Assembly: GCA_963807005.1 (NCBI GenBank)
Contig: CAWDZK010000006.1
Location: 558,875-622,874, forward strand
Length of the DNA stretch: 64,000 nucleotides
Direction of reading: 5' to 3'
From: an uncultured Actinomycetota bacterium
GTDB taxonomy: Bacteria; Actinomycetota; Actinomycetes; JACCUZ01
In this document: piece by piece, positions 1-64,000 of the stretch
Layout: each line of letters opens with the position of its first letter
Numbering within the stretch: the first letter of the stretch is position 1
The notes under the pieces: model-generated
Seen by the model: only the letters and a program-made list of their open reading frames with translations
Database searches by the model: none
What the model was told of the DNA's origin: nothing
Program-made: the position numbers and the translations under genes

Positions 1-2
1 TC

Positions 3-1001
3 ATGGTCGAGGGCAACGCGTCGATGTACCTCGGGTCGGACCGGATGGTCGAGATGGTCACCGGTGAGAAGACGACGCTGGAGGAGATGGGCGGTGCGCG
101 GGTGCACTGCGCCGAGTCCGGCGTCGGGCACTTCCTCGTCGGAACCGAGCAGGAGGCGCTGGACACCGTCCGGGCCTACCTGTCCTACCTGCCGTCCAGC
201 TGGGAGGGGACGCCTCCGTCGGCAGAGCCGAGGCCCGCCCCGGCGAACATCGACCTGGCCGCGCTCGTGCCGGACAGCGAACGCCAGGCGTTCGACATGC
301 GCCGCTACGCCAAGGGCCTCCTCGACGAGGGGAGCTTCTTCGAGATCCACGCGCTCTGGGCCCGTGAGCTCACGGTCGGCTTCGGCCGGCTGGACGGCGA
401 GGTCGTCGGTGTCGTCGGCAACAACTCGATGTTCAAGGGCGGCGTCCTGTTCGTGGACTCCGCCGACAAGGCGACGCGGTTCGTCCAGCTGTGCGACGCG
501 TTCAACGTTCCCCTCGTGTTCCTCTCCGACGTCCCCGGCTTCATGGTCGGTTCCGTGGTGGAGAAGCAGGGCATCATCCGGCACGGCGCCAAGATGATCA
601 CCGCGATCTCCGAGGCGACGGTCCCGAAGATCTGCGTCGTGGTGCGCAAGGCGTACGGCGCCGGGCTGTACGCGATGGCCGGCCCCGGCTTCGAGCCGGA
701 CGCCACCCTCGCGCTGCCCAGCGCCAAGATCGCGGTCATGGGTGCCGAGGCCGCCGTCAACGCGGTCTACGCCAACAAGATCGCCGCGATCGAGGACGCC
801 GACGAGCGCGCCGAGTTCGTGGCGACCAAGCGCCGCGAGTACGACGAGGACATCGACATCGTCCGGTTGGCCAGCGAGCTCGTGGTCGATGACATCGTCA
901 CTGCGGACCGGCTGCGCGACGAGCTGGTGCGTCGGCTGCGGACCTACCGGAGCAAGGACCGGCACTTCTCCCGTCGCCGCCACGGCGTCACCCCGGTCTG
1001 A
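3..1001 (+). CDS. Acyl-CoA carboxylase carboxyltransferase (beta) subunit, 5'-truncated by window edge
   Basis: Translation VEGNASMYLGSDRMVEMVTGEKTTLEEMGGARVHCAESGVGHF...VFLSDVPGFMVG...AKIAVMGAEAAV is typical of the AccD/PccB carboxyltransferase family. The ORF runs to the left window edge. Confidence 0.85.
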   Translation: MVEGNASMYLGSDRMVEMVTGEKTTLEEMGGARVHCAESGVGHFLVGTEQEALDTVRAYLSYLPSSWEGTPPSAEPRPAPANIDLAALVPDSERQAFDMRRYAKGLLDEGSFFEIHALWARELTVGFGRLDGEVVGVVGNNSMFKGGVLFVDSADKATRFVQLCDAFNVPLVFLSDVPGFMVGSVVEKQGIIRHGAKMITAISEATVPKICVVVRKAYGAGLYAMAGPGFEPDATLALPSAKIAVMGAEAAVNAVYANKIAAIEDADERAEFVATKRREYDEDIDIVRLASELVVDDIVTADRLRDELVRRLRTYRSKDRHFSRRRHGVTPV

Positions 1002-1030
1002 GGTGCCCGGGGCGTCACGGCACCGGCGGC

Positions 1031-1055
1031 CGATCTGAGTACGCCGACGGGTGCG
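1031..1055 (+). promoter_or_regulatory. Conserved upstream element CGATCTGAGTAC-N-ACGGGTRCG, copy 1, upstream of small membrane protein paralog 1
   Basis: An identical 12-mer CGATCTGAGTAC plus an ACGGGT(G/A)CG core recurs at 1503-1529 in front of the paralogous gene. Seen directly in sequence. Confidence 0.35.
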
Positions 1056-1075
1056 GTTCGCCGCCTCGGCCGCCG

Positions 1076-1489
1076 ATGATCCCGGGTATGGAGCCGACAG
1101 TGCTGGCGGGACCGGTCGAGTTCAGCCCAGGCGAGATCATGGCGATCGTCGCGGTGCTCGCGGTCCTCTTCGTGCTCCTGACGGCGCCGGGCTGGGCGAT
1201 GGTCGGGTGGGCGTTCCGCCGCCGTCGGCTCGGCCGGGGCCCCGGGGGCACCGGCCGGACGTGGCCGGCAGTCGTCGGGGGCTGCGCCACCGGGCTGGTG
1301 CTCTGCGCCGGGGTCAGTGCCCTGGTGGCAGCGCTGGTGCCGCACACGTTCGTCTCCGTCGGGCTGGTGGCGGTCCTCGCGTCCTGGCTGGCCTGCTGGG
1401 TGCTCGCAGCAGCGCTCAACCGGAGCGCAGCGGGTGGCGAGGGGGCTGCCACGGGCACCGCCACGACGCCGGACGGCTGGGGTGGCTAG
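1076..1489 (+). CDS. Small hydrophobic membrane protein, paralog 1; true start may be ATG 1088 or 1139
   Basis: ORF with about 3 predicted TM segments (IMAIVAVLAVLFVLLTAPGWAMVGWAFRRRRLGRGPG...). It is paralogous to the next ORF: shared LTAPGW, RRRR-x-RGPG, WPAVV and GW-x-ACW motifs. Confidence 0.5.
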   Translation: MIPGMEPTVLAGPVEFSPGEIMAIVAVLAVLFVLLTAPGWAMVGWAFRRRRLGRGPGGTGRTWPAVVGGCATGLVLCAGVSALVAALVPHTFVSVGLVAVLASWLACWVLAAALNRSAAGGEGAATGTATTPDGWGG

Positions 1490-1502
1490 GCACTTCGTCC
1501 CG

Positions 1503-1529
1503 CGATCTGAGTACCTGTACGGGTACGCC
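1503..1529 (+). promoter_or_regulatory. Conserved upstream element, copy 2 (CGATCTGAGTAC CTGTACGGGTACGCC), near-palindromic GTAC...GTAC core
   Basis: Duplicate of the element at 1031-1055. Contains the imperfect palindrome GTACCTGTACGGGTAC. Confidence 0.35.
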
Positions 1530-1558
1530 CGGCGCCTGCCCGCGCCGATGCTCAGGAC

Positions 1559-1927
1559 ATGGGACCCGAGATCTCCGGTACCGATGCCCTGGTCGTCCTC
1601 GCGCTGTGGGGCGGGGTCGTCGTCGTGCTGACCGCGCCGGGCTGGCTCGCGCTCGCGCTCGCCGCTGGCCGGCGCCGGGCGGCTCGAGGCCCGGGCAGCA
1701 GCTGGCCGGCCGCGGTGGCCGCAGCCCTGCTCGGCCTGCTGGTCTGCGCCGTGGTGGTGCCCGCCGTCGCCGACCGGGTGTCCGGTGCCGCCGGCACCGG
1801 GCTCGGACTGCTGGCCGGCTGGGGCGCCTGCTGGCTGGTGGCCCTGCTGACCCTGCGGCGCAGCCGCAGGGGCGGGCGGGTGCGTTCGGGCTACCCGTCG
1901 CCGGACGGGCGGGGGTGGGTGCGGTGA
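1559..1927 (+). CDS. Small hydrophobic membrane protein, paralog 2
   Basis: VVLALWGGVVVVLTAPGWLALALAAGRRRAARGPGSSWPAAVAAALLGLLVCAVVV...GWGACWLVALL. Its stop overlaps the start of the downstream large membrane protein (GTGA). Confidence 0.5.
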   Translation: MGPEISGTDALVVLALWGGVVVVLTAPGWLALALAAGRRRAARGPGSSWPAAVAAALLGLLVCAVVVPAVADRVSGAAGTGLGLLAGWGACWLVALLTLRRSRRGGRVRSGYPSPDGRGWVR

Positions 1928-4653
1928 TCGACGAGACCGCGCTGGCCGACCCGACCCGCTGCCCGGACTGCGGCGCGCCGCTGACCGCGGCCCGGGACGT
2001 CTGCCCGGGCTGCGCGCTGCCGCTCACCGGACCCCTCGCCGGTCGTCTCTGGCAGGTGTCGCTGCAGGCCGACGAGCTGCTGCGGACGCGCTCCCGGCTG
2101 GTCGCCGAGCTGCGGACCCAGGGGGCGGCTGACGCGGCGCAGCCGGTCGACCGGTCTGCCGGGTCGTCCGTCGGGTCGCCGTTCGCCACGCCAGCGGCCG
2201 CCGGGACGGCGCGCCCGGTCCGGCCACGGACCGAATGGTCCGCACGCCGGGTCCAGGAGCTCCTGCTCGCCCTGGGCGTCGGCCTGCTCGGCGTCGCGGC
2301 GGTGATCTTCGTGGCCGTGTCCTGGGACCGCCTCGGCGTGGGCGGCCGGTCGGCCGTGATGGCCGGCCTCACCGGACTCGCCGGCTTCGCTGCCGTACGG
2401 GTGCACCGGCGGGGGCTGCTCTCCACCGCCGAGTGGCTCTCCCTGCTGACGGTCGGGCTGGGCGTCCTGGACTGCTACGGCGCCCGCAGCGCCGGACTCG
2501 CCGGGCTCGCGGAGGTCGACGGCCAGGTCTACTGGGCCGGCGCCCTGGCCGTTGTCGCCGCTCTCACCGCGCTGCTCGCGGTCGTCCTGCCCACCCGGGT
2601 GCTGCCGGTGACGGCCGCACTGCTCAGCCAGATACCGCTGCTCCTGCTGGCCGACCACCTGGTCGTCGACTCCGCGCAGCCGCTCGCGCTGGCTGCCGCC
2701 CTTCTCGCCGTGCAGGCCGTCGTCGACCTCGGGATCGCCGCCGCCTGGCCGGGCGGCTCGCGCACCCGCGACGCTCGCGTCGTCGTCGCGGTCGGGGGCG
2801 GCCTGGCGCACCTGCTGGCCACGCTCGCGGCCGGCGCGGCGGCGTACACCGAGGACGGCTCGCTGGTCGTCGGCACCGGGCTGCTGCTGGCCCTGGCCGG
2901 TGTCCTGGCGGTCGCGGCGACCCTCGCCGCCGGGCGGCCCCGGGCGCGCCCGGCCGTGCCCTCGCTGGACGGCCTCACCGCAGCCCTGGTCGTGGCCGGC
3001 GTCTGGGCGCCCGTCGTCGACCGGACCCCGGACCGCTGGCTCGGTCCGGCGCTCGGGGCGGCGGCGCTGGCCCTGCTCGCGGCCACGCTGGCCCTGCCGG
3101 CCACCCGCCGTCAGGCCCCGGCCGGCGTGCTCCTCGCAGCCGGGCTGGTGCCGCTGCTCGCCGCGGCGGACGCCGTGGCGGACGCGGCCGAGCAGGCGCT
3201 GACGCCGATCGAGCGCCCCTGGGCCGGGACCGCCGCTGCGGCGGCGTGGGCGGCCGGCTGGCCGGACGTGCTGTCGCTGCTGGCGGTGGCCGCCGCGCTC
3301 GTCCTCGGCGGGTACGTACTGCGGCGCTATGCCGGTCGCGTCGCTGCAGTGCCGGTCCTGGCTGCGGCTGCCGCCCTGGCGGGCCCGGCGTCGGGCGCCG
3401 GCTACGCGGTGCAGCTCGGCCTGCTCGGGGTGCTCGGCGCCGCTCTTCTCGTCGCGGGTGCCCTGCTCCACCGGCGGGGCCAGGCGCAGCCGTCCTGGGC
3501 GGCGCTCGGCTCCGGCGCGGTCGCCGTCGGGCTGATGACCGCCTGGTCCTTCGCCCTGCCCGCCGCGACGATCGCCGCCCTCCCCGGCGCCGCCCTCGCC
3601 CTGCTCGCCGGAACGGCTGCGGCCCTCGGCGTCGAGTCCCTGCGGCCGTGGCGGGTCGCCCTGGTGACCGGGTCGCTCGTGCTCGGCCTGGTCGAGGCCG
3701 GCGCGGTGGCCCGCGACGGTGGCGCCGGCTGGCCGGCCGTGTGGTCGGTCGTGCTGGTGCTCGCAGTCGGCGTCGGGGTGGGCGTCGCGTCGGCGCTCGC
3801 ACTGCGCACGGCGCCGACCGACGCCTTCTGGGGTCCGCTGCACACCACCGCGGTGATCGCGGCGGCGACAGCAGCGGTCGCCGGCACCGGCGCTGTCGCG
3901 CTCTGGCGGGACGTGGCCCTCGCGGGGAGCGGGCTGGCGGCGTCGTGCACGGTGGGCGTGCTCCTTGCCGCGACCGCCATCCCCGTGCCGACCGGCCGGC
4001 CGGTGCGTGGCGCCGTCCAGGTGGTGTCGGTGGTGACCGCCTGGCCCGCCCTCGCTGCCTCCGCGCTGGACGGGGACCGGCTCTGGGTTGCCCTGCTCGC
4101 CGTCGGGCTGGGTCTCGCCTTCGTGGCCACCACACCGCAGCGGCATGACGTGGGGTGGGCTGCGGGTCTGGTGCTCGCCGGCAGCAGCTGGGTGCGGCTG
4201 GCGCTCTCGGACGTCGAGGCTCCCGAGGCCTACACGGTGCCGGGCGGCGTCGCGCTGCTGGTGGTCGGCTTCCTCCGCCGCCGGCGCGACCCGGCGTACG
4301 GCTCGTGGCAGGCCTACGGCAGCGGGCTCACCCTCGCCCTGGTGCCGAGCCTGCTCCGGGCGGTCACCGACGCGGGTGACCTCCGCCCGCTGCTGCTCGC
4401 GGTCGTGGCTGCCGGGGTCGTCGCCGCCGGTGCGGTCCGCCGGCTGCAGGCGCCGCTGCTGCTCGGCGCCGGGGTGCTCGCAGTCGACGCGCTGGTGCAG
4501 CTCACGCCGTTGCTGGTCGCGGCGTACGAGGTGGTACCTCGGTGGCTCACGATCGGGGGCCTCGGTCTGCTGCTGCTCGTCGCGGGGATGACGTACGAGC
4601 AGCGGGTCCGCGACCTGCGTCGGGTCGGGCGGCACGTCGCCCGGCTGTCCTGA
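1924..4653 (+). CDS. Large polytopic integral membrane protein with N-terminal zinc-ribbon (CPDCG...CPGC), SCO7613-like architecture
   Basis: GTG start at 1924 is in frame with ORF 1051..4653. N-terminus reads VIDETALADPTRCPDCGAPLTAARDVCPGCALPLTGPLAGRLWQ, followed by about 850 aa of repeated hydrophobic helices. The long antisense ORF 1891..5550 is rejected as a GC artefact. Confidence 0.6.
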   Translation: MIDETALADPTRCPDCGAPLTAARDVCPGCALPLTGPLAGRLWQVSLQADELLRTRSRLVAELRTQGAADAAQPVDRSAGSSVGSPFATPAAAGTARPVRPRTEWSARRVQELLLALGVGLLGVAAVIFVAVSWDRLGVGGRSAVMAGLTGLAGFAAVRVHRRGLLSTAEWLSLLTVGLGVLDCYGARSAGLAGLAEVDGQVYWAGALAVVAALTALLAVVLPTRVLPVTAALLSQIPLLLLADHLVVDSAQPLALAAALLAVQAVVDLGIAAAWPGGSRTRDARVVVAVGGGLAHLLATLAAGAAAYTEDGSLVVGTGLLLALAGVLAVAATLAAGRPRARPAVPSLDGLTAALVVAGVWAPVVDRTPDRWLGPALGAAALALLAATLALPATRRQAPAGVLLAAGLVPLLAAADAVADAAEQALTPIERPWAGTAAAAAWAAGWPDVLSLLAVAAALVLGGYVLRRYAGRVAAVPVLAAAAALAGPASGAGYAVQLGLLGVLGAALLVAGALLHRRGQAQPSWAALGSGAVAVGLMTAWSFALPAATIAALPGAALALLAGTAAALGVESLRPWRVALVTGSLVLGLVEAGAVARDGGAGWPAVWSVVLVLAVGVGVGVASALALRTAPTDAFWGPLHTTAVIAAATAAVAGTGAVALWRDVALAGSGLAASCTVGVLLAATAIPVPTGRPVRGAVQVVSVVTAWPALAASALDGDRLWVALLAVGLGLAFVATTPQRHDVGWAAGLVLAGSSWVRLALSDVEAPEAYTVPGGVALLVVGFLRRRRDPAYGSWQAYGSGLTLALVPSLLRAVTDAGDLRPLLLAVVAAGVVAAGAVRRLQAPLLLGAGVLAVDALVQLTPLLVAAYEVVPRWLTIGGLGLLLLVAGMTYEQRVRDLRRVGRHVARLS

Positions 4654-4713
4654 GTCGCGAAACGCGCCGCACGGCATCCATGCGGTGAGCGTCGTTGTGC
4701 CTACGATGCGTCC

Positions 4714-5388
4714 ATGACCCGCGTGCTCCTGGCCGAGGACGACCAGGCGATCTCCGAGCCGCTCGCGCGCGCCCTGCGCCGCGAGGGCTACGAGGTCGAG
4801 GTGTGCGAGGACGGGCCGGGCGCGTTGGAGTCGGCCACCGGAGGAGTGCCGGTCGACCTCGTCGTGCTCGACATCGGGTTGCCCGGCATGGACGGTCTGG
4901 AGGTGTGCCGCCGGCTGCGAGGCGAGGGCAGCGGGGTGCCGGTCCTCGTGCTGACGGCGCGCATCGACGAGGTCGACACGGTGGTCGGCCTCGACGCGGG
5001 TGCTGACGACTACGTCACCAAGCCGTTCCGGCTGGCCGAGCTGCTCGCGCGGGTCCGTGCGCTGCTCCGGCGCGGCGGCATCGAGATCGCCCAGGGCGTC
5101 CACGGCGTCCGCATCGACGTCGACTCGCACCGGGCCTGGATCGACGAGCAGGAGCTGTCGCTGACGGCCAAGGAGTTCGACCTGCTCCGGGTGCTGCTCC
5201 GTGAGAGCGGCAAGGTCGTGACCCGCGAGCAGCTGATGCGCGAGGTGTGGGACACCGCCTGGTGGGGGTCCACCAAGACGCTCGACATGCACGTCTCGTG
5301 GCTGCGCAAGAAGCTCGGCGACGACGCCGCCAACCCGCGCTTCATCACGACCGTGCGAGGCGTGGGCTTCCGCTTCGAGCGCGAATGA
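4714..5388 (+). CDS. OmpR-family two-component response regulator (receiver + winged-helix)
   Basis: MTRVLLAEDDQAISEPLARALRREGYEVEV...VDLVVLDIGLPGMDGLEVCRRLR...DDYVTKPF...TLDMHVSWLRKKL. Confidence 0.9.
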   Translation: MTRVLLAEDDQAISEPLARALRREGYEVEVCEDGPGALESATGGVPVDLVVLDIGLPGMDGLEVCRRLRGEGSGVPVLVLTARIDEVDTVVGLDAGADDYVTKPFRLAELLARVRALLRRGGIEIAQGVHGVRIDVDSHRAWIDEQELSLTAKEFDLLRVLLRESGKVVTREQLMREVWDTAWWGSTKTLDMHVSWLRKKLGDDAANPRFITTVRGVGFRFERE

Positions 5389-5428
5389 CGCGGGCACTCC
5401 TGCCGGCGTTCCCGGTGGCGAGCCTGCG

Positions 5429-6412
5429 TTGAGGACGAGGATCCTGGCGGCGAGCGTGCTCGTCGCCGTCGTCGCTCTCGTTGCGACGGCCCTGCCGCTG
5501 GCGGTCCTGGCGCGGTCCGGGCGGGACGTCTCCACCGGGCTGGTGGTCACGGTCGCGCTGGCCGGAGCGTTGGTGGCCGTCGGGGCAGCCGCTGCGGTGG
5601 GCCTGCTGCAGGCGAAGGTGCTGCGGTCGGCCCTGGGCGGCCTGCAGCGGCGGGCCGAGAGCCTCGGGTCAGGTCAGATGCGCGAGCCGCTGCGGACGTC
5701 CGGGATCTCCGAGGTCGACCGCGTCGCCGAGCTGCTCGAGCGCAGCGCGGACCGGATCGACCGGCTGATCGCCGCCGAGCGCCAGTTCGCCTCGGACGCG
5801 TCGCACCAGCTGCGGACACCGCTGACGGCGCTGTCGATGCGCCTCGAGGAGATCATGCAGGCGGAGGACCAGGAGACGGCCCGTGAGGAGGCCGGCTCGG
5901 CGCTGGCCCAGGTCGAGCGGCTGGCCACCGTCGTCGAGCACCTGCTCGACGGCGTACGGGACAACAACCTGCGAGCCGGCCCGGTGCCGCTGGACGAGAT
6001 CGTGCTCCAGCAGGTGGTGGAGTGGGAGCCCGCTTTCGCTGCTCGGCAGCGCGTCGTCCGCGCCACCGGGACCCGGGGGCTGGTCGCCCTGGCCACGCCG
6101 AACGGGCTGTCCCAGGTGCTCGCGACGCTGCTCGAGAACAGCCTCATCCACGGCGCCGGCCTGGTCACGGTGTCGACCCGGTCGACCGGGATCTCGCTGG
6201 TGGTCGAGGTCTCCGACGAGGGGCCGGGGGTGCCGCCGGAGCTCGGCTCGCGGATCTTCGAGCGGTCGGTGAGCGGGCGACGGGGGACCGGGCTCGGGCT
6301 GGCCGTCGCCCGCGAGCTGGCCGAGGCCGACGGCGGCCGGCTGGAGCTGGTGCAGCAGAAGCCGGCGATGTTCGCGCTGTTCCTCAGCGCGGCGGGAGCG
6401 GGTCCTCGCTGA
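5429..6412 (+). CDS. Two-component sensor histidine kinase
   Basis: TTG start. N-terminal TM helix, then H-box ASDASHQLRTPLTALSMRLEE and ATPase motifs (SDEGPGVP, GTGLGLAVAREL). Confidence 0.85.
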   Translation: MRTRILAASVLVAVVALVATALPLAVLARSGRDVSTGLVVTVALAGALVAVGAAAAVGLLQAKVLRSALGGLQRRAESLGSGQMREPLRTSGISEVDRVAELLERSADRIDRLIAAERQFASDASHQLRTPLTALSMRLEEIMQAEDQETAREEAGSALAQVERLATVVEHLLDGVRDNNLRAGPVPLDEIVLQQVVEWEPAFAARQRVVRATGTRGLVALATPNGLSQVLATLLENSLIHGAGLVTVSTRSTGISLVVEVSDEGPGVPPELGSRIFERSVSGRRGTGLGLAVARELAEADGGRLELVQQKPAMFALFLSAAGAGPR

Positions 6413-6884
6413 GGTCCAGCTCGTCGTCCCGGGTGCCGCGCACCACGTGCGGGAGCAGGGCCGGGAACACCCACCGCCGGTAGGACCAGAACCGGAAGGT
6501 CGTGCCGAGCACCAGCCCGACCCCGTTGGCCGCGATGTTGTCCGCGAGCCGGCCGGTGAAGTCGAGCACGTAGTGCGAGACCGCCAGGCAGGTCAGCGCG
6601 ATGACCAGCCCGACGCCGTTGAGCAGGAAGAACAGCGCGTACTCGCGCTGGACCGTGGAGCGCCCGCGCAGGCGGAACGTCCAGGTGCGGTTCCCGGCGT
6701 AGGCGACCGTGGTGGCGATGATCGTCGAGACGGCCTTGGACGTGAGCGGCTTGTCGGTGAGGTGCAGGAACAGGTTGAACAGGCCGACGTCGACCACGAA
6801 CGCCACCCCGCCGACCACCCCGAACTTCATCAGCTCACGGATCAGGTGGCCCAGCCGGTAGTAGGCGGCGAGCAGGGCCCTCAC
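6384..6884 (-). CDS. GtrA-family membrane protein (polysaccharide synthesis/translocation associated)
   Basis: MKFGVVGGVAFVVDVGLFNLF...YAGNRTWTFR... with 4 TM segments, typical GtrA-like. Confidence 0.8.
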   Translation of the reverse strand: MRALLAAYYRLGHLIRELMKFGVVGGVAFVVDVGLFNLFLHLTDKPLTSKAVSTIIATTVAYAGNRTWTFRLRGRSTVQREYALFFLLNGVGLVIALTCLAVSHYVLDFTGRLADNIAANGVGLVLGTTFRFWSYRRWVFPALLPHVVRGTRDDELDLSEDPLPPR

Positions 6885-6972
6885 GGGAGGGTCAGCGGTG
6901 CGGCGGCCACGCGGATGAGCCTAACGCCGGGACCGGGACGACCGCGGACGTGGCACCATGGCGACGTACGAC

Positions 6973-7009
6973 GTGACACGCGCACGCAGGTCCGCGTCCC
7001 AGGTGACAC
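6973..7009. promoter_or_regulatory. Direct repeat GTGACAC (6973-6979 and 7003-7009) in the divergent GtrA/acyl-CoA dehydrogenase intergenic region; candidate operator
   Basis: Seen in sequence: acGTGACACgcgcacgcaggtccgcgtcccagGTGACACacc, about 45 bp upstream of the ACAD GTG start. Confidence 0.2.
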
Positions 7010-7049
7010 ACCCCGTCGCCGCACAGCACCCCCATCGCCAGGAGATCCC

Positions 7050-8207
7050 GTGAGCGCCACCCACCTCAGCGACGAGCTCGAGTCGCTGCGCAAGACCGTC
7101 GAGGAGTTCGCCCACGAGGTGGTCGCGCCGGCCATCGGCGAGCTCTACGAGCGCGAGGAGTTCCCGTACGAGATCGTCCGGCAGATGGGCGAGATGGGGC
7201 TCTTCGGGCTGCCGTTCCCCGAGGAGCACGGCGGCATGGGTGGCGACTACTTCGCGCTGTGCATCGTGCTGGAGGAGCTGGCCAGGGTCGACTCGTCGGT
7301 GGCGATCACGCTGGAGGCCGGCGTCTCGCTGGGCGCCATGCCGATCTACCGGTTCGGCACGCCCGAGCAGCAGGCCCAGTGGCTGCCCCAGCTGTGCTCC
7401 GGCGAGATGCTCGGCGCGTTCGGCCTGACCGAGCCGGGTGCCGGCTCGGACGCCGGCGGGACGACCACGACGGCCCGGCTGTCGGAGGACGGCTCCGAGT
7501 GGGTCATCAACGGCACCAAGGCCTTCATCACCAACTCCGGCACCGACATCACCGGTCTGGTCACGGTCACCGCCGTCACCGGCACCAAGGACGACGGCAG
7601 CAAGGAGATCTCGGCGATCATCGTCCCCAGCGGCACGGCCGGGTTCACCGTGTCGAAGAAGTACTCCAAGGTGGGCTGGAACGCCTCCGACACCCGAGAG
7701 CTGTCCTTCGCCGACTGCCGGGTGCCGGTCGCCAACCTCCTCGGCGAGCGCGGCCGGGGCTACGCACAGTTCCTGTCCACCCTGGACGAGGGCCGGATCG
7801 CGATCGCCGCCCTCGGCGTCGGCCTGGCGCAGGGCTGCGTGGACGAGTCGGTGCGTTACGCCAAGGAGCGCCATGCGTTCGGGCGGCCGATCGGCTCCAA
7901 CCAGGCCATCCAGTTCAAGATCGCCGACATGGAGATGCGCGCGCACACGGCGCGGCTGGCCTACTACGACGCGGCGGACCGGATGCTGCGCGGCGAGCCG
8001 TTCAAGAAGCAGGCCGCGATCGCGAAGCTGTACTCGTCGGAGATCGCGGTGACCAACGCGCGGGAGGCCACCCAGGTGCACGGCGGCTACGGCTTCATGA
8101 ACGAGTTCCCGGTGGCCCGGATGTGGCGGGACTCGAAGATCCTCGAGATCGGCGAGGGCACCTCCGAGGTCCAGCGGATGCTCATCGCCCGCGAGCTGGG
8201 CCTCTAG
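7050..8207 (+). CDS. Acyl-CoA dehydrogenase
   Basis: GTG start preceded by GGAGAT. VSATHLSDELESLRKTVEEFAHEVVAP...GLTEPGAGSDAG...ARELGL, the ACAD N/M/C domain signature. The upstream 200-codon extension of ORF 6447..8207 has no homology-like content. Confidence 0.9.
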   Translation: MSATHLSDELESLRKTVEEFAHEVVAPAIGELYEREEFPYEIVRQMGEMGLFGLPFPEEHGGMGGDYFALCIVLEELARVDSSVAITLEAGVSLGAMPIYRFGTPEQQAQWLPQLCSGEMLGAFGLTEPGAGSDAGGTTTTARLSEDGSEWVINGTKAFITNSGTDITGLVTVTAVTGTKDDGSKEISAIIVPSGTAGFTVSKKYSKVGWNASDTRELSFADCRVPVANLLGERGRGYAQFLSTLDEGRIAIAALGVGLAQGCVDESVRYAKERHAFGRPIGSNQAIQFKIADMEMRAHTARLAYYDAADRMLRGEPFKKQAAIAKLYSSEIAVTNAREATQVHGGYGFMNEFPVARMWRDSKILEIGEGTSEVQRMLIARELGL

Positions 8208-8334
8208 CCGCCGTCGACCCGGAGCGACCACTGACCCTTCGACTGGCGGAAGTCTTCACTCTCGGCCGCGGAAAAGCTGAGGACTTCCGCCAGTCGACGG
8301 GGAGGCTGGGGGCGGGTGGGTAGGGTCGCGCCTC

Positions 8335-9471
8335 GTGGGTGACGGGTTCCCGGTGGTGGGCGTCGTGGGCGGCGGGCAGCTCGCCCGGATGATGGCGGCG
8401 CCGGCGATCGGGCTGGGCATCGAGCTGCGGGTGCTCGCCCGCGACCGCCGGGACAGCGCGGCCCAGGTGGTGCCCGGCACGTCGGTGGGGGCCGAGGACG
8501 ACCTCGACACGCTGCGCGCGTTCGCCGCCGGCTGCGACGTCCTGACCTTCGACCACGAGCACGTCCCCACCGCGCACCTGCGGACGCTGCAGGCGGAGGG
8601 CGTCGTCGTCCGGCCCGGGCCGGACGCGTTGGAGCACGCGCAGGACAAGCTCGTCATGCGCCGCCGGCTCACCGCGCTCGGGGTCCCGTGCCCCCGCTGG
8701 GCCCAGGTCGGCAGCGCCGCTGAGCTGCAGGCGTTCGGTGACGAGGTGGGCTGGCCGGTCGTGCTCAAGACCGCGCGGGGCGGGTACGACGGCAAGGGGG
8801 TCCGCCTGGTCGACGACGGCGGCGCGGCCGCCGACTGGCTGGCCGGCAGCGTGCCGCTGCTGGCGGAGGAGCGGGTCGGCTTCACCCGCGAGCTGGCGGT
8901 GCTGGTGGCGCGCAGCCCGCACGGCCAGGCCTCGGTGTGGCCGGTGGTCGAGACGGTCCAGGTCGACGGCGTATGCCGTGAGGTCGTGGCGCCGGCACCG
9001 GTGAGCGAGGAGCACGCGCTGGCCGCGCAGCAGGCCGGGCTCCGGATCGCCGAGGGCCTCGACGTCACCGGCGTGATGGCGGTCGAGATGTTCGACACCG
9101 ACCGGGGGGTGCTGGTCAACGAGCTGGCGATGCGACCCCACAACAGCGGCCACTGGACCATCGAGGGCTCCCGGACCAGCCAGTTCGAGCAGCACCTGCG
9201 CGCGGTGCTCGACCTCCCGCTGGGTGACACCTCGGCGACCGCCCCGCACGTGGTGATGGCCAACGTCCTGGGCGGCGACATCGACGACATGTACGCGGGC
9301 TACCTGCACTGTCTCGCGCACGACCGTGGCGTCCGGATCCACATGTACGGCAAGCAGGTACGCCCAGGGCGAAAGGTGGGTCACGTGACGGCCCTCGGCG
9401 TGGATGCTGTGGACGTCCGCGACCGCGCCCGGCACGCCGCGGCCTTCCTGCGAGGAGACATCGATGGCTAG
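8335..9471 (+). CDS. purK: N5-carboxyaminoimidazole ribonucleotide synthase
   Basis: [15 protein letters not shown]...ATP-grasp motifs ([13 protein letters not shown]; [14 protein letters not shown]). Followed by purE. Confidence 0.9.
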
Positions 9472-9991
9472 CAACGTCCCGCTCGTCGGCATCGTCATGG
9501 GCAGCGACTCGGACTGGCCGGTCATGGAGGACGCCGCGACCGCGCTGCGCGAGTTCGGCGTCCCCTACGAGGTCGACGTCGTCTCGGCCCACCGGATGCC
9601 CCGCGAGATGGTGCAGTACGGCGAGCAGGCAGCCGGCCGCGACCTGAAGGTCATCGTGGCCGGCGCGGGGGGAGCCGCCCACCTGCCGGGGATGCTCGCC
9701 AGCGTCACGCCGCTGCCGGTGATCGGGGTTCCCGTCCCGCTCGCGTACCTGGACGGCATGGACTCGCTGCTGTCGATGGTCCAGATGCCGTCCGGGGTCC
9801 CGGTGGCGACCGTCGCCGTCGGGGGCGCCCGCAACGCCGGCCTGCTGGCGGTGCGCATCCTTGCCGCGTCGGACCGGTCGCTGCAGGAGAAGATGCTCGC
9901 CTTCCAGGAGGACCTGCGCCAGAAGGCGATCGCGAAGGGCGGTCCGATGCGGCGCCGCAGCTCGGGCGAGAACGTCGGCTTCGGCGCCTAG
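9464..9991 (+). CDS. purE: N5-carboxyaminoimidazole ribonucleotide mutase
   Basis: [21 protein letters not shown]...[18 protein letters not shown]...VPV. Its start overlaps the purK stop. Confidence 0.9.
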
Positions 9992-10000
9992 GACCGGGGC

Positions 10001-10546
10001 ATGCCGACGTACGTCGCGCTGCTCCGCGGCATCAACCTCGGCGCCCGCAACCGGGTGGCGATGGCCGACCTGCGGTCGGTGCTGGCCGGGCTGGGCTACG
10101 GCGATGTCCGCACCCACCTGCAGAGCGGCAACGCGGTGTTCACCGCACCGGACCGTGGCCCAGGTCCGGTCGCGGCGGCGCTGCACGCGGCTCTCGACGA
10201 CCGCTACGAGTTCGACGTCCCGGTGATCGTCCGGACGGCGGCCCAGGTGCGGACGGTCGCCACAGCGGACCCGCACGGCGACGTGGCCGACGACCCGGCC
10301 CGCTACCTGGTCCAGTTCGCCGACGGGCCGATCCCGAAGCGCGCGTTCGACGACCTCGACCGCGCGGGCTACGAGCCCGAGCGGCTCGCGGTCCGCGGTA
10401 GCGAGGCCTACCTCTGGCTGCCCGGCGGGCTGCACAGGAGCCGGCTGGCGCCGGCGGTGGAGCGACGGCTCACGGGCCTGACGGTGACGGTGCGCAACTG
10501 GCGCACGGTCCTCGCGCTGGCAGAGCTGACCGGTCAGCCGTCGTAG
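10001..10546 (+). CDS. DUF1697 domain protein
   Basis: MPTYVALLRGINLGARNRVAMADLRSVLAGLGYGDVRTHLQSGNAVF, the hallmark DUF1697 N-terminus. Confidence 0.7.
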   Translation: MPTYVALLRGINLGARNRVAMADLRSVLAGLGYGDVRTHLQSGNAVFTAPDRGPGPVAAALHAALDDRYEFDVPVIVRTAAQVRTVATADPHGDVADDPARYLVQFADGPIPKRAFDDLDRAGYEPERLAVRGSEAYLWLPGGLHRSRLAPAVERRLTGLTVTVRNWRTVLALAELTGQPS

Positions 10547-10755
10547 CGCAGCAGGTCACCGGGCTGGCAGCCCAGCTCCCGGCAGATCGCCGACAACGTC
10601 GAGAACCGGACGGCCTTGGCCCGGTCGTTCTTCAGCACCGACAGGTTGACGATGGTCACCCCGACCCGCTCGGCCAGCTCGGTCAGGGTCAAGCCGCGCT
10701 CGGCCAGCACGTCGTCGAGGTGGACCGAGATCAGGTGGTCGTCCTCGGAGGGCAT
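10534..10755 (-). CDS. XRE-family (Cro/C1-type) helix-turn-helix transcriptional regulator
   Basis: MPSEDDHLISVHLDDVLAERGLTLTELAERVGVTIVNLSVLKNDRAKAVRFSTLSAICRELGCQPGDLLRY. Confidence 0.8.
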   Translation of the reverse strand: MPSEDDHLISVHLDDVLAERGLTLTELAERVGVTIVNLSVLKNDRAKAVRFSTLSAICRELGCQPGDLLRYDG

Positions 10756-11090
10756 CAGACCAGCCCGTCGAGGTCCTCGCGCAGCGCGACGCCGCGGCGG
10801 AAGACCTCGCCCACCGAGGCGACGACCAGGCCGACCGCGACCCAGAGGAACGAGATGCTGAACTCGTTCGTCCGCAGCAGGGGGTCGGCGGCGGTCGCGG
10901 AGCAGCAGGGCCTTGTGCGTCATCTGCGTGACGACGGGGGCGCAGCGTGCCGCCGACTGCGAGGACGGCTCCGATGGCCGGACACCCGTCGCGCGTTGGC
11001 GGCGGTGAACGGCTCACCTCGTCGCAGCGAGCGCGCGACGAGCAGGAGGAGGACCAGGACGACGAGCGCCGTGCCGGCCACGAGCACCGG
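10756..11090 (-). pseudogene. Degraded DUF2975-like membrane protein gene (in-frame TGA and internal frame disruption) immediately upstream of the XRE regulator
   Basis: Minus-strand translation gives an N-terminal TM segment plus GEPFT motif (VLVAGTALVVLVLLLLVARSLRRGEPFTAANARRV). An in-frame TGA overlaps the start of the XRE gene's upstream ORF. The C-terminal piece FSISFLWVAVGLVVASVGEVFRRGVALREDLDGLV* ends with TGATG overlap onto the XRE start. The middle of the protein is missing or frame-shifted. Confidence 0.4.
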
Positions 11091-11180
11091 GCCGACGGGT
11101 ACTGCAGCCGCTGACCGGCGCTCGGCCCCCAGAACGTGACGTGGACCGGTGCGGCGCCGGACAGCTCGACCTGGCGCGGG

Positions 11181-12398
11181 TCACCGGGGTCCAGGTCGTC
11201 GGGCGGGCAGGCTCGGCGCTCCCGGTACGGCCACGGGATCGGTCAGGTCGGCGCTGACCTGCATGACCGCACGGTCCTCGCCGAAGGGGCGCAGGCCGCT
11301 TCGCCGCCGTGCGTCGATCAGCGGCGCGGCGACCCCGAAGAGCCGCGACCAGGACGATCCCGAGCCGCCAGGAGCAGCTCCAGCGCCCGCGAGTCTCGTC
11401 GTGCTCCACCGCATCGCTGTCTCCCCTGCTTCGTTGTCGTATCGACAGACGATAACATCGAGGAACGATAAGTCGACGTCGACGCGTCGAACGCGGGCGT
11501 CGGTCAGAGGTCGAGCGCCGGACATCTCCTGGCGGTCCTCGGCGCCGTACGCCGCCCAGTGCCAGAGGCCGGCGCCGGTGACGCGTGCCTCGTTGCAGGC
11601 CGCGACGAACGCTCGCGTCTCGCGGCGTCCCAGCGCGCCCGCGCTGCCGCCGATGACGTGCAGCGAGACCGCTGGACCCAGCGCGTCGCGCAGGAACGCG
11701 ATGTTCCCCATCGTGTAGTCGTACGTCGCCGCCGCGCCGCTCACCCGGTAGCTCGAGTAGCTCATCGGCAGCACCACGTCGTAGAACCGGCCCACCGAGG
11801 CCCAGGGGAAGTCCGGCCAGAACTTCGGCGCCAGGCTCATGCCGATCGGCGACGGCACGATCGCCCCGAGCCGGTAGCCCGGCGGAACGGACTCGCGGAT
11901 CCGCCGGCTCAACCGCCGCAGGTTGCGGTCCCGCCGGTCGCCCGCGGGAGTTGTGGCGGACGGCTCGATGTCGAGGGCGAACGCGTCGAACCGCTGACCG
12001 GACCCGGTGCGGAAGTCGATCGCGGCCATCGCGCGGCGGTGCTCGCGTCCGACCCGCCGCAACGGCGGGAGGTACCACGCGACCACCCGCATCCCGCGCG
12101 CGTGCGCGGCGACCAGGAACCTGGCGACCTTGCGCGGCCGGTACACGTCACTGCTCACCGGCGACGCGGAGCTCGCGGTCTGCAGGAACAGTGTGTGGAC
12201 GCCGGCGGCGTGCATGCGGCGGACCTGGGCGACCGGGTGGTCCCACACGGCGTTCCCGGAGAAGATCGACACCCACGTCCCGGACCCGGCGAACGGCCGT
12301 CCTGCACCGGCGGCGGCCGGCGACGCCGGCACCGCCGCCGTGACGAGCACTGCGGCCAGGCCGGCCACCACCAGCGTGCGGGCGGCCCGACCGCTCAT
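11181..12398 (-). CDS. Secreted putative glycoside hydrolase-like TIM-barrel protein (DUF4015/GHL-type) with low-complexity C-terminal tail
   Basis: ATG at 12398 gives MSGRAARTLVVAGLAAVLVTAAVPASPAAAG (signal peptide), then GTWVSIFSGNAVWDHP...VHTLFLQ...MRVVAWYLPP...FDAFALDIEP. The last ~100 aa are Arg/Gly/Pro-rich and may reflect a frameshift. Confidence 0.5.
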   Translation of the reverse strand: MSGRAARTLVVAGLAAVLVTAAVPASPAAAGAGRPFAGSGTWVSIFSGNAVWDHPVAQVRRMHAAGVHTLFLQTASSASPVSSDVYRPRKVARFLVAAHARGMRVVAWYLPPLRRVGREHRRAMAAIDFRTGSGQRFDAFALDIEPSATTPAGDRRDRNLRRLSRRIRESVPPGYRLGAIVPSPIGMSLAPKFWPDFPWASVGRFYDVVLPMSYSSYRVSGAAATYDYTMGNIAFLRDALGPAVSLHVIGGSAGALGRRETRAFVAACNEARVTGAGLWHWAAYGAEDRQEMSGARPLTDARVRRVDVDLSFLDVIVCRYDNEAGETAMRWSTTRLAGAGAAPGGSGSSWSRLFGVAAPLIDARRRSGLRPFGEDRAVMQVSADLTDPVAVPGAPSLPARRPGPR

Positions 12399-12787
12399 CG
12401 TCCCCACTCGATGACCGGGCAGCGGTCCATCACCATGAGCAGGCCCGCGTCGCGGACCCGCTGGGCGGCCTGCTCGTCGATGACGCCGAGCTGGAACCAG
12501 ACCGCCTTCGCCCCCACCGCGACGGCCTGGTCGGCGATGTCGCCCGCCCGCGCGCTGTTGACGAACACATCGACGACGTCGACCGGGTGCGGCACGTCCG
12601 TCAGCCGCGCGTACGCCGGCTCGCCGAAGACGTCCTCGGGCTGCCGGTGCACGGGCACGATGCGCCTGCCCTGCTCCTGCAGGAAGCGCGCGACGCCGTA
12701 CGCCGCCCGGGCCGGGTTCTGGCGGAGGCCGACCACCGCCCACGTCTCGAGGTCGAGGACCTCCCGCACGGTGGCGCCGTCGTTCAC
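12395..12787 (-). CDS. CoA-binding domain protein (YccU-like)
   Basis: GTG start overlapping the ugd stop (GTGA). VNDGATVREVLDLETWAVVGLRQNPARAAYGVARFLQEQGRRIVPVHRQ...AKAVWFQLGV. Confidence 0.8.
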   Translation of the reverse strand: MNDGATVREVLDLETWAVVGLRQNPARAAYGVARFLQEQGRRIVPVHRQPEDVFGEPAYARLTDVPHPVDVVDVFVNSARAGDIADQAVAVGAKAVWFQLGVIDEQAAQRVRDAGLLMVMDRCPVIEWGR

Positions 12788-14100
12788 GGGCGGCCGAGGG
12801 AGCCGTAGGTCCAGCCGGCCTCCCGCCAGCGCTGGGCGTCGAGCGCGTTTCGGCCGTCGATGACGACCTTCTCGCGGACAACGGCGGCGAGCACGGCGGG
12901 GTCCATCTCGCGGAACTCCTGCCACTCGGTGAGGTGCAGGACCAGGTCGGCACCTTCGCAGGCCTCGCTCGCCGAGTCGGCGTAGGACAGCGTCGGGAAC
13001 AGCGCCTTGGCGTTGTCGTTGCCGCGCGGGTCGTAGACCGTCACCTGGGCGCCCTGCAGCTGGATCTGGCCGGCCACGTTGAGGGCGGGGGAGTCGCGCA
13101 CGTCGTCGCTGTTGGGCTTGAAGGACGCGCCCAGTACGCCGACCCGCTTGCCGAGGAGGCTGCCGCCGCAGGCGTCCCGGGCCCGGTCGACCACATGCGC
13201 CCGGCGGCGCATGTTGATCGCGTCGACCTCGCGCAGGAACGACAGGGCCTGGTCGACGCCGAGCTCGCCCGCCCGGGCCATGAACGCCCGGATGTCCTTC
13301 GGCAGGCAGCCGCCGCCGAAGCCGAGGCCGGCGTTGAGGAACTTGCGCCCGATCCGCTCGTCGTGGCCGATCGCGTCGGCGAGCATCGTCACGTCGGCGC
13401 CGGTGGCCTCGCACAGCTCGGCCATCGCGTTGATGAACGAGATCTTGGTGGCGAGGAACGCGTTGGCCGAGACCTTGACCAGCTCGGCGGTGGCGAAGTC
13501 GGTGACGAGGAACGGCGTGCCCGTGTCAAGCATGCTCGCGTACACCTCGCGCAGCACCTCCTCCGCCCGGGGCGAGGTGGTGCCCACCACGATGCGGTCC
13601 GGGTGCAGGGTGTCCTCGACGGCGAACCCCTCGCGGAGGAACTCCGGGTTCCAGGCCAGCTCGACGGCCTCCCCGGCCGGGGCCAGGGCTGCCAGCCGCT
13701 GCTGAAGCCGGGCCGCGGTGCCGACCGGCACGGTCGACTTGCCGACCACCAGGGTGGGGCGGTCCAGGTGCGGGGCAAGGCCGTCGACCACGCCGTCGAC
13801 GTAGCGCAGGTCGGCGGCGTACTCACCCTTGCGCTGCGGCGTGCCCACGCAGAGGAAGTGCACATCCGCGGCGGCTGCCTCCGCGTACGACGTCGTGAAG
13901 CGCAGCCGGCCGCTCTCGACACCCTTGCGCAGCAGCGGTTCGAGGTCCGGCTCGAACATCGGTGCCCGGCCCTCGCTGAGCGCGGCCACCTTCGCTTCGT
14001 CGACGTCCATGCCGACCACGTCGAACCCGAGCTCGGCCATGGCGGCGGCGTGGGTGGCGCCGAGGTAGCCGGTCCCGAGAACGCTGAGGCGGAGAGTCAT
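12784..14100 (-). CDS. ugd: UDP-glucose 6-dehydrogenase
   Basis: MTLRLSVLGTGYLGATHAAAMAELGFDVVGMDVDEAKV...GGGCLPKDIRAF... with Rossmann, catalytic Cys and UDP-binding C-terminal domain. Confidence 0.9.
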   Translation of the reverse strand: MTLRLSVLGTGYLGATHAAAMAELGFDVVGMDVDEAKVAALSEGRAPMFEPDLEPLLRKGVESGRLRFTTSYAEAAAADVHFLCVGTPQRKGEYAADLRYVDGVVDGLAPHLDRPTLVVGKSTVPVGTAARLQQRLAALAPAGEAVELAWNPEFLREGFAVEDTLHPDRIVVGTTSPRAEEVLREVYASMLDTGTPFLVTDFATAELVKVSANAFLATKISFINAMAELCEATGADVTMLADAIGHDERIGRKFLNAGLGFGGGCLPKDIRAFMARAGELGVDQALSFLREVDAINMRRRAHVVDRARDACGGSLLGKRVGVLGASFKPNSDDVRDSPALNVAGQIQLQGAQVTVYDPRGNDNAKALFPTLSYADSASEACEGADLVLHLTEWQEFREMDPAVLAAVVREKVVIDGRNALDAQRWREAGWTYGSLGRP

Positions 14101-14176
14101 GCGGGCAAGGCTAGCGACGGCTCGGACGCCCCCGCCCGGGCGTCTGGTGCGGGGACCGGCGCCGTACCCTGCCGGG

Positions 14177-15328
14177 GTGAGCGACTTCGACGTCTACCGC
14201 CTTTCCGACGAGCACGAGATGCTGCGCGAAGCCGTCCGGGCAGTGTGCGACGACAAGATCGCCCCGCTGGCCGCTGAGGTCGACGAGCGGGCCGAGTTCC
14301 CCCAGGAGTCCTACGACGCGCTGCGCAAGGCCGACTTCCACGCGGTGCACATCCCGGAGCAGTACGGCGGCGCCGGTGCCGACGCGCTGGCGACCTGCAT
14401 CGTCATCGAGGAGGTGGCCCGGGCCTGCGCCTCGACCTCTCTGATCCCGGCGGTGAACAAGCTCGGGACCATGCCCTTGCTGCTGTCGGCGTCCGAGGAG
14501 CTGCTCAAGCGCTACCTGCCGGCAGTCGCGAGCGGCGAGGCGATGTTCTCCTACGCCCTGTCCGAGCCGGAGGCAGGCAGCGACGCGGTCGCGATGAAGA
14601 CCACCGCGGTGCGCGACGGTGACCACTACGTGCTCAACGGTGCCAAGCGCTGGATCACCAACGCCGGGGTGTCGGAGTACTACACCGTGATGGCGGTCAC
14701 CGACCCCGAGGCCGGGGCGAACGGCATCTCGGCCTTCGTCGTGGAGAAGAACGACGACGGCTTCACCTTCGGGGCACCGGAGAAGAAGCTCGGCATCAAG
14801 GGGTCACCCACCCGCGAGCTGTACTTCGACGGCTGCCGCATCCCGGCCGACAGGCTCGTCGGGGCCGAGGGCAGCGGCTTCAAGACGGCGCTGCGCACCC
14901 TGGACCACACCCGGGTGACGATCGCCGCTCAGGCAGTGGGCATCGCCGCAGGCGCGCTGGCCCACGCCACGCGGTACGCGAAGGAGCGCAAGCAGTTCGG
15001 CAAGTCGATCTCGGACTTCCAGGGCGTCCAGTTCATGCTCGCCGACATGGCGATGAAGCTCGAGGCTGCGCGACAGATGACCTACGTCGCGGCGGCGAAG
15101 TCCGAGCGCGGCGACGACGACCTGACCTTCTTCGGCGCCGCTGCCAAGTGCTACGCCTCGGACGTCGCGATGGAGGTCACCACCGACGCTGTGCAGATCC
15201 TCGGCGGGTACGGCTACGTCAAGGACTACCCGGTCGAGCGGATGATGCGCGACGCCAAGATCACCCAGATCTACGAGGGCACCAACCAGGTGCAGCGCCT
15301 CGTCATGGCACGACAGCTCCTGAAGTAG
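14177..15328 (+). CDS. Acyl-CoA dehydrogenase
   Basis: GTG start at 14177 (VSDFDVYRLSDEHEMLREAVRAV...). The ATG at 14099 would overlap the ugd start codon and is rejected. Motifs: ALSEPEAGSDAV, QILGGYGY, IYEGTNQVQRLVMARQLL. Confidence 0.9.
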   Translation: MSDFDVYRLSDEHEMLREAVRAVCDDKIAPLAAEVDERAEFPQESYDALRKADFHAVHIPEQYGGAGADALATCIVIEEVARACASTSLIPAVNKLGTMPLLLSASEELLKRYLPAVASGEAMFSYALSEPEAGSDAVAMKTTAVRDGDHYVLNGAKRWITNAGVSEYYTVMAVTDPEAGANGISAFVVEKNDDGFTFGAPEKKLGIKGSPTRELYFDGCRIPADRLVGAEGSGFKTALRTLDHTRVTIAAQAVGIAAGALAHATRYAKERKQFGKSISDFQGVQFMLADMAMKLEAARQMTYVAAAKSERGDDDLTFFGAAAKCYASDVAMEVTTDAVQILGGYGYVKDYPVERMMRDAKITQIYEGTNQVQRLVMARQLLK

Positions 15329-15351
15329 CCGCCGCGGACGTCAGCCGGCCG

Positions 15352-16095
15352 TCAGCCGGCCGGGCGCAGCCGGGCGGTGCCGAAGGCGACGGTGAACGCC
15401 CGGCACCAGACGACGACCTTCCCGGCGTCCGCGCGTCGCGGCACGGCGTACTGCTGGTCGCCCTTGTTGCCCTTGAGCGCGCCCAGGTCGACGGCGTCAC
15501 CGATGTCGCCCTGCGGAGGGACCAGGTAGACGCGCAGGTCCGGTCCGGGGGAGGTGGCGAACCGGGTGAGCGTGAGGACCCGGCGGCCGGACGGGAGCCG
15601 GATGAGCGAGGCCAGCCCCCGGGTCTCGTGCGCCTGGGCCCGGAACGCACCCGACGCCGACAGCGTGGCGCGGTCGGCAGCGGGCGGTGCCGCCGTCGGT
15701 GAGGCAGACGGTGCCGGCGCGGAGGCCGAGGGCGCCGCGCTGGCCGTCGGCGACGGAGTCGGCGTCGGTGACGCGGTCGGCGCCGGGCTGCCCGCCAGTG
15801 GGCCGGCCTGCACCACGTCCTCGTCGACGGCCCGGTCGACGTTGCTGGTGAGGAACAGGAAGCCGCCCACGACGAGGGCGGTACCCAGCCAGCTTCCGAC
15901 CACGGCCCAGGCCATCCGCCGCCACCGCAGGGCGACGGCGACGGCGAGGACGCCGGCCACTGCGAACCACGCGCCGGTCAGGACCATGGCGAGCGTGGCG
16001 TCGTCAGTGAGGACACCGCCGGTCAGCCAGACGCCCAGCACGGTCAGCACGGCGACGACAACGGCGGCTGCCACCCGGGCAACGATCGCGTTCAC
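15352..16095 (-). CDS. DM13-domain membrane protein with Pro/Ala/Ser-rich linker
   Basis: Three N-terminal TM helices, a low-complexity APTASPTPTPSPTASAAPS linker, and a C-terminal LTRFATSPGPDLRVYLVP...GDQQYAVP region consistent with a DM13 domain. Confidence 0.7.
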   Translation of the reverse strand: MNAIVARVAAAVVVAVLTVLGVWLTGGVLTDDATLAMVLTGAWFAVAGVLAVAVALRWRRMAWAVVGSWLGTALVVGGFLFLTSNVDRAVDEDVVQAGPLAGSPAPTASPTPTPSPTASAAPSASAPAPSASPTAAPPAADRATLSASGAFRAQAHETRGLASLIRLPSGRRVLTLTRFATSPGPDLRVYLVPPQGDIGDAVDLGALKGNKGDQQYAVPRRADAGKVVVWCRAFTVAFGTARLRPAG

Positions 16096-16173
16096 GGCTC
16101 GTCCCTCCTCGATGCCCCATCATCGGTCGCCTGCTCAGTCGGGACTCTTACCGAAACGTGACGTGTGCGTCGG

Positions 16174-18385
16174 TCAGAGCAGGCCGCCGGCGCGGGCGGC
16201 GGTCACGGCCTCGTCCCGGGTGGACACACCGAGCTTGCGGTACAGCGTGCGGGCATGGGTCTTTGCCGTGTTGTGCGAGACGAACAGCTCGTCCGCGATC
16301 TCGCGCAGGGTCTGCTGCCCGGGCAGCCGCTGCAGCACCGCTGCCTCGCGCGGGGTGAGGGCCTCGCCCTCGACGACGACCCGCGGCGAAGCCGGTACGT
16401 CGGCCAGCAGGGACAGCGCCCGCCCGGGGGCGGCCGAGAGGCGCAGCAGGGCCGCGCCCTCGTCCCGCAGGCGCTCCGCCGCGGCCCGCTCCCCGGCAGG
16501 CTCCAGCAGCCGGGCCAGGGCGGCGACGGTGGCGACCCGCTCCAGCCGGCCGGCACCGCTGCGTGCGGCGACGGTGGCGCGTTCGAGAACCGTCCGGGCC
16601 TCCGCTGTCCGGCCCTCCGCGAGCAGCAACCGCCCGTGCGCCAGCAGCGGAAGGGCCAGGACGAAGTGCTGCGCCAGGTCGGAGGCCGGCTCCAGGTGGA
16701 CGGCGACCTGGTCCAGGCGCCGGCGCGCGACCGTCTCGTCCCCTGACTCGAGCGCGAGCAGGGCCAGGTAGCCGCTGGCATACGTGTGGCCGGCGGCGTT
16801 GTCGTACGAGCGGGCGAGTGTCGTCGCCGTGGCCAGGGCGCTGCGGGCGGTGGCGTGGTCGCCGGTCCAGTAGCCGGTCGCTCCCCGCACGCAGTGCTCC
16901 ACCGTCGGCCAGAACGGCTCGCTCTCCGAGCGCTGCTGCTCGGCGCGGTCGAGCTCCTCCTGAGCGCGGGTCAGGTCGCCGGACTTGAACCGGTGCAGCG
17001 CGCGCAGGACGGCGTAGGGGTAGCCGTCCACCACCGGGTCGACCTCGAGCCAGGCGTCCAGCTCGTCCAGCCGTCCTTCGTCCGCCCAGATCAGGACCCG
17101 GGCGGCCGCCAGCCACGGGTCGAGCCGCAGCCGGTCGATGCCCAGGTCGTCCAGCCAGCTGTTGACCGTGGTGAGGCGCCCCGCGTTGTACTCGTGGTTC
17201 CAGCGCCGGGCGACCACGGCGTGCGCCCGGCCGAGATCGGGCGCCAGCATCGCGTGCCGCACCGCGTCGGCAGCCATGTCGTGCTGGTCGAACCACCGGC
17301 TGGCCCGACGGTGCAGCTCTGGCATCGAGTGGGCGGCCACCCGCTTCGAGCCGTGCGCGGAGCATGTCGGCGAACAGGTGGTGGAAGCGGAACCATTCGT
17401 GCCGGTCGTCGAGGGAGAGGACGAACAGGTTGGCCTGCTCCGCCTGACGCAGCAGCTCGGCCGAGTCGTCGCGACCGGTGACCGTGTCGCACAAAGCGGC
17501 GCAGAACCGGTCGAGCAGGGCGGTCGTGGTCAGCCAGTCCCGCAAGGTCGGGTCGAGTCCGCCCAGGACCTCGGCCCCCAGGTACTGCATGAGGTGCTCG
17601 TGCGCCCCGGAGAACTGCACGATCGAGCGGGCCGGATCGGTGCTGGTGCGCAGTGAGAGCGCGGCGAGGTGCAGCGCTGCCGCCCAGCCCTCCGTCCGCA
17701 GCTGCAGCGTCATCACGTCCGACCGGCCGAGCCGCAGCCCCAGGACGTCGGTGAGGAGGCTGCTCGTCTCGCTCGGGCTGAACCGCAGGTCGGTCGTCCC
17801 GACCTCGGTCAGCTCCCCGCGGGCCCGGAGCCGGGCCAGCGGCAACGCGGGCGTCGTCCGGGAGACGATCGCGACGTGCAGCGTCGGCGGCAGGTGGTCG
17901 ACGAGGAACGCGAGCTGCTCGTCGACGACGGGGGACCGGACCGCGTGGTAGTCGTCGAGCACCAGCACGGCCCGGTGGTCGGCGCCGGCGAGCACGTTGA
18001 GCAGCGCGGGCAGTCGCAGCTCGCGGATGTCTCCCGGTGTGCGCCCGCCGAGCTCCCGGAGCTGGACCGCGCGGTCCGGGAACGCCTGGACCAGGGCCTC
18101 GGTCACGTACGCCCAGAACGTCGCCGGGTCGCGGTCGCCCTCGTCCAGGCTGACCCAGCCGAACAGGTGGGTCTGCGCCGTGCGGCGCCGCCACTGCAGG
18201 ACCAGGGTGGTCTTCCCCCAGCCCGCGGGCGCACTGATCACGGTGAGCCGGGTGGCCTGGCCGGCGAGCAGCCGGTCGACCAGGGCGGCACGATCGACCA
18301 GCCGGCCGGCACGCCCGTGCGGGGGGTGCACCTTGCTCGCGAGCAGCGAGGGGTCGCGCGGCGGGTCGGTCAGGATCGGGGACAC
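16174..18385 (-). CDS. LuxR-family large ATP-binding regulator (LAL/MalT-like), reading frame disrupted near 17340-17370
   Basis: N-terminal part (in frame with ORF 16148..19159) has LLASKVHPP and Walker A APAGWGKTT. It ends ...LFADMLRARLEAGGRP, then continues in another frame (ORF 16174..17340) with PELHRRASRWFDQHDMAADAVRHA..., TPR-like region and C-terminal LuxR HTH (LTPREAAVLQRL...ELFVSHNTAKTHARTLYRKLGV). A one-nucleotide indel separates the halves. Start may alternatively be GTG 18433. Confidence 0.7.
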
Positions 18386-18544
18386 GGTGGGCTCGTGGCG
18401 ACCTTCGGTGCTGCTCGGCAGGACGGGGTCCACCCTCGTCCTCCACGACGGTGGCGTCCACCTCCGGCGCTCACCCGGGTGAGATCGGGGGCGACACCGC
18501 CCGCAGCGACACCGGCCGGACCCGGCCGGTCTAGCGTGCCGGCC

Positions 18545-19180
18545 ATGCCGGAGCGGAGCACGCTCGACGCCGACGACCGGGTGGACGCTGGCGCTGAGCT
18601 CGTCGAGGCCATCCGGGCGGGCGACGAGATGGCCTTCGCCGGGATCGTCCACCTCTGGTCGCCGTTCCTGCTGCGCACCGCGACCCTGCTCACGGGGGAC
18701 CCGGGCGGTGCCGAGACCCTGGTGCGGGAGACGTGGCTGCGGGTCCTCCGTGAGCTGTCCGCCTTCCGTCCCCCGCCGCGCCTGCGTGCGATGGTGTGCG
18801 GCGTCATGCTCCGGGCTGCCGACGTGACCGTCCCGGCGGGGGGCAGCCAGGACGAGCCGACGGTCGACCCCGGCAGGTTCCTCCCGCCGGACGACCCCCG
18901 CTGGCCGGGGCACTGGGCCGTCCCGCCCGGTGACTGGCCGGCGATGGAAGACCTCCGGGCGGGCTCGCGGGGTGTCGGTCACCTGCTTCGCGAGGCGCTG
19001 GCGGAGCTTCCGGTCGAGCAGCGGGTCGTGGTCGGCCTGCGGGACATGGCCGGCTGCGACGTGGCCGAGATCAGCGAGATCGTGCGGCGGGACCACGACG
19101 ACGTACGGCGGCTGCTGCACCATGGCCGCAGCGTTCTGCGCCGTCGGCTGGAGACCCACTTCCTCGCCCCGACCGCCTGA
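18545..19180 (+). CDS. ECF-type RNA polymerase sigma-70 factor (no adjacent anti-sigma gene)
   Basis: MPERSTLDADDRVDAGAELVEAIRAGDEMAFAGIVHLWSPFLL (region 2) ... LAELPVEQRVVVGLRDMAGCDVAEISEIV (region 4). Confidence 0.85.
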   Translation: MPERSTLDADDRVDAGAELVEAIRAGDEMAFAGIVHLWSPFLLRTATLLTGDPGGAETLVRETWLRVLRELSAFRPPPRLRAMVCGVMLRAADVTVPAGGSQDEPTVDPGRFLPPDDPRWPGHWAVPPGDWPAMEDLRAGSRGVGHLLREALAELPVEQRVVVGLRDMAGCDVAEISEIVRRDHDDVRRLLHHGRSVLRRRLETHFLAPTA

Positions 19181-19204
19181 CGGCCCGTCGAAGGGTGTAC
19201 CGGT

Positions 19205-19813
19205 TCAGGCGGAGAGCCCGGCGAGGGAGAAGAACTCGGCGCGGGCGCCGGAGTCCTCGCGCAGCCAGCCGTGCAGGGCGGAGGTCACTGTGCTCGAGCC
19301 CACCGCCTGCACGCCGCGCAGCGTCATGCAGGTGTGCTCGGCCCGCAGCACCACGCCCACTCCGCGGGCCTGCAGGTGCGCCGAGAGCCAGTCGGCGACC
19401 TGCTGGGTGAGCCGCTCCTGGACCTGGGGTGCGTGGGCGAACATCTGTACCACCCGGGCCAGCTTGGACAGGCCGAGGATCCGGGCGCCGGGCAGGTACC
19501 CCACATGAGCCACCCCGACGAAGGGCAGCAGGTGGTGCTCGCAGACCGAGCGGAACGGGATGTCCCTGGCCAGCACCAGCTCGTCGTACCCCTCGTCGTT
19601 CGGGAAGGTGGTGAGGTCGAACGGCGGGGGGCTGAACAGCTCGGCGTAGGCGCGGACCATCCGCCCCGGTGTCTCGCTCAGCCCCTCGCGGTCGACGTCC
19701 ACGCCCAGGGCCGTCAGCAGGTCGGTCGCGGCGCGCTCGGCGGCGGCCAGGTCGACCGGCAGCACGGACCGGACGACCGCCAGAGCCGGGGAGGCCGCCG
19801 CGTTGACGCTCAT
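19205..19813 (-). CDS. folE: GTP cyclohydrolase I
   Basis: [17 protein letters not shown]...[21 protein letters not shown]...GLSKLARVV...[11 protein letters not shown]. Its start overlaps the stop of the upstream GH63-like gene (ATGA). Confidence 0.9.
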
Positions 19814-22443
19814 CGGGAGCCGCGCAGCAGCAGGTCGGCGACCAGGCCGGTCCAGCCGGTCTGGTGCGAGGCGCCCAGGCCCTTCCCGGTGTCCCCGTGG
19901 AAGTACTCGTGGAAGGGCAGGAGATCGTGCCAGGCCGGGTGGTTCTGGAACAGGTGCTCGTCACCGAACACGGGGCGCCGGCAGTCGGCGTCCTCCAGGA
20001 ACAGGCCGACCAGCCGGTCCGAAAGGTCCGCAGCGAGCCGACTGAGGGTGACCTTCTCGCCCGACCCCGTCGGGTGCTCGACCAGCAGGTCGTCGCCGAA
20101 GAAGCGGGCGTAGCGCCGCACCGCCTCGATCACCAGGTAGTTGACCGGGAACCACACCGGTCCGCGCCAGTTGGAGTTCCCGCCGAACAGCCCGGTCGTC
20201 GACTCGCCGGGCTCGTAGTCGACCGTGAACGCGGAGCCGCCCAGGTCGAGGACGAACGGCTCGGCACGGTGCCGACGGGACAGCGCCCGCAGCCCGTGCG
20301 GTGACAGGAACTCCTGTTCCGACAGCATCGTCGACAGGATGCGCACCAGCCGGTCGCCGTCGACGACCGACAGCAGCCGGCCCTCGGCGCCGTCGCGCAG
20401 GTGCGTCTCGCCGACGACGTCCCGGTAGCTCGGCTTGTGGGTCAGGAACCATCGCACCCGGGCGGCGAAGTCCGGCAGACGCTCCAGGGTGGCGGCGCCC
20501 AGCGTCGTGGTCGCGCAGAGCGGGATCAGGCCGACCATGGACCGCACCCGCAGGGGGACGGTCGACCCGTCCGCCAGGCTCAGGACGTCGTAGAAGAAGC
20601 CGTCCTCCTCGTCCCACAGCCCCTTGTCCGACATGGCGCCGGCGATGTAGGCGAAGTGCTCGAAGAACTTCGTCGCGAGGTCCTCGTAGCTCGGGTCGGA
20701 GTCCGCGAGGACCAGCGCCATCTCCAGCAGGTTCAGCGCGTACATCGCCATCCAGGCGGTGCCGTCGCTCTGCTCGAGCCGGGCCGCGACCGGCAGGGGA
20801 GCCGAGCGGTCGATCGGGCCGATGTTGTCCAGGCCGAGAAAGCCGCCCTCGAACACGTTGCTGCCGTCGCTGTCCTTGCGGTTGACCCACCAGGTGAAGT
20901 TCAGCAGCAGCTTGTGGAACACCTTGGCCAGGAAGGCATGGTCACGCGAGCCGTCGATCTCGAAAACACGGAGCGCCGCCCAGGCGTGCACCGGAGGGTT
21001 GACGTCGCCGAAGGCCCACTCGTACGCCGGGATCTGGCCGTTGGGGTGCATGTACCACTCGCGCAGCACCAGCAACAGCTGGGCCTTGGCGAAGCCGGGG
21101 TCCACGTGCGCGATGGGCACGCAGTGGAACGCCAGGTCCCACGCCGCGTACCAGGGGTACTCCCACGGGTCGGGCATCGAGATCACGTCGTGGTTGTTGA
21201 GGTGCCGCCAGCCTGCATTGCGCCCGCGCTCGCGGCCAGGAGGGGGCGGCGGCCCGGCGGGGTCACCGGTGAGCCAGCGCTCGACGTCGTAGTGGAAGAA
21301 CTGCTTTCCCCACATCAGGCCGGCGACTGCCTGCCGGAGGACCAGCGCCTGCTCGCTCGACGTGCCTGCTGGTGCGAGCGCCGCGAAGAACGCGTCGGCC
21401 TCGCCGCGACGGGTCGCCACGATGTCGTCGAAGACCGGCCCGCTGACGTCCCCGGCGTCGTCGACGTCATCGGCACCGGCGAGCAGGCGCAGCCGGAGCT
21501 GGTGCGTCCCCCCGGCCGGGACCGTCACGACATGGTGGACGGCCGCCTTCGTCCCCGTCCGGTCGGGGTTCACCGTGGCCGCGCCGTGCACGACGTGGTC
21601 GTTGATGCCGTCCTTGGGGTACGCCGAGCGGCCTGGGCGGCCGTAGAGCCGCGGGGCGTTCGTCTCGTTGTCGCAGAAGAGCAGCTCCGGTGTCCCGTCG
21701 CTGCTGAGGGTCAGCGCGCCCAGGGAGGGGTGGGTGGCGACGAGGTGGCCGCCCTGCTCGTGGATCGACGGCATCGCCTCCTGGCCGGGCAAGCCCCAGG
21801 CCCAGGTGTTGCGGAACCAGAGGGTCGGCAGGACGTGCAGGGTGGCCTCGTCGGGTCCGTGGTTGGTCACGGTGACCCGCATGAGCAGGTCCTTCGGAGC
21901 TTCCTTCGCGTAGTCCACCTGCACCGCCCAGAAGCGGTCGCCGTCGAAGATCCCGGTGTCGACCAGCTCGTGCTCCGGCTCGTGCGGCCCCCGTCGGGCG
22001 TTCTCGGCGACGAGCTCGGAGTACGGGAACTCGGCCTGCGGGTAGTGGTAGCGCCAGCTCATCCACGAGTGGGTGGGCGTGGAGTCGAGGTACCACCAGT
22101 AGTCCTTGGCGTCCTCGCCGTGGTTGCCCTCGGGACCGGTCAGGCCGAACGCGCGCTCCTTGAGCACCGGGTCGACGCCGTTCCACAGCGCCAGGCCGAG
22201 GCAGAACCGCTGGCCGGTGTCACACACGGCGGCCAGCCCGTCCTCGCTCCAGCGGTAGGCGCGGCTGCGAGCGTGGTCGTGCGGGAAGTACGCCCATGCC
22301 GCGCCGTCCGCGCTGTAGTCCTCCCGGACCGTGCCCCAGGCGCGCTCGGAGACGTACGGCCCCCAGGCGCGCCAGGGTTCGGTCCCGGTGTCGGCCGCCG
22401 CCAGCCGGTCGCGTTCGGGCCCCAGCCCGGATGAGCTCGCCAT
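19810..22443 (-). CDS. GH63-like glucosidase (MGH1/YgjK-type, (alpha/alpha)6 barrel)
   Basis: 877 aa. ...[30 protein letters not shown]...[14 protein letters not shown]...[17 protein letters not shown]... is characteristic of the GH63 / mannosylglycerate-glucosylglycerate hydrolase family. Confidence 0.8.
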
Positions 22444-22531
22444 GGCCCTGCAGTCCCTCCCCGCCCGACCGCGTTACGCACCCCGTCGATCAGCCGACGA
22501 AACGAGGTGGGCACCCGGTAGACCTAGGAGC

Positions 22532-23206
22532 ATGACCGAACCCGTCAGTGCCGAGACCCTGACCGCGACCCGGCTGTCCCTCCACAGCGTCGCCGAGCAC
22601 CTCCTCGCGGCGACGCGCAAGCGCGCGACCGGGCAGATCACCCTGCAGCCCGGACCGGGGGGCTTCCGGACGCCACCGCTGCCGGACGGCAGCGCACTGG
22701 GGGTGGTCGGGGCCGACCTGGTCGTGTCCGGTGCGGCCGGCGAGCGTCGGCACCGGCTCACGACGCTGGCCGAGGCGGCCGCGTTCGCCGGAGTGGAGGC
22801 CGGCTTCCCGTGGACGAAACACCCGCCCAGCACGGCGTTCGAGCCGGACGCGCCGCTTGCCATCGACGACCGGGCCGCCGCCGCGCTCGCCGACTGGTTC
22901 GCGCTCGGCCAGCAGGTGCTCGAAGAGCTGGCCGCGGAGCTGAAGGCGGAGCAGCCGAGCGAGCCGCAGATCTTCCCGGAGCACTTCGACCTCGGCCTCA
23001 CGGCAGGCGCGGTGAACTACGGCTTCTCGCCCGGCGATGCGGCGATCCCCTCGCCGTACGTCTACCTCGGCCCGCACGTCCTGCCGCCCCCGGCCGACCC
23101 GTTCTGGAACGCGTCGTTCGGCGCGTACCGCACCCGGGACCAGGTCGGCGACGCCCAGCAGGCACTGGACTTCCTGCGCGCCGGCCACGCCGCGCTCCTC
23201 CGGTAG
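22532..23206 (+). CDS. Hypothetical protein
   Basis: ATG 22532 in frame with ORF 22331..23206. No recognised family (MTEPVSAETLTATRLSLHSVAEHLLAATRKRATGQITLQPGPGGFRTPPLP...). Confidence 0.45.
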   Translation: MTEPVSAETLTATRLSLHSVAEHLLAATRKRATGQITLQPGPGGFRTPPLPDGSALGVVGADLVVSGAAGERRHRLTTLAEAAAFAGVEAGFPWTKHPPSTAFEPDAPLAIDDRAAAALADWFALGQQVLEELAAELKAEQPSEPQIFPEHFDLGLTAGAVNYGFSPGDAAIPSPYVYLGPHVLPPPADPFWNASFGAYRTRDQVGDAQQALDFLRAGHAALLR

Positions 23207-23280
23207 GCGCGGGGCCCGACCTGTAACGCCGGGTACGCGCGGGTGACTGTGCTGCCATCCGCGAGGCGAGGAGACAGGTC

Positions 23281-24102
23281 ATGAAGGGTCTGGCAGGAAA
23301 GGTCGCCCTGGTCACCGGCGGCAGCTCCGGGATCGGGCAGGCGATCGCGATCCGGCTCGGCGAGGAGGGCGTCGACGTGGCGATCAACTACGTCGGACGG
23401 CCGGAGGGCGCCGAGGAGACCAAGGACGCCATCGAGCACGGCGTGGACATCTGCATGAAGCAGATGGCCGCGGCCGGCACGCACCCGACCCTCGTCGCGG
23501 CCGACGTCTCGCGCGAGGACGAGGTCCAGGAGATGTACCGCCAGGTGGTGGAGCAGTACGGCCGGCTGGACATCCTCATCAACAACGCCGGCATCCAGGT
23601 CGCCGAGGACACCGACAAGCTCACGGCAGCCGACTTCGACAAGGTGCTCGCGGTCAACCTGCGCGGCGCGTTCCTGTGCGCGCAGGGCGCGATCCGGCAG
23701 TTCCTCGACTCGGGCGAGGGTGGCTCGATCGTCAACGTCTCCAGCGTGCACCAGGTGATCCCCAAGCCGCGCTTCCTCGGCTACTCGGTCTCCAAGGGCG
23801 GCATGCAGAACCTCACCCACACGCTGGCGCTGGAGTACGCCGCCCGTGGCATCCGGGTCAACGGCATCGGCCCGGGGGCGACGGTGACCCCGATCAACCG
23901 GTCCTGGATCGACGACCCGGTCAAGCGCCAGGCGGTCGAGAGCCACATCCCGATGCGGCGGGCAGGCGACGCCGAGGAGATGGCGGCCGCGACCGCGTTC
24001 CTCGTCTCGGACGACGCCGCCTACATCACCGGCCAGACGCTGTTCGTGGACGGCGGGCTGACGCTCTACCCGTCGTTCGAGACGACGTGGTCCAGTGAGT
24101 GA
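23281..24102 (+). CDS. SDR-family oxidoreductase (glucose 1-dehydrogenase-like)
   Basis: RBS GAGGAGA. GKVALVTGGSSGIGQAIA...NNAGI...SVHQVIPKPRFLGYSVSKGG (catalytic YxxxK). Confidence 0.9.
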   Translation: MKGLAGKVALVTGGSSGIGQAIAIRLGEEGVDVAINYVGRPEGAEETKDAIEHGVDICMKQMAAAGTHPTLVAADVSREDEVQEMYRQVVEQYGRLDILINNAGIQVAEDTDKLTAADFDKVLAVNLRGAFLCAQGAIRQFLDSGEGGSIVNVSSVHQVIPKPRFLGYSVSKGGMQNLTHTLALEYAARGIRVNGIGPGATVTPINRSWIDDPVKRQAVESHIPMRRAGDAEEMAAATAFLVSDDAAYITGQTLFVDGGLTLYPSFETTWSSE

Positions 24103-25054
24103 CGACGTGATCGGCAGGTCCACCTCGGTCAGCGTCCGCAGCGTCCCCGAGGCCCGCACCTCCTGGTGGCCCTCGCGCTACGGCCCGGACGACCAGGCAG
24201 GAGCCCTCAACGAGATCGGACCGGCGAAGGTCCTGGAGGCGGTCCGGCTGGTCCGGCAGGGCCGGGTCTACGACCTGGCACACGTGCTGCACGCCGACAT
24301 CCCCGCCTTCCCGGGCCGCACGTTCCGGCAGTACCTCACCACCAACGCGCACTACGTCAACCGCCGTCGAGGCGACGCCGGAGCAGAGGGATGGGGCCGC
24401 AACGACGTCAACTGGGTGGTCGAGCAGGTCACCGCCACCCAGCAGATGGGTACCCACATGGACGGGCTCAACCATCTCCAGGTGGGCGAGCGCACCTACA
24501 ACGGGCACCGGATCTCCGACATCGCGGAGGAGTGGGGCACCAACCGTCTCGGCATCGACACGTTGCCTCAGGTGGTGACCCGCGGCCTCCTGGTCGACGT
24601 GGCCGCGGGTCGCGGGGTCGAGCGCCTCGAGCCGGGGGACGTCGTGACCCCGGCTGACGTCGAGCAGTCGCTGGCCGAGGGCGGCCTGCGAGTGCGGGCC
24701 GGCGACGCCGTCCTGCTGCACACCGGCTGGGGCTCGCTGTGGGGCTCGGACAACGAGCGGTACGCCGCCGGGGAGCCCGGGCCCGGTCGCGCGCTGGCCG
24801 AGTGGCTGGTGGACCACCGCGTCTCCCTCACCGGCTGCGACACCTGGAGCTACGGGCCCGTGCCGGCGGAGGACCCGGCTGAGCCCTTCGTGGTGCCCCA
24901 GACCCTCAACACCCACCACGGCGTCGTCGTGGTGGAGAACCTCCGGCTGGCCGAGGTCGCCCGCGCCGGACTGCGCGAGTTCCTGCTCGTCATCTCGCAC
25001 GCCAAGCTCCGCGGCGCCACCGGCGCGTGGATCGCCCCGCTCGCCATCGTCTGA
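24095..25054 (+). CDS. Cyclase-family protein (kynurenine formamidase-like metal hydrolase)
   Basis: GTG start overlapping the upstream stop. ...QMGTHMDGLNHLQVGERTYNGHR..., typical of the putative cyclase family. Confidence 0.75.
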   Translation: MSDDVIGRSTSVSVRSVPEARTSWWPSRYGPDDQAGALNEIGPAKVLEAVRLVRQGRVYDLAHVLHADIPAFPGRTFRQYLTTNAHYVNRRRGDAGAEGWGRNDVNWVVEQVTATQQMGTHMDGLNHLQVGERTYNGHRISDIAEEWGTNRLGIDTLPQVVTRGLLVDVAAGRGVERLEPGDVVTPADVEQSLAEGGLRVRAGDAVLLHTGWGSLWGSDNERYAAGEPGPGRALAEWLVDHRVSLTGCDTWSYGPVPAEDPAEPFVVPQTLNTHHGVVVVENLRLAEVARAGLREFLLVISHAKLRGATGAWIAPLAIV

Positions 25055-25074
25055 CCGGCCGGAGGAGAACCGTC

Positions 25075-26712
25075 ATGAGCGACCACTACGACGTCATCGT
25101 CATCGGCTCAGGCGCTGGAGGTGGCACCCTGACCCACGCCCTGGCACCGACCGGCAAGCGGGTGCTCCTGCTCGAACGCGGCGACTTCATGCCGCGAGAG
25201 GTCGAGAACTGGGACTCCAAGGCGGTCTGGCTGGACAAGCGCTACAGCAATGCGGGCAAGTGGACCGACGCGGCCACCGGCAAGACCTTCACCCCCAAGC
25301 AGCACTACTACGTCGGGGGCAACACCAAGGTCTACGGCGCCATCCTGTTCCGGTTCCGGGAGCAGGACTTCGACGCGATCCAGCACGTCGACGGGATCTC
25401 ACCCGCCTGGCCGGTCTCCTACGGCGACCTCGAGCCGTGGTACACCCGCGCAGAGCGGCTCTACCAGGTGCACGGTGAACGCGGCGCCGACCCGACCGAG
25501 CCGCCGAGCGACGAGCCGTACCCGTTCCCGGCGATCAGCCACGAGCCCCGCATCGCGCAGCTAGCCGCAGACCTGCGGGGAGCCGGGCTGAACCCGTTCC
25601 CGCTGCCCAACGGGATCCTGATGGACGAAGCGGCGCCGTGGCGCTCGGCCTGCATCAGGTGCGCCACCTGTGACGGCTACGCCTGCCCGACGAACGGCAA
25701 GGCCGATGCCGCGGTCATCGCGGTCGACCCGGCGCTGCGCTACCCGAACGTGACGCTGCTGACGAACGCACTGGTCACCCGGCTGGAGACCGACGCCTCG
25801 GGGCGGACCGTCACCGAGGTCGTGGTGGAGCGCGCGGGCTCGGTGGAGCGCTACTCGGCCGACGTCGTCGTGGTCGCGGCCGGCGCGATCAACTCGGCGG
25901 CGCTGCTCCTGCGCTCGGCCGGCGACCGGCACCGCGACGGGCTGGGAAACGGGTCAGGTCAGCTGGGCCGCAACCTCATGCTGCACAACAACTCGTCGTT
26001 GATCGCGTTCTCGACGGCGCCCAACCCGACGAAGTTCCAGAAGACGTTGGGCATCAACGACTACTACCACGCCGATCCCTCCAGCGACTTCCCGTTCCCG
26101 CTCGGGGCGATGCAGATGCTGGGGAAGAGCGACGCCACCCTGATCGGGTTCGACGTCAAGGACCACCCGGACCCGGCCGAGGTGGCCCGGCACGCCCTCG
26201 ACTTCTGGCTGACCACCGAGGACCTGCCGCTGCCCGGAAACCGCGTCACCGTCGACGGCGACGGAGCGATCAGCCTGCGCTACACGCCGACCAACCTGGA
26301 GGCGCACCGGCGGCTGAGAGCGCGGTTCGAGAGCCTCCTCTCGGCGATGCAGTGCCGGGACGAGGTGTACGAGAACCTGTCCTACGTCGGTGGCCGGCTC
26401 GGGATCGCCGGCGTCGCCCACCAGAACGGCACCGCCCGCTTCGGCACCGACCCCGCGACGTCCGTGCTCGACCTCGACTGCAAGCTGCACGAGGTGGACA
26501 ACGTCTACGTCGCCGACTCGAGCTTCTTCGTCTCGAGCACGGCGGTGAACCCGACCCTCACCATCATCGCCAACGCGCTGCGGGTGGCGGAGAACGTGGC
26601 GAACCGGCTCGGCGCCAGCACCCTCGCCGAGCCGGTCGCCCGACCGGTGATCCCGACCCAGGGCCCGACGCTCCTCCTGACCCCCTCTCCGGCGGGATCG
26701 AGCAGTCGATGA
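25075..26712 (+). CDS. GMC-family FAD-dependent oxidoreductase
   Basis: RBS GGAGGAGA. YDVIVIGSGAGGGTLTHALAPTGKRVLLLERG (FAD ADP-binding) ... C-terminal GTARFGTDPATSVLDLDCKLHEVDNVYVADSSFFVSSTAVNPTLTIIANALR, the GMC oxidoreductase C-terminal signature. Confidence 0.85.
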   Translation: MSDHYDVIVIGSGAGGGTLTHALAPTGKRVLLLERGDFMPREVENWDSKAVWLDKRYSNAGKWTDAATGKTFTPKQHYYVGGNTKVYGAILFRFREQDFDAIQHVDGISPAWPVSYGDLEPWYTRAERLYQVHGERGADPTEPPSDEPYPFPAISHEPRIAQLAADLRGAGLNPFPLPNGILMDEAAPWRSACIRCATCDGYACPTNGKADAAVIAVDPALRYPNVTLLTNALVTRLETDASGRTVTEVVVERAGSVERYSADVVVVAAGAINSAALLLRSAGDRHRDGLGNGSGQLGRNLMLHNNSSLIAFSTAPNPTKFQKTLGINDYYHADPSSDFPFPLGAMQMLGKSDATLIGFDVKDHPDPAEVARHALDFWLTTEDLPLPGNRVTVDGDGAISLRYTPTNLEAHRRLRARFESLLSAMQCRDEVYENLSYVGGRLGIAGVAHQNGTARFGTDPATSVLDLDCKLHEVDNVYVADSSFFVSSTAVNPTLTIIANALRVAENVANRLGASTLAEPVARPVIPTQGPTLLLTPSPAGSSSR

Positions 26713-27713
26713 CGGCCGCGACGCTCCCGGGCGGAGCTCCCGTGACGACGCCCGGCTTCACCGCGTACGACCGGTCGTTCATCGCTGTCACCGGTCGTTC
26801 GCCTCTGCTGACCAAGGTGCTCGACGCCGACGCGCACGAGGGCCCGGTCTACGCGGCGGACACCGACACGCTGTACTTCACCAGCCTGCCGCGCGTGCGA
26901 CGGGAGGCGGGCCTGGAGGTGCCGCTCGTCGACATCCGCCGGATCGTGCTGGACGGCTATCGGTTCCCGCTCGAGCGTGAGCGGGTGTCGGTCGTCCGGC
27001 CGCAGGCCAACGCGGCGAACGGGATGACCGCCGCCCCGGACGGCGGCCTGATCGTGTGCGAGCAGGGGAGCTGGTTCCAGCCGGCCAGGTTGAGCCGGGT
27101 CGACCCGGTCACCGGCGTGGCCGACGGTCTGGTGGACCGGCGCGGCGGCGTCCGGCTGGCATCACCGAACGACGTCGTGGTCCGGCACGACGGGACGATC
27201 TGGTTCACCGACCCGTCGTACGGCTTCCTCCAGGGCTTCCGGCCCCGGCCCGAGTGCGCCGACCTGCTCTACCGCTGGGACCCCGTCGCCGGGTCGCTGA
27301 CCGTCGTCGACGACTCGTTCGACAAGCCGAACGGCGTGGCCTTCTCGCCGGACGGCTCCATCCTCTACGTCACCGACAGCGGTGCCGACCACGGTCCGGG
27401 CAGCTTCGACGCCCGACGCCCGCACCGGGTGGTGGCGCTGGACCTCGACGACGCCGGCACGGTCCGGGGGAGACGCGTGCTTGCCGACATCAGCCCCGGG
27501 GCTCCCGACGGCGTCACCACCGACGTGACGGGACGGGTGTACGTGTCCTCCACCTCCGGCGTCCAGGTCTTCACCCCGGACGGCCACCTCGTCGGCCAAA
27601 TCGATGTGCCCGGTGCCGTGAACTTCACGTTCGGCGGACCGGAGCACGACGTCCTGTACATCACCGCAGACACCGCCGTCTGGGCGGCCGTGCTCGATAC
27701 GAGAGGAGCGTGA
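26709..27713 (+). CDS. SMP-30/gluconolactonase/LRE-family protein
   Basis: ATGA overlap with GMC stop. ...EGPVYAADTDTLYFTSLP...PNDVVVRHDGTIWFTDPSYG...PNGVAFSPDGSILYVTD...VLYITA. Confidence 0.8.
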   Translation: MTAATLPGGAPVTTPGFTAYDRSFIAVTGRSPLLTKVLDADAHEGPVYAADTDTLYFTSLPRVRREAGLEVPLVDIRRIVLDGYRFPLERERVSVVRPQANAANGMTAAPDGGLIVCEQGSWFQPARLSRVDPVTGVADGLVDRRGGVRLASPNDVVVRHDGTIWFTDPSYGFLQGFRPRPECADLLYRWDPVAGSLTVVDDSFDKPNGVAFSPDGSILYVTDSGADHGPGSFDARRPHRVVALDLDDAGTVRGRRVLADISPGAPDGVTTDVTGRVYVSSTSGVQVFTPDGHLVGQIDVPGAVNFTFGGPEHDVLYITADTAVWAAVLDTRGA

Positions 27714-27718
27714 CCGCC

Positions 27719-28858
27719 ATGCCCGCGGTCCGAACCCGCAGGATCCTCGACGCTGCCGGCGTCGATGCCGTCCTCGCTGCCGCCGAGCAGCACGCCCTGG
27801 CCGAGAAGTACCGGGTCGTGATCGCGGTGGTCGACGCGTCCGGCCGGCTGCTCGGGCTCAGGCGCACCGAGGACGCCCAGCTCGCGAGCGACCAGGTCGC
27901 CATCGACAAGGCCCGGACCGCCGCGATCTTCGTGCGCCCGAGTCGCGAGATCGAGGAGCAGGTCAACGGCGGCCGGCTCGGCGGGCTGGCCCTGCACGGG
28001 GCACGAGCCCTGATCGGTGGCATCCCGCTCGTCGTCGACGGCGAGGTCGTCGGCGCCGTAGGGGCCAGCGGCGAGACGACCGGCGAGGACGAGTCGGTCT
28101 CGCTCGCCGGTGCGGCGGCCTCGTTCAGCACCCGGGACGTGCCCGCGCTGTCGCAGTCGGCTGCCCGGGCGGCTGCCGAGGCTGCGGCCGCGGTCGCGGT
28201 GGCCAGAGGAGTTGCTCCCGTGGTCGCGGTCGTCGACGCCGGGGGGGACCTGGTGCACCTGTGGCGCCCGGACGCGGCGCAGGTCGCCAGCGTCGGGGTC
28301 GCCACGGACAAGGCGCGCACGGCGGCGTTGTTCCGGCGGCCGAGCAAGGACTTCGAGGACCAGGCCTCCGGGGGGCGGCCGGCTGCCCTGCACCTGGCCG
28401 GAGCGGTCCCGTTGCAGGGCGGGATGCCGATCACTGTCGAAGGCCACGTCGTCGGCGCGGTCGGGGTCAGCGGGGCGTCCTCCGCCGACGAGGACCAGGA
28501 GATCTCGGTGGTCGGGCAGCTGGCCGGCGAAGCCGCGGCGGGCGGGACCGTCGCCCAGGAGGCGGCCTTCTTCCCCCGGCAGGTGGTGCGGGAGAAGTTC
28601 GAGACCGGTGGCCTGCTCGTCGACACCAGCGGCTACAAGGTCGACGCCGGCCGGCGCACCCGCCCCGGAGAGGTCGAGCTGCACGACGACGTCGTCGACA
28701 TCATGCACGTCGTGGAGGGCGAGGCGACGGTGGTCGCGGGCTCGGCCACCCACCAGCTCGGTGAGGGTGACGTGCTGGTCATCCCCAACGGCGTACCGCA
28801 CCAGTTCGTCGACGTGACCGAGCCGTTCCTCTACTTCGTGGCCAAGGTCGAGGCGTGA
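27719..28858 (+). CDS. Fusion protein: two tandem GlcG/DUF336 (heme-binding-like) domains plus C-terminal cupin domain
   Basis: Two repeats of the DUF336 pattern (VIAVVDASGRLLGLRRTEDAQLASDQVAIDKARTAAIF... and VVAVVDAGGDLVHLWRPDAAQVASVGVATDKARTAALF...). Tail GEATVVAGSATHQLGEGDVLVIPNGVPHQF is cupin-like. Confidence 0.7.
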   Translation: MPAVRTRRILDAAGVDAVLAAAEQHALAEKYRVVIAVVDASGRLLGLRRTEDAQLASDQVAIDKARTAAIFVRPSREIEEQVNGGRLGGLALHGARALIGGIPLVVDGEVVGAVGASGETTGEDESVSLAGAAASFSTRDVPALSQSAARAAAEAAAAVAVARGVAPVVAVVDAGGDLVHLWRPDAAQVASVGVATDKARTAALFRRPSKDFEDQASGGRPAALHLAGAVPLQGGMPITVEGHVVGAVGVSGASSADEDQEISVVGQLAGEAAAGGTVAQEAAFFPRQVVREKFETGGLLVDTSGYKVDAGRRTRPGEVELHDDVVDIMHVVEGEATVVAGSATHQLGEGDVLVIPNGVPHQFVDVTEPFLYFVAKVEA

Positions 28859-28859
28859 G

Positions 28860-30470
28860 GTGATGGGGATGGCCACCGTGCACGCTCTGACCGCGAACCT
28901 CCCCCGCCCGCCCCAGCTGCTGCCCGGTCGACCCGACGCCGTCGTCGACCTGCAGACCGACGAGGGGGCCGCGCTCGTCGGTGCGGTCTGGCGGTACGGC
29001 GACGCCCGGGTCGAGGAGGTCGACTTCGTCGAGGTCGGCTCGGTCGCGGACCCGCTCGGCCCGGGCGACGTCCCCAACCGCACGTACGAGGTCCTGCCGC
29101 AGGCCGGGGCCGCCGAGTTCGACGACTCGTCCTGGCCGGTGCTGAGCCCGGCCGACACGATGCGCCGGCTGAGCACCGGCAAGGTCTGCTTCAGCTGGTA
29201 CCGCACCGAGGTCACCGTCCCCGAGCGGGTCGGGGACCTCGACCCGACCGGGGCGACGGTCGTCTTCGAGGTGGTGGTCGACGACTACGCGGAGGTCTGG
29301 GTCGACGGCCGGCTGCCGGCTGCGCTGGGCGACGCCGGCGGTCAGGTCGTCAGCGGGTTCAACGCCCCGAACCGCGTCGTCCTCACCAGCGACGCCCGAC
29401 CGGGTCAGTCGTTCAGCGTCGCCGTGCTCGGCATCAACGGGCCGATCTCGGCTGCACCGCGGAACTACATCTGGCTGCGCAACGCCACCCTCGACTTCTT
29501 CGCGCCGGAGAGCGCGGTCGCGATGATGGAGGCGCCGTACGAGGTCAGTCGGGTCGATGCGGAGATCGACGCCCTGCTGCCGCCCGGGACTCCGCTGCAC
29601 CGGGTGGCCGGAGGCTTCGAGTTCACCGAGGGCCCGGTCTGGGCACCTGATGGCACGCTGCTGTTCAGCTCGCCGAACACCAACCAGGTCTACCGGCTGG
29701 CGGGCGGCCGGCTGACGGTGTTCCGGTCGCACAGCGGGTACACCGGTGTCGACATCGGCCGCTACCACCAGCCCGGTTCGAACGGTCTGACCTTCGACCC
29801 GCAGGGCCGGCTCACGCTGTGCCAGCACGGCAACCGCCGGGTCATCCGCGTGGAGCCGCACGGGAACGTGTCGGTGCTGGCCGACCGCTTCGACGGCAAG
29901 CGGCTGAACAGCCCGAACGACCTCGTCTACCGCTCCGACGGCGTCCTGTACTTCACCGACCCGCCGTTCGGGCTCCCGGAGCTCTTCGACGACCCCAAGA
30001 AGGAGCTCGCGGTCAGCGGCGTGTTCCGGGTGCGGGACGGCGAGATCTCCCTGGTCGACGACTCGCTCGCCGGGCCGAACGGCCTCGCGTTCTCGCCGGA
30101 CGAGAGGTACCTGTACGTCGGCAACTGGGACCCGGACCAGAAGGTGGTCATGCGCTACGACGTCGCGCCTGACGGCAGTACCTCCACGGGGACGGTGTTC
30201 TTCGACATGACCCCGGCCGAGGGCGTGGACGCGATCGACGGGATCAAGGTCGACGTGGCGGGCAACCTCTGGGTCTGCGGTCCCGGCGGCGTGTGGGTCC
30301 TCTCGCCCGACGGCCGACACCTGGCCACGATCCGGCTGCCCGAGGACCCGCACAACCTCGCCTGGGGCGACGACGACGGCCGCGGGCTCTACATCACGGC
30401 GCTGACCAGCGTCTACCGGCTGCGGACCGCCGTCGTCGGCATCCGCCCCCACCTGGAGGAGATCTCATGA
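28860..30470 (+). CDS. Two-domain protein: N-terminal beta-sandwich-like domain plus C-terminal SMP-30/gluconolactonase/LRE-like beta-propeller
   Basis: C-terminal half FEFTEGPVWAPDGTLLFSSPNTNQVYRL...SPNDLVYRSDGVLYFTDPPFG...PNGLAFSPDERYLYVGN...GLYITA. Start could be GTG 28860 or ATG 28863/28869. Confidence 0.65.
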   Translation: MMGMATVHALTANLPRPPQLLPGRPDAVVDLQTDEGAALVGAVWRYGDARVEEVDFVEVGSVADPLGPGDVPNRTYEVLPQAGAAEFDDSSWPVLSPADTMRRLSTGKVCFSWYRTEVTVPERVGDLDPTGATVVFEVVVDDYAEVWVDGRLPAALGDAGGQVVSGFNAPNRVVLTSDARPGQSFSVAVLGINGPISAAPRNYIWLRNATLDFFAPESAVAMMEAPYEVSRVDAEIDALLPPGTPLHRVAGGFEFTEGPVWAPDGTLLFSSPNTNQVYRLAGGRLTVFRSHSGYTGVDIGRYHQPGSNGLTFDPQGRLTLCQHGNRRVIRVEPHGNVSVLADRFDGKRLNSPNDLVYRSDGVLYFTDPPFGLPELFDDPKKELAVSGVFRVRDGEISLVDDSLAGPNGLAFSPDERYLYVGNWDPDQKVVMRYDVAPDGSTSTGTVFFDMTPAEGVDAIDGIKVDVAGNLWVCGPGGVWVLSPDGRHLATIRLPEDPHNLAWGDDDGRGLYITALTSVYRLRTAVVGIRPHLEEIS

Positions 30471-31030
30471 GCAAGGGACTGACCGTCGGCGCCGTCCTGC
30501 CCGACTTCGTGCTGCCCGACGACCAGGGCGTCATGCACCGGCTGTCGGAGCTTCAGGGCGACGACGCACTGGTGCTCCAGCTCGGCCGGGGCGAGCACTG
30601 CCCGCGGGAGCGGCAGCACCACAAGGAGCTGCTGCGGCTGCAGGAGCTGGTGCCGGTCGCGTTCACCAGGCTGGTCACGATCCTGCCGAACGACCAGCAC
30701 GACACCAACAAGATGAAGATCGCGACCGGTGCGTGGTGGACCTTCCTGTGCGACAGCGACCTCACCGTGCAGAGCGCGCTCGAGATCGACGAGTACACCG
30801 ACGTGCACCACCCGGCCACCGTCCCTCACACCGTGGTGCTCGGTCCCGGCCTGGTCATCGACAAGGTGTACTGCGGCTACTGGTTCTGGGGCCGCCCGTC
30901 GGTCGACCAGCTGTGGGCCGACCTGCAGGACCTGTTCCGCCGGACCAAGGCCGACTTCGACCCGACGACCGCGGAAGCACGGGCGGCTTGGGAGGCGAGC
31001 CAGGTCGAGGCCGTTCCCGCCCAGCGGTAG
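30467..31030 (+). CDS. Thioredoxin-fold redoxin/peroxiredoxin-like protein (paralog of 37182..37688)
   Basis: MSKGLTVGAVLPDFVLPDDQGVMHRLSELQGDDALVLQLGRGEHCPRER...CGYWFWGRPS. The ATG overlaps the upstream stop. Confidence 0.65.
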   Translation: MSKGLTVGAVLPDFVLPDDQGVMHRLSELQGDDALVLQLGRGEHCPRERQHHKELLRLQELVPVAFTRLVTILPNDQHDTNKMKIATGAWWTFLCDSDLTVQSALEIDEYTDVHHPATVPHTVVLGPGLVIDKVYCGYWFWGRPSVDQLWADLQDLFRRTKADFDPTTAEARAAWEASQVEAVPAQR

Positions 31031-31083
31031 CTAGGCTGCTGCCCGTCGAGCAGTCCCCATCGGACGAGACGGAGGTGGCTGCC

Positions 31084-31464
31084 GTGAGCGGTCGCGTCGT
31101 GCATTTCGAGATCCCCGCCGACGACCCGGCTCGTGCCCACGAGTTCTACCGGTCCGCGTTCGGTTGGAGCATCGACTCGATGCCTGGCATGGAGTACGCG
31201 ATGGTGAGCACCACCCCCACCGACGAGCACGGGGCGCCGTCCGCTCCGGGGGCCATCAACGGCGGGATGCTCGCGCGGCAGGCACCGGTCACCAGCCCGG
31301 TCATCACCATCGAGGTCGACGACATCGACAAGGTGTTGGAGACGATCGGTTCCCTGGGTGGTTCGAGCCTCCGGGAGAAGCAGCCGGTGGGCGACATGGG
31401 CTTCGCGGCGTACTTCACCGACTCCGAAGGCAACGTCGTCGGCCTCTGGCAGAACGCCGGGTGA
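31084..31464 (+). CDS. VOC/glyoxalase-family protein
   Basis: GTG start with upstream GGAGGTGG. VSGRVVHFEIPADDPARAHEFYRSAFGWSI...AYFTDSEGNVVGLWQ. Confidence 0.8.
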   Translation: MSGRVVHFEIPADDPARAHEFYRSAFGWSIDSMPGMEYAMVSTTPTDEHGAPSAPGAINGGMLARQAPVTSPVITIEVDDIDKVLETIGSLGGSSLREKQPVGDMGFAAYFTDSEGNVVGLWQNAG

Positions 31465-31506
31465 GCTGTCTGTCCCGCCGCTGGGCGGTGGTCGGCTGTG
31501 GCCGGC
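31462..31506. repeat. 45-bp direct repeat copy 1 (TGAGCTGTCTGTCCCGCCGCTGGGCGGTGGTCGGCTGTGGCCGGC), abutting the VOC gene stop
   Basis: About 85% identical (one 3-nt indel) to copy 2 at 31681-31726. Copy 2 encodes the C-terminus of the DUF222/HNH gene. Confidence 0.7.
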
Positions 31507-31680
31507 GCCTGGACGAGCGCCGACGACGGCGCAACCCCGTCGCACGCCCGTTCCGGGCGCCGGTCCGCGCCGTTGTGCCGTCGTTCGTGTTCGCGCCGGT
31601 CGCCGCCGGTCAGCTGGACCTGCCGGATGCGCACAACCGGTAGGTGCGTCTCACCGGCACCGTAAAGGGGGACGGTGGCT

Positions 31681-31726
31681 GAGCTGTCAGTCCCGCGGGC
31701 GGGGCGGTGGTCGGCTGTGGCCGGCT
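31681..31726. repeat. 45-bp direct repeat copy 2 (TGAGCTGTCAGTCCCGCGGGCGGGGCGGTGGTCGGCTGTGGCCGGC), overlapping the 3' end of the DUF222/HNH gene
   Basis: Seen directly. On the minus strand it encodes ...SRAGHSRPPPRPRD*. Confidence 0.7.
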
Positions 31727-33015
31727 CGGGATGGCTCGGGGCCGAGCGTCTTGCCGGTTGCGGGATGCACGAGGCGGTAGCGGCCGTCGGGGAGTCGGTC
31801 GAGCTGCCAGTGGCCCTCGTGCAGCATCAGGTGGTGGGCCTCGCAGGGAAGGGCGCCGTTGGCGATCGTCGTCGGTCCGCCCACCTCGACCGGGACCAGG
31901 TGATGGCCGTCGGCCCAGGCAACCGGCCGGTCGCAGTGCGGGGCGCAGCAGATGTCGCCGTCGCGCGCGACGATGGCGCGGCGCTGGGCGGCGGTGAAGA
32001 ACCGGCGTTGGCTGCCGGCCTCGACCACGGTGCCGTCCGGGCCGAGCCTGACGAAGGTCGCGAGGCTGTCACAGCCGAGCCGACGGCCGGTCGAGGCCGT
32101 GATCCATCCGGCCCAGGTCAGCGTCCCGCCGGGTGATGCGGTGTCGGTCGAGGCGGCAGCCGGGGCCTGAGCCGGTGCCGCCGGTGCGGCGGCCAGACCG
32201 GCACCGTCCAGGGTGACGACCAGCTGGCTGCGGTGCCGGCCGGTCCGGCCCGCCGAGGCGGTGTCGGGGGAGTCGAGGCAGTGCCGGCAGATGTCGGCGA
32301 GCGCGTCCAGCCGCCGGCGAGCCGCTGTGCGCCCGTCGCCCCGGACGGGCGGGCCGGCTGCATGCACCGCGGCGGCGACGACAGCGGCGGTGCTCTCGTC
32401 CGCCGTTCCGGAGATCACGGTGACCCCGGTCAGCGTCGGACTCAGCGTGAGCCCCGCACGCTCGTAGCGCCGGACGGCGGCTGCGTCCGCCGCATCCGGG
32501 TCCAGTGCGTGCTGGAACGCGCGCATCAGGTCCGCGGTCGCGCGGACGTCGCCGTCTGTCGCGGTCTGGACAGCCTCCGCCTCGATCAAGGTGACGGCAC
32601 CAGCCGGGGCGTCGCGGGTCGCGTCAGCGATCACGGCGGCATGCGCACCGGTGATCGTCCCGGCGGTCAGTGCGGCGCTGGTGTTCGGAAGGGCCCCGGA
32701 CCGGAGGGCGCGCGCCGTCCTCACGGTCCGGGCCGCCTGGACCGGCGTGTGGTGGCTGACCGCACGCAGCCAGGCGCCCGCAGTGAGCGCACCGTCGAGG
32801 CAGTAGCTGCCGCGGGCGTCGACTTCGCCCACCGTGGTCAGGAGCAGCGCGTCACAGCGGGCCCTCGCCCGGTTCAGGCCGGACACCAGGGCGGCGAGCT
32901 GGTCGTGCGAGACGTCGCCCGCACCACGCTCCAGCTCGCGCTGCAGCCCGGTGAGGGCGCGGTCGACGGCCACCCGAGCCGCCTCGAGGCCACCGACCGC
33001 TGCTGTCGAACACAT
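31687..33015 (-). CDS. DUF222 + HNH endonuclease domain protein (REP13E12-like family)
   Basis: N-terminal DUF222-like region. C-terminal HNH: ...AQRRAIVARDGDICCAPHCDRPVAWADGHHLVPVEVGGPTTIANGALPCEAHHLMLHEGHW. An AT-richer putative promoter region lies at 33016-33145. Confidence 0.85.
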   Translation of the reverse strand: MCSTAAVGGLEAARVAVDRALTGLQRELERGAGDVSHDQLAALVSGLNRARARCDALLLTTVGEVDARGSYCLDGALTAGAWLRAVSHHTPVQAARTVRTARALRSGALPNTSAALTAGTITGAHAAVIADATRDAPAGAVTLIEAEAVQTATDGDVRATADLMRAFQHALDPDAADAAAVRRYERAGLTLSPTLTGVTVISGTADESTAAVVAAAVHAAGPPVRGDGRTAARRRLDALADICRHCLDSPDTASAGRTGRHRSQLVVTLDGAGLAAAPAAPAQAPAAASTDTASPGGTLTWAGWITASTGRRLGCDSLATFVRLGPDGTVVEAGSQRRFFTAAQRRAIVARDGDICCAPHCDRPVAWADGHHLVPVEVGGPTTIANGALPCEAHHLMLHEGHWQLDRLPDGRYRLVHPATGKTLGPEPSRAGHSRPPPRPRD

Positions 33016-33145
33016 GTTCGAATCTCACCGCACCACGACGGGTTGGAGAAAGGCGAAAACCGTTGGTGGACAATGGATTTTCGTCATCCACAGCGTTGGC
33101 GTCGACAGGTCGTCTGCACCGCCGCTCGCAGGGCGCTGGCGTCGC

Positions 33146-34378
33146 TCACATGGTGACGGAGGTGCTTGCCTGCCGGGGCTGCGGCACCTCGGCGTCGCCC
33201 GGCTCGACCGGCTCCCGCAGCAGGCCGAGCGCCACCAGCGGGAACAGCAGCACGGACAGCAGACCGGCGGTGACCATCGCCGCGCCGGTGACCGGTGAGA
33301 TGCGTTCCAGCTCGATGCCGATCTGCACGGCAGCCACGATGAACGGCAGCGACGTCGCCTGAAGCAGCGCCACCGCCGCTGTCGGGCGGCCGCCGAGGGC
33401 GCGCAGCTGCAGCAGCGCCGGGAGCCCGCGCATCACCAGCAGGGCGAGCAGGAAGACCGGCACCCGGAGCAGGGCCGAAGGCTGGTCGAACAGCCCCTGC
33501 AGGTCCAGCCGGGCGCCGCTGCTCACGAAGAACACCGGGATCAGGAAGCCGAACCCGATCGCCTCCAGCTTGGTGCGGAACGCCGGGTGGCTGGACGAGT
33601 CGCGATCGACGACCCCGATCACCACTCCCGCCAGGAACGCACCCAGGATGCTCTCCAGACCGACCCGCTCGGCCAGCGCGGTGAAGGCGACCAGCAGGAC
33701 GACGGCGAACCGGACCCGGATCTCGGCAGTGGTGTCCTGCAGCCGGACCAGGACGTCGCCGAGTCGCATGGCCCGGCCCGCGCGCGACACGACGACACCG
33801 GTCACGACGACCAGCAGGACGAACAGGGCCAGCAGCGTGACGCGGCTCCCGGCGCCACCGTCGGAGGCCGAGAAGAGCAGCGACAGCAGGACGATCGCGG
33901 CGAAGTCGGCGACGGTCGCGGCCAGGATCGCGGTCTGCGCGACCCGGCCGTCGGCCTGGCCGGAGTCCTTGAGCACCGGCACGACCAGCCCGAGCGAGGT
34001 CGCGGACAGCGCGATGACGACCAGGACCGGGCTGCGCACCCACCCGGCTGCGTCCAGCGCCAGGCCCACGGGAACGCCCAGGGCCAGTGTGACGACGTAG
34101 CCCAGCACGGCGCCGCGCAGCAGTGCCCCCTTGAGCCGGCGTACGTCGATCTCCAGCCCGGAGAGGAAGAGCAGGAAGGCCAGGCCGATCAGGCTGAGGA
34201 TCTGCACCGGGAGGTCCACCTCGACCCAGCCGAGGACGGCCGGCCCGAGGATGATGCCGGCGACCAGCTCCAGCACCACCGAGGGGAGCCGCACGCGCGG
34301 CGCGAAGCCGAGGGCCAGCGGGGCGAGGGCGCCGACGAGGGCTACGAGGAACAGGTTGTCGAACGACACGTCAGGCAC
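33146..34378 (-). CDS. Cation:proton antiporter (CPA1/CPA2-type Na+/H+ or K+/H+ exchanger)
   Basis: GTG start with AGGAGA RBS. VPDVSFDNLFLVALVGALAPLALGF...ELVAGIILGPAVLGWV...LFLSGLEID..., 11-13 TM helices. Confidence 0.85.
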   Translation of the reverse strand: MPDVSFDNLFLVALVGALAPLALGFAPRVRLPSVVLELVAGIILGPAVLGWVEVDLPVQILSLIGLAFLLFLSGLEIDVRRLKGALLRGAVLGYVVTLALGVPVGLALDAAGWVRSPVLVVIALSATSLGLVVPVLKDSGQADGRVAQTAILAATVADFAAIVLLSLLFSASDGGAGSRVTLLALFVLLVVVTGVVVSRAGRAMRLGDVLVRLQDTTAEIRVRFAVVLLVAFTALAERVGLESILGAFLAGVVIGVVDRDSSSHPAFRTKLEAIGFGFLIPVFFVSSGARLDLQGLFDQPSALLRVPVFLLALLVMRGLPALLQLRALGGRPTAAVALLQATSLPFIVAAVQIGIELERISPVTGAAMVTAGLLSVLLFPLVALGLLREPVEPGDAEVPQPRQASTSVTM

Positions 34379-34389
34379 GTCAGGTCTCC

Positions 34390-35778
34390 TCAGAGTCCGT
34401 AGGTCTCCAGGAGGCGCAGCCACACCTCGCTGATCGTGGGGAAGGCGGGGACCGCATGCCAGAGCCGGTCGAGCGGCAGCTCGCCGGCGATGGCGACGGT
34501 CGCCGAGTGGAGCAGCTCCTGCACGCCAGGGCCGGTGAAGGTGGCGCCGACCACGACGCCTCGCGCCTGGTCGACGACCAGCTTGCTGGTGCCCCGGACG
34601 CCGTTGCCGGAGGTGTATGCGCCCGCGACGTCGCCCGTCCCGTACGTGACGGCCCGCACGGCCAGCCCGCGTGCCGTCGCCTCCGCCTGGGTCAGCCCGA
34701 CTGCGCACACCTGCGGGTCGGTGAACGTCACCCGGGGCACGACGTCGCGGCTGGCGAGGTCCCGGACGTCCTTGCCCAGGATGACGTCGCCGGCGATCCG
34801 GGCCTGGTACTTGCCCATGTGGGTGAGGGGCGCAAGTCCGTTGACGTCGCCCACCGCGTACAGCCAGTCGCCCTCGACGCCGACGGCGTGCAGCCGGTCG
34901 TCGACAGCGACCGGCGCGCCGGGTTCCAGTCCCACCGTCTCCAGACCGAGATGGTCGGTGGCGGCGCGACGCCCGGCAGCGACCAGCAGCTCGTCGCCGA
35001 CGACCGCGGTGCCGTCGGCGAGCTCGACCGTCACCGGGCCGTCGGGCTGGACCCGGTGCACCGCCACCAGCCGTGCCGCGACCATGACGGCGACGCCCTC
35101 GTCCTCGAGCGCTGCCTTCACCTCGTCGCCGGCGAACGGCTCCTCGCGCGGCAGCAGCCGGGGACCGACCTCCAGGACCGTGACCTCCTCCGAGCCGAGG
35201 CGCCGGAACGCCTGGGCCAGCTCCACCCCGACGGCTCCGCCGCCCAGGACCACCAGTCGCCGAGGCGCCGACTTGGCAGCGGTGGCGTCGCGGTTGTCCC
35301 ACGGACGTGCGTCGGCCAGGCCGGGGAGCGCTGGCAGACGTGACCGGGTCCCCGTCGCGAGCACCACCGCTCGTCGCGCGCGCACCTCGCTGGTCGTGCC
35401 CGCCGTCGTGACCGCCACCGTGCGGGCGCCGGACAGCCGGCCGTCGCCGCGCAGCAGGGCGATGTCGTTCTCCGCCAGCCACGGCAGCGCCCCGGCGTCG
35501 GACCAGCCGCTGGTCATGTAGTCGCGTTGGGCGAGCGCTGCAGCCACGTCGACGGGACGGGTGACGGCCTCGGCTGCGCCCGGCACCCGCCGGGCCGCGG
35601 CCAGGACGTCGCCCGGCCGGATCAGCGTCTTGCTCGGGATGCATCCCCAGTAGCTGCACTCCCCGCCGACCAGCTCACGCTCGACCAGGGCCACCGACAG
35701 CCCGCCCGCGGCGCAACGGCCGGCGGCGTTCTCGCCAGCGGGGCCGCCACCGATCACCACGACGTCGTACTCGTCCAT
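34390..35778 (-). CDS. Pyridine nucleotide-disulfide oxidoreductase (Lpd/LpdA-like FAD/NAD(P) flavoprotein)
   Basis: MDEYDVVVIGGGPAGENAAGRCAAGGLSVALVERELVGGECSYWGCIPSK (FAD-binding and redox CxxxxC) ... second Rossmann LVVLGGGAVGVELAQ ... dimerisation domain. Confidence 0.85.
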   Translation of the reverse strand: MDEYDVVVIGGGPAGENAAGRCAAGGLSVALVERELVGGECSYWGCIPSKTLIRPGDVLAAARRVPGAAEAVTRPVDVAAALAQRDYMTSGWSDAGALPWLAENDIALLRGDGRLSGARTVAVTTAGTTSEVRARRAVVLATGTRSRLPALPGLADARPWDNRDATAAKSAPRRLVVLGGGAVGVELAQAFRRLGSEEVTVLEVGPRLLPREEPFAGDEVKAALEDEGVAVMVAARLVAVHRVQPDGPVTVELADGTAVVGDELLVAAGRRAATDHLGLETVGLEPGAPVAVDDRLHAVGVEGDWLYAVGDVNGLAPLTHMGKYQARIAGDVILGKDVRDLASRDVVPRVTFTDPQVCAVGLTQAEATARGLAVRAVTYGTGDVAGAYTSGNGVRGTSKLVVDQARGVVVGATFTGPGVQELLHSATVAIAGELPLDRLWHAVPAFPTISEVWLRLLETYGL

Positions 35779-35808
35779 CTGCGCTCCGTCCCGGCGGCCG
35801 CAGATCCG

Positions 35809-36666
35809 TTACGCGCGGACGGCGGCGAGGGTCGCGACCCCTGCGGCCACCACTGCGACGCCGGACACCTGGAGCCGAGTCAGCCGTTCGCGGAACAGCA
35901 GATAGGCCGCGACCGCTGCGATCCCGGCGAACTGGGAGGCCAGCACCGCCGCCACGGCCAGACCGTGCCGGGCGCCCTGGGCGAACGCGGCAAAGCCGAG
36001 GACCTCGCACAGCCCCCCGACGGCCACCAGTGGCGCCGCTCGCCGGGTCAGCTGGAGCCGGCCGCTGGCGGCCAACGGCAGTGCGATGGCCGTGACACCG
36101 ATCAGCCTGGCCGGCAGGAGGACCCAGGCGACGGGCAGGTCAGCGCTGGCCCGGCTGGTCGCGTAGAGGCTGGCCCCGAACGAGACCGCGGCGACGCACG
36201 CCAGCAGCACGGGCGGGGTGCCGAGCCCGGACGTGCGACCGGCGGTGGCCGGGGCGTCGGACGTGGGCCCGGACGCGGCGAGGGCCACCCCGACGACGAT
36301 GACCGGGAGCAGCCAGGCCGCGGCGACCTCCAGCCGTTCGCCGCTGGCCACCGACGCCACCGCGGCGATCGCTCCCTCGGTCGACAGCACCGGCGCGACG
36401 ACCCCCACCTTGCCGCGTCGGAGGGCCGAGTAGGCCAGCAGGAGCCCGACGACGTTGCCGCCGCCGGCAAGGAGCAGCCAGCCGAGCTGCTCGGAGCGGA
36501 GGGACGGGACGTCGACCATGACGAGTGCGGGCAGCAGTGCCACCAACCCGGTCACCATCACCCACGCCAGGACCGAGGTGGGCGGCACGAGGCGCGACGA
36601 CCGGGAGGAGCACAGCGTGGCCGTGGCGAAGAGCGCCGCGGCCGCGAGTCCACCCAGGAGTGCCAA
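35809..36666 (-). CDS. EamA/DMT-superfamily transporter
   Basis: Ten TM-like hydrophobic segments in two EamA-like halves. Confidence 0.7.
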   Translation of the reverse strand: MALLGGLAAAALFATATLCSSRSSRLVPPTSVLAWVMVTGLVALLPALVMVDVPSLRSEQLGWLLLAGGGNVVGLLLAYSALRRGKVGVVAPVLSTEGAIAAVASVASGERLEVAAAWLLPVIVVGVALAASGPTSDAPATAGRTSGLGTPPVLLACVAAVSFGASLYATSRASADLPVAWVLLPARLIGVTAIALPLAASGRLQLTRRAAPLVAVGGLCEVLGFAAFAQGARHGLAVAAVLASQFAGIAAVAAYLLFRERLTRLQVSGVAVVAAGVATLAAVRA

Positions 36667-36675
36667 GGGTGACCG

Positions 36676-37185
36676 TCAGAATCCCGCCGCGGGCCACGGC
36701 TGCCCGCTGTACCGCTGGATCACCGGGCCCGGCACCGGCGCGGCCCGCCCGAACAGGCCCCGCGCCACGTGCAGGACCGCCGGTCGGCCGAGTCGGGCGA
36801 ACGGGTCGTCACGCAGCGACCAGTGGCGCTCCCGGCGCACGGTGAGCGCACCGGCGAAGTGCGACGAGTCGCGCACGAACGTGCTGACGGCGTCGGGCGG
36901 CAGGTCCGACAGCACGGCCCGCAGCGCCCCGGACACCGCGGGGTCGTCGAACAGCGGCGACCGGTCCCGGGGAAGCAGCAGCAGCGACACCCAGGCCTCC
37001 TCGCCGTCGGCGTCGACCAGCTTCTCGTCCATCCGGACGGCGCCGGCCACCGGCTTGCGGCCGGCCGGCCACGCCGCGAGCAACCCGGCCGGGTCGCCGG
37101 TCACGGTGGTCGCCGGCGCGGCGGCCAGGGCGTCGCGGCCGACGTCGTCCGGCCCGTCGACGCGGGCGAACCAGCACCAGCTCAT
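36676..37185 (-). CDS. Hypothetical protein
   Basis: ORF translationally coupled (4-nt overlap) to the upstream redoxin-like gene. No recognised family. Confidence 0.4.
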   Translation of the reverse strand: MSWCWFARVDGPDDVGRDALAAAPATTVTGDPAGLLAAWPAGRKPVAGAVRMDEKLVDADGEEAWVSLLLLPRDRSPLFDDPAVSGALRAVLSDLPPDAVSTFVRDSSHFAGALTVRRERHWSLRDDPFARLGRPAVLHVARGLFGRAAPVPGPVIQRYSGQPWPAAGF

Positions 37186-37688
37186 GCCGGCACCTCCCAG
37201 TCCGGACGCAGGTCGGCTGTGACCCCCCGCAGGTCGCGACGGAGGTCCTCCGCGGTGGGCCGGCCCCAGAACCAGTACCCGTTGTACACCGTGTGGATGG
37301 TGAGGTCAGGGTGCAGCGTGAAGGCGGTGGGTACGTACGGCCGGTAGACCGTGTCCGTCGTCTCGCGCAGACCGAGGTCCTCGATGTACCGCCGCTCGTG
37401 GTCGGACAGGAAGGTCCAGCGGGCGCCCAGCCCCGCCCGGAAGGCTGACTGCTCGGTGGGGGTGTCGATGCTCACCGACACCAGCCGCGTGTACGCGACC
37501 TCGACCTCCTCCTGGAAGCGCACCAGCCCGCGGAAGAAGGCCTGCTCCTTCGGGCACCACCAGCCCCGGAAGAAGGTGAGGACGAGGGGATCGCCCTCAG
37601 CCAGCTCGGTCAGCGTCCGGACCACCCCGGAGTGGTCGGGTAGCTCGAGGTCGGGGAACGTCTTGCCGGGGACGAGGTCAGGGTGCAT
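37182..37688 (-). CDS. Thioredoxin-fold redoxin/peroxiredoxin-like protein (paralog of 30467..31030)
   Basis: MHPDLVPGKTFPDLELPDHSGVVRTLTELAEGDPLVLTFFRGWWCPKEQ...YNGYWFWGRPT shares the single-Cys WCP/CP motif and GYWFWGRP C-terminus with the 30467 gene. Confidence 0.65.
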   Translation of the reverse strand: MHPDLVPGKTFPDLELPDHSGVVRTLTELAEGDPLVLTFFRGWWCPKEQAFFRGLVRFQEEVEVAYTRLVSVSIDTPTEQSAFRAGLGARWTFLSDHERRYIEDLGLRETTDTVYRPYVPTAFTLHPDLTIHTVYNGYWFWGRPTAEDLRRDLRGVTADLRPDWEVPA

Positions 37689-37795
37689 GCCCGAGCCGTC
37701 TTGCCGCCGAGCGCCGCGTTACGCGTAACGGCAGGTGCGGCTCGCGGACTGACCGACGTACCGTCGAAGCATCCGGACCGAGTGGGGAGCCCGAC

Positions 37796-39625
37796 ATGTC
37801 GAGAACACCCATCGCTGACCACGCCCTGCTCTCCGACCGACACTCCAGCGCGCTGGTGGACACCGCCGGCTCGGTCGAGTGGCTCTCGTTCCCACGGTTC
37901 GACAGCCCGTCGGTGTTCGGCCGGCTGCTCGGCGAGGCTGCCGGGCACTGGCAGGTGCGCCCGACCGGCACGTGGGCCAGCAGCCGCCGCTACCTCGATC
38001 GCAGCCTCGTGCTGGAGACGACGTTCACGGCCGGCGCCGGCACCCTCGTGGTCACCGACCTGCTGGCGATGGGCGAGGACAACGGCGGGCACCGGCTCGG
38101 CACGCACGTCCCGCACCTGCTCGTCCGCCGCCTCGAGTGCACTGCCGGGAGCGTCGAGGTCCAGGTCGACTACGCGCCACGGCCCGAGTACGGGCTGGTC
38201 GTGCCGCTGCTCGCTGACGTCGAGGGCGGGGTGACGGCGCGTGGCGGTGCGGAATGGCTGGTGCTCACCTCCCCGATCGCCCTTGACCTGGCCGACGGCA
38301 GCGGACGCGGACGGCGGACCCTGACGGCCGGCGAGACCGTTCACCTGGCGCTGCACCGGTCGACGCTGGAGGAGACCCCGGCCCGGGTCTGGACGCAGGA
38401 CGAGCTCGCCGCGGTGGTGGACCGCACGGTGGGCGCATGGGTGTCGTGGTCCGAGATGCACCAGACGTACGACGGCCCGTGGGCCGACCTGGTGCACCTG
38501 AGCGGGCGGGTGCTGCAGGCGCTGTCGTTCCAGCCGAGTGGAGCCATCGTCGCCGCAGCGACCACGTCGCTCCCCGAGGGCGTCGGCGGGGAGCGCAACT
38601 GGGACTACCGCTACTCCTGGGTGCGTGACGCCAGCTTCACGATGGAGGCGCTCTGGGTGGCGGCGTGCCCCGACGAGGCGGACGACTTCTTCGCGTTCAT
38701 GACCACCGCCGCCGCCTCGTCGATCGGCCCGGGCCGTTCACTGCAGATCATGTTCGGCATCGGCGGGGAGCACGACCTGAGCGAGCGCGAGCTGCCCCAT
38801 CTCGAGGGCTGGTGCGACAGCCGCCCGGTCCGGGTGGGCAACGGTGCCTGGGACCAGGCGCAGATCGATGTGTACGGCGAGCTCCTCGGTGCCGCGCATC
38901 GGCTGGCCGACCAGCTCGGCGGGATCGACGGGCAGACCAAGGCGTTCCTGGCTGCGTGCGCCGACACCGCCGCCGAGCGGTGGCGGGAGAAGGACCAGGG
39001 CATCTGGGAGGTCCGGGGCGCCCCGCAGCACTTCCTCTACTCGAAGGTGATGTGCTGGGTGGCGCTGGACCGCGCCATCGCCCTGGCGCCCGTCCTCGAC
39101 GCGCAGGACCGGGTGCCGGCCTGGGAGTCGGCCCGGGACGAGATCTTCCGCACCGTCGTCGAGGACGGCTGGAGTGACGACGCCAAGGCCTTCACCCAGT
39201 ACGTCGGTTCCGACCAGCTGGACGCGTCGAACCTCATGATGGCCATCGTCGGGTTCCTGCCGGCCGACGACCCGCGCATCCTGGCGACGATCGACGCCAC
39301 CGAGCAGCGGCTCACCGACGACCGGGGACTGGTCTACCGCTATCGCACCGAGGGGGGCGTGGACGGTCTGGCGGGGGAGGAGGGCACCTTCCTGCTCTGC
39401 ACCTTCTGGCTCGCCCAGGCGCTGGCGCTCACCGGACAGGTGGATCGGGCGACCCGGGTCTTCGAGCGCGCCGTCGCGTTCGCCAACGACGTCGGCCTGC
39501 TCGCCGAGGAGGTGGACCCTGCCACCGGAGCGCTTCTGGGCAACTTCCCCCAGGCGTTCAGCCACATCGGGCTGGTCAACGCTGCGTGGGCCATCAGTGA
39601 GGCGGGCCGCCGGGCGTCCGCGTAA
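37796..39625 (+). CDS. Glycoside hydrolase family 15 (glucoamylase/actinobacterial trehalase-type)
   Basis: MSRTPIADHALLSDRHSSALVDTAGSVEWLSFPRFDSPSVFGRLL... NWDYRYSWVRDASFT... EEGTFLLCTFWLAQALALTG, with the GH15 catalytic (alpha/alpha)6 signature. Confidence 0.9.
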   Translation: MSRTPIADHALLSDRHSSALVDTAGSVEWLSFPRFDSPSVFGRLLGEAAGHWQVRPTGTWASSRRYLDRSLVLETTFTAGAGTLVVTDLLAMGEDNGGHRLGTHVPHLLVRRLECTAGSVEVQVDYAPRPEYGLVVPLLADVEGGVTARGGAEWLVLTSPIALDLADGSGRGRRTLTAGETVHLALHRSTLEETPARVWTQDELAAVVDRTVGAWVSWSEMHQTYDGPWADLVHLSGRVLQALSFQPSGAIVAAATTSLPEGVGGERNWDYRYSWVRDASFTMEALWVAACPDEADDFFAFMTTAAASSIGPGRSLQIMFGIGGEHDLSERELPHLEGWCDSRPVRVGNGAWDQAQIDVYGELLGAAHRLADQLGGIDGQTKAFLAACADTAAERWREKDQGIWEVRGAPQHFLYSKVMCWVALDRAIALAPVLDAQDRVPAWESARDEIFRTVVEDGWSDDAKAFTQYVGSDQLDASNLMMAIVGFLPADDPRILATIDATEQRLTDDRGLVYRYRTEGGVDGLAGEEGTFLLCTFWLAQALALTGQVDRATRVFERAVAFANDVGLLAEEVDPATGALLGNFPQAFSHIGLVNAAWAISEAGRRASA

Positions 39626-39705
39626 CGCTGCCGGCGCTGCGAGGACGGTTGCCTGCACGCCTGGCGGGACTACGCTCCGGCCTGGAGCAGAGCGGAGGCG
39701 GTTCG

Positions 39706-40425
39706 ATGCAGTCGCGCGCACCCGAGACCCCGCTGGTCGTGACGCCGGAGAGCTCGGAGCTGCCGGCACCCCGGGCGCCGACGCGGGACGACGCCGATCT
39801 CGTGAGCCGGCTGCGTGGGGGCGACGAGCGCGCTTTCGCCGACGTGGTCGGCTCCTGGTCCCCGATGATGCTGCGGGTGGCCCGGGGGCACCTGTCCACC
39901 GACGCCTCGTGCGAGGAGGTGGTGCAGGAGACGTGGATGGCCGTGGTCCGCGGGCTGCCGGCCTTCGAGGGCCGCTCGTCGCTGCGCACCTGGGTCTTCC
40001 GCATCCTCACGAACCTGGCGAAGACCCGTGGGGTCCGCGAGGCGCGCTCGGTGCCGATGTCATCCCTGGCGGCCGACCGCGACGACACGCCGACGGTCGA
40101 CCCGGATCGCTTCTGCGGCCCCGGCTACGACTACCCGGGGCACTGGACCCCGATCGGGAAGCCGACCCCGTGGCAGCCTGGTCCTGAGCAGGCGGTGGTC
40201 GCCGGCGAGACGCGCCAGCTGCTCTCGGCGGCGCTGACGGTGCTGCCGGACCGCCAGCGCACGGTGGTGACCCTGCGCGACGTGCACGGGCTGGACTCCG
40301 ACGAGGTCTGTCGCTTGCTCGACGTCAGCGCGGCCAACCAGAGGGTGCTGCTGCACCGCGGCCGGGCAAAGCTGCGCACGGTCCTGGAGGAGTACTACCG
40401 CTCACGCGAGGAGGCGACGTCGTGA
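39706..40425 (+). CDS. ECF-type sigma-70 factor
   Basis: ATG with GGAGGCGG RBS. ...ERAFADVVGSWSPMMLRVARGHL...VQETWMAVVRGLPAFEGRSSLRTWVFRILTNLA... region 4 LPDRQRTVVTLRDVHGLDSDEVCRLLDVSAANQRVLLHRGRAKLR. Confidence 0.85.
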   Translation: MQSRAPETPLVVTPESSELPAPRAPTRDDADLVSRLRGGDERAFADVVGSWSPMMLRVARGHLSTDASCEEVVQETWMAVVRGLPAFEGRSSLRTWVFRILTNLAKTRGVREARSVPMSSLAADRDDTPTVDPDRFCGPGYDYPGHWTPIGKPTPWQPGPEQAVVAGETRQLLSAALTVLPDRQRTVVTLRDVHGLDSDEVCRLLDVSAANQRVLLHRGRAKLRTVLEEYYRSREEATS

Positions 40426-40697
40426 CCGACGCCACGAATCCGGGTCTGGCAATCACCTGCCAGCAGCTGGTGGAGCTCATCACCGCCTATCTCGAGGACG
40501 ATCTGGACGAGGCCACCCGCACCGAGCTCGAGGCGCACCTCAGCCTGTGCCCGGGCTGCGAGACCTACCTCGACCAGATGAGGACCACCATCAGCGAGCT
40601 GGGCCATGTCCCGGTCGAGTCGCTCAGCGAGCAGGCCCAGTCGGATCTGCTGTCCGCCTTCCGCACGTTCACTGCGGGCACACCCGGCGCCGGTTGA
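40422..40697 (+). CDS. Zinc-binding anti-sigma factor (zf-HC2/RsrA-like, soluble)
   Basis: GTG overlapping the sigma stop. ITCQQLVELITAYLEDDLDEATRTELEAHLSLCPGCETYL, a C-x(25)-H-x3-C-x2-C ZAS motif. Confidence 0.75.
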   Translation: MTDATNPGLAITCQQLVELITAYLEDDLDEATRTELEAHLSLCPGCETYLDQMRTTISELGHVPVESLSEQAQSDLLSAFRTFTAGTPGAG

Positions 40698-40714
40698 GGC
40701 CGGGAGGAGACCCG

Positions 40715-41050
40715 GTGCTGGGCTGCCCGGAGCTCGTGGAGCTCGTCACCGAGTACGTCGAGGGGGCGCTGACGCCCGAACGGCACCATGAGGTGCACGA
40801 GCACCTGCTCGAGTGCGCGGACTGCCTGCGCTACCTCGGCCAGGTGGCGTTGACCTCGCAGCTCCTAGCGACGCTGCCGGCGCCGGAGCTGACGAGCGAG
40901 CTCGAGGCGCAGCTGGCCCGGGACTTCCGCACCGCGTCCGAGCGGCCCGGGCCGCCGAGGGTCTCGGCTCAGTTCTCCCGCAGGGACCGGAACAGGGCCA
41001 GCGCCTTCTGCCGGTCCCACTTGACGGATGACCCGGCCGGCGTCTGGTAG
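40715..41050 (+). CDS. Second zf-HC2 anti-sigma-like protein (tandem paralog); C-terminal tail overlaps convergent LCP gene
   Basis: GTG with GGGAGGAGA RBS. LGCPELVELVTEYVEGALTPERHHEVHEHLLECADCLRYL aligns position-by-position with the upstream anti-sigma. Confidence 0.55.
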   Translation: MLGCPELVELVTEYVEGALTPERHHEVHEHLLECADCLRYLGQVALTSQLLATLPAPELTSELEAQLARDFRTASERPGPPRVSAQFSRRDRNRASAFCRSHLTDDPAGVW

Positions 41051-42204
41051 TTGATGTCCGACACCGGCACCGTGACGCGCTTGCCGCCGCCACCGGCAAC
41101 CGCCCGCATCGTGAGCGCGAAGCGGACGAGCGACACCGGCCCGTCACCGTCGTCGATGGTCAGGGCGGTCGTCGCGGCGTCACCGAGGGACACGATCCGG
41201 AACGGGTTCAGCAACGTCGCCGGGCTCGCCGCCTCGTCGAAGACCGCGCCGAGGAACTCCTGCTGCCGCTGCACCCGGCCGAGGTCGCCCTTCGGGTCGA
41301 AGTACCGCGCCCGCACGTACGCCAGCGCGGTCGGGCCGTCCATCTCCTGACAGCCCTTGGCCACGTTCAGGCCGCTCTTGCGGTCGCGGATGCGCCGCTT
41401 CGGGCACAGCTCGACACCACCGACCGCGTCGGTCATGCCCACGAAGCCACCGAAGCCGACTTCGGCGTAGTGGTCGACGCGAAGTCCGGTGACGGTCTCG
41501 ACGGTCTGGGCGAGCAACGGCGCGCCACCGAACGCGTAGGCCGCGTTCAGCTTGTTCCGGCCGTGCCCGGGGATGGGCACGTAGGAGTCGCGCGGGAGGC
41601 TGACCAGAGTCGGCGCGCCGCTGGCGGGCCGGTGCAGCAGGATGATCGTGTCGGTCCGACGGCCTTCGACCTTGCCCAGGTGCAGCGCCTTCACCTGCTC
41701 GTCGCTGAGTCCTTCGCGGCTGTCCGAGCCGACGATCAGCCAGTTGGTGCCGGAGCCGGCGACCGGCCTGCCGTCGTAGTCGCGCAGGGCGTCGACCTTG
41801 TCGATCCGCGAGTAGAAGAACAGCATCGTCGCGAGCAGCAGAGCCAGCACCAGGACGAGCGCGAGCAGCCCGCGCCGCACCCATCGGACCGGCCGGATCG
41901 CGGGAACGCGGGGCCGGGGGAACGGCGGCGGCGCCGGCGCGGGACGGCGGGGCGCCTCGGGTGCGGAAGTGCGCCGGTTCGTCGGTCCCGCCGCGGCGCT
42001 CGGTCGGCCCGCTCCGGGGAGGACCTGGGTGCGCTCGGAGTCGGAGTCGGAGTCGGAGTCGGAGCCGGCCCGCGCGCCGGGGGCCGGGCGGCCGCCGTCG
42101 GCCGGCGGGCGTTCCGGCTGAGGACCCGGTCCGCGGTCGGACGACCCGCCGCGCGACCAGCCCTTCGGCCACTCGTGCGATCCCGCCACGCTGCTCCTCG
42201 TCAT
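40969..42204 (-). CDS. LCP-family (LytR-CpsA-Psr) cell-wall glycopolymer ligase with disordered N-terminus containing an (SD)n repeat
   Basis: TM anchor LLALVLVLALLLATMLFFY, then LCP core (WLIVGSDSREG...RTDTIILLH...LVSLPRDSYVPIPGHGRNKLNAAYAFGG...VDHYAEV). Start taken as ATG 42204; ORF extends to 42300. Confidence 0.8.
   Translation of the reverse strand: MTRSSVAGSHEWPKGWSRGGSSDRGPGPQPERPPADGGRPAPGARAGSDSDSDSDSERTQVLPGAGRPSAAAGPTNRRTSAPEAPRRPAPAPPPFPRPRVPAIRPVRWVRRGLLALVLVLALLLATMLFFYSRIDKVDALRDYDGRPVAGSGTNWLIVGSDSREGLSDEQVKALHLGKVEGRRTDTIILLHRPASGAPTLVSLPRDSYVPIPGHGRNKLNAAYAFGGAPLLAQTVETVTGLRVDHYAEVGFGGFVGMTDAVGGVELCPKRRIRDRKSGLNVAKGCQEMDGPTALAYVRARYFDPKGDLGRVQRQQEFLGAVFDEAASPATLLNPFRIVSLGDAATTALTIDDGDGPVSLVRFALTMRAVAGGGGKRVTVPVSDINYQTPAGSSVKWDRQKALALFRSLREN
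42037..42064. repeat. Hexanucleotide microsatellite (GGAGTC)4-5 inside the LCP N-terminal coding region (encodes SDSDSDSD on minus strand)
   Basis: Seen directly: ggagtcggagtcggagtcggagtcggag. Confidence 0.8.
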
Positions 42205-42260
42205 CGGGTCCGGCGCGGTCGGTCCGCTGCCGCAAACCCCTGACCGTACCCTTGCCGGCT

Positions 42261-42806
42261 GTGACCGACCCTTCGTCCGACCGCCCCCCGGGTGACGCAC
42301 CTCACGCCGGGAAGCCCACCAGCGCCGCTCGCAGCACCCTCAGCCGGATCATGACGGTGCTGGACACCAACCTGCTCGGCTCGGTCCATGGCGGCGTGGT
42401 GATGAAGCTCGTGGACGACGTCGCCGGCGTGGTGGCACAGCGGCACTCCGGCGGCCCGGCGGTCACCGCGTCGATGGACGAGATGGCGTTCCTCTCGCCG
42501 GTCCGGGTGGGGGACCTGGTGCACGCCGCGGCGCAGGTCAACTGGGCCGGTCGGACGTCGATGGAGGTCGGCGTCCGGGTGGTCGCCGAGCCGTGGAACG
42601 AGGCCGGCGTGGAGCCGGTGCGGGTGGCCACGGCCTACCTCGTGTTCGTCGCCGTCGACGAGGCGGGCCGGCCGCGCGTGGTCCCGCCGGTGGAGCCGGA
42701 GACGACCGAGGACCGCAGGCGGTTCGCCGAGGCGGAGATCCGCCGGCAGCACCGGCTGGCCCGTCGGGAGGCCATCCTGCGCTCGCGGGAGTCCGGCGGG
42801 ACCTAG
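42261..42806 (+). CDS. Acyl-CoA thioesterase (hotdog fold, YciA-like)
   Basis: ...TLSRIMTVLDTNLLGSVHGGVVMKLVDDVAGVVAQRHSGGPAVTASMDEMAFLSPVRVGDLVHAAAQVNWAGRTSMEVGVRV. Start is GTG 42261 or ATG 42351. The stop shares a CTAG with the convergent gene. Confidence 0.75.
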   Translation: MTDPSSDRPPGDAPHAGKPTSAARSTLSRIMTVLDTNLLGSVHGGVVMKLVDDVAGVVAQRHSGGPAVTASMDEMAFLSPVRVGDLVHAAAQVNWAGRTSMEVGVRVVAEPWNEAGVEPVRVATAYLVFVAVDEAGRPRVVPPVEPETTEDRRRFAEAEIRRQHRLARREAILRSRESGGT

Positions 42807-45283
42807 GGCGACGGGGTGGCTGTGCTCCCGGACGGCGTCCCGGAGGGCGACGTGCTCGCGGACGGCGACGCGGACCCGGACGAGGTCGGTGTGCCGCCGG
42901 CCGGCGCGCCGGTGCTGCCTGCCCCCGACGTCCCGTCGGTCGCCGTGCCGGCCGGGCTCGGGGACCTGCTCGCAGCCGGCCCGGCCGGGGCCGGGCTCGA
43001 GGGTGCGGAGGACGCGGTGCCGGCCGTCGCCGACCCGCTGGGGGTCCCGGAACCCGTCGTGGTTGACGGTGAGACCGTCGCTGTCGGGGCGGGTGCCGGT
43101 GCCGCGTCGCCGTTCTCGGCCCGGACGATGTCGATGATCTGCTGCTCGTAGCCGGCGAGGGTCGACCGGATCTGGTCCAGCGGGACGTCGGTGATGGTCC
43201 GGCCGAAGGCCAGCACCTGCTGCCAGACGGCGGTGAGCGCAGCGGTGCCGGCCTCGCTGAGCGGGCCGTCCAGGGTGAGGACCAGCTGCTGGGCCAGCGA
43301 GTAGGCGACACACTGCACGCAGTTGTAGTTGACGGCGGCCGAGAGGTTCTGTGGCACGACCACATCGGCCTGGCCAAGGACCAGCACGACCTGGAAGCCG
43401 ACGGCGACCGCGGCGCAGCCGGTGCAGCTGGCGAACGCGTAGGCCTCGTTGGTGTTCAGGACGGTGCCGTCGTCGGCCCACACCAGGGCGAACGCGACGT
43501 CGTAGCGGGTGGTGCCGTCGGTGGTGTTGACGGCCAGCGCCTGGGTGTCGCCCGCCCCCGGAGCCTCCGGCCGGTCGAACGGGAACACCCAGGTGGGAGC
43601 GTCGGCCGGCGCGGCGGGAGCGCCGGGAGCCGCAGCCGGGGCGTCAGCCGCGCCCTGGGCAGCCGGCGGTGCCGACCCGGCCGGCACCAGGACCAGGGCC
43701 AGCTCCGGCTGGTCCGGTGGTGGCGGCTGCTCGTCGCTGGCCCACAGGGTCTGCGCCAACCCGCGCTGACCTTCGCGCAGCGACGGTGCGGCCGGACGCG
43801 GAGGTGCCAGGCGGTCTAGGACGGGGATCCGCTGGTACGCCGCCGCCGGCACGGCGTCGAACACGGTGCCGCGCTCGGTCGGCCGGATCGGCCGGTACTT
43901 CTGCTCACCCGGCCACCAGGCGTAGGCCAGACCGCCGAGCAGCGCGAGGGCAGCGACGACCGCGACCGCACGGCGACCGGGGCGTCCCGCGGTGCTCCGG
44001 CGTACCGAGCGGACGCTGCGACGGACCAGCCGCCCGAGCAGGTAGAGCATCGCCAGGACCGGCAGCGCGATCGCCAGGATCGAGACCAGTCGGACGCCGA
44101 CCGTGGTCCACGCGTGCGACGCCCACGCGACCGACAGCGCGTGCGACTGCGCACCCAGGCTCTCCCACGCGGTGCCGATCGCGCGGGGGAGGGCGACGAC
44201 CATCATCACCAACGAGAGGAGCAGCACGGGCACGACGACGAGCACCCAGACGGTGACGACGGCCCGGGCCCACCAGGTCAGTGGCGACGGTCGTCGCCAG
44301 TTCTGCGGGAGCAGACCGAGCAACGTCGGCTTGATGTGCGAGTAGAGGTCCGGTACGCCGGTCACGTCGGCGAGGATGTGGTAGCCGTCGAAGCGTACGA
44401 ACGGCGCCAGCTGCCGCAGCATCTGCAGCACCTGTGCGCCGATGACCAGCAGCAGCGCCTGCCAGTGCACGACCGCCCACACGCCGAACATCGCGAGGGC
44501 GAATACCGCGTTGAAGTACAGCCCACCCAGGTCGACCCGGACCCGGCCGCCTCGGCCGAGCCGGTAGCTGTCACTCACCTCGGTGTAGAACGCCGGCCAG
44601 ACCAGGTAGAGGCCGGCCCCCATCGCGCCGGGGGTCGCGCCGCCGTAGCGGCAGGCCGCCGCGTGACCGAACTCGTGGAAGCCCGCCGAGACCGCCGTGA
44701 TCGCGAAGACGAGCAGGAACAGGCCGGGCTGGGTGAACGCGTCCCTGGTGGCGGCCGCGAGGCCCTCCCGGAACAGCACCCAGCCCGCGACGGCCACGAA
44801 CGCGAGGGTGAACGGCACGACGACGGCCGGGTGGAAGAAGACGGCGAACGGTGCCGTGACCCGCCGGGTCACGGCCGGGTCGGACACGACGTACTTGAAC
44901 CTGACCGCGAGCAGCGGGTTGGCCTTGCGCACCTCGGGATCGCTGCCGTCGGGCCGCCGCAGGACGCCGAGCGGCCGGAGCCGGTCGTCCACGAGGGACC
45001 GCACCTGCTCGGCGGTGACCCCGCGGCCGAAGGACTCGCTCACGGCATCGGCGAGCTCGTCGTACGTGCGGTGGCCGTCGATCTCCTCGAGAACGACGTA
45101 GAGCAGCCGGGTGAGCTGGACGGTCTGGCCGTCCGAGCGCCGGACCAGTGCCGGCGGCTCCTTGTAGCCGGAGCCCGCGAGGCTGCCGATCAGCTCGACA
45201 CCGGCCGCCCGAGCGGGCACCTCCGGGCTGGAGGTGCCCGCTCGGGTCGCGGACTGGGCCGGGGCGTCCGGCGTCGCGGTCAC
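42803..45283 (-). CDS. Multi-domain membrane protein: N-terminal PqqD-like (RiPP-recognition-element-like) domain + M50/site-2-protease-type intramembrane zinc metalloprotease + extracytoplasmic Cys-containing domain + Ser/Thr/Pro/Gly-rich tail
   Basis: PqqD-like region: PALVRRSDGQTVQLTRLLYVVLEEIDGHRTYDELADAVSESFGRGVTAEQVRSLVDDRLRPLGVL. M50 region: HExxH in a TM helix (AGFHEFGHAAACRYGG) and a later FDGYHILADV Asp ligand. Extracytoplasmic part: CTGC / NYNCVQC. Tail of about 110 aa of S/T/P/G/A. Start GTG 45283 (alternative GTG about 75 nt downstream). Confidence 0.6.
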   Translation of the reverse strand: MTATPDAPAQSATRAGTSSPEVPARAAGVELIGSLAGSGYKEPPALVRRSDGQTVQLTRLLYVVLEEIDGHRTYDELADAVSESFGRGVTAEQVRSLVDDRLRPLGVLRRPDGSDPEVRKANPLLAVRFKYVVSDPAVTRRVTAPFAVFFHPAVVVPFTLAFVAVAGWVLFREGLAAATRDAFTQPGLFLLVFAITAVSAGFHEFGHAAACRYGGATPGAMGAGLYLVWPAFYTEVSDSYRLGRGGRVRVDLGGLYFNAVFALAMFGVWAVVHWQALLLVIGAQVLQMLRQLAPFVRFDGYHILADVTGVPDLYSHIKPTLLGLLPQNWRRPSPLTWWARAVVTVWVLVVVPVLLLSLVMMVVALPRAIGTAWESLGAQSHALSVAWASHAWTTVGVRLVSILAIALPVLAMLYLLGRLVRRSVRSVRRSTAGRPGRRAVAVVAALALLGGLAYAWWPGEQKYRPIRPTERGTVFDAVPAAAYQRIPVLDRLAPPRPAAPSLREGQRGLAQTLWASDEQPPPPDQPELALVLVPAGSAPPAAQGAADAPAAAPGAPAAPADAPTWVFPFDRPEAPGAGDTQALAVNTTDGTTRYDVAFALVWADDGTVLNTNEAYAFASCTGCAAVAVGFQVVLVLGQADVVVPQNLSAAVNYNCVQCVAYSLAQQLVLTLDGPLSEAGTAALTAVWQQVLAFGRTITDVPLDQIRSTLAGYEQQIIDIVRAENGDAAPAPAPTATVSPSTTTGSGTPSGSATAGTASSAPSSPAPAGPAASRSPSPAGTATDGTSGAGSTGAPAGGTPTSSGSASPSASTSPSGTPSGSTATPSP

Positions 45284-45297
45284 GTCGGGTAGGGGTG

Positions 45298-46059
45298 CTA
45301 CTGGCCGGCGGTGGCGGTCGATCCGCTGCCGGAGTCGGCCGGTACCTCGTCGCCCTGGCTGATGTCGGACGTCTGGTCCGCGGTGGCGTCCGCCGACACG
45401 TCGTCGAGGTGCTGGTTGATGATCGCGTCCTGCTGGGCGACCGCTGTGGCGGCCGAGCCGATCGAGCCGACGTTCGCCGATGCGGCCGCATCGATCGGTG
45501 CCGCCACGTTGGCGTTCGCGGCCACCGCACCGGCGATCGGGGCAGCCACGTCGGCGTCCAGGTTGAGGTCGACGTTCACGTCGAGCAGGTTGCCGTCCAG
45601 CATCGAGGCCGGGTCGGCGGTGACGGCCGCCGGGTCGGCGGGTGCCGTGCCGTCGGTCGGCGTGCTGCCGTCGGTCGGCGTGCTGCCGTCGGCCGGGGCG
45701 CTGCCGGTCCCGTCCGTCGGGGTGTCGACGACGCTGTCGCCCTGTCCGATGGTGCTGTCCTGCGGGGCGTTGGCGGTGGCCTCGCCGGAGATCCCCTGGT
45801 CGATCTGCACGCCCTGGTCGGCCAGCGCCTGGGCGGTCGAGCCGGCGGACAGCACGTTGGCGCCCACAGCGGCGTTGATCGGCGCAGCGATGTTGGCGTT
45901 CGCCGCGACCGCGAGGTCGATCGGCGCGGCCACGTCCAGCCCGAGGTCCAGGTCCGCGTTGAGGTCGAGCAGCGAGATCACCTCCTTGGGAGGCAGCGCG
46001 GTGCCGGCCTCGGCGGCCAGCTCGGCGTCCGACATCGGGGTGGGGTCGTTCTCGGTCAT
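45298..46059 (-). CDS. Acidic (Asp/Ala/Asn-rich) protein composed of two ~80-aa tandem repeats; no signal peptide; unknown family
   Basis: ATG 46059 with GGGAGGA RBS. Repeat 1: LLDLNADLDLGLDVAAPIDLAVAANANIAAPINAAVGANVLSAGSTAQALADQG... Repeat 2: LLDVNVDLNLDADVAAPIAGAVAANANVAAPIDAAASANVGSIGSAATAVAQQD... Stop lies 14 nt from the next gene. Confidence 0.6.
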   Translation of the reverse strand: MTENDPTPMSDAELAAEAGTALPPKEVISLLDLNADLDLGLDVAAPIDLAVAANANIAAPINAAVGANVLSAGSTAQALADQGVQIDQGISGEATANAPQDSTIGQGDSVVDTPTDGTGSAPADGSTPTDGSTPTDGTAPADPAAVTADPASMLDGNLLDVNVDLNLDADVAAPIAGAVAANANVAAPIDAAASANVGSIGSAATAVAQQDAIINQHLDDVSADATADQTSDISQGDEVPADSGSGSTATAGQ

Positions 46060-46220
46060 GTGCCGTCCTCCCGCACGCGCGCTGAGCGTGCTTGGTCGTG
46101 CGTCCTCGAGGACCGGCAGATCGCTGTACCCCCGTGGACGCGAGGCAGGCACTCGCAGCGAGGGCCGGCCCGGTCGATGTGTCTCGGGCGGCTGGTTGCC
46201 CGCTGGGGGAGGGCTGAAAC

Positions 46221-47729
46221 TCAGCTGCAGACGTGGTCTGCGGCGGTGCGCACGCCGGAGCCGGCCGGTGCGGCCGCGCTGACCCGTACCGGCTTGGTGC
46301 CGGAGTAGGACGTGCCGATGACCACCTGCATGGTGCGGCCCAGCCCGGCCACCGGCACCAGCGCCGCGCCCGGCAGCGCCGCCGCGACCGTCTTGATGCT
46401 CTCGGTGTACCGGGCGTCGAACCGCACGGAGGTCCGAGCCACTCCGGTGCGGCTCCAGTTGGCGGCCGGACCGGCCATGCTGAAGCCCTCGGCAGCCAGG
46501 TCCGCGCTGGCCCGTGAACCGAGGCCCGGGGTGCCGCCGCCGTTGTAGACCTGCAGGTGCACCCCGGACGGGGGGATGGTCGGCCGCTGGGCACGGCCCG
46601 GACCGCGCTGCGGGCGTGCGGTGTCGTCGCGCATCGCCGCGAACACCGCGGTCGCGGCCCGGTCGTCCCACAGGGCGACGGAACCTGCGCGCGCGGAGCG
46701 GTACGACGGGTCGGCGACCGGCACCGTCCGGAACCTGATGTCGCTGCCCGACACGTGCCGGAGCCGGGTGCCGAGCCGGACCAGCTCGTCCTCGGTGAGG
46801 CCGGGGTCGGCGCGTACGGCGGACAGCGCGGCGTCGAGGAACCGGACGAGTGCCCGTGGGTCCAGCAGCACGTCGCGACTGGTGGCCCGGTCGACCATGG
46901 CGGCGAGGAACCGCTGCTGCCGCTCCACCCGGCCGAGGTCCGCGCGCGCGTCGAGGTGCCGGGCCCGGACGTAGGCCAGGGCTGTCTCGCCGTCGAGGTG
47001 GCTGACGCCGGCCGGTAGCTTCAGGCCCGCCTTGCGGTCGCGCATCCGGCTGGTGCTGCAGACGTCCACCCCGCCGACGGCGTCGACCAGCCGGACGAAC
47101 CCGAGGAAGTCGACCTCCAGGTAGTGGTCGACCCGCACGCCGGTGGTCCGCTCGATGGTCGCGACCGTCAGGGCCGGACCGCCGAACGCGTACGCCGCGT
47201 TGAGCTTGTTCCGGCGTTCGGGGACCCGGTCGCCGCCAGTGGAGACGTGCGCGGGGATCGTGACGTAGGAGTCCCGCGGCAGGCTCACCGCTTCGACAGT
47301 GCCGTGCTGCGCGGAGACGTGGACCAGCAGCATGGTGTCGGCGCGCCGGCCGGCGGCCGTCTGGGTGGTGCCGACGTGCAGCCGCTTCATGTCCGCGCGC
47401 GACATGCCGGTGCGACCGTCGGAGCCGACGAGAAGGAACGTGGTCGAGCCGGCGGCGGAGGCGGGCGGGCGGTCGGTGAGCCCGGCGAAGGCGTCGACCC
47501 GGTCGATCTTGCGGGTCGACCACGACAGCAGTGCGTAGCCGGAGGCGCTGGCGGCAAGCACCCCGAAGGCGGTCGCGGCGGCAACGAGGACGAGCAGGCG
47601 ACGGCCGATCCGGCTGAGCCGGGTCGGTGGCCGGCGACCCACCCGCGGGGGCCGCGGAGCGGCGGCGCTGCGCCCGCGCGGGTTCAGCTGCGGCGGGAGG
47701 GCCGGCTGGACGCCGGTCGGCGTGGACAT
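46221..47729 (-). CDS. LCP-family (LytR-CpsA-Psr) glycopolymer ligase with C-terminal LytR_C-like domain
   Basis: ATG 47729. TM anchor RIGRRLLVLVAAATAFGVLAA, then LCP core (FLLVGSDGR...ADTMLLVH...SLPRDSYVTIPAH...NKLNAAYAFGG...VDHYLEVDF) and C-terminal VHLQVYNGGGTPGLGSRASADLAAEGF. Confidence 0.8.
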   Translation of the reverse strand: MSTPTGVQPALPPQLNPRGRSAAAPRPPRVGRRPPTRLSRIGRRLLVLVAAATAFGVLAASASGYALLSWSTRKIDRVDAFAGLTDRPPASAAGSTTFLLVGSDGRTGMSRADMKRLHVGTTQTAAGRRADTMLLVHVSAQHGTVEAVSLPRDSYVTIPAHVSTGGDRVPERRNKLNAAYAFGGPALTVATIERTTGVRVDHYLEVDFLGFVRLVDAVGGVDVCSTSRMRDRKAGLKLPAGVSHLDGETALAYVRARHLDARADLGRVERQQRFLAAMVDRATSRDVLLDPRALVRFLDAALSAVRADPGLTEDELVRLGTRLRHVSGSDIRFRTVPVADPSYRSARAGSVALWDDRAATAVFAAMRDDTARPQRGPGRAQRPTIPPSGVHLQVYNGGGTPGLGSRASADLAAEGFSMAGPAANWSRTGVARTSVRFDARYTESIKTVAAALPGAALVPVAGLGRTMQVVIGTSYSGTKPVRVSAAAPAGSGVRTAADHVCS

Positions 47730-47877
47730 GCGGTCGCTCCTTCCGGCCTGCGGGGTCGGAGGGCGGGTCGCCGCCCCCTCGTGCCCGGCCAGGCTAGGTC
47801 GAGCAGGTGAGCGGGCCCCGGTGCCACGCCGTACGCCGTCGGGCGCCCGGTCGGCCCTCGGATACCGTGTCCGCGCC

Positions 47878-48915
47878 ATGGCCGACCTCGACCACGTCCC
47901 CGAACCCGGCCCCGCGGGCGGGACCGCCGGGTCCGCGCGCGGCGCCTGGCCGGGCGTCTCGGTCGTCATGCCGGTGCTGGACGAGGAGCGCCACCTGCGA
48001 GCGGCGGTCGCCACGGTGCTCGGCCAGGACTACCCCGGCCCGCTCGAGCTGGTGCTGGCGCTCGGCCCCTCGCGGGACCGCACCGACGAGATCGCTGCCG
48101 CCCTGGCGTCGGCCGACGGGCGGGTGCAGACGGTGCGCAACCCGACCGGGGCCACCGGCGCCGGGCTCAACCTCGCGATCGCCGCCGCCCGGCACGACGT
48201 GGTGGTGCGGCTCGACGGGCACGCACTGGTGCCGGCCGACTACGTGCGGGTAGCGGTCGAGACGCTCGGTCGGACGGGTGCCGACAACGTGGGCGGGTTG
48301 ATGGCCGCCGAGGGGGTCACCGACTTCGAGTGCGCGGTCGCGGCCGCGATGACGAGCCCGATCGGTGTCGGGCAGGCGAGCTTCCACACCGGCGGCCAGG
48401 AAGGCCCGGCGCCCACCGTGTACCTCGGGGCGTTCCGGCGGGAGGTCCTCGACCGGCTCGGCGGCTACGACGAGACCTTCCTGCGGGCCCAGGACTGGGA
48501 GCTGAACCACCGCATCCGCGAGAGTGGCGGCCTGGTCTGGTTCACGCCGGCCATGCGGGTGTCCTACCGGCCCCGGTCGACCCTGCGGGCCCTGGCGAAG
48601 CAGTACCGCGACTACGGCCGTTGGCGCCGGGTCGTCATGCGCCAGCACGAGGGCACCGTCAACGTGCGCTACCTCGCGCCCCCGGCGGCGGTGCTCGGCG
48701 TCGCCGCCGGCACGGTGGCCGGCGCGATCGGGTGGCGACCGGCTTTCGTGGCACCCCTGGGGTATGCCGCCGCTGTGCTCGTCGGGTCCGCCGTGGTGGG
48801 CCGAGGGCTGCCACCCCGCTCGCGCGCCTGGCTTCCCGTGGTGCTGGCGACGATGCACGGTGCGTGGGGGATCGGCTTCCTCACCTCCCCACGGTCCCTC
48901 CGCACCGGCGGCTGA
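47878..48915 (+). CDS. Family 2 glycosyltransferase with C-terminal membrane segments
   Basis: VSVVMPVLDEERHLRAAVATVLGQDYPGPLELVLALGPSRDRTDEI...RLDGHALVPADY... Confidence 0.8.
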   Translation: MADLDHVPEPGPAGGTAGSARGAWPGVSVVMPVLDEERHLRAAVATVLGQDYPGPLELVLALGPSRDRTDEIAAALASADGRVQTVRNPTGATGAGLNLAIAAARHDVVVRLDGHALVPADYVRVAVETLGRTGADNVGGLMAAEGVTDFECAVAAAMTSPIGVGQASFHTGGQEGPAPTVYLGAFRREVLDRLGGYDETFLRAQDWELNHRIRESGGLVWFTPAMRVSYRPRSTLRALAKQYRDYGRWRRVVMRQHEGTVNVRYLAPPAAVLGVAAGTVAGAIGWRPAFVAPLGYAAAVLVGSAVVGRGLPPRSRAWLPVVLATMHGAWGIGFLTSPRSLRTGG

Positions 48916-49152
48916 CCCGCCCCCTCGCCCCACTCACCGCCGCGGGTGGGTGGCTGCGGTCACCCGGCTGCCCCGAGCACCAACGACGGCGCAAGGGCGG
49001 CGTCGGTCCCGACATCGGTCCCCGGAGGTCGTTGCGCCGTCGTTGGTGTTCAGCCGGCCGTGGGCGTGGTCGGCCCCCGCGGGGCCCTGGACCGCGAGCG
49101 CTCCTGCGTCGCCGCCGGCTGTCGCGGGTGCGCCACGCCCCGGTGACCCGGC

Positions 49153-50109
49153 ATGATCGGCCGGGTGTCGAGGCCCTTCACGTTTCTCGCCGACGCGTTC
49201 GACGTGTCCAGCGCACGCGAGCTCGGTGAGCGGGCCCGCGCCGCCGAGGACCTCGGCGTCACCACGTTCGTGCTGCCGGACCACCTGGTCGACCAGCCGG
49301 CACCGGTGCCGTACCTGGCCGCTGTGGCCGCGCTCACCGAGCGCATCCGGATCAGCGCCTTCGTGCACAACAACGACCTCCGCCATCCCGCCGTGCTCGC
49401 CCAGGAGCTGGCCACCCTCGACGTCCTGTCCGAGGGCCGGCTCGACGTGGCCGTCGGGGCCGGCTGGAACGAGGCTGAGTACACCGCGATCGGCCTGCCC
49501 TTCGACCCGATCCGGGTCCGGCAGGCGCGGCTGGCCGAGTCGGTGCGGGTCATCAAGGGATGCTTCGGCGCCGGCCCGTTCTCGTTCGCCGGTGAGCACT
49601 ACCGGATCACCGACTACGACGCGCAGCCGAAACCGGTGCAGCAGCCGCACCCGCCGTTCTTCATCGGCGGTGGCGGCCGGCCGACGCTGGAGCTGGCCGC
49701 GCGCGAGGCGCAGACCGTGGGCCTGGCGCCGCGGATCATGCCCGGCGGCCGGCCGGACCCGCGCTCGCTCACCTGGGCGGCGACCGCGGAGAAGATCCGC
49801 TGGGTCCGGGAGGCGGCCGGCGAGCGGTTCGACGAGCTGACGCTCAACGTCTACCCGTCGTTCTGGCCCGTCACGGTCACCGACGACCTGGAGGGCGAGG
49901 CGGCGAAGGTGATCGCCGCGCTGGAGGAACGCAGCGGGATCGAGCTCACCGTCCAGGAGGTCGTCGACTCGCCGCACGTCTTCATCGGGTCGCACGACCG
50001 TTTCGTCGAGAAGTTCACCGGGCTGCGTGACGGCCTCGGGATCTCGTCGTTCCTCATCGGGGACCTCGACCAGCTCGGCCCGGTGGTCGCGCGGCTCGCG
50101 GGAACCTGA
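49153..50109 (+). CDS. LLM-class (luciferase-like) F420-dependent oxidoreductase
   Basis: FTFLADAFDVSSARELGERARAAEDLGVTTFVLPDHL...LSEGRLDVAVGAGWNEAEY..., the TIGR03621-like LLM pattern. Confidence 0.8.
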   Translation: MIGRVSRPFTFLADAFDVSSARELGERARAAEDLGVTTFVLPDHLVDQPAPVPYLAAVAALTERIRISAFVHNNDLRHPAVLAQELATLDVLSEGRLDVAVGAGWNEAEYTAIGLPFDPIRVRQARLAESVRVIKGCFGAGPFSFAGEHYRITDYDAQPKPVQQPHPPFFIGGGGRPTLELAAREAQTVGLAPRIMPGGRPDPRSLTWAATAEKIRWVREAAGERFDELTLNVYPSFWPVTVTDDLEGEAAKVIAALEERSGIELTVQEVVDSPHVFIGSHDRFVEKFTGLRDGLGISSFLIGDLDQLGPVVARLAGT

Positions 50110-50111
50110 GG

Positions 50112-50900
50112 TCAACCGGCTTCCGGCTCCCGGCGGAGCGCAGCGACCGCGTCCGGGACGTCGTTGAGCACCAGCACGTCCACGCCGGCGGCCACGAGGT
50201 CCCGCGCCCGCGCGGGCTCCGGGCACCAGGCCAGCACCCGCAGCCCGGCCCGGTGCGCGACCTCGACGCTCTCGCCGGCCGGCCGGTGCACCGGACCGGC
50301 CTCCACCCGGTTGGGTCCGAACGAGCCGTGATGCAGGCCCACGAGGTCGAGGCCGAACCCGGCGGCCGCGGCGACCAGGTGCCGCAGCGGGAAGTCGATC
50401 CAGCCGAGCAGGCCGTACGCCGCGCCGGGCACGGCGTGCCGGAGCCGGAGCAGAGCGGCGGGGTCGAACGACGTGACCAGCACCGGGCGGCGACCGGACT
50501 CCTCAGCCAGCAGCGGGGCGAGCAGTACGTCGGTACGGCGGGCGACCGGGTCGGTCGCATCCTCCAGCACCGTCTTGACGTCGAGGTCGACGGGCACTCC
50601 GGGCGGCAGTGCGTCGAGCAGATCTGCCACCGTGGCGAGACCGGCCGCGACGGCGTCCGCCTGCGAGACGTTCACGAGGAAGCGGCCGTCGGGAAGGGCC
50701 GGGTCGTGGCTCACCACGAGCGCGTCGTCGCGAGTGCGGGCGACGTCCACCTCCACGCCGTCGGCGCCCGCTGACAGCGCGGCCAGCATCGAGGCGACGG
50801 TGTTCTCCGGGTGGCCGGTCACGGCGCCCTTGCCGAGCCCGCGGTGACCGATCAGGGTAGGTCGGCCGACGAGGAAGCGATCGACCTCAGTCGTGCTCAT
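50112..50900 (-). CDS. Glycerophosphodiester phosphodiesterase (GDPD family)
   Basis: TLIGHRGLGKGAVTGHPENTVASMLAALSAGADGVEVDVARTRDDALVVSHD... Confidence 0.85.
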   Translation of the reverse strand: MSTTEVDRFLVGRPTLIGHRGLGKGAVTGHPENTVASMLAALSAGADGVEVDVARTRDDALVVSHDPALPDGRFLVNVSQADAVAAGLATVADLLDALPPGVPVDLDVKTVLEDATDPVARRTDVLLAPLLAEESGRRPVLVTSFDPAALLRLRHAVPGAAYGLLGWIDFPLRHLVAAAAGFGLDLVGLHHGSFGPNRVEAGPVHRPAGESVEVAHRAGLRVLAWCPEPARARDLVAAGVDVLVLNDVPDAVAALRREPEAG

Positions 50901-52284
50901 CGACGTCGCCGGTGGTCACCCGGCGGTGTCCTGCGAGCAGTCGGTCGCGCTCCGCGACCACGTCCGACACGGCCTGCTCGAACTTCCGCGAGCTGTCGCC
51001 GGGGCCGAGGTCGCCGAAGTAGTGCGTCCGGGTCCGGGCCCGGTCCTCGCGGCGCTTGTCGCTCTCCAGCGCGTCGGTCATCGCCTCGGCGAAACCGTCG
51101 ATGGTGGACGAGTCGATGATGTCGGCACCCTCGGTGAGCGGGCTGTCGCTGGCGAGGAGCTCGCGGTCGTCCCGCCGGTCGGTCAGGAAGATCGGCGCCT
51201 CGGCCCGGAGGTACAGGAAGTCGAGCGTGACGCTGGAGATGTCACCGACCAACGCGTCGCAGCCGCCGAACATCGCCAGGATGTTGCCGTCCGTGCGGGC
51301 GACGTGGCCGGCCTGCGGGTCACGCTGGTTGGCCTTCTCGACCATCGACATGATCTTGCGGTGCGCGGACCGGACGCCGGGGTTAGCCGAGCCTGCCACC
51401 CGGGGGTGCGGCTTGTAGACCACCCGCAGGTCGGGGAGCGCGAGCAGAGACTGCACGATCCGGATGCCGTACCGGTCCAGCGACGTCCAGTTGTTCGACT
51501 CGCTCTCGCCCTCCCACGTCGGTGCGTACATGACGGTGCGACGGGTCGACTCCGGCAGCTCGGCCGTGAAGTCGAGATCGAGCTGCGGCCGGCCGACCGG
51601 CACGACCTTGCTGTCGTCGAACCCGATGAGCGCCTCGCGGTACCTCTCGACGGCGACCGGTCCGGCCACGAACACCCGGTCATAGGCCTTGACCTGGTTG
51701 GAGAAGCTGGACAGCTTGTCGCTCTCGCCGTGGTTGACGTGCACGTGCAGCATCCGCGGGTTGTTCATCGACTGGAAGTTGCGCTGGCTGTTGTTGACGT
51801 AGATCCCGACCTTGAACTCGCAGGCGTCGTAGAGGTTCATCAGGTCGAGGAACGTCGTGAGGCAGACGGCCGGCAGCGTGGTGCGGTCCTGGAGGTCGCG
51901 CATGGCCCGGAGGTCCCGCAGGACCAGCACCACCTTGTGCTTGGAGGAGAGCCGCTCCAGCACCGGCAGCCACTGGTCGAGCTGGTAGATCCGGTCCGGG
52001 CCGTCGCCGTAGTAGACGACCACCTCGGCGTCGACCGGGATGCGGGCGGCGGCCATCTGCGGCACGAACGAGTCCGGGGCCAGCCGCAGCGCCAGCTCTG
52101 CCTGCGCCCGCCGGGCCCGCCAGCGCACCGCGCGCACGGTCCGCCGCGCCGCGGCTCGGGTGACGCTGGCCTCGGGCCTGTGGGGCACGTCGGGTCCTCC
52201 TGGGGCTGGCTGCGATGGGGGGTCTGCGGGGCGGACGCCGTACGCCCACCGCCTTCGGGGACGATACCGTCCGGGGGATCGCAC
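50887..52284 (-). CDS. CDP-glycerol glycerophosphotransferase (TagB/TagF family)
   Basis: ...HVHVNHGESDKLSSFSNQVKAYDRVFVAGPVAVERY...VMYAPTWEG...VVYKPHPR..., the TagF-like catalytic core. N-terminal start uncertain. Confidence 0.8.
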   Translation of the reverse strand: MRSPGRYRPRRRWAYGVRPADPPSQPAPGGPDVPHRPEASVTRAAARRTVRAVRWRARRAQAELALRLAPDSFVPQMAAARIPVDAEVVVYYGDGPDRIYQLDQWLPVLERLSSKHKVVLVLRDLRAMRDLQDRTTLPAVCLTTFLDLMNLYDACEFKVGIYVNNSQRNFQSMNNPRMLHVHVNHGESDKLSSFSNQVKAYDRVFVAGPVAVERYREALIGFDDSKVVPVGRPQLDLDFTAELPESTRRTVMYAPTWEGESESNNWTSLDRYGIRIVQSLLALPDLRVVYKPHPRVAGSANPGVRSAHRKIMSMVEKANQRDPQAGHVARTDGNILAMFGGCDALVGDISSVTLDFLYLRAEAPIFLTDRRDDRELLASDSPLTEGADIIDSSTIDGFAEAMTDALESDKRREDRARTRTHYFGDLGPGDSSRKFEQAVSDVVAERDRLLAGHRRVTTGDVDEHD

Positions 52285-52308
52285 TGCCCCACGGAGAGGT
52301 ACGACCTG

Positions 52309-53052
52309 ATGATCGGCATGGTGCTGGCGGCGGGTGCCGGCCGACGGCTACGCCCGTACACCGACACGCTGCCCAAGGCGCTCGTCCCGGTCGACGGCGA
52401 GACCACCATTCTCGACATCGCCCTGGGCAACCTGGCGACCGTCGGGCTCACCGACGTCACCGTGGTGGTGGGCTACCGGGCCGAGGCGGTCGAGGCCCGG
52501 CAGGCGGTCCTGGAGGAGCGGCACGGGGTCCACCTCACCCTCGTGCACAACGACAAGGCCGAGGAGTGGAACAACTGCTACTCCCTGTGGCTGGCCCGTG
52601 ACCAGTTCGCCCAGGGCGCCCTGCTGGTGAACGGCGACACCGTGCACCCGGTGAGCGTCGAGCGCACGCTGCTCGCGGCCCGGGAGAACGAGGGCGCCCC
52701 GGGCATCCTGCTCGCGCTCGACGACCAGAAGCGGCTGGCCGACGAGGAGATGAAGGTCGTCGTCGACGAGTCCCGTCGGATGCGCCGGATCACCAAGCTG
52801 ATGGACCCGGTCGAGGCGACCGGTGAGTACATCGGGGCCACCCTGATCGAGGCGCATGCCGCCGAGGCGCTGGCGACCGCCCTGGAGGCGACCTGGCAGC
52901 GCGACCCGGACCTCTACTACGAGGACGGCTACCAGCACCTGGTCGACACCGGCGGGGAGGTCGGGGTCGCTCCGATCGGTTCGGTCCGCTGGGTCGAGGT
53001 CGACAACCACGACGACCTCGCCAAGGCGCGGGAGATCGCGTGCCACTACTAG
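52309..53052 (+). CDS. Sugar/polyol-phosphate nucleotidyltransferase (MobA-like NTP_transf_3 family)
   Basis: RBS GGAGAGG. MIGMVLAAGAGRRLRPYTDTLPKALVPVDGETTILDIALGNL... Confidence 0.75.
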   Translation: MIGMVLAAGAGRRLRPYTDTLPKALVPVDGETTILDIALGNLATVGLTDVTVVVGYRAEAVEARQAVLEERHGVHLTLVHNDKAEEWNNCYSLWLARDQFAQGALLVNGDTVHPVSVERTLLAARENEGAPGILLALDDQKRLADEEMKVVVDESRRMRRITKLMDPVEATGEYIGATLIEAHAAEALATALEATWQRDPDLYYEDGYQHLVDTGGEVGVAPIGSVRWVEVDNHDDLAKAREIACHY

Positions 53053-54098
53053 CCCGGATGCTGCTCAGCCCGCTGTTCATCGACATCCGCGCGGGCGCGG
53101 TCTCCGGGCTCGGAGACCTGCTCGCCGACCGCCGGATCTCCGGCGACGGGCACGTCGCCGTGGCGGTGGGGCCGGGACAGGGCGAGGCCGTGGTGGCTGC
53201 GCTGCAGCCGGCGCTGTCCAACGCGGACGTCTTCACGGTCCGCGGGGGCAGCCTCGAGGCGGCCGGCGAGCTCCAGGCCGAGCTGCGGGGCAGGCACTAC
53301 GACGCCCTCGTCGGCATCGGCGGCGGCCGCACCCTCGACGTCGCGAAGTACGCGGCCACCAGGCTGGCGCTGCCCATGGTCGCCGTCGCGACCAACCTGG
53401 CGCACGACGGCATCGCCTCACCGGTGAGCTCACTGCTGCACGAGGGCGGCAAGGGCTCGTTCGGCGTGGTGCTGCCCATGGCAGTGGTCGTCGACCTGGA
53501 CTACGTGCGATCGTCCCCGCCCCGGATGGTGCGGTCCGGCGTCGGTGACGCCGTCTCGAACCTCTCGGCGATCGCGGACTGGCGGCTGGCGGCGGACGAG
53601 CGGGGGGAGCCGGTCGACGGGCTGGCGGTCACCTTCGCCCGGACCGCAGCCGAGTCCGTGCTGCACCGCACCGACAGCATCGAGTCGGACAGCTTCCTCA
53701 CCGCGCTCGCCGAGGCCCTCGTGCTCTCCGGCATGGCGATGGCGGCCGCGGGCTCCAGCCGGCCGTGCAGCGGCGGCGACCACGAGTTCCTGCACGCGGT
53801 GGACGTGCTCTTCCCCGGTGCCGGCAACCACGGGGAGCTGGCCGGCGTCGGCGCCCTCTACTCCTTCTTCCTGCGCGGCGACGAGGAGTCGGCGGCACTG
53901 GTCGATGCCTGCCTTCGGCGGCACGGACTTCCGCGGCTGCCGGCCGACCTGGGGCTGACCGCGGAGCAGATGACCGACGCGGTGCTGCTCGCGCCGTCCA
54001 CCAGGCCGGACCGGTACACGATCCTCGAGCACCTCGCCCTCGACGCGGCGGCGGTGCGGGCCTCGGTGGACGCCTACGTCGAGCGTTTCGGCGGCTGA
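53040..54098 (+). CDS. Iron-containing alcohol dehydrogenase-family enzyme, sn-glycerol-1-phosphate dehydrogenase (EgsA/AraM)-like
   Basis: GTG with GGGAGA RBS. ...LVGIGGGRTLDVAKYAATRLALPMVAVATNLAHDGIASPVSSL...GDAVSNLSAIADW...GDHEFLHAV..., matching the G1PDH / glycerol dehydrogenase-like pattern. Confidence 0.7.
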   Translation: MPLLARMLLSPLFIDIRAGAVSGLGDLLADRRISGDGHVAVAVGPGQGEAVVAALQPALSNADVFTVRGGSLEAAGELQAELRGRHYDALVGIGGGRTLDVAKYAATRLALPMVAVATNLAHDGIASPVSSLLHEGGKGSFGVVLPMAVVVDLDYVRSSPPRMVRSGVGDAVSNLSAIADWRLAADERGEPVDGLAVTFARTAAESVLHRTDSIESDSFLTALAEALVLSGMAMAAAGSSRPCSGGDHEFLHAVDVLFPGAGNHGELAGVGALYSFFLRGDEESAALVDACLRRHGLPRLPADLGLTAEQMTDAVLLAPSTRPDRYTILEHLALDAAAVRASVDAYVERFGG

Positions 54099-54171
54099 CC
54101 AGCCACCGAGCCCCCGGAGCCCCCGGTGGTAGCGTTCCTCGTCCGTCAGGTGAGAGACCGGTAGGAGCGTC

Positions 54172-54978
54172 GTGGCTGGACAGGTAGTGCCGGCGCGGCT
54201 GGGCACCCTGTGGGACAACCGGCGGGTCCTGTCCCTGCTCGTCACCCGTGACCTCAAGGTCAAGTACGCCGACTCGGTGCTGGGCTACGTCTGGTCCATC
54301 CTCGAGCCGCTGGCCATGGCCGGCGTCTACTGGTTCGTCTTCACCAAGCTGATGGACCGCCAGCTCGGGGAGGCGCCGTACATCGTCTTCCTGCTCTGCG
54401 GGATGCTCCCCTGGCAGTGGACCAACGCCGTGCTGCGCTCCTCGATGAAGTCGCTCACCAAGGACTCCAAGCTGGTCCGCTCGACCAACCTGCCCCGCGA
54501 GATCTGGGTGCTGCGCACGGTCGCCTCGAAGTTCGCCGAGTTCATGTATGCCATCCCGGTGCTCGTCGGCTTCGCGATCTTCTCCGACGCCCGGCTGTCC
54601 TGGTGGGTGGTGTTCGTCCCGCTCGCGATCCTCATGCAGGCGATGCTGCTCACGGGCGCGGGCCTCCTGCTGGCGTCGCTCTCGGTGCTGTACGGCGACG
54701 TCGAACGGCTGATGCGGATCGTCATGCGGCTGCTGTTCTACTTCTCCCCGGTCATCTACGGCGTCAACGACGTCACCAGCCGGCTCGGTGCGGTCGGCGA
54801 CCTCTTCCTGCTCAACCCCCTCGCGGGCATCTTCGACCTCTACCGCACCGCCTTCTTCCCCGACCAGTGGGCGGGCTGGACCGCGGTCATCCTGGCGGCG
54901 GTCGTGTCGCTGCTCTTCTTCGTCGTCGGAGCCCTGGTGTTCCGGCGGCTCGAGGGCACTGTCCTCAAGGAGATCTGA
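54172..54978 (+). CDS. ABC-2 type polysaccharide/teichoic-acid export permease (TagG/Wzm-like)
   Basis: LLVTRDLKVKYADSVLGYVWSILEPLAMAGVYWFVFTKLM..., six TM segments. Confidence 0.85.
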   Translation: MAGQVVPARLGTLWDNRRVLSLLVTRDLKVKYADSVLGYVWSILEPLAMAGVYWFVFTKLMDRQLGEAPYIVFLLCGMLPWQWTNAVLRSSMKSLTKDSKLVRSTNLPREIWVLRTVASKFAEFMYAIPVLVGFAIFSDARLSWWVVFVPLAILMQAMLLTGAGLLLASLSVLYGDVERLMRIVMRLLFYFSPVIYGVNDVTSRLGAVGDLFLLNPLAGIFDLYRTAFFPDQWAGWTAVILAAVVSLLFFVVGALVFRRLEGTVLKEI

Positions 54979-54980
54979 GG

Positions 54981-55835
54981 ATGGTCGTCGTCATCGAGGC
55001 AAAGAACCTCGGCATCCACTTCAAGCGCAACCGTCGTCGGCACAAGCGACTGCGCGACATGTTCTCGTCGACGCCCAAGCCGGACGCGCCGGTGCGCGCA
55101 CCGAAACCGGGCCAGGACGGCTCCGGCGCGGGTGGCAAGGGCGGCAAGGGCGGCAAGACCGGCAAGGGCGGCAAGGGCGGCAAGCGGAAGCACCACGAGT
55201 TCTGGGCGCTGCGCAACATCTCCTTCCAGATCCAGGAAGGCGAGGCGGTCGGCCTCGTCGGGGGCAACGGCCAGGGCAAGAGCACCCTGCTCAAGCTGAT
55301 CGCCGGCGTCCTGCTCCCCGACGCCGGCAAGATCCGGGTCCGGGGCGGGGTTGCCCCGCTCATCGAGGTGACCGGCGGCTTCGAGGGCGACCTGACGGCG
55401 CGGGACAACATCTGGCTGACGGCCGGCCTGCACGGGCTGTCGAAGAAGCAGATCGCCGCCAAGTTCGACGAGATCGTCGACTTCGCCGAGGTGGGCGACT
55501 TCCTCGACACGCCGTTCCGGCACTTCTCCTCCGGCATGAAGGTCCGGCTCGGCTTCTCCGTGATCACGACACTGGACGAGCCGATCGTCCTGGTGGACGA
55601 GGTGCTGGCGGTCGGCGACCGGGCGTTCCGCGAGAAGTGCTACCTGCGCATGCAGGACCTGCTCGCAGGTGGGCGGACGCTGTTCCTGGTGTCCCACAAC
55701 GAGGGTGACCTCAAGCGGTTCTGCACCCGTGGCCTGTACCTGCAGGGCGGTTCGCTGGTCGCGGACGCCCCCATCGAGGAGTCGCTGGCGCGCTACCGGG
55801 CCGACACCGAGGCGCGGCGGGCTCAGTACCGGTGA
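54981..55835 (+). CDS. ABC transporter ATP-binding protein (TagH/Wzt-like) with Lys/Gly-rich N-terminal insertion
   Basis: Walker A GGNGQGKSTLL, signature FSSGMKVRLGF, Walker B IVLVDEVLAVGD. Insertion PKPGQDGSGAGGKGGKGGKTGKGGKGGKRK precedes Walker A. Confidence 0.85.
   Translation: MVVVIEAKNLGIHFKRNRRRHKRLRDMFSSTPKPDAPVRAPKPGQDGSGAGGKGGKGGKTGKGGKGGKRKHHEFWALRNISFQIQEGEAVGLVGGNGQGKSTLLKLIAGVLLPDAGKIRVRGGVAPLIEVTGGFEGDLTARDNIWLTAGLHGLSKKQIAAKFDEIVDFAEVGDFLDTPFRHFSSGMKVRLGFSVITTLDEPIVLVDEVLAVGDRAFREKCYLRMQDLLAGGRTLFLVSHNEGDLKRFCTRGLYLQGGSLVADAPIEESLARYRADTEARRAQYR
55134..55187. repeat. In-frame 9-bp tandem repeat (GGCAAGGGC-like) x6 within the ABC ATPase gene, encoding (GKG)n
   Basis: Seen directly: ggcaagggc ggcaagggc ggcaagacc ggcaagggc ggcaagggc ggcaagcgg. 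Confidence 0.8.
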
Positions 55836-55836
55836 G

Positions 55837-57654
55837 GTGCACGTGACCGGGCCGCTCCTCGTCGGCCCGGTGGACGACCTCGCGACGGGGCTGGCGGGGC
55901 TCGCGGGCTCGGTCCGCGCCGGGACCGGGCCGCTGCTGCTGGTCGCCGCCGACCTGCACGTCCATCCCGAGGCCCTCGCCGACCTGGCGGACGACCCGCG
56001 GCCCGGGACCGCGGTGCTCGCCAGCGCCACTCCGGGACTCGACGGCCACGACCTGCGTACCCGCGCGGGCCAGGTGGTCGCCGTCGCGACAGAGGTGCAC
56101 CGGCTCGGGTCGGCCGACTCGAGCTTCGTCGGCGCGCTGCGTATCGGCGCGGCCGACCGCGACGCCGCGGCGTCGGTCGCGGACGAGCTCGCCGCGCTCG
56201 CGCGCCACCACGGCTGGGCCGGCGACCCGCTGGGCTACCTCGTGCTCGGGCTGGTGCGCTCCGGGGTCCGGGTGGGCGCCATCCCGCTCGACCCCTGGCC
56301 CTGGGCCCGGGGCGACGGCCCCGCGGGGCAGGCGGTCCAGCGCGAGCTCGAGGGCATGGACGCCCGGGCCGTGCACGCGACCCGGTTCCGCCGCGCGGCC
56401 AAGACCGAGGACGCGTTCGTCGCGACCTTCGTGCACCGGCCGGTGGCCCGGCGCCTGACACCCCTCGCGCTGCGGCTGGGACTGACCCCGAACCAGGTCA
56501 CCGGCTTCTCGGTGCTGCTGGGGCTGGGCGCCGCCGGTGCGTTCGCCGGGGGCCGCTGGTGGTCTCTCGTCCTGGGTGCAGTGCTGCTGCAGCTCTCGCT
56601 GGTGGTCGACTGTGTCGACGGCGATGTCGCGCGGTTCCGGAGGATGTTCTCCCCGGTGGGCGCCTGGCTGGACGCGTCCACCGACCGGCTGAAGGAGTTC
56701 GCCTGCTACGGCGGCCTGGCCTGGGGTGCAGACGCCGGTCGCACCGGCTGGGTGCTGGCAGCCGCGATGCTCACCCTGCAGACCGCACGACACTCGCTCG
56801 ACTACACGTTCACCGCCGTCAAGGAGCTGCGCGAGGCCCCGCCGGTGGCGGCATCGCTCGCGGCCCCGGACGACCCGGGCGCAACCGTCGGCGCCGGTGA
56901 CGCCACCCCGTCGTCGCGAGCGGTGGCGCTCAGCCGGCGGGCGTCGGCGGGCCGGCCGGCGGTGGTCTGGCTCAAGAAGGTGCTGCACCTCGGCATCGGC
57001 GAGCGCTGGACGGTCCTGTCCCTCTTCGCCCTGGCGCAGCTGCCCGCCGTGGGGCTGGCCGTGCTGCTCGTCCTCGGTCTCGGGTCGTTGCTGTACGTCG
57101 GTGCCGGCCGGACCCTGCGGGCCCGGGCCTGGCCGGCCGGGCCGGTCCCGCCGCGGGAGCACGAGATCGTCACCGCCCAGGTCGACGGCGCCCCGCTGGT
57201 GCCGGCTCGGCTGGCCGGGCGGGTGGCCGGCAGCCCGACCGGCAGTCAGCGCTTCCTCTGGGCCCGCCCCGCCCTGCTGCGGGTCGGCGAGTACTCCGTC
57301 GTGCTCGCCCTGACCGGGCGGCTCCCGGGCCCCGGGGCCGGCGCCGCCGTCTTCGCGCTGCTCCTCGTGGTCGCCTCGCACCACTACGACGACCTCTACC
57401 GGGTGCTGCAGGGCCTCCGGCCGCCTGGTCGCGTCTCCCGGGCGCTCGGGCTGGGGGTGCCCGGCCGGCTGCTGGTCGTGGCCGCCCTGGCGCTGGTCGG
57501 CGGGGCGGCCGGCGAGGGGGGCGTGTGGCTGCTCGCGGCCGGGCTCGGCATCCTCTTCCTCGGGGTCGAGCCCGCCCGGCTGATGGGCGAGGTCCGGTCC
57601 CGCCCCGACCGGCACGACCCGAGCACGCTGTCCGAAGGAGCCGTGGGTGCCTGA
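55837..57654 (+). CDS. Membrane protein with CDP-alcohol phosphatidyltransferase domain plus N-terminal soluble domain
   Basis: GTG 55837. CAP motif region LLQLSLVVDCVDGDVARFRRMFSPVGAWLDASTDRL (D-x2-DG-x2-AR...G-x3-D-x3-D); multiple TM helices. Confidence 0.65.
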   Translation: MHVTGPLLVGPVDDLATGLAGLAGSVRAGTGPLLLVAADLHVHPEALADLADDPRPGTAVLASATPGLDGHDLRTRAGQVVAVATEVHRLGSADSSFVGALRIGAADRDAAASVADELAALARHHGWAGDPLGYLVLGLVRSGVRVGAIPLDPWPWARGDGPAGQAVQRELEGMDARAVHATRFRRAAKTEDAFVATFVHRPVARRLTPLALRLGLTPNQVTGFSVLLGLGAAGAFAGGRWWSLVLGAVLLQLSLVVDCVDGDVARFRRMFSPVGAWLDASTDRLKEFACYGGLAWGADAGRTGWVLAAAMLTLQTARHSLDYTFTAVKELREAPPVAASLAAPDDPGATVGAGDATPSSRAVALSRRASAGRPAVVWLKKVLHLGIGERWTVLSLFALAQLPAVGLAVLLVLGLGSLLYVGAGRTLRARAWPAGPVPPREHEIVTAQVDGAPLVPARLAGRVAGSPTGSQRFLWARPALLRVGEYSVVLALTGRLPGPGAGAAVFALLLVVASHHYDDLYRVLQGLRPPGRVSRALGLGVPGRLLVVAALALVGGAAGEGGVWLLAAGLGILFLGVEPARLMGEVRSRPDRHDPSTLSEGAVGA

Positions 57655-58429
57655 GCGTCCGACCATCGCCGAGCTGCGGGCGGTGACCCAGCCGGAGTCG
57701 GTGACCGGTCGCCGCAACGCCGAGCACTGGACGGGCGACCTCTACCAGCGCCGGCTCTCGCCGTACCTCACCCGGGTGCTCGTCGGGACGGCGATCACGG
57801 CCAACGGGGTGACCGTCCTCATGATCGTCACCGGCGCGGCAGCCGGTGCGGCCCTGCTGCTGCCCGGCCTGCTCGGGGCGGTCCTGGCCGCCCTGCTGGG
57901 CCAGCTGCAGATGCTCTGGGACTGCTGCGACGGCGAGGTGGCCCGCTGGCGGAAGACGTTCTCGCCGACGGGGTTCTTCCTGGACAAGCTCGGGCACACG
58001 GTCGCCGAGACCGCCGTGCCGCTCGCGCTCGGCGTCCGCGCCGACGGCGGGTTCGACTCGCTGGGCGGCTGGACCACGCTCGGTGCCGTCCTCGCCGTCC
58101 TGGTGCTCGTCAACAAGTCGCTCAACGACGCCGTGCACGTGGCCCGCGCCGCCAACGGGCTGCCCCGGCTCCAGGACCGCGAGGACGAGGCGGCCTCCCG
58201 TGTCTCCTCCGTGCGACGGCTCCGCTCGCTCGCGCGGTTCGTGCCGTTCCACCGCGTCTTCCACTCGATCGAGATGACCTTGCTCGCGCTGGTCGCCGGG
58301 GTCGTCGACGCGGCGACAGGCGGTGGGCTGGACGCCACCCGCGTCCTGGTGGGCGTCCTCGTGCCGGTGGCCCTGGTCACGGTGGCCGGCCACCTGGCCG
58401 CCATCCTGACCTCCAGCCGGCTGCGATGA
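57647..58429 (+). CDS. CDP-alcohol phosphatidyltransferase-family membrane protein
   Basis: GTG overlapping the upstream stop. LGQLQMLWDCCDGEVARWRKTFSPTGFFLDKLGHTVAE (CDP-OH_P_transf motif). Confidence 0.75.
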   Translation: MPERPTIAELRAVTQPESVTGRRNAEHWTGDLYQRRLSPYLTRVLVGTAITANGVTVLMIVTGAAAGAALLLPGLLGAVLAALLGQLQMLWDCCDGEVARWRKTFSPTGFFLDKLGHTVAETAVPLALGVRADGGFDSLGGWTTLGAVLAVLVLVNKSLNDAVHVARAANGLPRLQDREDEAASRVSSVRRLRSLARFVPFHRVFHSIEMTLLALVAGVVDAATGGGLDATRVLVGVLVPVALVTVAGHLAAILTSSRLR

Positions 58430-59292
58430 GCCTGCCGACCGTCGGCGCCGTCGTGCTGAGCATGGGCACCCGGCCGGTGGACTTCCCGCGAGCGCTGGAG
58501 TCGCTGCTCGCGCAGCAGGGCGTCGACCTCGATGTCGTCGTCGTCGGCAACGGCTGGGAACCGGTGGGTCTCCCGGCCGGCGTGCGTACGGTGCACCTGC
58601 CGGAGAACGTCGGCATCCCGGAGGGCCGCAACGTCGGGGCCGCCGAGGCCCGGGGCGAGGTGTTGTTCTTCTACGACGACGACGCCTACCTCCCCACCGA
58701 CGACGTGCTGGCGCGGCTGTGCGACGTGCTCGCCCGGGACGAGACGATCGCCGTCGCCCAGCCACGCCCGCTGGACCCCGAGGGCAAGCCGTCGCCGAGG
58801 CGGTGGGTGCCGCGACCCGGCGGCCGGGACCCGCTGCGTGCGGGGGAGGTCGGCTGGTTCTGGGAGGGCACGTTCGTCATCCGGCGGGCCGCCTTCGAGC
58901 GGGTCGGCGGCTGGCCCGGGCACTTCTTCTACGGTCACGAGAGCATCGACCTGGTCTGGCGGCTGTACGACGCGGGGTACGTCGTCCGGTACGAGCCGGA
59001 CGTGGTCATGAACCACCCGGCCACCTCACCCGCGCGGCACGACGTGTACTACCGCAACAACGCCCGCAACCGGGTCTGGGTCGCCCGGCGGAACCTTCCG
59101 TGGCCCCTGCTCGTGGTCTATCTCGCCGTCTGGACCGCGATCACCGTGCTGCGGGTCAGGTCACCCCGGCTGCTGGCCGTCTGGTTCTCGGGCTTCCGCG
59201 AGGGCTGGGGACCGGGGGCCGGTCCACGGCGACCGATCCGCTGGCGGACCGTCTGGCGCCTCACCCGCGCCGGCCGACCGCCCGTCATCTGA
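58426..59292 (+). CDS. Family 2 glycosyltransferase
   Basis: MSLPTVGAVVLSMGTRPVDFPRALESLLAQQGVDLDVVVVGNGWEP...VGIPEGRNVGA...LFFYDDDAYL. Confidence 0.8.
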   Translation: MSLPTVGAVVLSMGTRPVDFPRALESLLAQQGVDLDVVVVGNGWEPVGLPAGVRTVHLPENVGIPEGRNVGAAEARGEVLFFYDDDAYLPTDDVLARLCDVLARDETIAVAQPRPLDPEGKPSPRRWVPRPGGRDPLRAGEVGWFWEGTFVIRRAAFERVGGWPGHFFYGHESIDLVWRLYDAGYVVRYEPDVVMNHPATSPARHDVYYRNNARNRVWVARRNLPWPLLVVYLAVWTAITVLRVRSPRLLAVWFSGFREGWGPGAGPRRPIRWRTVWRLTRAGRPPVI

Positions 59293-59353
59293 GCAGGACC
59301 CGGGACCTAGAGTGGGACGCCGCCACCGGCCCGCGGACGAGGGAGGAGAGCTC

Positions 59354-62161
59354 GTGGACGCCCCGGACGTGTCGGTGGTCGTCATCTGCTTCAACGACCG
59401 CGCGAACCTGCCCCGTGCCGTGCGCTCGGCCCTGGGCCAGACGCTGCGCAACCTCGAGGTGCTGGTCGTGGACGACGCCTCGACGGACGGCTCCGCCGAC
59501 GTCGCCGACGAGCTGGCGCGCACCGACGACCGGGTGACGGTGGTCCGGCTCCCCGAGAACAGCGGCGGCTGCAGCCGACCGCGCAACACCGGCATCGACC
59601 GGGCCCGCGGTCGCTACGTGATGTTCCTCGACAGCGACGACTACTACGAGCGGCACGCCTGCAAGAACCTGCTGCTCGCCGCCGAGCGGACCGGCGCGGA
59701 GGTCGCCGCCGGCCGGGTGGTCCGGGAGAACCTCACCCGCGGCCGGCGCACCGACTGGGCCAAGGACCTGTACTCCGGCCGCGCGTTCTACCGCGGCGTG
59801 CGCGACAACCCACACCTGTTCTTCGACCCGCTCTCGACCAACAAGATCTACCGCCGGGACTTCCTGGACCGCCACCGGATCCGGTTCCCCGAGGGCGTGC
59901 ACTACGAGGACTCGATGTTCTCCACCGAGGTCTACTGCCAGGCCGAGGGCATCGCGATCATCCCGAACGACGTCTACTACTGGCGCGTGGTCGAGGACGC
60001 CGAGGAGGCGTCGATCACCCAGCGCCGGCACGAGTTCGAGAACTTCCGCGACCGGATCGCCGTGCACCGGATGATGGACGAGTACCTGCGTGCGCACGGG
60101 GCCGGGGACCTCAAGCCGTTCAAGGACTTCAAGTTCGTGCGGCACGACCTCAAGCTCTACCTCACCGACCTCGCCTACCGGGACGAGGACTACCAGCAGA
60201 AGTTCATCCGGTTGGCCGCCGAGTACCTCGACACGGTCAGCGACAAGACGCTCGCGCTGGCCTACCCGCTGGAGCGGATCTGCGTCCACATGATTCGGCG
60301 GCTCGACATCGAGGAGACGCTGCGCACCGTCGACTACCTGCGCTACGGCTTCAAGCTCTCCACCGACCTCGTGCAGCGCGACGGCCGGGTCTACTGGTCG
60401 GCGAAGTACCTCGACACGGCTGAGGACCGGGCGGTCATGGACGTCACCGAGATGGGCTTCCACCGGCTGCCGTTCTCGCGGCTGAACTTCCACAACCAGG
60501 TGACCGCGGCCGCGGTCGAGGGCAGCCGGCTGGACATCGAGGGTGAGGTCGTCAACCAGCTCGGCCGGCTGGGCGCGGGGGAGGGTCTGCGGCTCGCCGT
60601 CTCCCTCCGCAACCGGGGCAGCGCCCGGCGGCGTACCCATCCGGTGACCGACTGGACCCTGGACGGGTCGCGGCTGCGCTACCGGACCGTGATCGACCTG
60701 TCCCGAGCACTCGGGCCGCTCGACCAGCGCGAGCCGCTGTGGGACCTCCGGCTCGAGATCACCAAGGACGGCGAGACCAGCATCACGACCTTCGCCGTCG
60801 ACCCCACCCTGGTCACTGGCGCGCCGATCCGGGTGCGTGCCCGGCTGGGCGGCGTCGGCGTCGGCTGGGTGCAGCCGTTCGTCACCAGCAAGCTCAACCT
60901 GTCGTTCCAGCAGGCCCCGGACAACGTCAGCTCGGTCGCAGCGGCGCGCTCGAGCCGGGCGGTCGGCCGGGCCCTGCACGGGGTCCGCTGGCGGTCGAGC
61001 CGGGCGGTCGGGAACAACACCGCGCTCAAGGCGCTCGCCTACAAGGTCCTGAGGCGACTGCCTGTGGTTCCCGGGCTGGTCGTCTTCGAGTCGCACATGG
61101 GTGGGCAGTACTCCGACAGCCCGCGCTACATCTACGAAGCGGCTGTCGAGGCAGGGCTGGACCGCCTCGGTCTCCGGCCCGTCTGGTCCTACGCCAGGCG
61201 ACCGGACGGGTTCCCCACCGACTGCCGGCTGGTGCGGCGCGAGAGCTGGCGCTACGTCCACGACATGGCGCGCGCCGAGCTGTGGGTCGACAACCAGGGA
61301 TTCCCACGTGCGTACACCCGACGGCCCGAGACGACCTACGTCCAGACCTGGCACGGCACGCCGCTGAAGCGGATGGGTTTCGACTCACCCGCGCTGGAGC
61401 GCGCCAGCGCCGCCACCCGCCGGACGCACAAGGCCATGATGAAGCGCTGGAGCGCCCTTCTGGTGCCCAGCGAGTACTTCGTCGAGACCTTCGTGCAGTC
61501 CTACGGGTACCAGGGCGCCCTCGTGCGGGCCGGGCTGCCGCGCAACGACCTGCTGGTGCGAGGGGTGGACCAGGAGTGGGTCGACGCCAAGAAGCGTGAG
61601 CTCGGGCTGCCCACCGACCGTCGCCTGGTGCTGTACTGCCCGACCTTCCGCGACCGGGCCCGACGGCTCGAGACGCCGTACGACCTGCCGATCGACCTGG
61701 AGCAGGCGCGCCGCCTGATCGGGGACGACGTCCACCTGTTGCTCCGCACGCACTACCTGGACTCGTACAAGCTCTCGAACCGGTTCGCGCCGTTCGCTGC
61801 GGACGTCTCCAAGCACCACGACGTGACCGAGCTGATGCTCATCGCCGACGTGCTGGTGACCGACTACTCCTCGGTGATGTTCGACTTCGCCAACACCGGC
61901 AAGCCGATGGTGTTCTACACCTACGACTACGAGGACTACGTGCGGGACGAGCGCGGCACCTACCTCGATCTGACGGAGATCGCACCCGGACCGATGGTGG
62001 AGACGACCGAGACGCTCGTTGCCGCCCTGCGCAGCGTCGACGAGGATGTCGAGAAGTACAGGGAGCGGTACAGCGCGTTCCGGCAGCGCTTCTGCGAGTA
62101 CGAGACCGGCCATGCCGCTGAGCACGTCGTCGAGCAGTTCTTCCAACGGGGCCGCGGGTGA
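59354..62161 (+). CDS. Bifunctional GT2 glycosyltransferase / CDP-glycerol glycerophosphotransferase (TagF-like) fusion
   Basis: GTG 59354 with GGGAGGAGA RBS (ORF extends to 59312). N-terminus VSVVVICFNDRANLPRAVRSALGQTLRNLEVLVVDDASTDGS...FLDSDD (GT2). C-terminus ...QTWHGTPLKRMGFD...LYCPTFRD...LLRTHYL...DYSSVMFDFANTGKPMVFYTYDYEDY (TagF core). Confidence 0.8.
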   Translation: MDAPDVSVVVICFNDRANLPRAVRSALGQTLRNLEVLVVDDASTDGSADVADELARTDDRVTVVRLPENSGGCSRPRNTGIDRARGRYVMFLDSDDYYERHACKNLLLAAERTGAEVAAGRVVRENLTRGRRTDWAKDLYSGRAFYRGVRDNPHLFFDPLSTNKIYRRDFLDRHRIRFPEGVHYEDSMFSTEVYCQAEGIAIIPNDVYYWRVVEDAEEASITQRRHEFENFRDRIAVHRMMDEYLRAHGAGDLKPFKDFKFVRHDLKLYLTDLAYRDEDYQQKFIRLAAEYLDTVSDKTLALAYPLERICVHMIRRLDIEETLRTVDYLRYGFKLSTDLVQRDGRVYWSAKYLDTAEDRAVMDVTEMGFHRLPFSRLNFHNQVTAAAVEGSRLDIEGEVVNQLGRLGAGEGLRLAVSLRNRGSARRRTHPVTDWTLDGSRLRYRTVIDLSRALGPLDQREPLWDLRLEITKDGETSITTFAVDPTLVTGAPIRVRARLGGVGVGWVQPFVTSKLNLSFQQAPDNVSSVAAARSSRAVGRALHGVRWRSSRAVGNNTALKALAYKVLRRLPVVPGLVVFESHMGGQYSDSPRYIYEAAVEAGLDRLGLRPVWSYARRPDGFPTDCRLVRRESWRYVHDMARAELWVDNQGFPRAYTRRPETTYVQTWHGTPLKRMGFDSPALERASAATRRTHKAMMKRWSALLVPSEYFVETFVQSYGYQGALVRAGLPRNDLLVRGVDQEWVDAKKRELGLPTDRRLVLYCPTFRDRARRLETPYDLPIDLEQARRLIGDDVHLLLRTHYLDSYKLSNRFAPFAADVSKHHDVTELMLIADVLVTDYSSVMFDFANTGKPMVFYTYDYEDYVRDERGTYLDLTEIAPGPMVETTETLVAALRSVDEDVEKYRERYSAFRQRFCEYETGHAAEHVVEQFFQRGRG

Positions 62162-63312
62162 GCCGTACCGACCGGCCGCGCGACATCTTCCTCGTGGCCA
62201 ACAACATCGAGGAGCTCGGCGGCGTCCAGCGCGTCACGCACAACCTCGCCACGATGCTGCACGAGCGGGGCCACCGGGTGACCGTTGTCGGCATCCAGCA
62301 CGCCACCGAGGCGCACGACTACGGTGACCGGCCCTACCGCTGGCTGACGCTCAATGAGGAGAGGGAGCCGCCGCCGCCGAAGAAGGTGGCCGGCGCGCTC
62401 CGGCGGCTCGACCCGCGGGTCCGGGCTGCCCAGCGGGCGCACGACGAGGCTCGCCGCGCCGCGGTGGACCGGCTGTCCGCGGTGTTCGCCGGGGCCGAGG
62501 AGGGCGTGGTCGTCTGCATGCAGATCTGGTCGATGAACTGGGTCGGCCCGGCTGCGACCGACCACCTCCACGTCATCGGCATGAGCCACGAGTCGTTCGA
62601 CGCGACCCTCGGCTCGACCCGCTGGGAGCGGGTGCAGCAGTGGTACCGCGACGTCGACCTGCTCCTGCTGCTCACCGAGCACGACGCGGCCCGGTTCGAG
62701 CTCGAGGGGTTCAACAACGTCGGGGTGATGCACAACTCGCTGTCGTTCTACCCGGAGAAGGGCAGCGACCTCACCGCGCCGGTCGTCGTGGCGGCCGGCC
62801 GGCTGGCGCCGGAGAAGGGCTACGACCGGCTGGTCGAGGCCTTCGCCCGGGTCGCGGACCGGCACCCGGGCTGGCTGCTGCGCATCTACGGGACCGGACC
62901 CCTGCAGGCGGCGCTGCAGAAGCAGGTCGCCGCCTCCGGGCTGTCCGGCCGGGTCGAGCTGCCCGGGCTGGCCGACGACATCGAGCAGGCGCTGCTCGAC
63001 TCGTCGGTCTTCGCCCTGTCCTCGATCCACGAGGGGCTGCCGATGGCGCTCGCGGAGGGGATGGCCTGCGGCCTGGCCTGCGTCGCCTTCGACTGCGCCC
63101 CCGGCGTACGGGAGATGGTGACCGACGGCGTCGACGGCATCGTCGTGCCCCCGCGCAACGTCGAGGCCCTGGCCGCCGGTCTGGACCGGCTGATGGGCGA
63201 CGAGGCGGTGCGTCGGTCCTACGGCGAGGCCGCCCGTCGGAGCATCACCCGGTTCGCCCCGGACGAGGTACTGGCCCAGTGGGAGGCCGTCTTCGCCCTC
63301 GTCGAGCGGTGA
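62158..63312 (+). CDS. Family 4 (GT-B) glycosyltransferase
   Basis: GTGA overlap with upstream stop. ...AGRLAPEKGYDRLVEAFARVADRHPGWLLRIYGTGPLQAALQ...SSIHEGLPMALAEGMACGLACVAFDCAPG. Confidence 0.85.
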   Translation: MSRTDRPRDIFLVANNIEELGGVQRVTHNLATMLHERGHRVTVVGIQHATEAHDYGDRPYRWLTLNEEREPPPPKKVAGALRRLDPRVRAAQRAHDEARRAAVDRLSAVFAGAEEGVVVCMQIWSMNWVGPAATDHLHVIGMSHESFDATLGSTRWERVQQWYRDVDLLLLLTEHDAARFELEGFNNVGVMHNSLSFYPEKGSDLTAPVVVAAGRLAPEKGYDRLVEAFARVADRHPGWLLRIYGTGPLQAALQKQVAASGLSGRVELPGLADDIEQALLDSSVFALSSIHEGLPMALAEGMACGLACVAFDCAPGVREMVTDGVDGIVVPPRNVEALAAGLDRLMGDEAVRRSYGEAARRSITRFAPDEVLAQWEAVFALVER

Positions 63313-63468
63313 GGACCTGCCCCCCTTCCGGCGAGGTGGAATCGGCGGCACGCTACGCCGGGCCGAGCTGCCGTCGAGTCAACAGAGGCACATATGCGTG
63401 GGCTCGCCGGACTAGTCTTGACGTCAGCGAGTCGCCCCCGCGGAGCGCCAGTGACCAGGGAGGTCACC

Positions 63469-63705
63469 ATGCCGGCAGCCCATAGGCCTGAGGAAGGTCA
63501 ACCGCCCGCGTCCGAGCTGTTCCGCGCATCTGAGTTGGACCATCACTCAGAGGTGGTGATGGAGGTGCGCGACGTCACGAAGCCGAGGCAGTACGGGTTT
63601 CCGATGCCGACGGGGACCGACACGGCGTGGAGGATCGTGTTCCCGATCACCTATGACCGCGTGCTGGACCAGTTGGAAGGCATCGAGAGCGGCGAGGACG
63701 AATAG
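63469..63705 (+). CDS. Small hypothetical protein in lower-GC terminal region
   Basis: ATG with AGGGAGG RBS. MPAAHRPEEGQPPASELFRASELDHHSEVVMEVRDVTKPRQYGFPMPTGTDTAWRIVFPITYDRVLDQLEGIESGEDE. No family recognised. Confidence 0.3.
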   Translation: MPAAHRPEEGQPPASELFRASELDHHSEVVMEVRDVTKPRQYGFPMPTGTDTAWRIVFPITYDRVLDQLEGIESGEDE

Positions 63706-63853
63706 CCCGTGAAGGTCGCGTCGCTAGGCATCGTGCGCTCCGCTCCCGTGACCGCAAGGACGGTTGAACCGGTATCGGCGCCCAGACGACCAACACGGCG
63801 ACCACGCCCGTCACCGTCACCGTAAGTGTGCAGTTTCACGAGGGTGGCACCGG

Positions 63854-63923
63854 CCAGTTGCACGGCGCCACGGCCGTTGCTCGGTGCCAGGAGTTGCCTC
63901 CGGTCGCCAGTTGCACAGCGCCA
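63854..63923. repeat. Two 17-nt near-identical direct repeats CCAGTTGCAC(G/A)GCGCCA about 53 bp apart in a lower-GC region at the window end
   Basis: Seen directly at 63854-63870 and 63907-63923. Confidence 0.6.
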
Positions 63924-64000
63924 GGCAGTTCGTCAGTGCCAAGTCCAGCGCCTGCCTCAGACGGTCCCCAGACGCCGGCAGCCGCCTCACCTGGGAGCGC

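Follow-up and report, generated by a model that had tools for sequence, protein, structure and literature searches.

A conserved cytidylyltransferase-type and glycerol-1-phosphate dehydrogenase-like gene pair as a candidate CDP-glycerol synthase in Actinomycetota

Glycerol-phosphate teichoic acids and capsules are, to our knowledge, all built from one donor, CDP-glycerol, which bacteria are thought to make only in the sn-3 form, via TagD. TagD has the HxGH cytidylyltransferase fold and forms the sn-3 enantiomer from a substrate supplied by GpsA/GlpK metabolism. CDP-1-glycerol, according to a 2021 paper, is likely absent from bacteria (PMC8262930). In CDP-ribitol synthesis, carried out in Staphylococcus aureus by TarJ/TarI and in Haemophilus influenzae by the fused Bcs1, a keto-phosphate is reduced with NAD(P)H to an alditol phosphate and then cytidylylated for use by teichoic-acid-type polymerases; the genes of the two enzymes are coupled or fused, cytidylyltransferase first. 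TarI is of the IspD type and TarJ is a medium-chain dehydrogenase.

The sn-glycerol-1-phosphate dehydrogenases (G1PDHs) EgsA of archaea and AraM of Bacillus subtilis feed ether-lipid synthesis via GGGPS/PcrB. A Firmicutes/Actinobacteria G1PDH clade has been noted in phylogenetic studies without an assigned function (PMC6431249, PMC5059525). IPCT-DIPPS and AF2299 (Archaeoglobus fulgidus), which belong to the CDP-inositol/CDP-alcohol phosphotransferase systems found in hyperthermophiles, combine a LicC/IPCT-type cytidylyltransferase with a membrane phosphotransferase that uses a soluble CDP-alcohol, in the service of compatible-solute synthesis. In Streptococcus pneumoniae, a reductase and a cytidylyltransferase take part in making an unusual CDP-glycerol isomer: the reductase Gtp1 acts on unphosphorylated dihydroxyacetone, and a third enzyme, the glycerol-2-phosphotransferase Gtp3, is needed. 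Gtp1/Gtp2/Gtp3 are encoded in a surface-polysaccharide locus (PMC1391919).

Within a 64,000-nucleotide stretch of DNA from an uncultured actinomycetotal bacterium (the window), we find two overlapping genes on the forward strand: a cytidylyltransferase-type NTP transferase of the LicC/IPCT/PntC subgroup (52309–53052; ATG 52309, TAG 53050–53052; 247 aa) and a G1PDH-like enzyme of the Fe-ADH_2 family (53040–54098; GTG 53040, stop 54098; 352 aa). Third-position GC of 0.90–0.98 in the matching frames indicates that both are coding. As read from the sequence, the junction (53030–53052, forward strand) has the form of translational coupling, with a 13-nt overlap (GTGCCACTACTAG) and a GGGAG (53030–53034) 5 nt upstream of the dehydrogenase GTG; the first-pass annotation had given the same ORF coordinates and a ribosome-binding site before this GTG. 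The homologous sequences range from Streptomyces to Solirubrobacterales, and in 80 of the 84 the overlap has this same length, with a conserved GGAG upstream, which argues that it did not arise by chance.

We consider it probable, on the strength of homology, that this pair is a self-contained CDP-glycerol synthase, which would convert dihydroxyacetone phosphate (DHAP) through sn-glycerol-1-phosphate into CDP-glycerol of G1P configuration for envelope polymers. The first-pass annotation had suggested an activated CDP-polyol, possibly CDP-glycerol of this kind, and the G1PDH and LicC/IPCT homologies described below support that suggestion, with substrates and stereochemistry read from homology. 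We found no description of this G1PDH plus cytidylyltransferase route to CDP-glycerol in the searchable literature. Like TarJ/TarI and Bcs1, the pair would act by keto-phosphate reduction followed by cytidylylation, with genes coupled or fused and the cytidylyltransferase first; however, its folds are unrelated to theirs (a LicC/IPCT-type transferase and a Fe-ADH_2/G1PDH-type reductase), and its proposed substrate is a triose phosphate rather than ribulose-5-phosphate. Neither window protein matches IspD or ADH_zinc, which sets aside membership of TarI/TarJ. The proposed product belongs with that of TagD/Gct to the CDP-glycerol donor class used by TagF/TarF-type enzymes, whereas the transferase itself is from a different protein family than TagD by Pfam (HxGH fold, PF01467). 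Neither a TagD-like ORF nor a GxFDxxHxGH motif was found in the 64-kb window or in 83 homologous loci, using a TagD probe sequence validated by its 81% identity to an annotated tagD, which leaves room for a TagD gene elsewhere in the genome.

We compared the dehydrogenase with the candidate enzyme classes by profile and by active site: G1PDH scores far ahead of glycerol dehydrogenase and dehydroquinate synthase, and its motifs are kept. The protein matches Pfam Fe-ADH_2 at 101 bits (cut-off 28) and, among NCBIfam models, G1PDH (PRK00843) at 239.4 bits, against 57 for GldA, 51 for glycolaldehyde reductase and 18 for the 3-dehydroquinate synthase AroB. As 239.4 bits falls below the PRK00843 equivalog cut-off of 413, strict membership of the G1PDH family is not established; a fused homolog, P0454, is likewise under that cut-off (315 bits). 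Against the PDB, the G1PDHs of M. jannaschii (E 1e-42; ~40% identity across 254 residues) and P. calidifontis (E 2e-38) lead, while the best glycerol dehydrogenase reaches only about E 1e-13 (8e-14); the window enzyme is also nearer to these archaeal EgsA structures than to 9H4X (E 3e-23), which is more divergent and was likewise deposited as a G1PDH. By sequence, then, its closest relatives are the archaeal sn-glycerol-1-phosphate dehydrogenases.

The motifs GGGR, DGIASP, GDxVSN..DW, SSRPxSGxxHxxxH and HGE of the G1PDH structures are all kept in the dehydrogenase and across its family, the DGIASP residues at 90% or more, in keeping with the earlier description of an Fe-ADH-superfamily enzyme with G1PDH-like motifs of the EgsA/AraM type. 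Its GIGGGR, D123, S127, D170, H248, H252 and H264 align with their counterparts in 4RGQ and 5FB3; in an alignment of 12 family members S127, D170, H248, H252 and H264 are invariant and D123 is at least 90% conserved. We take the roles of these residues (metal Asp/His/His, substrate Asp and His, glycine-rich NAD(P)H loop) to be those given in UniProt/HAMAP annotation. Fold and metal, substrate and NAD motifs are common to EgsA, AraM and the window enzyme, which differs in having a cytidylyltransferase as its partner and no linked prenyltransferase. In public annotation the protein appears as an ‘iron-containing alcohol dehydrogenase family protein’.

The transferase scores 45.7 bits against Pfam NTP_transferase and 43.9 against NTP_transf_3, and its best PDB matches by sequence are LicC (1JYK, E 1e-14) and Thermotoga maritima IPCT (4JD0, E 5e-11). 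In a Foldseek search with its AlphaFold model (pLDDT 80), the nearest structure is 4JD0 (TM 0.80), followed by 6PD2 (PntC) and 1JYK; sugar-1-phosphate nucleotidyltransferases follow at E-values ~100- to 1000-fold weaker (7e-16 versus 3e-13), a modest margin. The segments MVLAAGAGRRLRPYTDTLPKAL (LAAGxGxRLxP..PK signature) and NNCYSLWL (NNxYS motif) align with LicC, and G9, G11, R13, K23, N88, N89, Y91 and S92 are invariant among 15 sequences. The protein groups with the LicC, inositol-1-phosphate (IPCT) and phosphonate (PntC) cytidylyltransferases, and we predict that it is a CTP:glycerol-phosphate cytidylyltransferase. The label ‘MobA-like’ given to it in the first-pass annotation must be replaced, since NCBIfam, PDB and Foldseek all point to LicC/IPCT; clustering with MobA/CofC would have spoken against a wall-polymer role, and the protein falls elsewhere. 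The MocA model gives just 23 bits (E 5e-5), far under the AglF, IPCT-DIPPS and MurU-type models, and no MobA/MocA/CofC protein is among the top structural matches. Public entries name the protein variously ‘sugar phosphate nucleotidyltransferase’, ‘choline kinase’ or ‘phosphocholine cytidylyltransferase family protein’.

The pair is conserved across hundreds of actinobacterial species. Among the 83 loci that best match the query, a phylogenetically non-independent set in which about 20 are from Micromonospora, the transferase gene lies immediately 5′ of the dehydrogenase gene in every case, in carriers from six or more orders or families of actinobacteria. A natural fusion of 579 aa, transferase first, shows full-length homology to both proteins (E 2e-27 and 5e-66); it is present on independent contigs, with a CDP-alcohol phosphotransferase gene following it. 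One metagenomic contig carrying the fused pair is probably archaeal, and the occurrence of the fused enzyme beside a CDP-alcohol phosphotransferase in a likely archaeon could point to an ancient origin of the module. With a pairing invariant across Actinomycetota and a fused form like Bcs1, the analogy that had been drawn to TarI/TarJ logic in other enzyme families holds.

These patterns bear on the most mundane explanation, that an ordinary glycerol or alcohol dehydrogenase and a sugar-1-phosphate nucleotidyltransferase merely happen to be neighbours within a polysaccharide locus. Public annotations do name an alcohol dehydrogenase and a sugar phosphate nucleotidyltransferase, and sugar-1-phosphate transferases are close structural neighbours of the transferase. 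Yet adjacency, order and the 13-nt overlap are kept from Streptomyces to Solirubrobacterales, with fusion in one lineage, and glycerol dehydrogenase models score four times below G1PDH. Distant dehydrogenase homologs (28–34% identity) in Clostridium and Nitratidesulfovibrio, moreover, have no partner transferase, indicating a clade-specific and not a generic pairing. We regard chance adjacency as extremely improbable.

A second explanation follows pneumococcal Gtp1/Gtp2/Gtp3, with CDP-2-glycerol or some other non-G1P compound as the product of the pair: unphosphorylated dihydroxyacetone or another ketone would be reduced, a phosphotransferase encoded elsewhere would phosphorylate the product, and the transferase would cytidylylate it. 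In the pneumococcal pathway, a reductase works together with a LicC-like cytidylyltransferase. The window dehydrogenase is under the G1PDH equivalog cut-off, and were Gtp1 a member of its family, the substrate could not be settled by homology alone. The genes gtp1–3 are documented in pneumococcal capsule loci (PMC1391919). That pathway needs a third enzyme, whereas in none of the context classes does the window pair come with a third conserved gene for a kinase or a phosphotransferase. At two loci (L023 and L029) the neighbours are unrelated housekeeping genes, and the pair still forms a two-gene unit, as expected of a precursor-supply module. Two enzymes suffice if DHAP is the starting point, and the dehydrogenase is highly similar, over all active-site segments, to DHAP-reducing G1PDHs defined by biochemistry and structure. 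A CDP-2-glycerol-type product therefore seems very unlikely to us.

The setting of the pair in the window is that of an envelope-polymer locus. Downstream on the forward strand lie a TagG/Wzm-like ABC-2 type exporter permease (54172–54978; Pfam ABC2_membrane 57.8 bits, NCBIfam galactan-export permease 62.6 bits) and a TagH/Wzt-like exporter ATPase (54981–55835, boundaries from the public gene call; Pfam ABC_tran, and 187 and 171 bits with NCBIfam models of teichoic-acid export ATPases), followed by two CDP-alcohol phosphotransferase genes (55843–57654 and 57647–58429), a GT2 glycosyltransferase (58426–59292; Pfam Glycos_transf_2) whose place beside the smaller phosphotransferase is conserved across lineages, a 949-aa fusion of GT2 and TagF/TarF-like domains (59312–62161; Glyphos_transf 326.8, Glycos_transf_2 124.5, NCBIfam TarF 256 bits) and a GT4 glycosyltransferase (62158–63312; Pfam Glycos_transf_1 134.5 bits). 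The TagF domain of the fusion matches the glycerol-phosphate transferase TarF, and by sequence the protein is a predicted consumer of CDP-glycerol. Upstream, on the reverse strand, are a divergently transcribed gene for a TagF-like protein with a weak match (50887–52188; Glyphos_transf 33.1 bits, E 4e-8; 433 aa in the public gene call, start uncertain), a glycerophosphodiester phosphodiesterase-family gene that overlaps its end (50112–50900; Pfam GDPD 68.9 bits) and two LCP (LytR-CpsA-Psr) wall-polymer ligase genes (46221–47729 and 40969–42339; Pfam LytR_cpsA_psr 167.8 and 143.9 bits). The two TagF-like neighbours (one at 33, the other at 327 bits) and the TagGH exporter (54172–55835) named in the first-pass annotation are both there; the two CDP-alcohol phosphotransferase genes between exporter and fusion had been missed.

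Among the 58 loci that extend 5 kb or more to either side, 53 have an enzyme using CDP-alcohol donors within 10 kb of the pair (CDP-alcohol phosphotransferase in 40, LicD in 12, TagF in 7); the commonest and most conserved partners are two AF2299/DIPPS-like membrane CDP-alcohol phosphotransferases, one with DUF5941, and not TagF. In the window the larger of these, a 603-aa membrane protein (Pfam CDP-OH_P_transf and DUF5941; AF2299 at E 8e-15), consists of a degenerate cytidylyltransferase-like N-domain, a CDP-alcohol phosphotransferase domain and DUF5941, and carries the full DxxDGxxAR..GxxxDxxxD motif as DCVDGDVAR..GAWLDASTD, invariant in 36 homologs. Its AlphaFold model (pLDDT 90) finds 4MND (IPCT-DIPPS) and 4O6N (AF2299) as top Foldseek matches with both domains aligned, and the predicted N-domain alone matches IPCT and PntC, although a sequence-based profile-profile test was not significant. 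The 260-aa paralog (Pfam CDP-OH_P_transf 29.6 bits; AF2299 at E 1e-8) keeps the motif only in part, the fourth Asp being His here and His or Ala in all orthologs.

The resemblance to IPCT-DIPPS raises a further alternative: that the transferase is a cytidylyltransferase for inositol-1-phosphate, or another alcohol phosphate, and that the dehydrogenase supplies glycerol-1-phosphate as acceptor rather than donor, the CDP-alcohol phosphotransferases then producing a phosphodiester of the glycerophospho-inositol type, much as the DIP and GPI solute pathways of archaea do. Actinobacteria make inositol-1-phosphate, and T. maritima IPCT is the structure closest to the transferase; the 603-aa partner reproduces the two-domain architecture of IPCT-DIPPS/AF2299, AF2299 is the best match of both paralogs, and the best NCBIfam matches of both are inositol-phosphate-related models, under their cut-offs. 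In contrast to IPCT-DIPPS, however, the 603-aa N-domain lacks the GxGxR signature, there is a separate catalytic transferase gene, and a DUF5941 membrane domain is added; the alcohol phosphate would come from G1PDH instead of inositol-phosphate synthase. Genes for an inositol-phosphate synthase or phosphatase are absent from the neighbourhood of the pair, whose context of TarF-like enzymes, glycerophosphodiesterase, LicD, polymer exporters and LCP ligases is one of envelope polymer export, not solute synthesis. Fusion and translational coupling of reductase with cytidylyltransferase suggest consecutive steps, as in Bcs1. We accordingly give the inositol explanation a very low probability.

It is unlikely, if less so, that the CDP-glycerol made by the pair serves a membrane lipid rather than a wall polymer, a CDP-alcohol phosphotransferase moving glycerol phosphate to diacylglycerol or a glycolipid. 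That would amount to a Kennedy-type pathway yielding either phosphatidylglycerol-like lipids or the anchor of a molecule resembling lipoteichoic acid. Choline and ethanolamine phosphotransferases use soluble CDP-alcohols with lipid acceptors, Micromonospora has only the NTP transferase, G1PDH and CDP-alcohol phosphotransferase, and in Streptomyces the module adjoins a hopanoid lipid cluster. On the other hand, a polymer-type ABC-2 exporter and glycosyltransferases belong to the module in most lineages, and the window also has TagF-like enzymes and LCP ligases. A lipid destination would change where the product goes and leave the proposed function of the pair as it is.

In the synthesis of CDP-glycerol that we favour, the Fe-ADH_2 enzyme would reduce DHAP with NAD(P)H to sn-glycerol-1-phosphate, the archaeal enantiomer, and the LicC/IPCT-type enzyme would join this to CTP to give CDP-glycerol of sn-1 configuration; the 13-nt overlap, and in one lineage the fusion, would keep both activities co-expressed. 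Nearby membrane and peripheral phosphotransferases (here the two AF2299/DIPPS-type and two TagF-like enzymes, elsewhere the LicD family) would move glycerol phosphate onto lipid-linked envelope glycopolymer intermediates, the TagGH-type transporter would export the polymer, and LCP enzymes would probably attach it to peptidoglycan. The pair would in this way replace the canonical TagD route from sn-glycerol-3-phosphate. It is possible, though we hold this only tentatively, that the module, comprising the DUF5941-bearing CDP-alcohol phosphotransferase, cytidylyltransferase, G1PDH, second CDP-alcohol phosphotransferase (without the fourth motif Asp), GT2 and ABC-2 exporter, gives Actinomycetota a so far unrecognised way of making glycerol-phosphate envelope polymers independently of LtaS, in which the membrane CDP-alcohol phosphotransferases, not TagF or LtaS, would prime or polymerise sn-glycerol-1-phosphate from CDP-1-glycerol.

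For the lipoteichoic acid pathway of actinobacteria without LtaS (PMC3196553), the module offers a concrete candidate; the LtaS-independent route, if real, would account both for lipoteichoic-acid-like polyglycerolphosphate in these organisms and for the retention of an ‘archaeal’ G1PDH in bacteria of the Actinomycetota. More generally, a widespread, dedicated G1PDH–cytidylyltransferase pair would, if true, overturn the assumed absence of CDP-1-glycerol from bacteria (PMC8262930) and give a function to the actinobacterial G1PDH branch, so far treated solely in lipid-divide phylogenies (PMC6431249, PMC5059525). The pair could also provide a one-pot enzymatic source of enantiopure CDP-1-glycerol. 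For the organisms themselves it would predict wall polymers of opposite handedness, with consequences for stereospecific hydrolases (GlpQ, for example), for the receptors of phages and toxins, and for recognition by antibodies.

Within the window, whose G+C content is 72.8% and whose nearest named relatives are Sporichthyaceae MAGs, an NTP transferase gene running from ATG 52309 to TAG 53052 (247 aa) is followed on the forward strand by a dehydrogenase gene running from GTG 53040 to TGA 54098 (352 aa); third-position GC of 0.90–0.98 in exactly the frames of these two open reading frames shows that both are coding. The genes overlap by 13 nt (GTGCCACTACTAG) and a GGGAG lies 5 nt 5′ of the GTG start, features that bear out the description of a translationally coupled pair in the first-pass annotation. 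Scanning of 51900–54400 found no promoters or terminators, and RNA folding of the 73-nt spacer 3′ of the dehydrogenase gene was no better than that of shuffled sequence (z = −0.97).

[quoted passage not shown] Its best match among solved structures is Methanocaldococcus jannaschii G1PDH (E = 1e-42, ~40% identity over 254 residues), with P. calidifontis G1PDH at E = 2e-38 and the best glycerol dehydrogenase at only E = 8e-14; by sequence it resembles archaeal EgsA more than it does PDB 9H4X, a more divergent chain deposited as G1PDH (E = 3e-23). Alignments retain the glycine-rich NAD loop GIGGGR along with DGIASP, GDxVSN..DW, SSRPxSGxxHxxxH and HGE. Across a 12-member family alignment D123 is present in at least 90% of sequences, and S127, D170, H248, H252 and H264 are invariant; by UniProt/HAMAP annotation, D170, H248 and H264 bind metal, D123 and H252 substrate, and S127 NAD.

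The transferase, which matches Pfam NTP_transferase and NTP_transf_3, has as its best solved relative by sequence pneumococcal LicC, a CTP:phosphocholine cytidylyltransferase (E = 1e-14), followed by T. maritima inositol-1-phosphate cytidylyltransferase (IPCT; E = 5e-11). The structure nearest to its AlphaFold model (pLDDT 80) is T. maritima IPCT (TM 0.80); PntC, a phosphonate cytidylyltransferase, and LicC follow, and sugar-1-phosphate enzymes of the RmlA/GalU type rank lower. A clustering with MobA/CofC, which the first-pass annotation would have counted against its reading, is contradicted by this ranking and by a score of only 23 bits against the MocA model. Public annotation names both proteins by homology (the transferase as ‘phosphocholine cytidylyltransferase family protein’ or ‘choline kinase’, the dehydrogenase as ‘iron-containing alcohol dehydrogenase family protein’ or ‘glycerol-1-phosphate dehydrogenase’), and the pathway is not recognised there.

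The pairing of the two genes is ancient and tight. In a scan of one genome per species, at least 339 species encode relatives, and the 80 loci kept from it (all Actinomycetota, 61–91% identity) include Sporichthyaceae, Frankiaceae, Nocardioidaceae, Propionibacteriales, Micromonospora, Solirubrobacterales, Thermoleophilaceae and Nitriliruptorales; Streptomyces and Nonomuraea also carry the pair. The transferase gene lies directly 5′ of the dehydrogenase gene in 83/83 fetched loci, and 80 of 84 sequences share the 13-nt overlap, the GGAG also being conserved. Such conservation rules out chance adjacency of the two genes. Among 401 matches at E ≤ 1e-30 from an exhaustive search of 1.84 billion cluster representatives is a natural fusion of 579 aa (P0454), whose N-terminal half matches the window transferase over its full length (E = 2e-27) and whose C-terminal half matches the dehydrogenase (E = 5e-66). 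Fusions of this type occur on contigs of different samples; P0454 itself is encoded on a 28% G+C contig of JGI metagenome 3300033141 (L089, 8001–10553), where the fused gene is followed directly by genes for a 238-aa CDP-alcohol phosphotransferase (CDP-AP), a GT4, a radical SAM protein and a GT2, the cluster being flanked by a Wzx-type flippase and a PMT_2 glycosyltransferase. Because the SecD on this contig scores about three times as well with the archaeal NCBIfam PRK08343 SecD models as with the TIGR01129 model, the contig is probably archaeal. Distant homologues in Clostridium butyricum and Nitratidesulfovibrio vulgaris (28–34% identity) are solitary genes without a transferase partner and are therefore uninformative on the pair.

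Downstream, the pair shares an operon with a TagG/TagH-like ABC exporter (54172–55835), a 603-aa protein with CDP-OH_P_transf and DUF5941 domains (55843–57654), a 260-aa CDP-AP (57647–58429), a GT2 glycosyltransferase (58426–59292), a fusion of GT2 and a TarF-like glycerophosphotransferase (59312–62161) and a GT4 glycosyltransferase (62158–63312); on its 5′ side, read in the opposite direction, are genes for a weakly TagF-like protein, a GDPD phosphodiesterase and two LCP ligases. The TagF-like genes and TagGH-like exporter recorded in the first-pass annotation are present, but the two CDP-APs between them had gone unnoticed, and these AF2299-like phosphotransferases are an important addition to its picture of the locus.

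The 949-aa GT2–TagF product is a single open reading frame in the window and two genes (430 and 505 aa) in an otherwise identical ENA contig (L001, 16315–19121), the stretch being only 99% identical between them; a frameshift difference between assembly versions is the likely cause. Between the two LCP ligase genes, at 42803–46200 on the reverse strand, public gene calls place two large coding regions of 826 and 253 aa, neither of which matches any Pfam family. The wall-polymer locus also contains, at 49153–50900, genes for a luciferase-like monooxygenase, possibly F420-dependent, and for the GDPD glycerophosphodiesterase, in which no signal peptide is obvious. There is an overlap between the GDPD gene and the end of the TagF-like gene, and GDPD and TagF are paired again in related loci. 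Positions 1–40000 hold ordinary housekeeping genes (carboxyltransferase, two-component system, acyl-CoA dehydrogenases, purK/purE, UDP-glucose dehydrogenase, GTP cyclohydrolase I, GH63-like and GH15 hydrolases, ECF-type sigma factor), and no TagO/TagA-type priming genes were recognised there.

Both CDP-APs find their best match in A. fulgidus AF2299 (E = 8e-15 for the 603-aa protein, 1e-8 for the 260-aa paralogue), and the predicted structure of the larger (pLDDT 90, pTM 0.89) aligns over two domains with IPCT-DIPPS (4MND) and AF2299. Its modelled N-terminal domain alone aligns with IPCT and PntC; profile–profile comparison with the NTP-transferase family was not significant (probability 0.18), so this relationship is settled by structure prediction and not by profiles. 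Because the GxGxR signature is missing, the domain is probably non-catalytic. The small CDP-AP and its orthologues (L002–L088) always lack the fourth Asp of DxxDGxxAR..GxxxDxxxD, replaced by His in most lineages and by Ala in Streptomyces and Nonomuraea; the residue is kept in the 603-aa partner and in the single Micromonospora CDP-AP. The small paralogue may be a pseudo-enzyme or a heterodimer partner. In one locus (L003, 3565–6120) the large and small CDP-APs are called as one 851-aa protein, and in a near-identical contig of another assembly (L002, 12721–15277) they are separate genes; the 851-aa form may reflect either a genuine fusion or an indel in the assembly.

Across lineages the pair keeps company with families that use CDP-activated alcohols, at least one member of which is encoded in 53 of the 58 loci that reach 5 kb or more in each direction from it (CDP-AP in 40, LicD in 12, TagF in 7). 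Three classes of context recur: DUF5941-CDP-AP, transferase, G1PDH, small CDP-AP and GT2, usually with an ABC exporter (class A: Sporichthyaceae, Frankiales, Solirubrobacterales, Nitriliruptorales, Streptomyces, Nonomuraea); transferase, G1PDH and one CDP-AP with a complete motif (class B: Micromonospora, Plantactinospora); and the pair beside a LicD-family protein, a GlfT2-like galactofuranosyltransferase and an ABC-2 exporter (class C: Nocardioidaceae). In the remaining five loci the pair stands alone among housekeeping genes, which fits a portable precursor-supply unit. In a Nocardioidaceae MAG (L023, 11174–11917) the gene after the pair encodes a TMEM164-family membrane protein (Pfam, 193 bits), and the surroundings are otherwise unrelated to it (PhoX, RmuC, restriction helicase). 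Neither the 64-kb window nor any fetched locus encodes a TagD-type cytidylyltransferase, as judged with a TagD probe that shares 81% identity with annotated tagD. A pathway to CDP-2-glycerol like that of the pneumococcal Gtp enzymes would require a third enzyme, and none is conserved here.

Two Streptomyces, S. fungicidicus (L084, NZ_CP023408.1, 3343–19056) and Streptomyces sp. BHT-5-2 (L087), carry a seven-gene module (DUF5941 protein, transferase, Fe-ADH, CDP-AP, GT, ABC permease, ABC ATPase) between idi and a hopanoid cluster (hpnC, hpnD, hpnE, polyprenyl synthetase, shc). This position prompted us to consider a connection with hopanoids or with ether lipids of archaeal type, which we set aside because the module has no linked prenyltransferase and does not adjoin idi and hpn genes in other lineages.

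The products of the pair thus belong to G1PDH-like and LicC/IPCT-like groups, are co-inherited, translationally coupled and occasionally fused, and are embedded among CDP-alcohol-dependent transferases and polymer-export genes. The first-pass interpretation, an activated CDP-polyol made from a dehydrogenase product, is supported by every available computational test, substrates and stereochemistry being predicted. We envisage that the dehydrogenase would reduce DHAP to sn-glycerol-1-phosphate (G1P), which the transferase would cytidylylate to CDP-glycerol of sn-1 configuration; the adjoining phosphotransferases would then place glycerol phosphate on lipid-linked intermediates, which the ABC transporter would export and LCP enzymes would ligate to the wall. 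Synthesis of CDP-inositol, with G1P as acceptor, would suit the IPCT resemblance of the transferase, but neither the reductase–transferase fusion nor the TarF, GDPD, LicD and LCP context; were a lipid rather than a polymer the destination of CDP-glycerol, only the fate of the product would change. Taken whole, synthesis of sn-1 CDP-glycerol from DHAP for an exported, wall-ligated polymer is the reading we favour with moderate confidence. Its logic is that of TarJ/TarI (Bcs1), although the folds are unrelated, and the pair would be a bacterial counterpart of archaeal IPCT/DIPPS in which G1PDH replaces inositol-phosphate synthase.

Phylogenetic studies have recorded a G1PDH clade in Firmicutes and Actinobacteria without assigning it a function (PMC6431249, PMC5059525), and in a paper of 2026 AraM remains the one noteworthy source of G1P in bacteria (PMC13400652). 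Searches of open-access literature found nothing relevant on a G1P cytidylyltransferase, CDP-1-glycerol, DUF5941 or the presumed S. coelicolor locus tags. Polyglycerolphosphate lipoteichoic acid is made in Actinobacteria, which lack LtaS, by a pathway that is not known (PMC3196553). The pair would constitute a CDP-alditol synthase of which we found no description in the open-access literature, and which may be described elsewhere; the CDP-alcohol-phosphotransferase module around the pair may be the more novel of the two.
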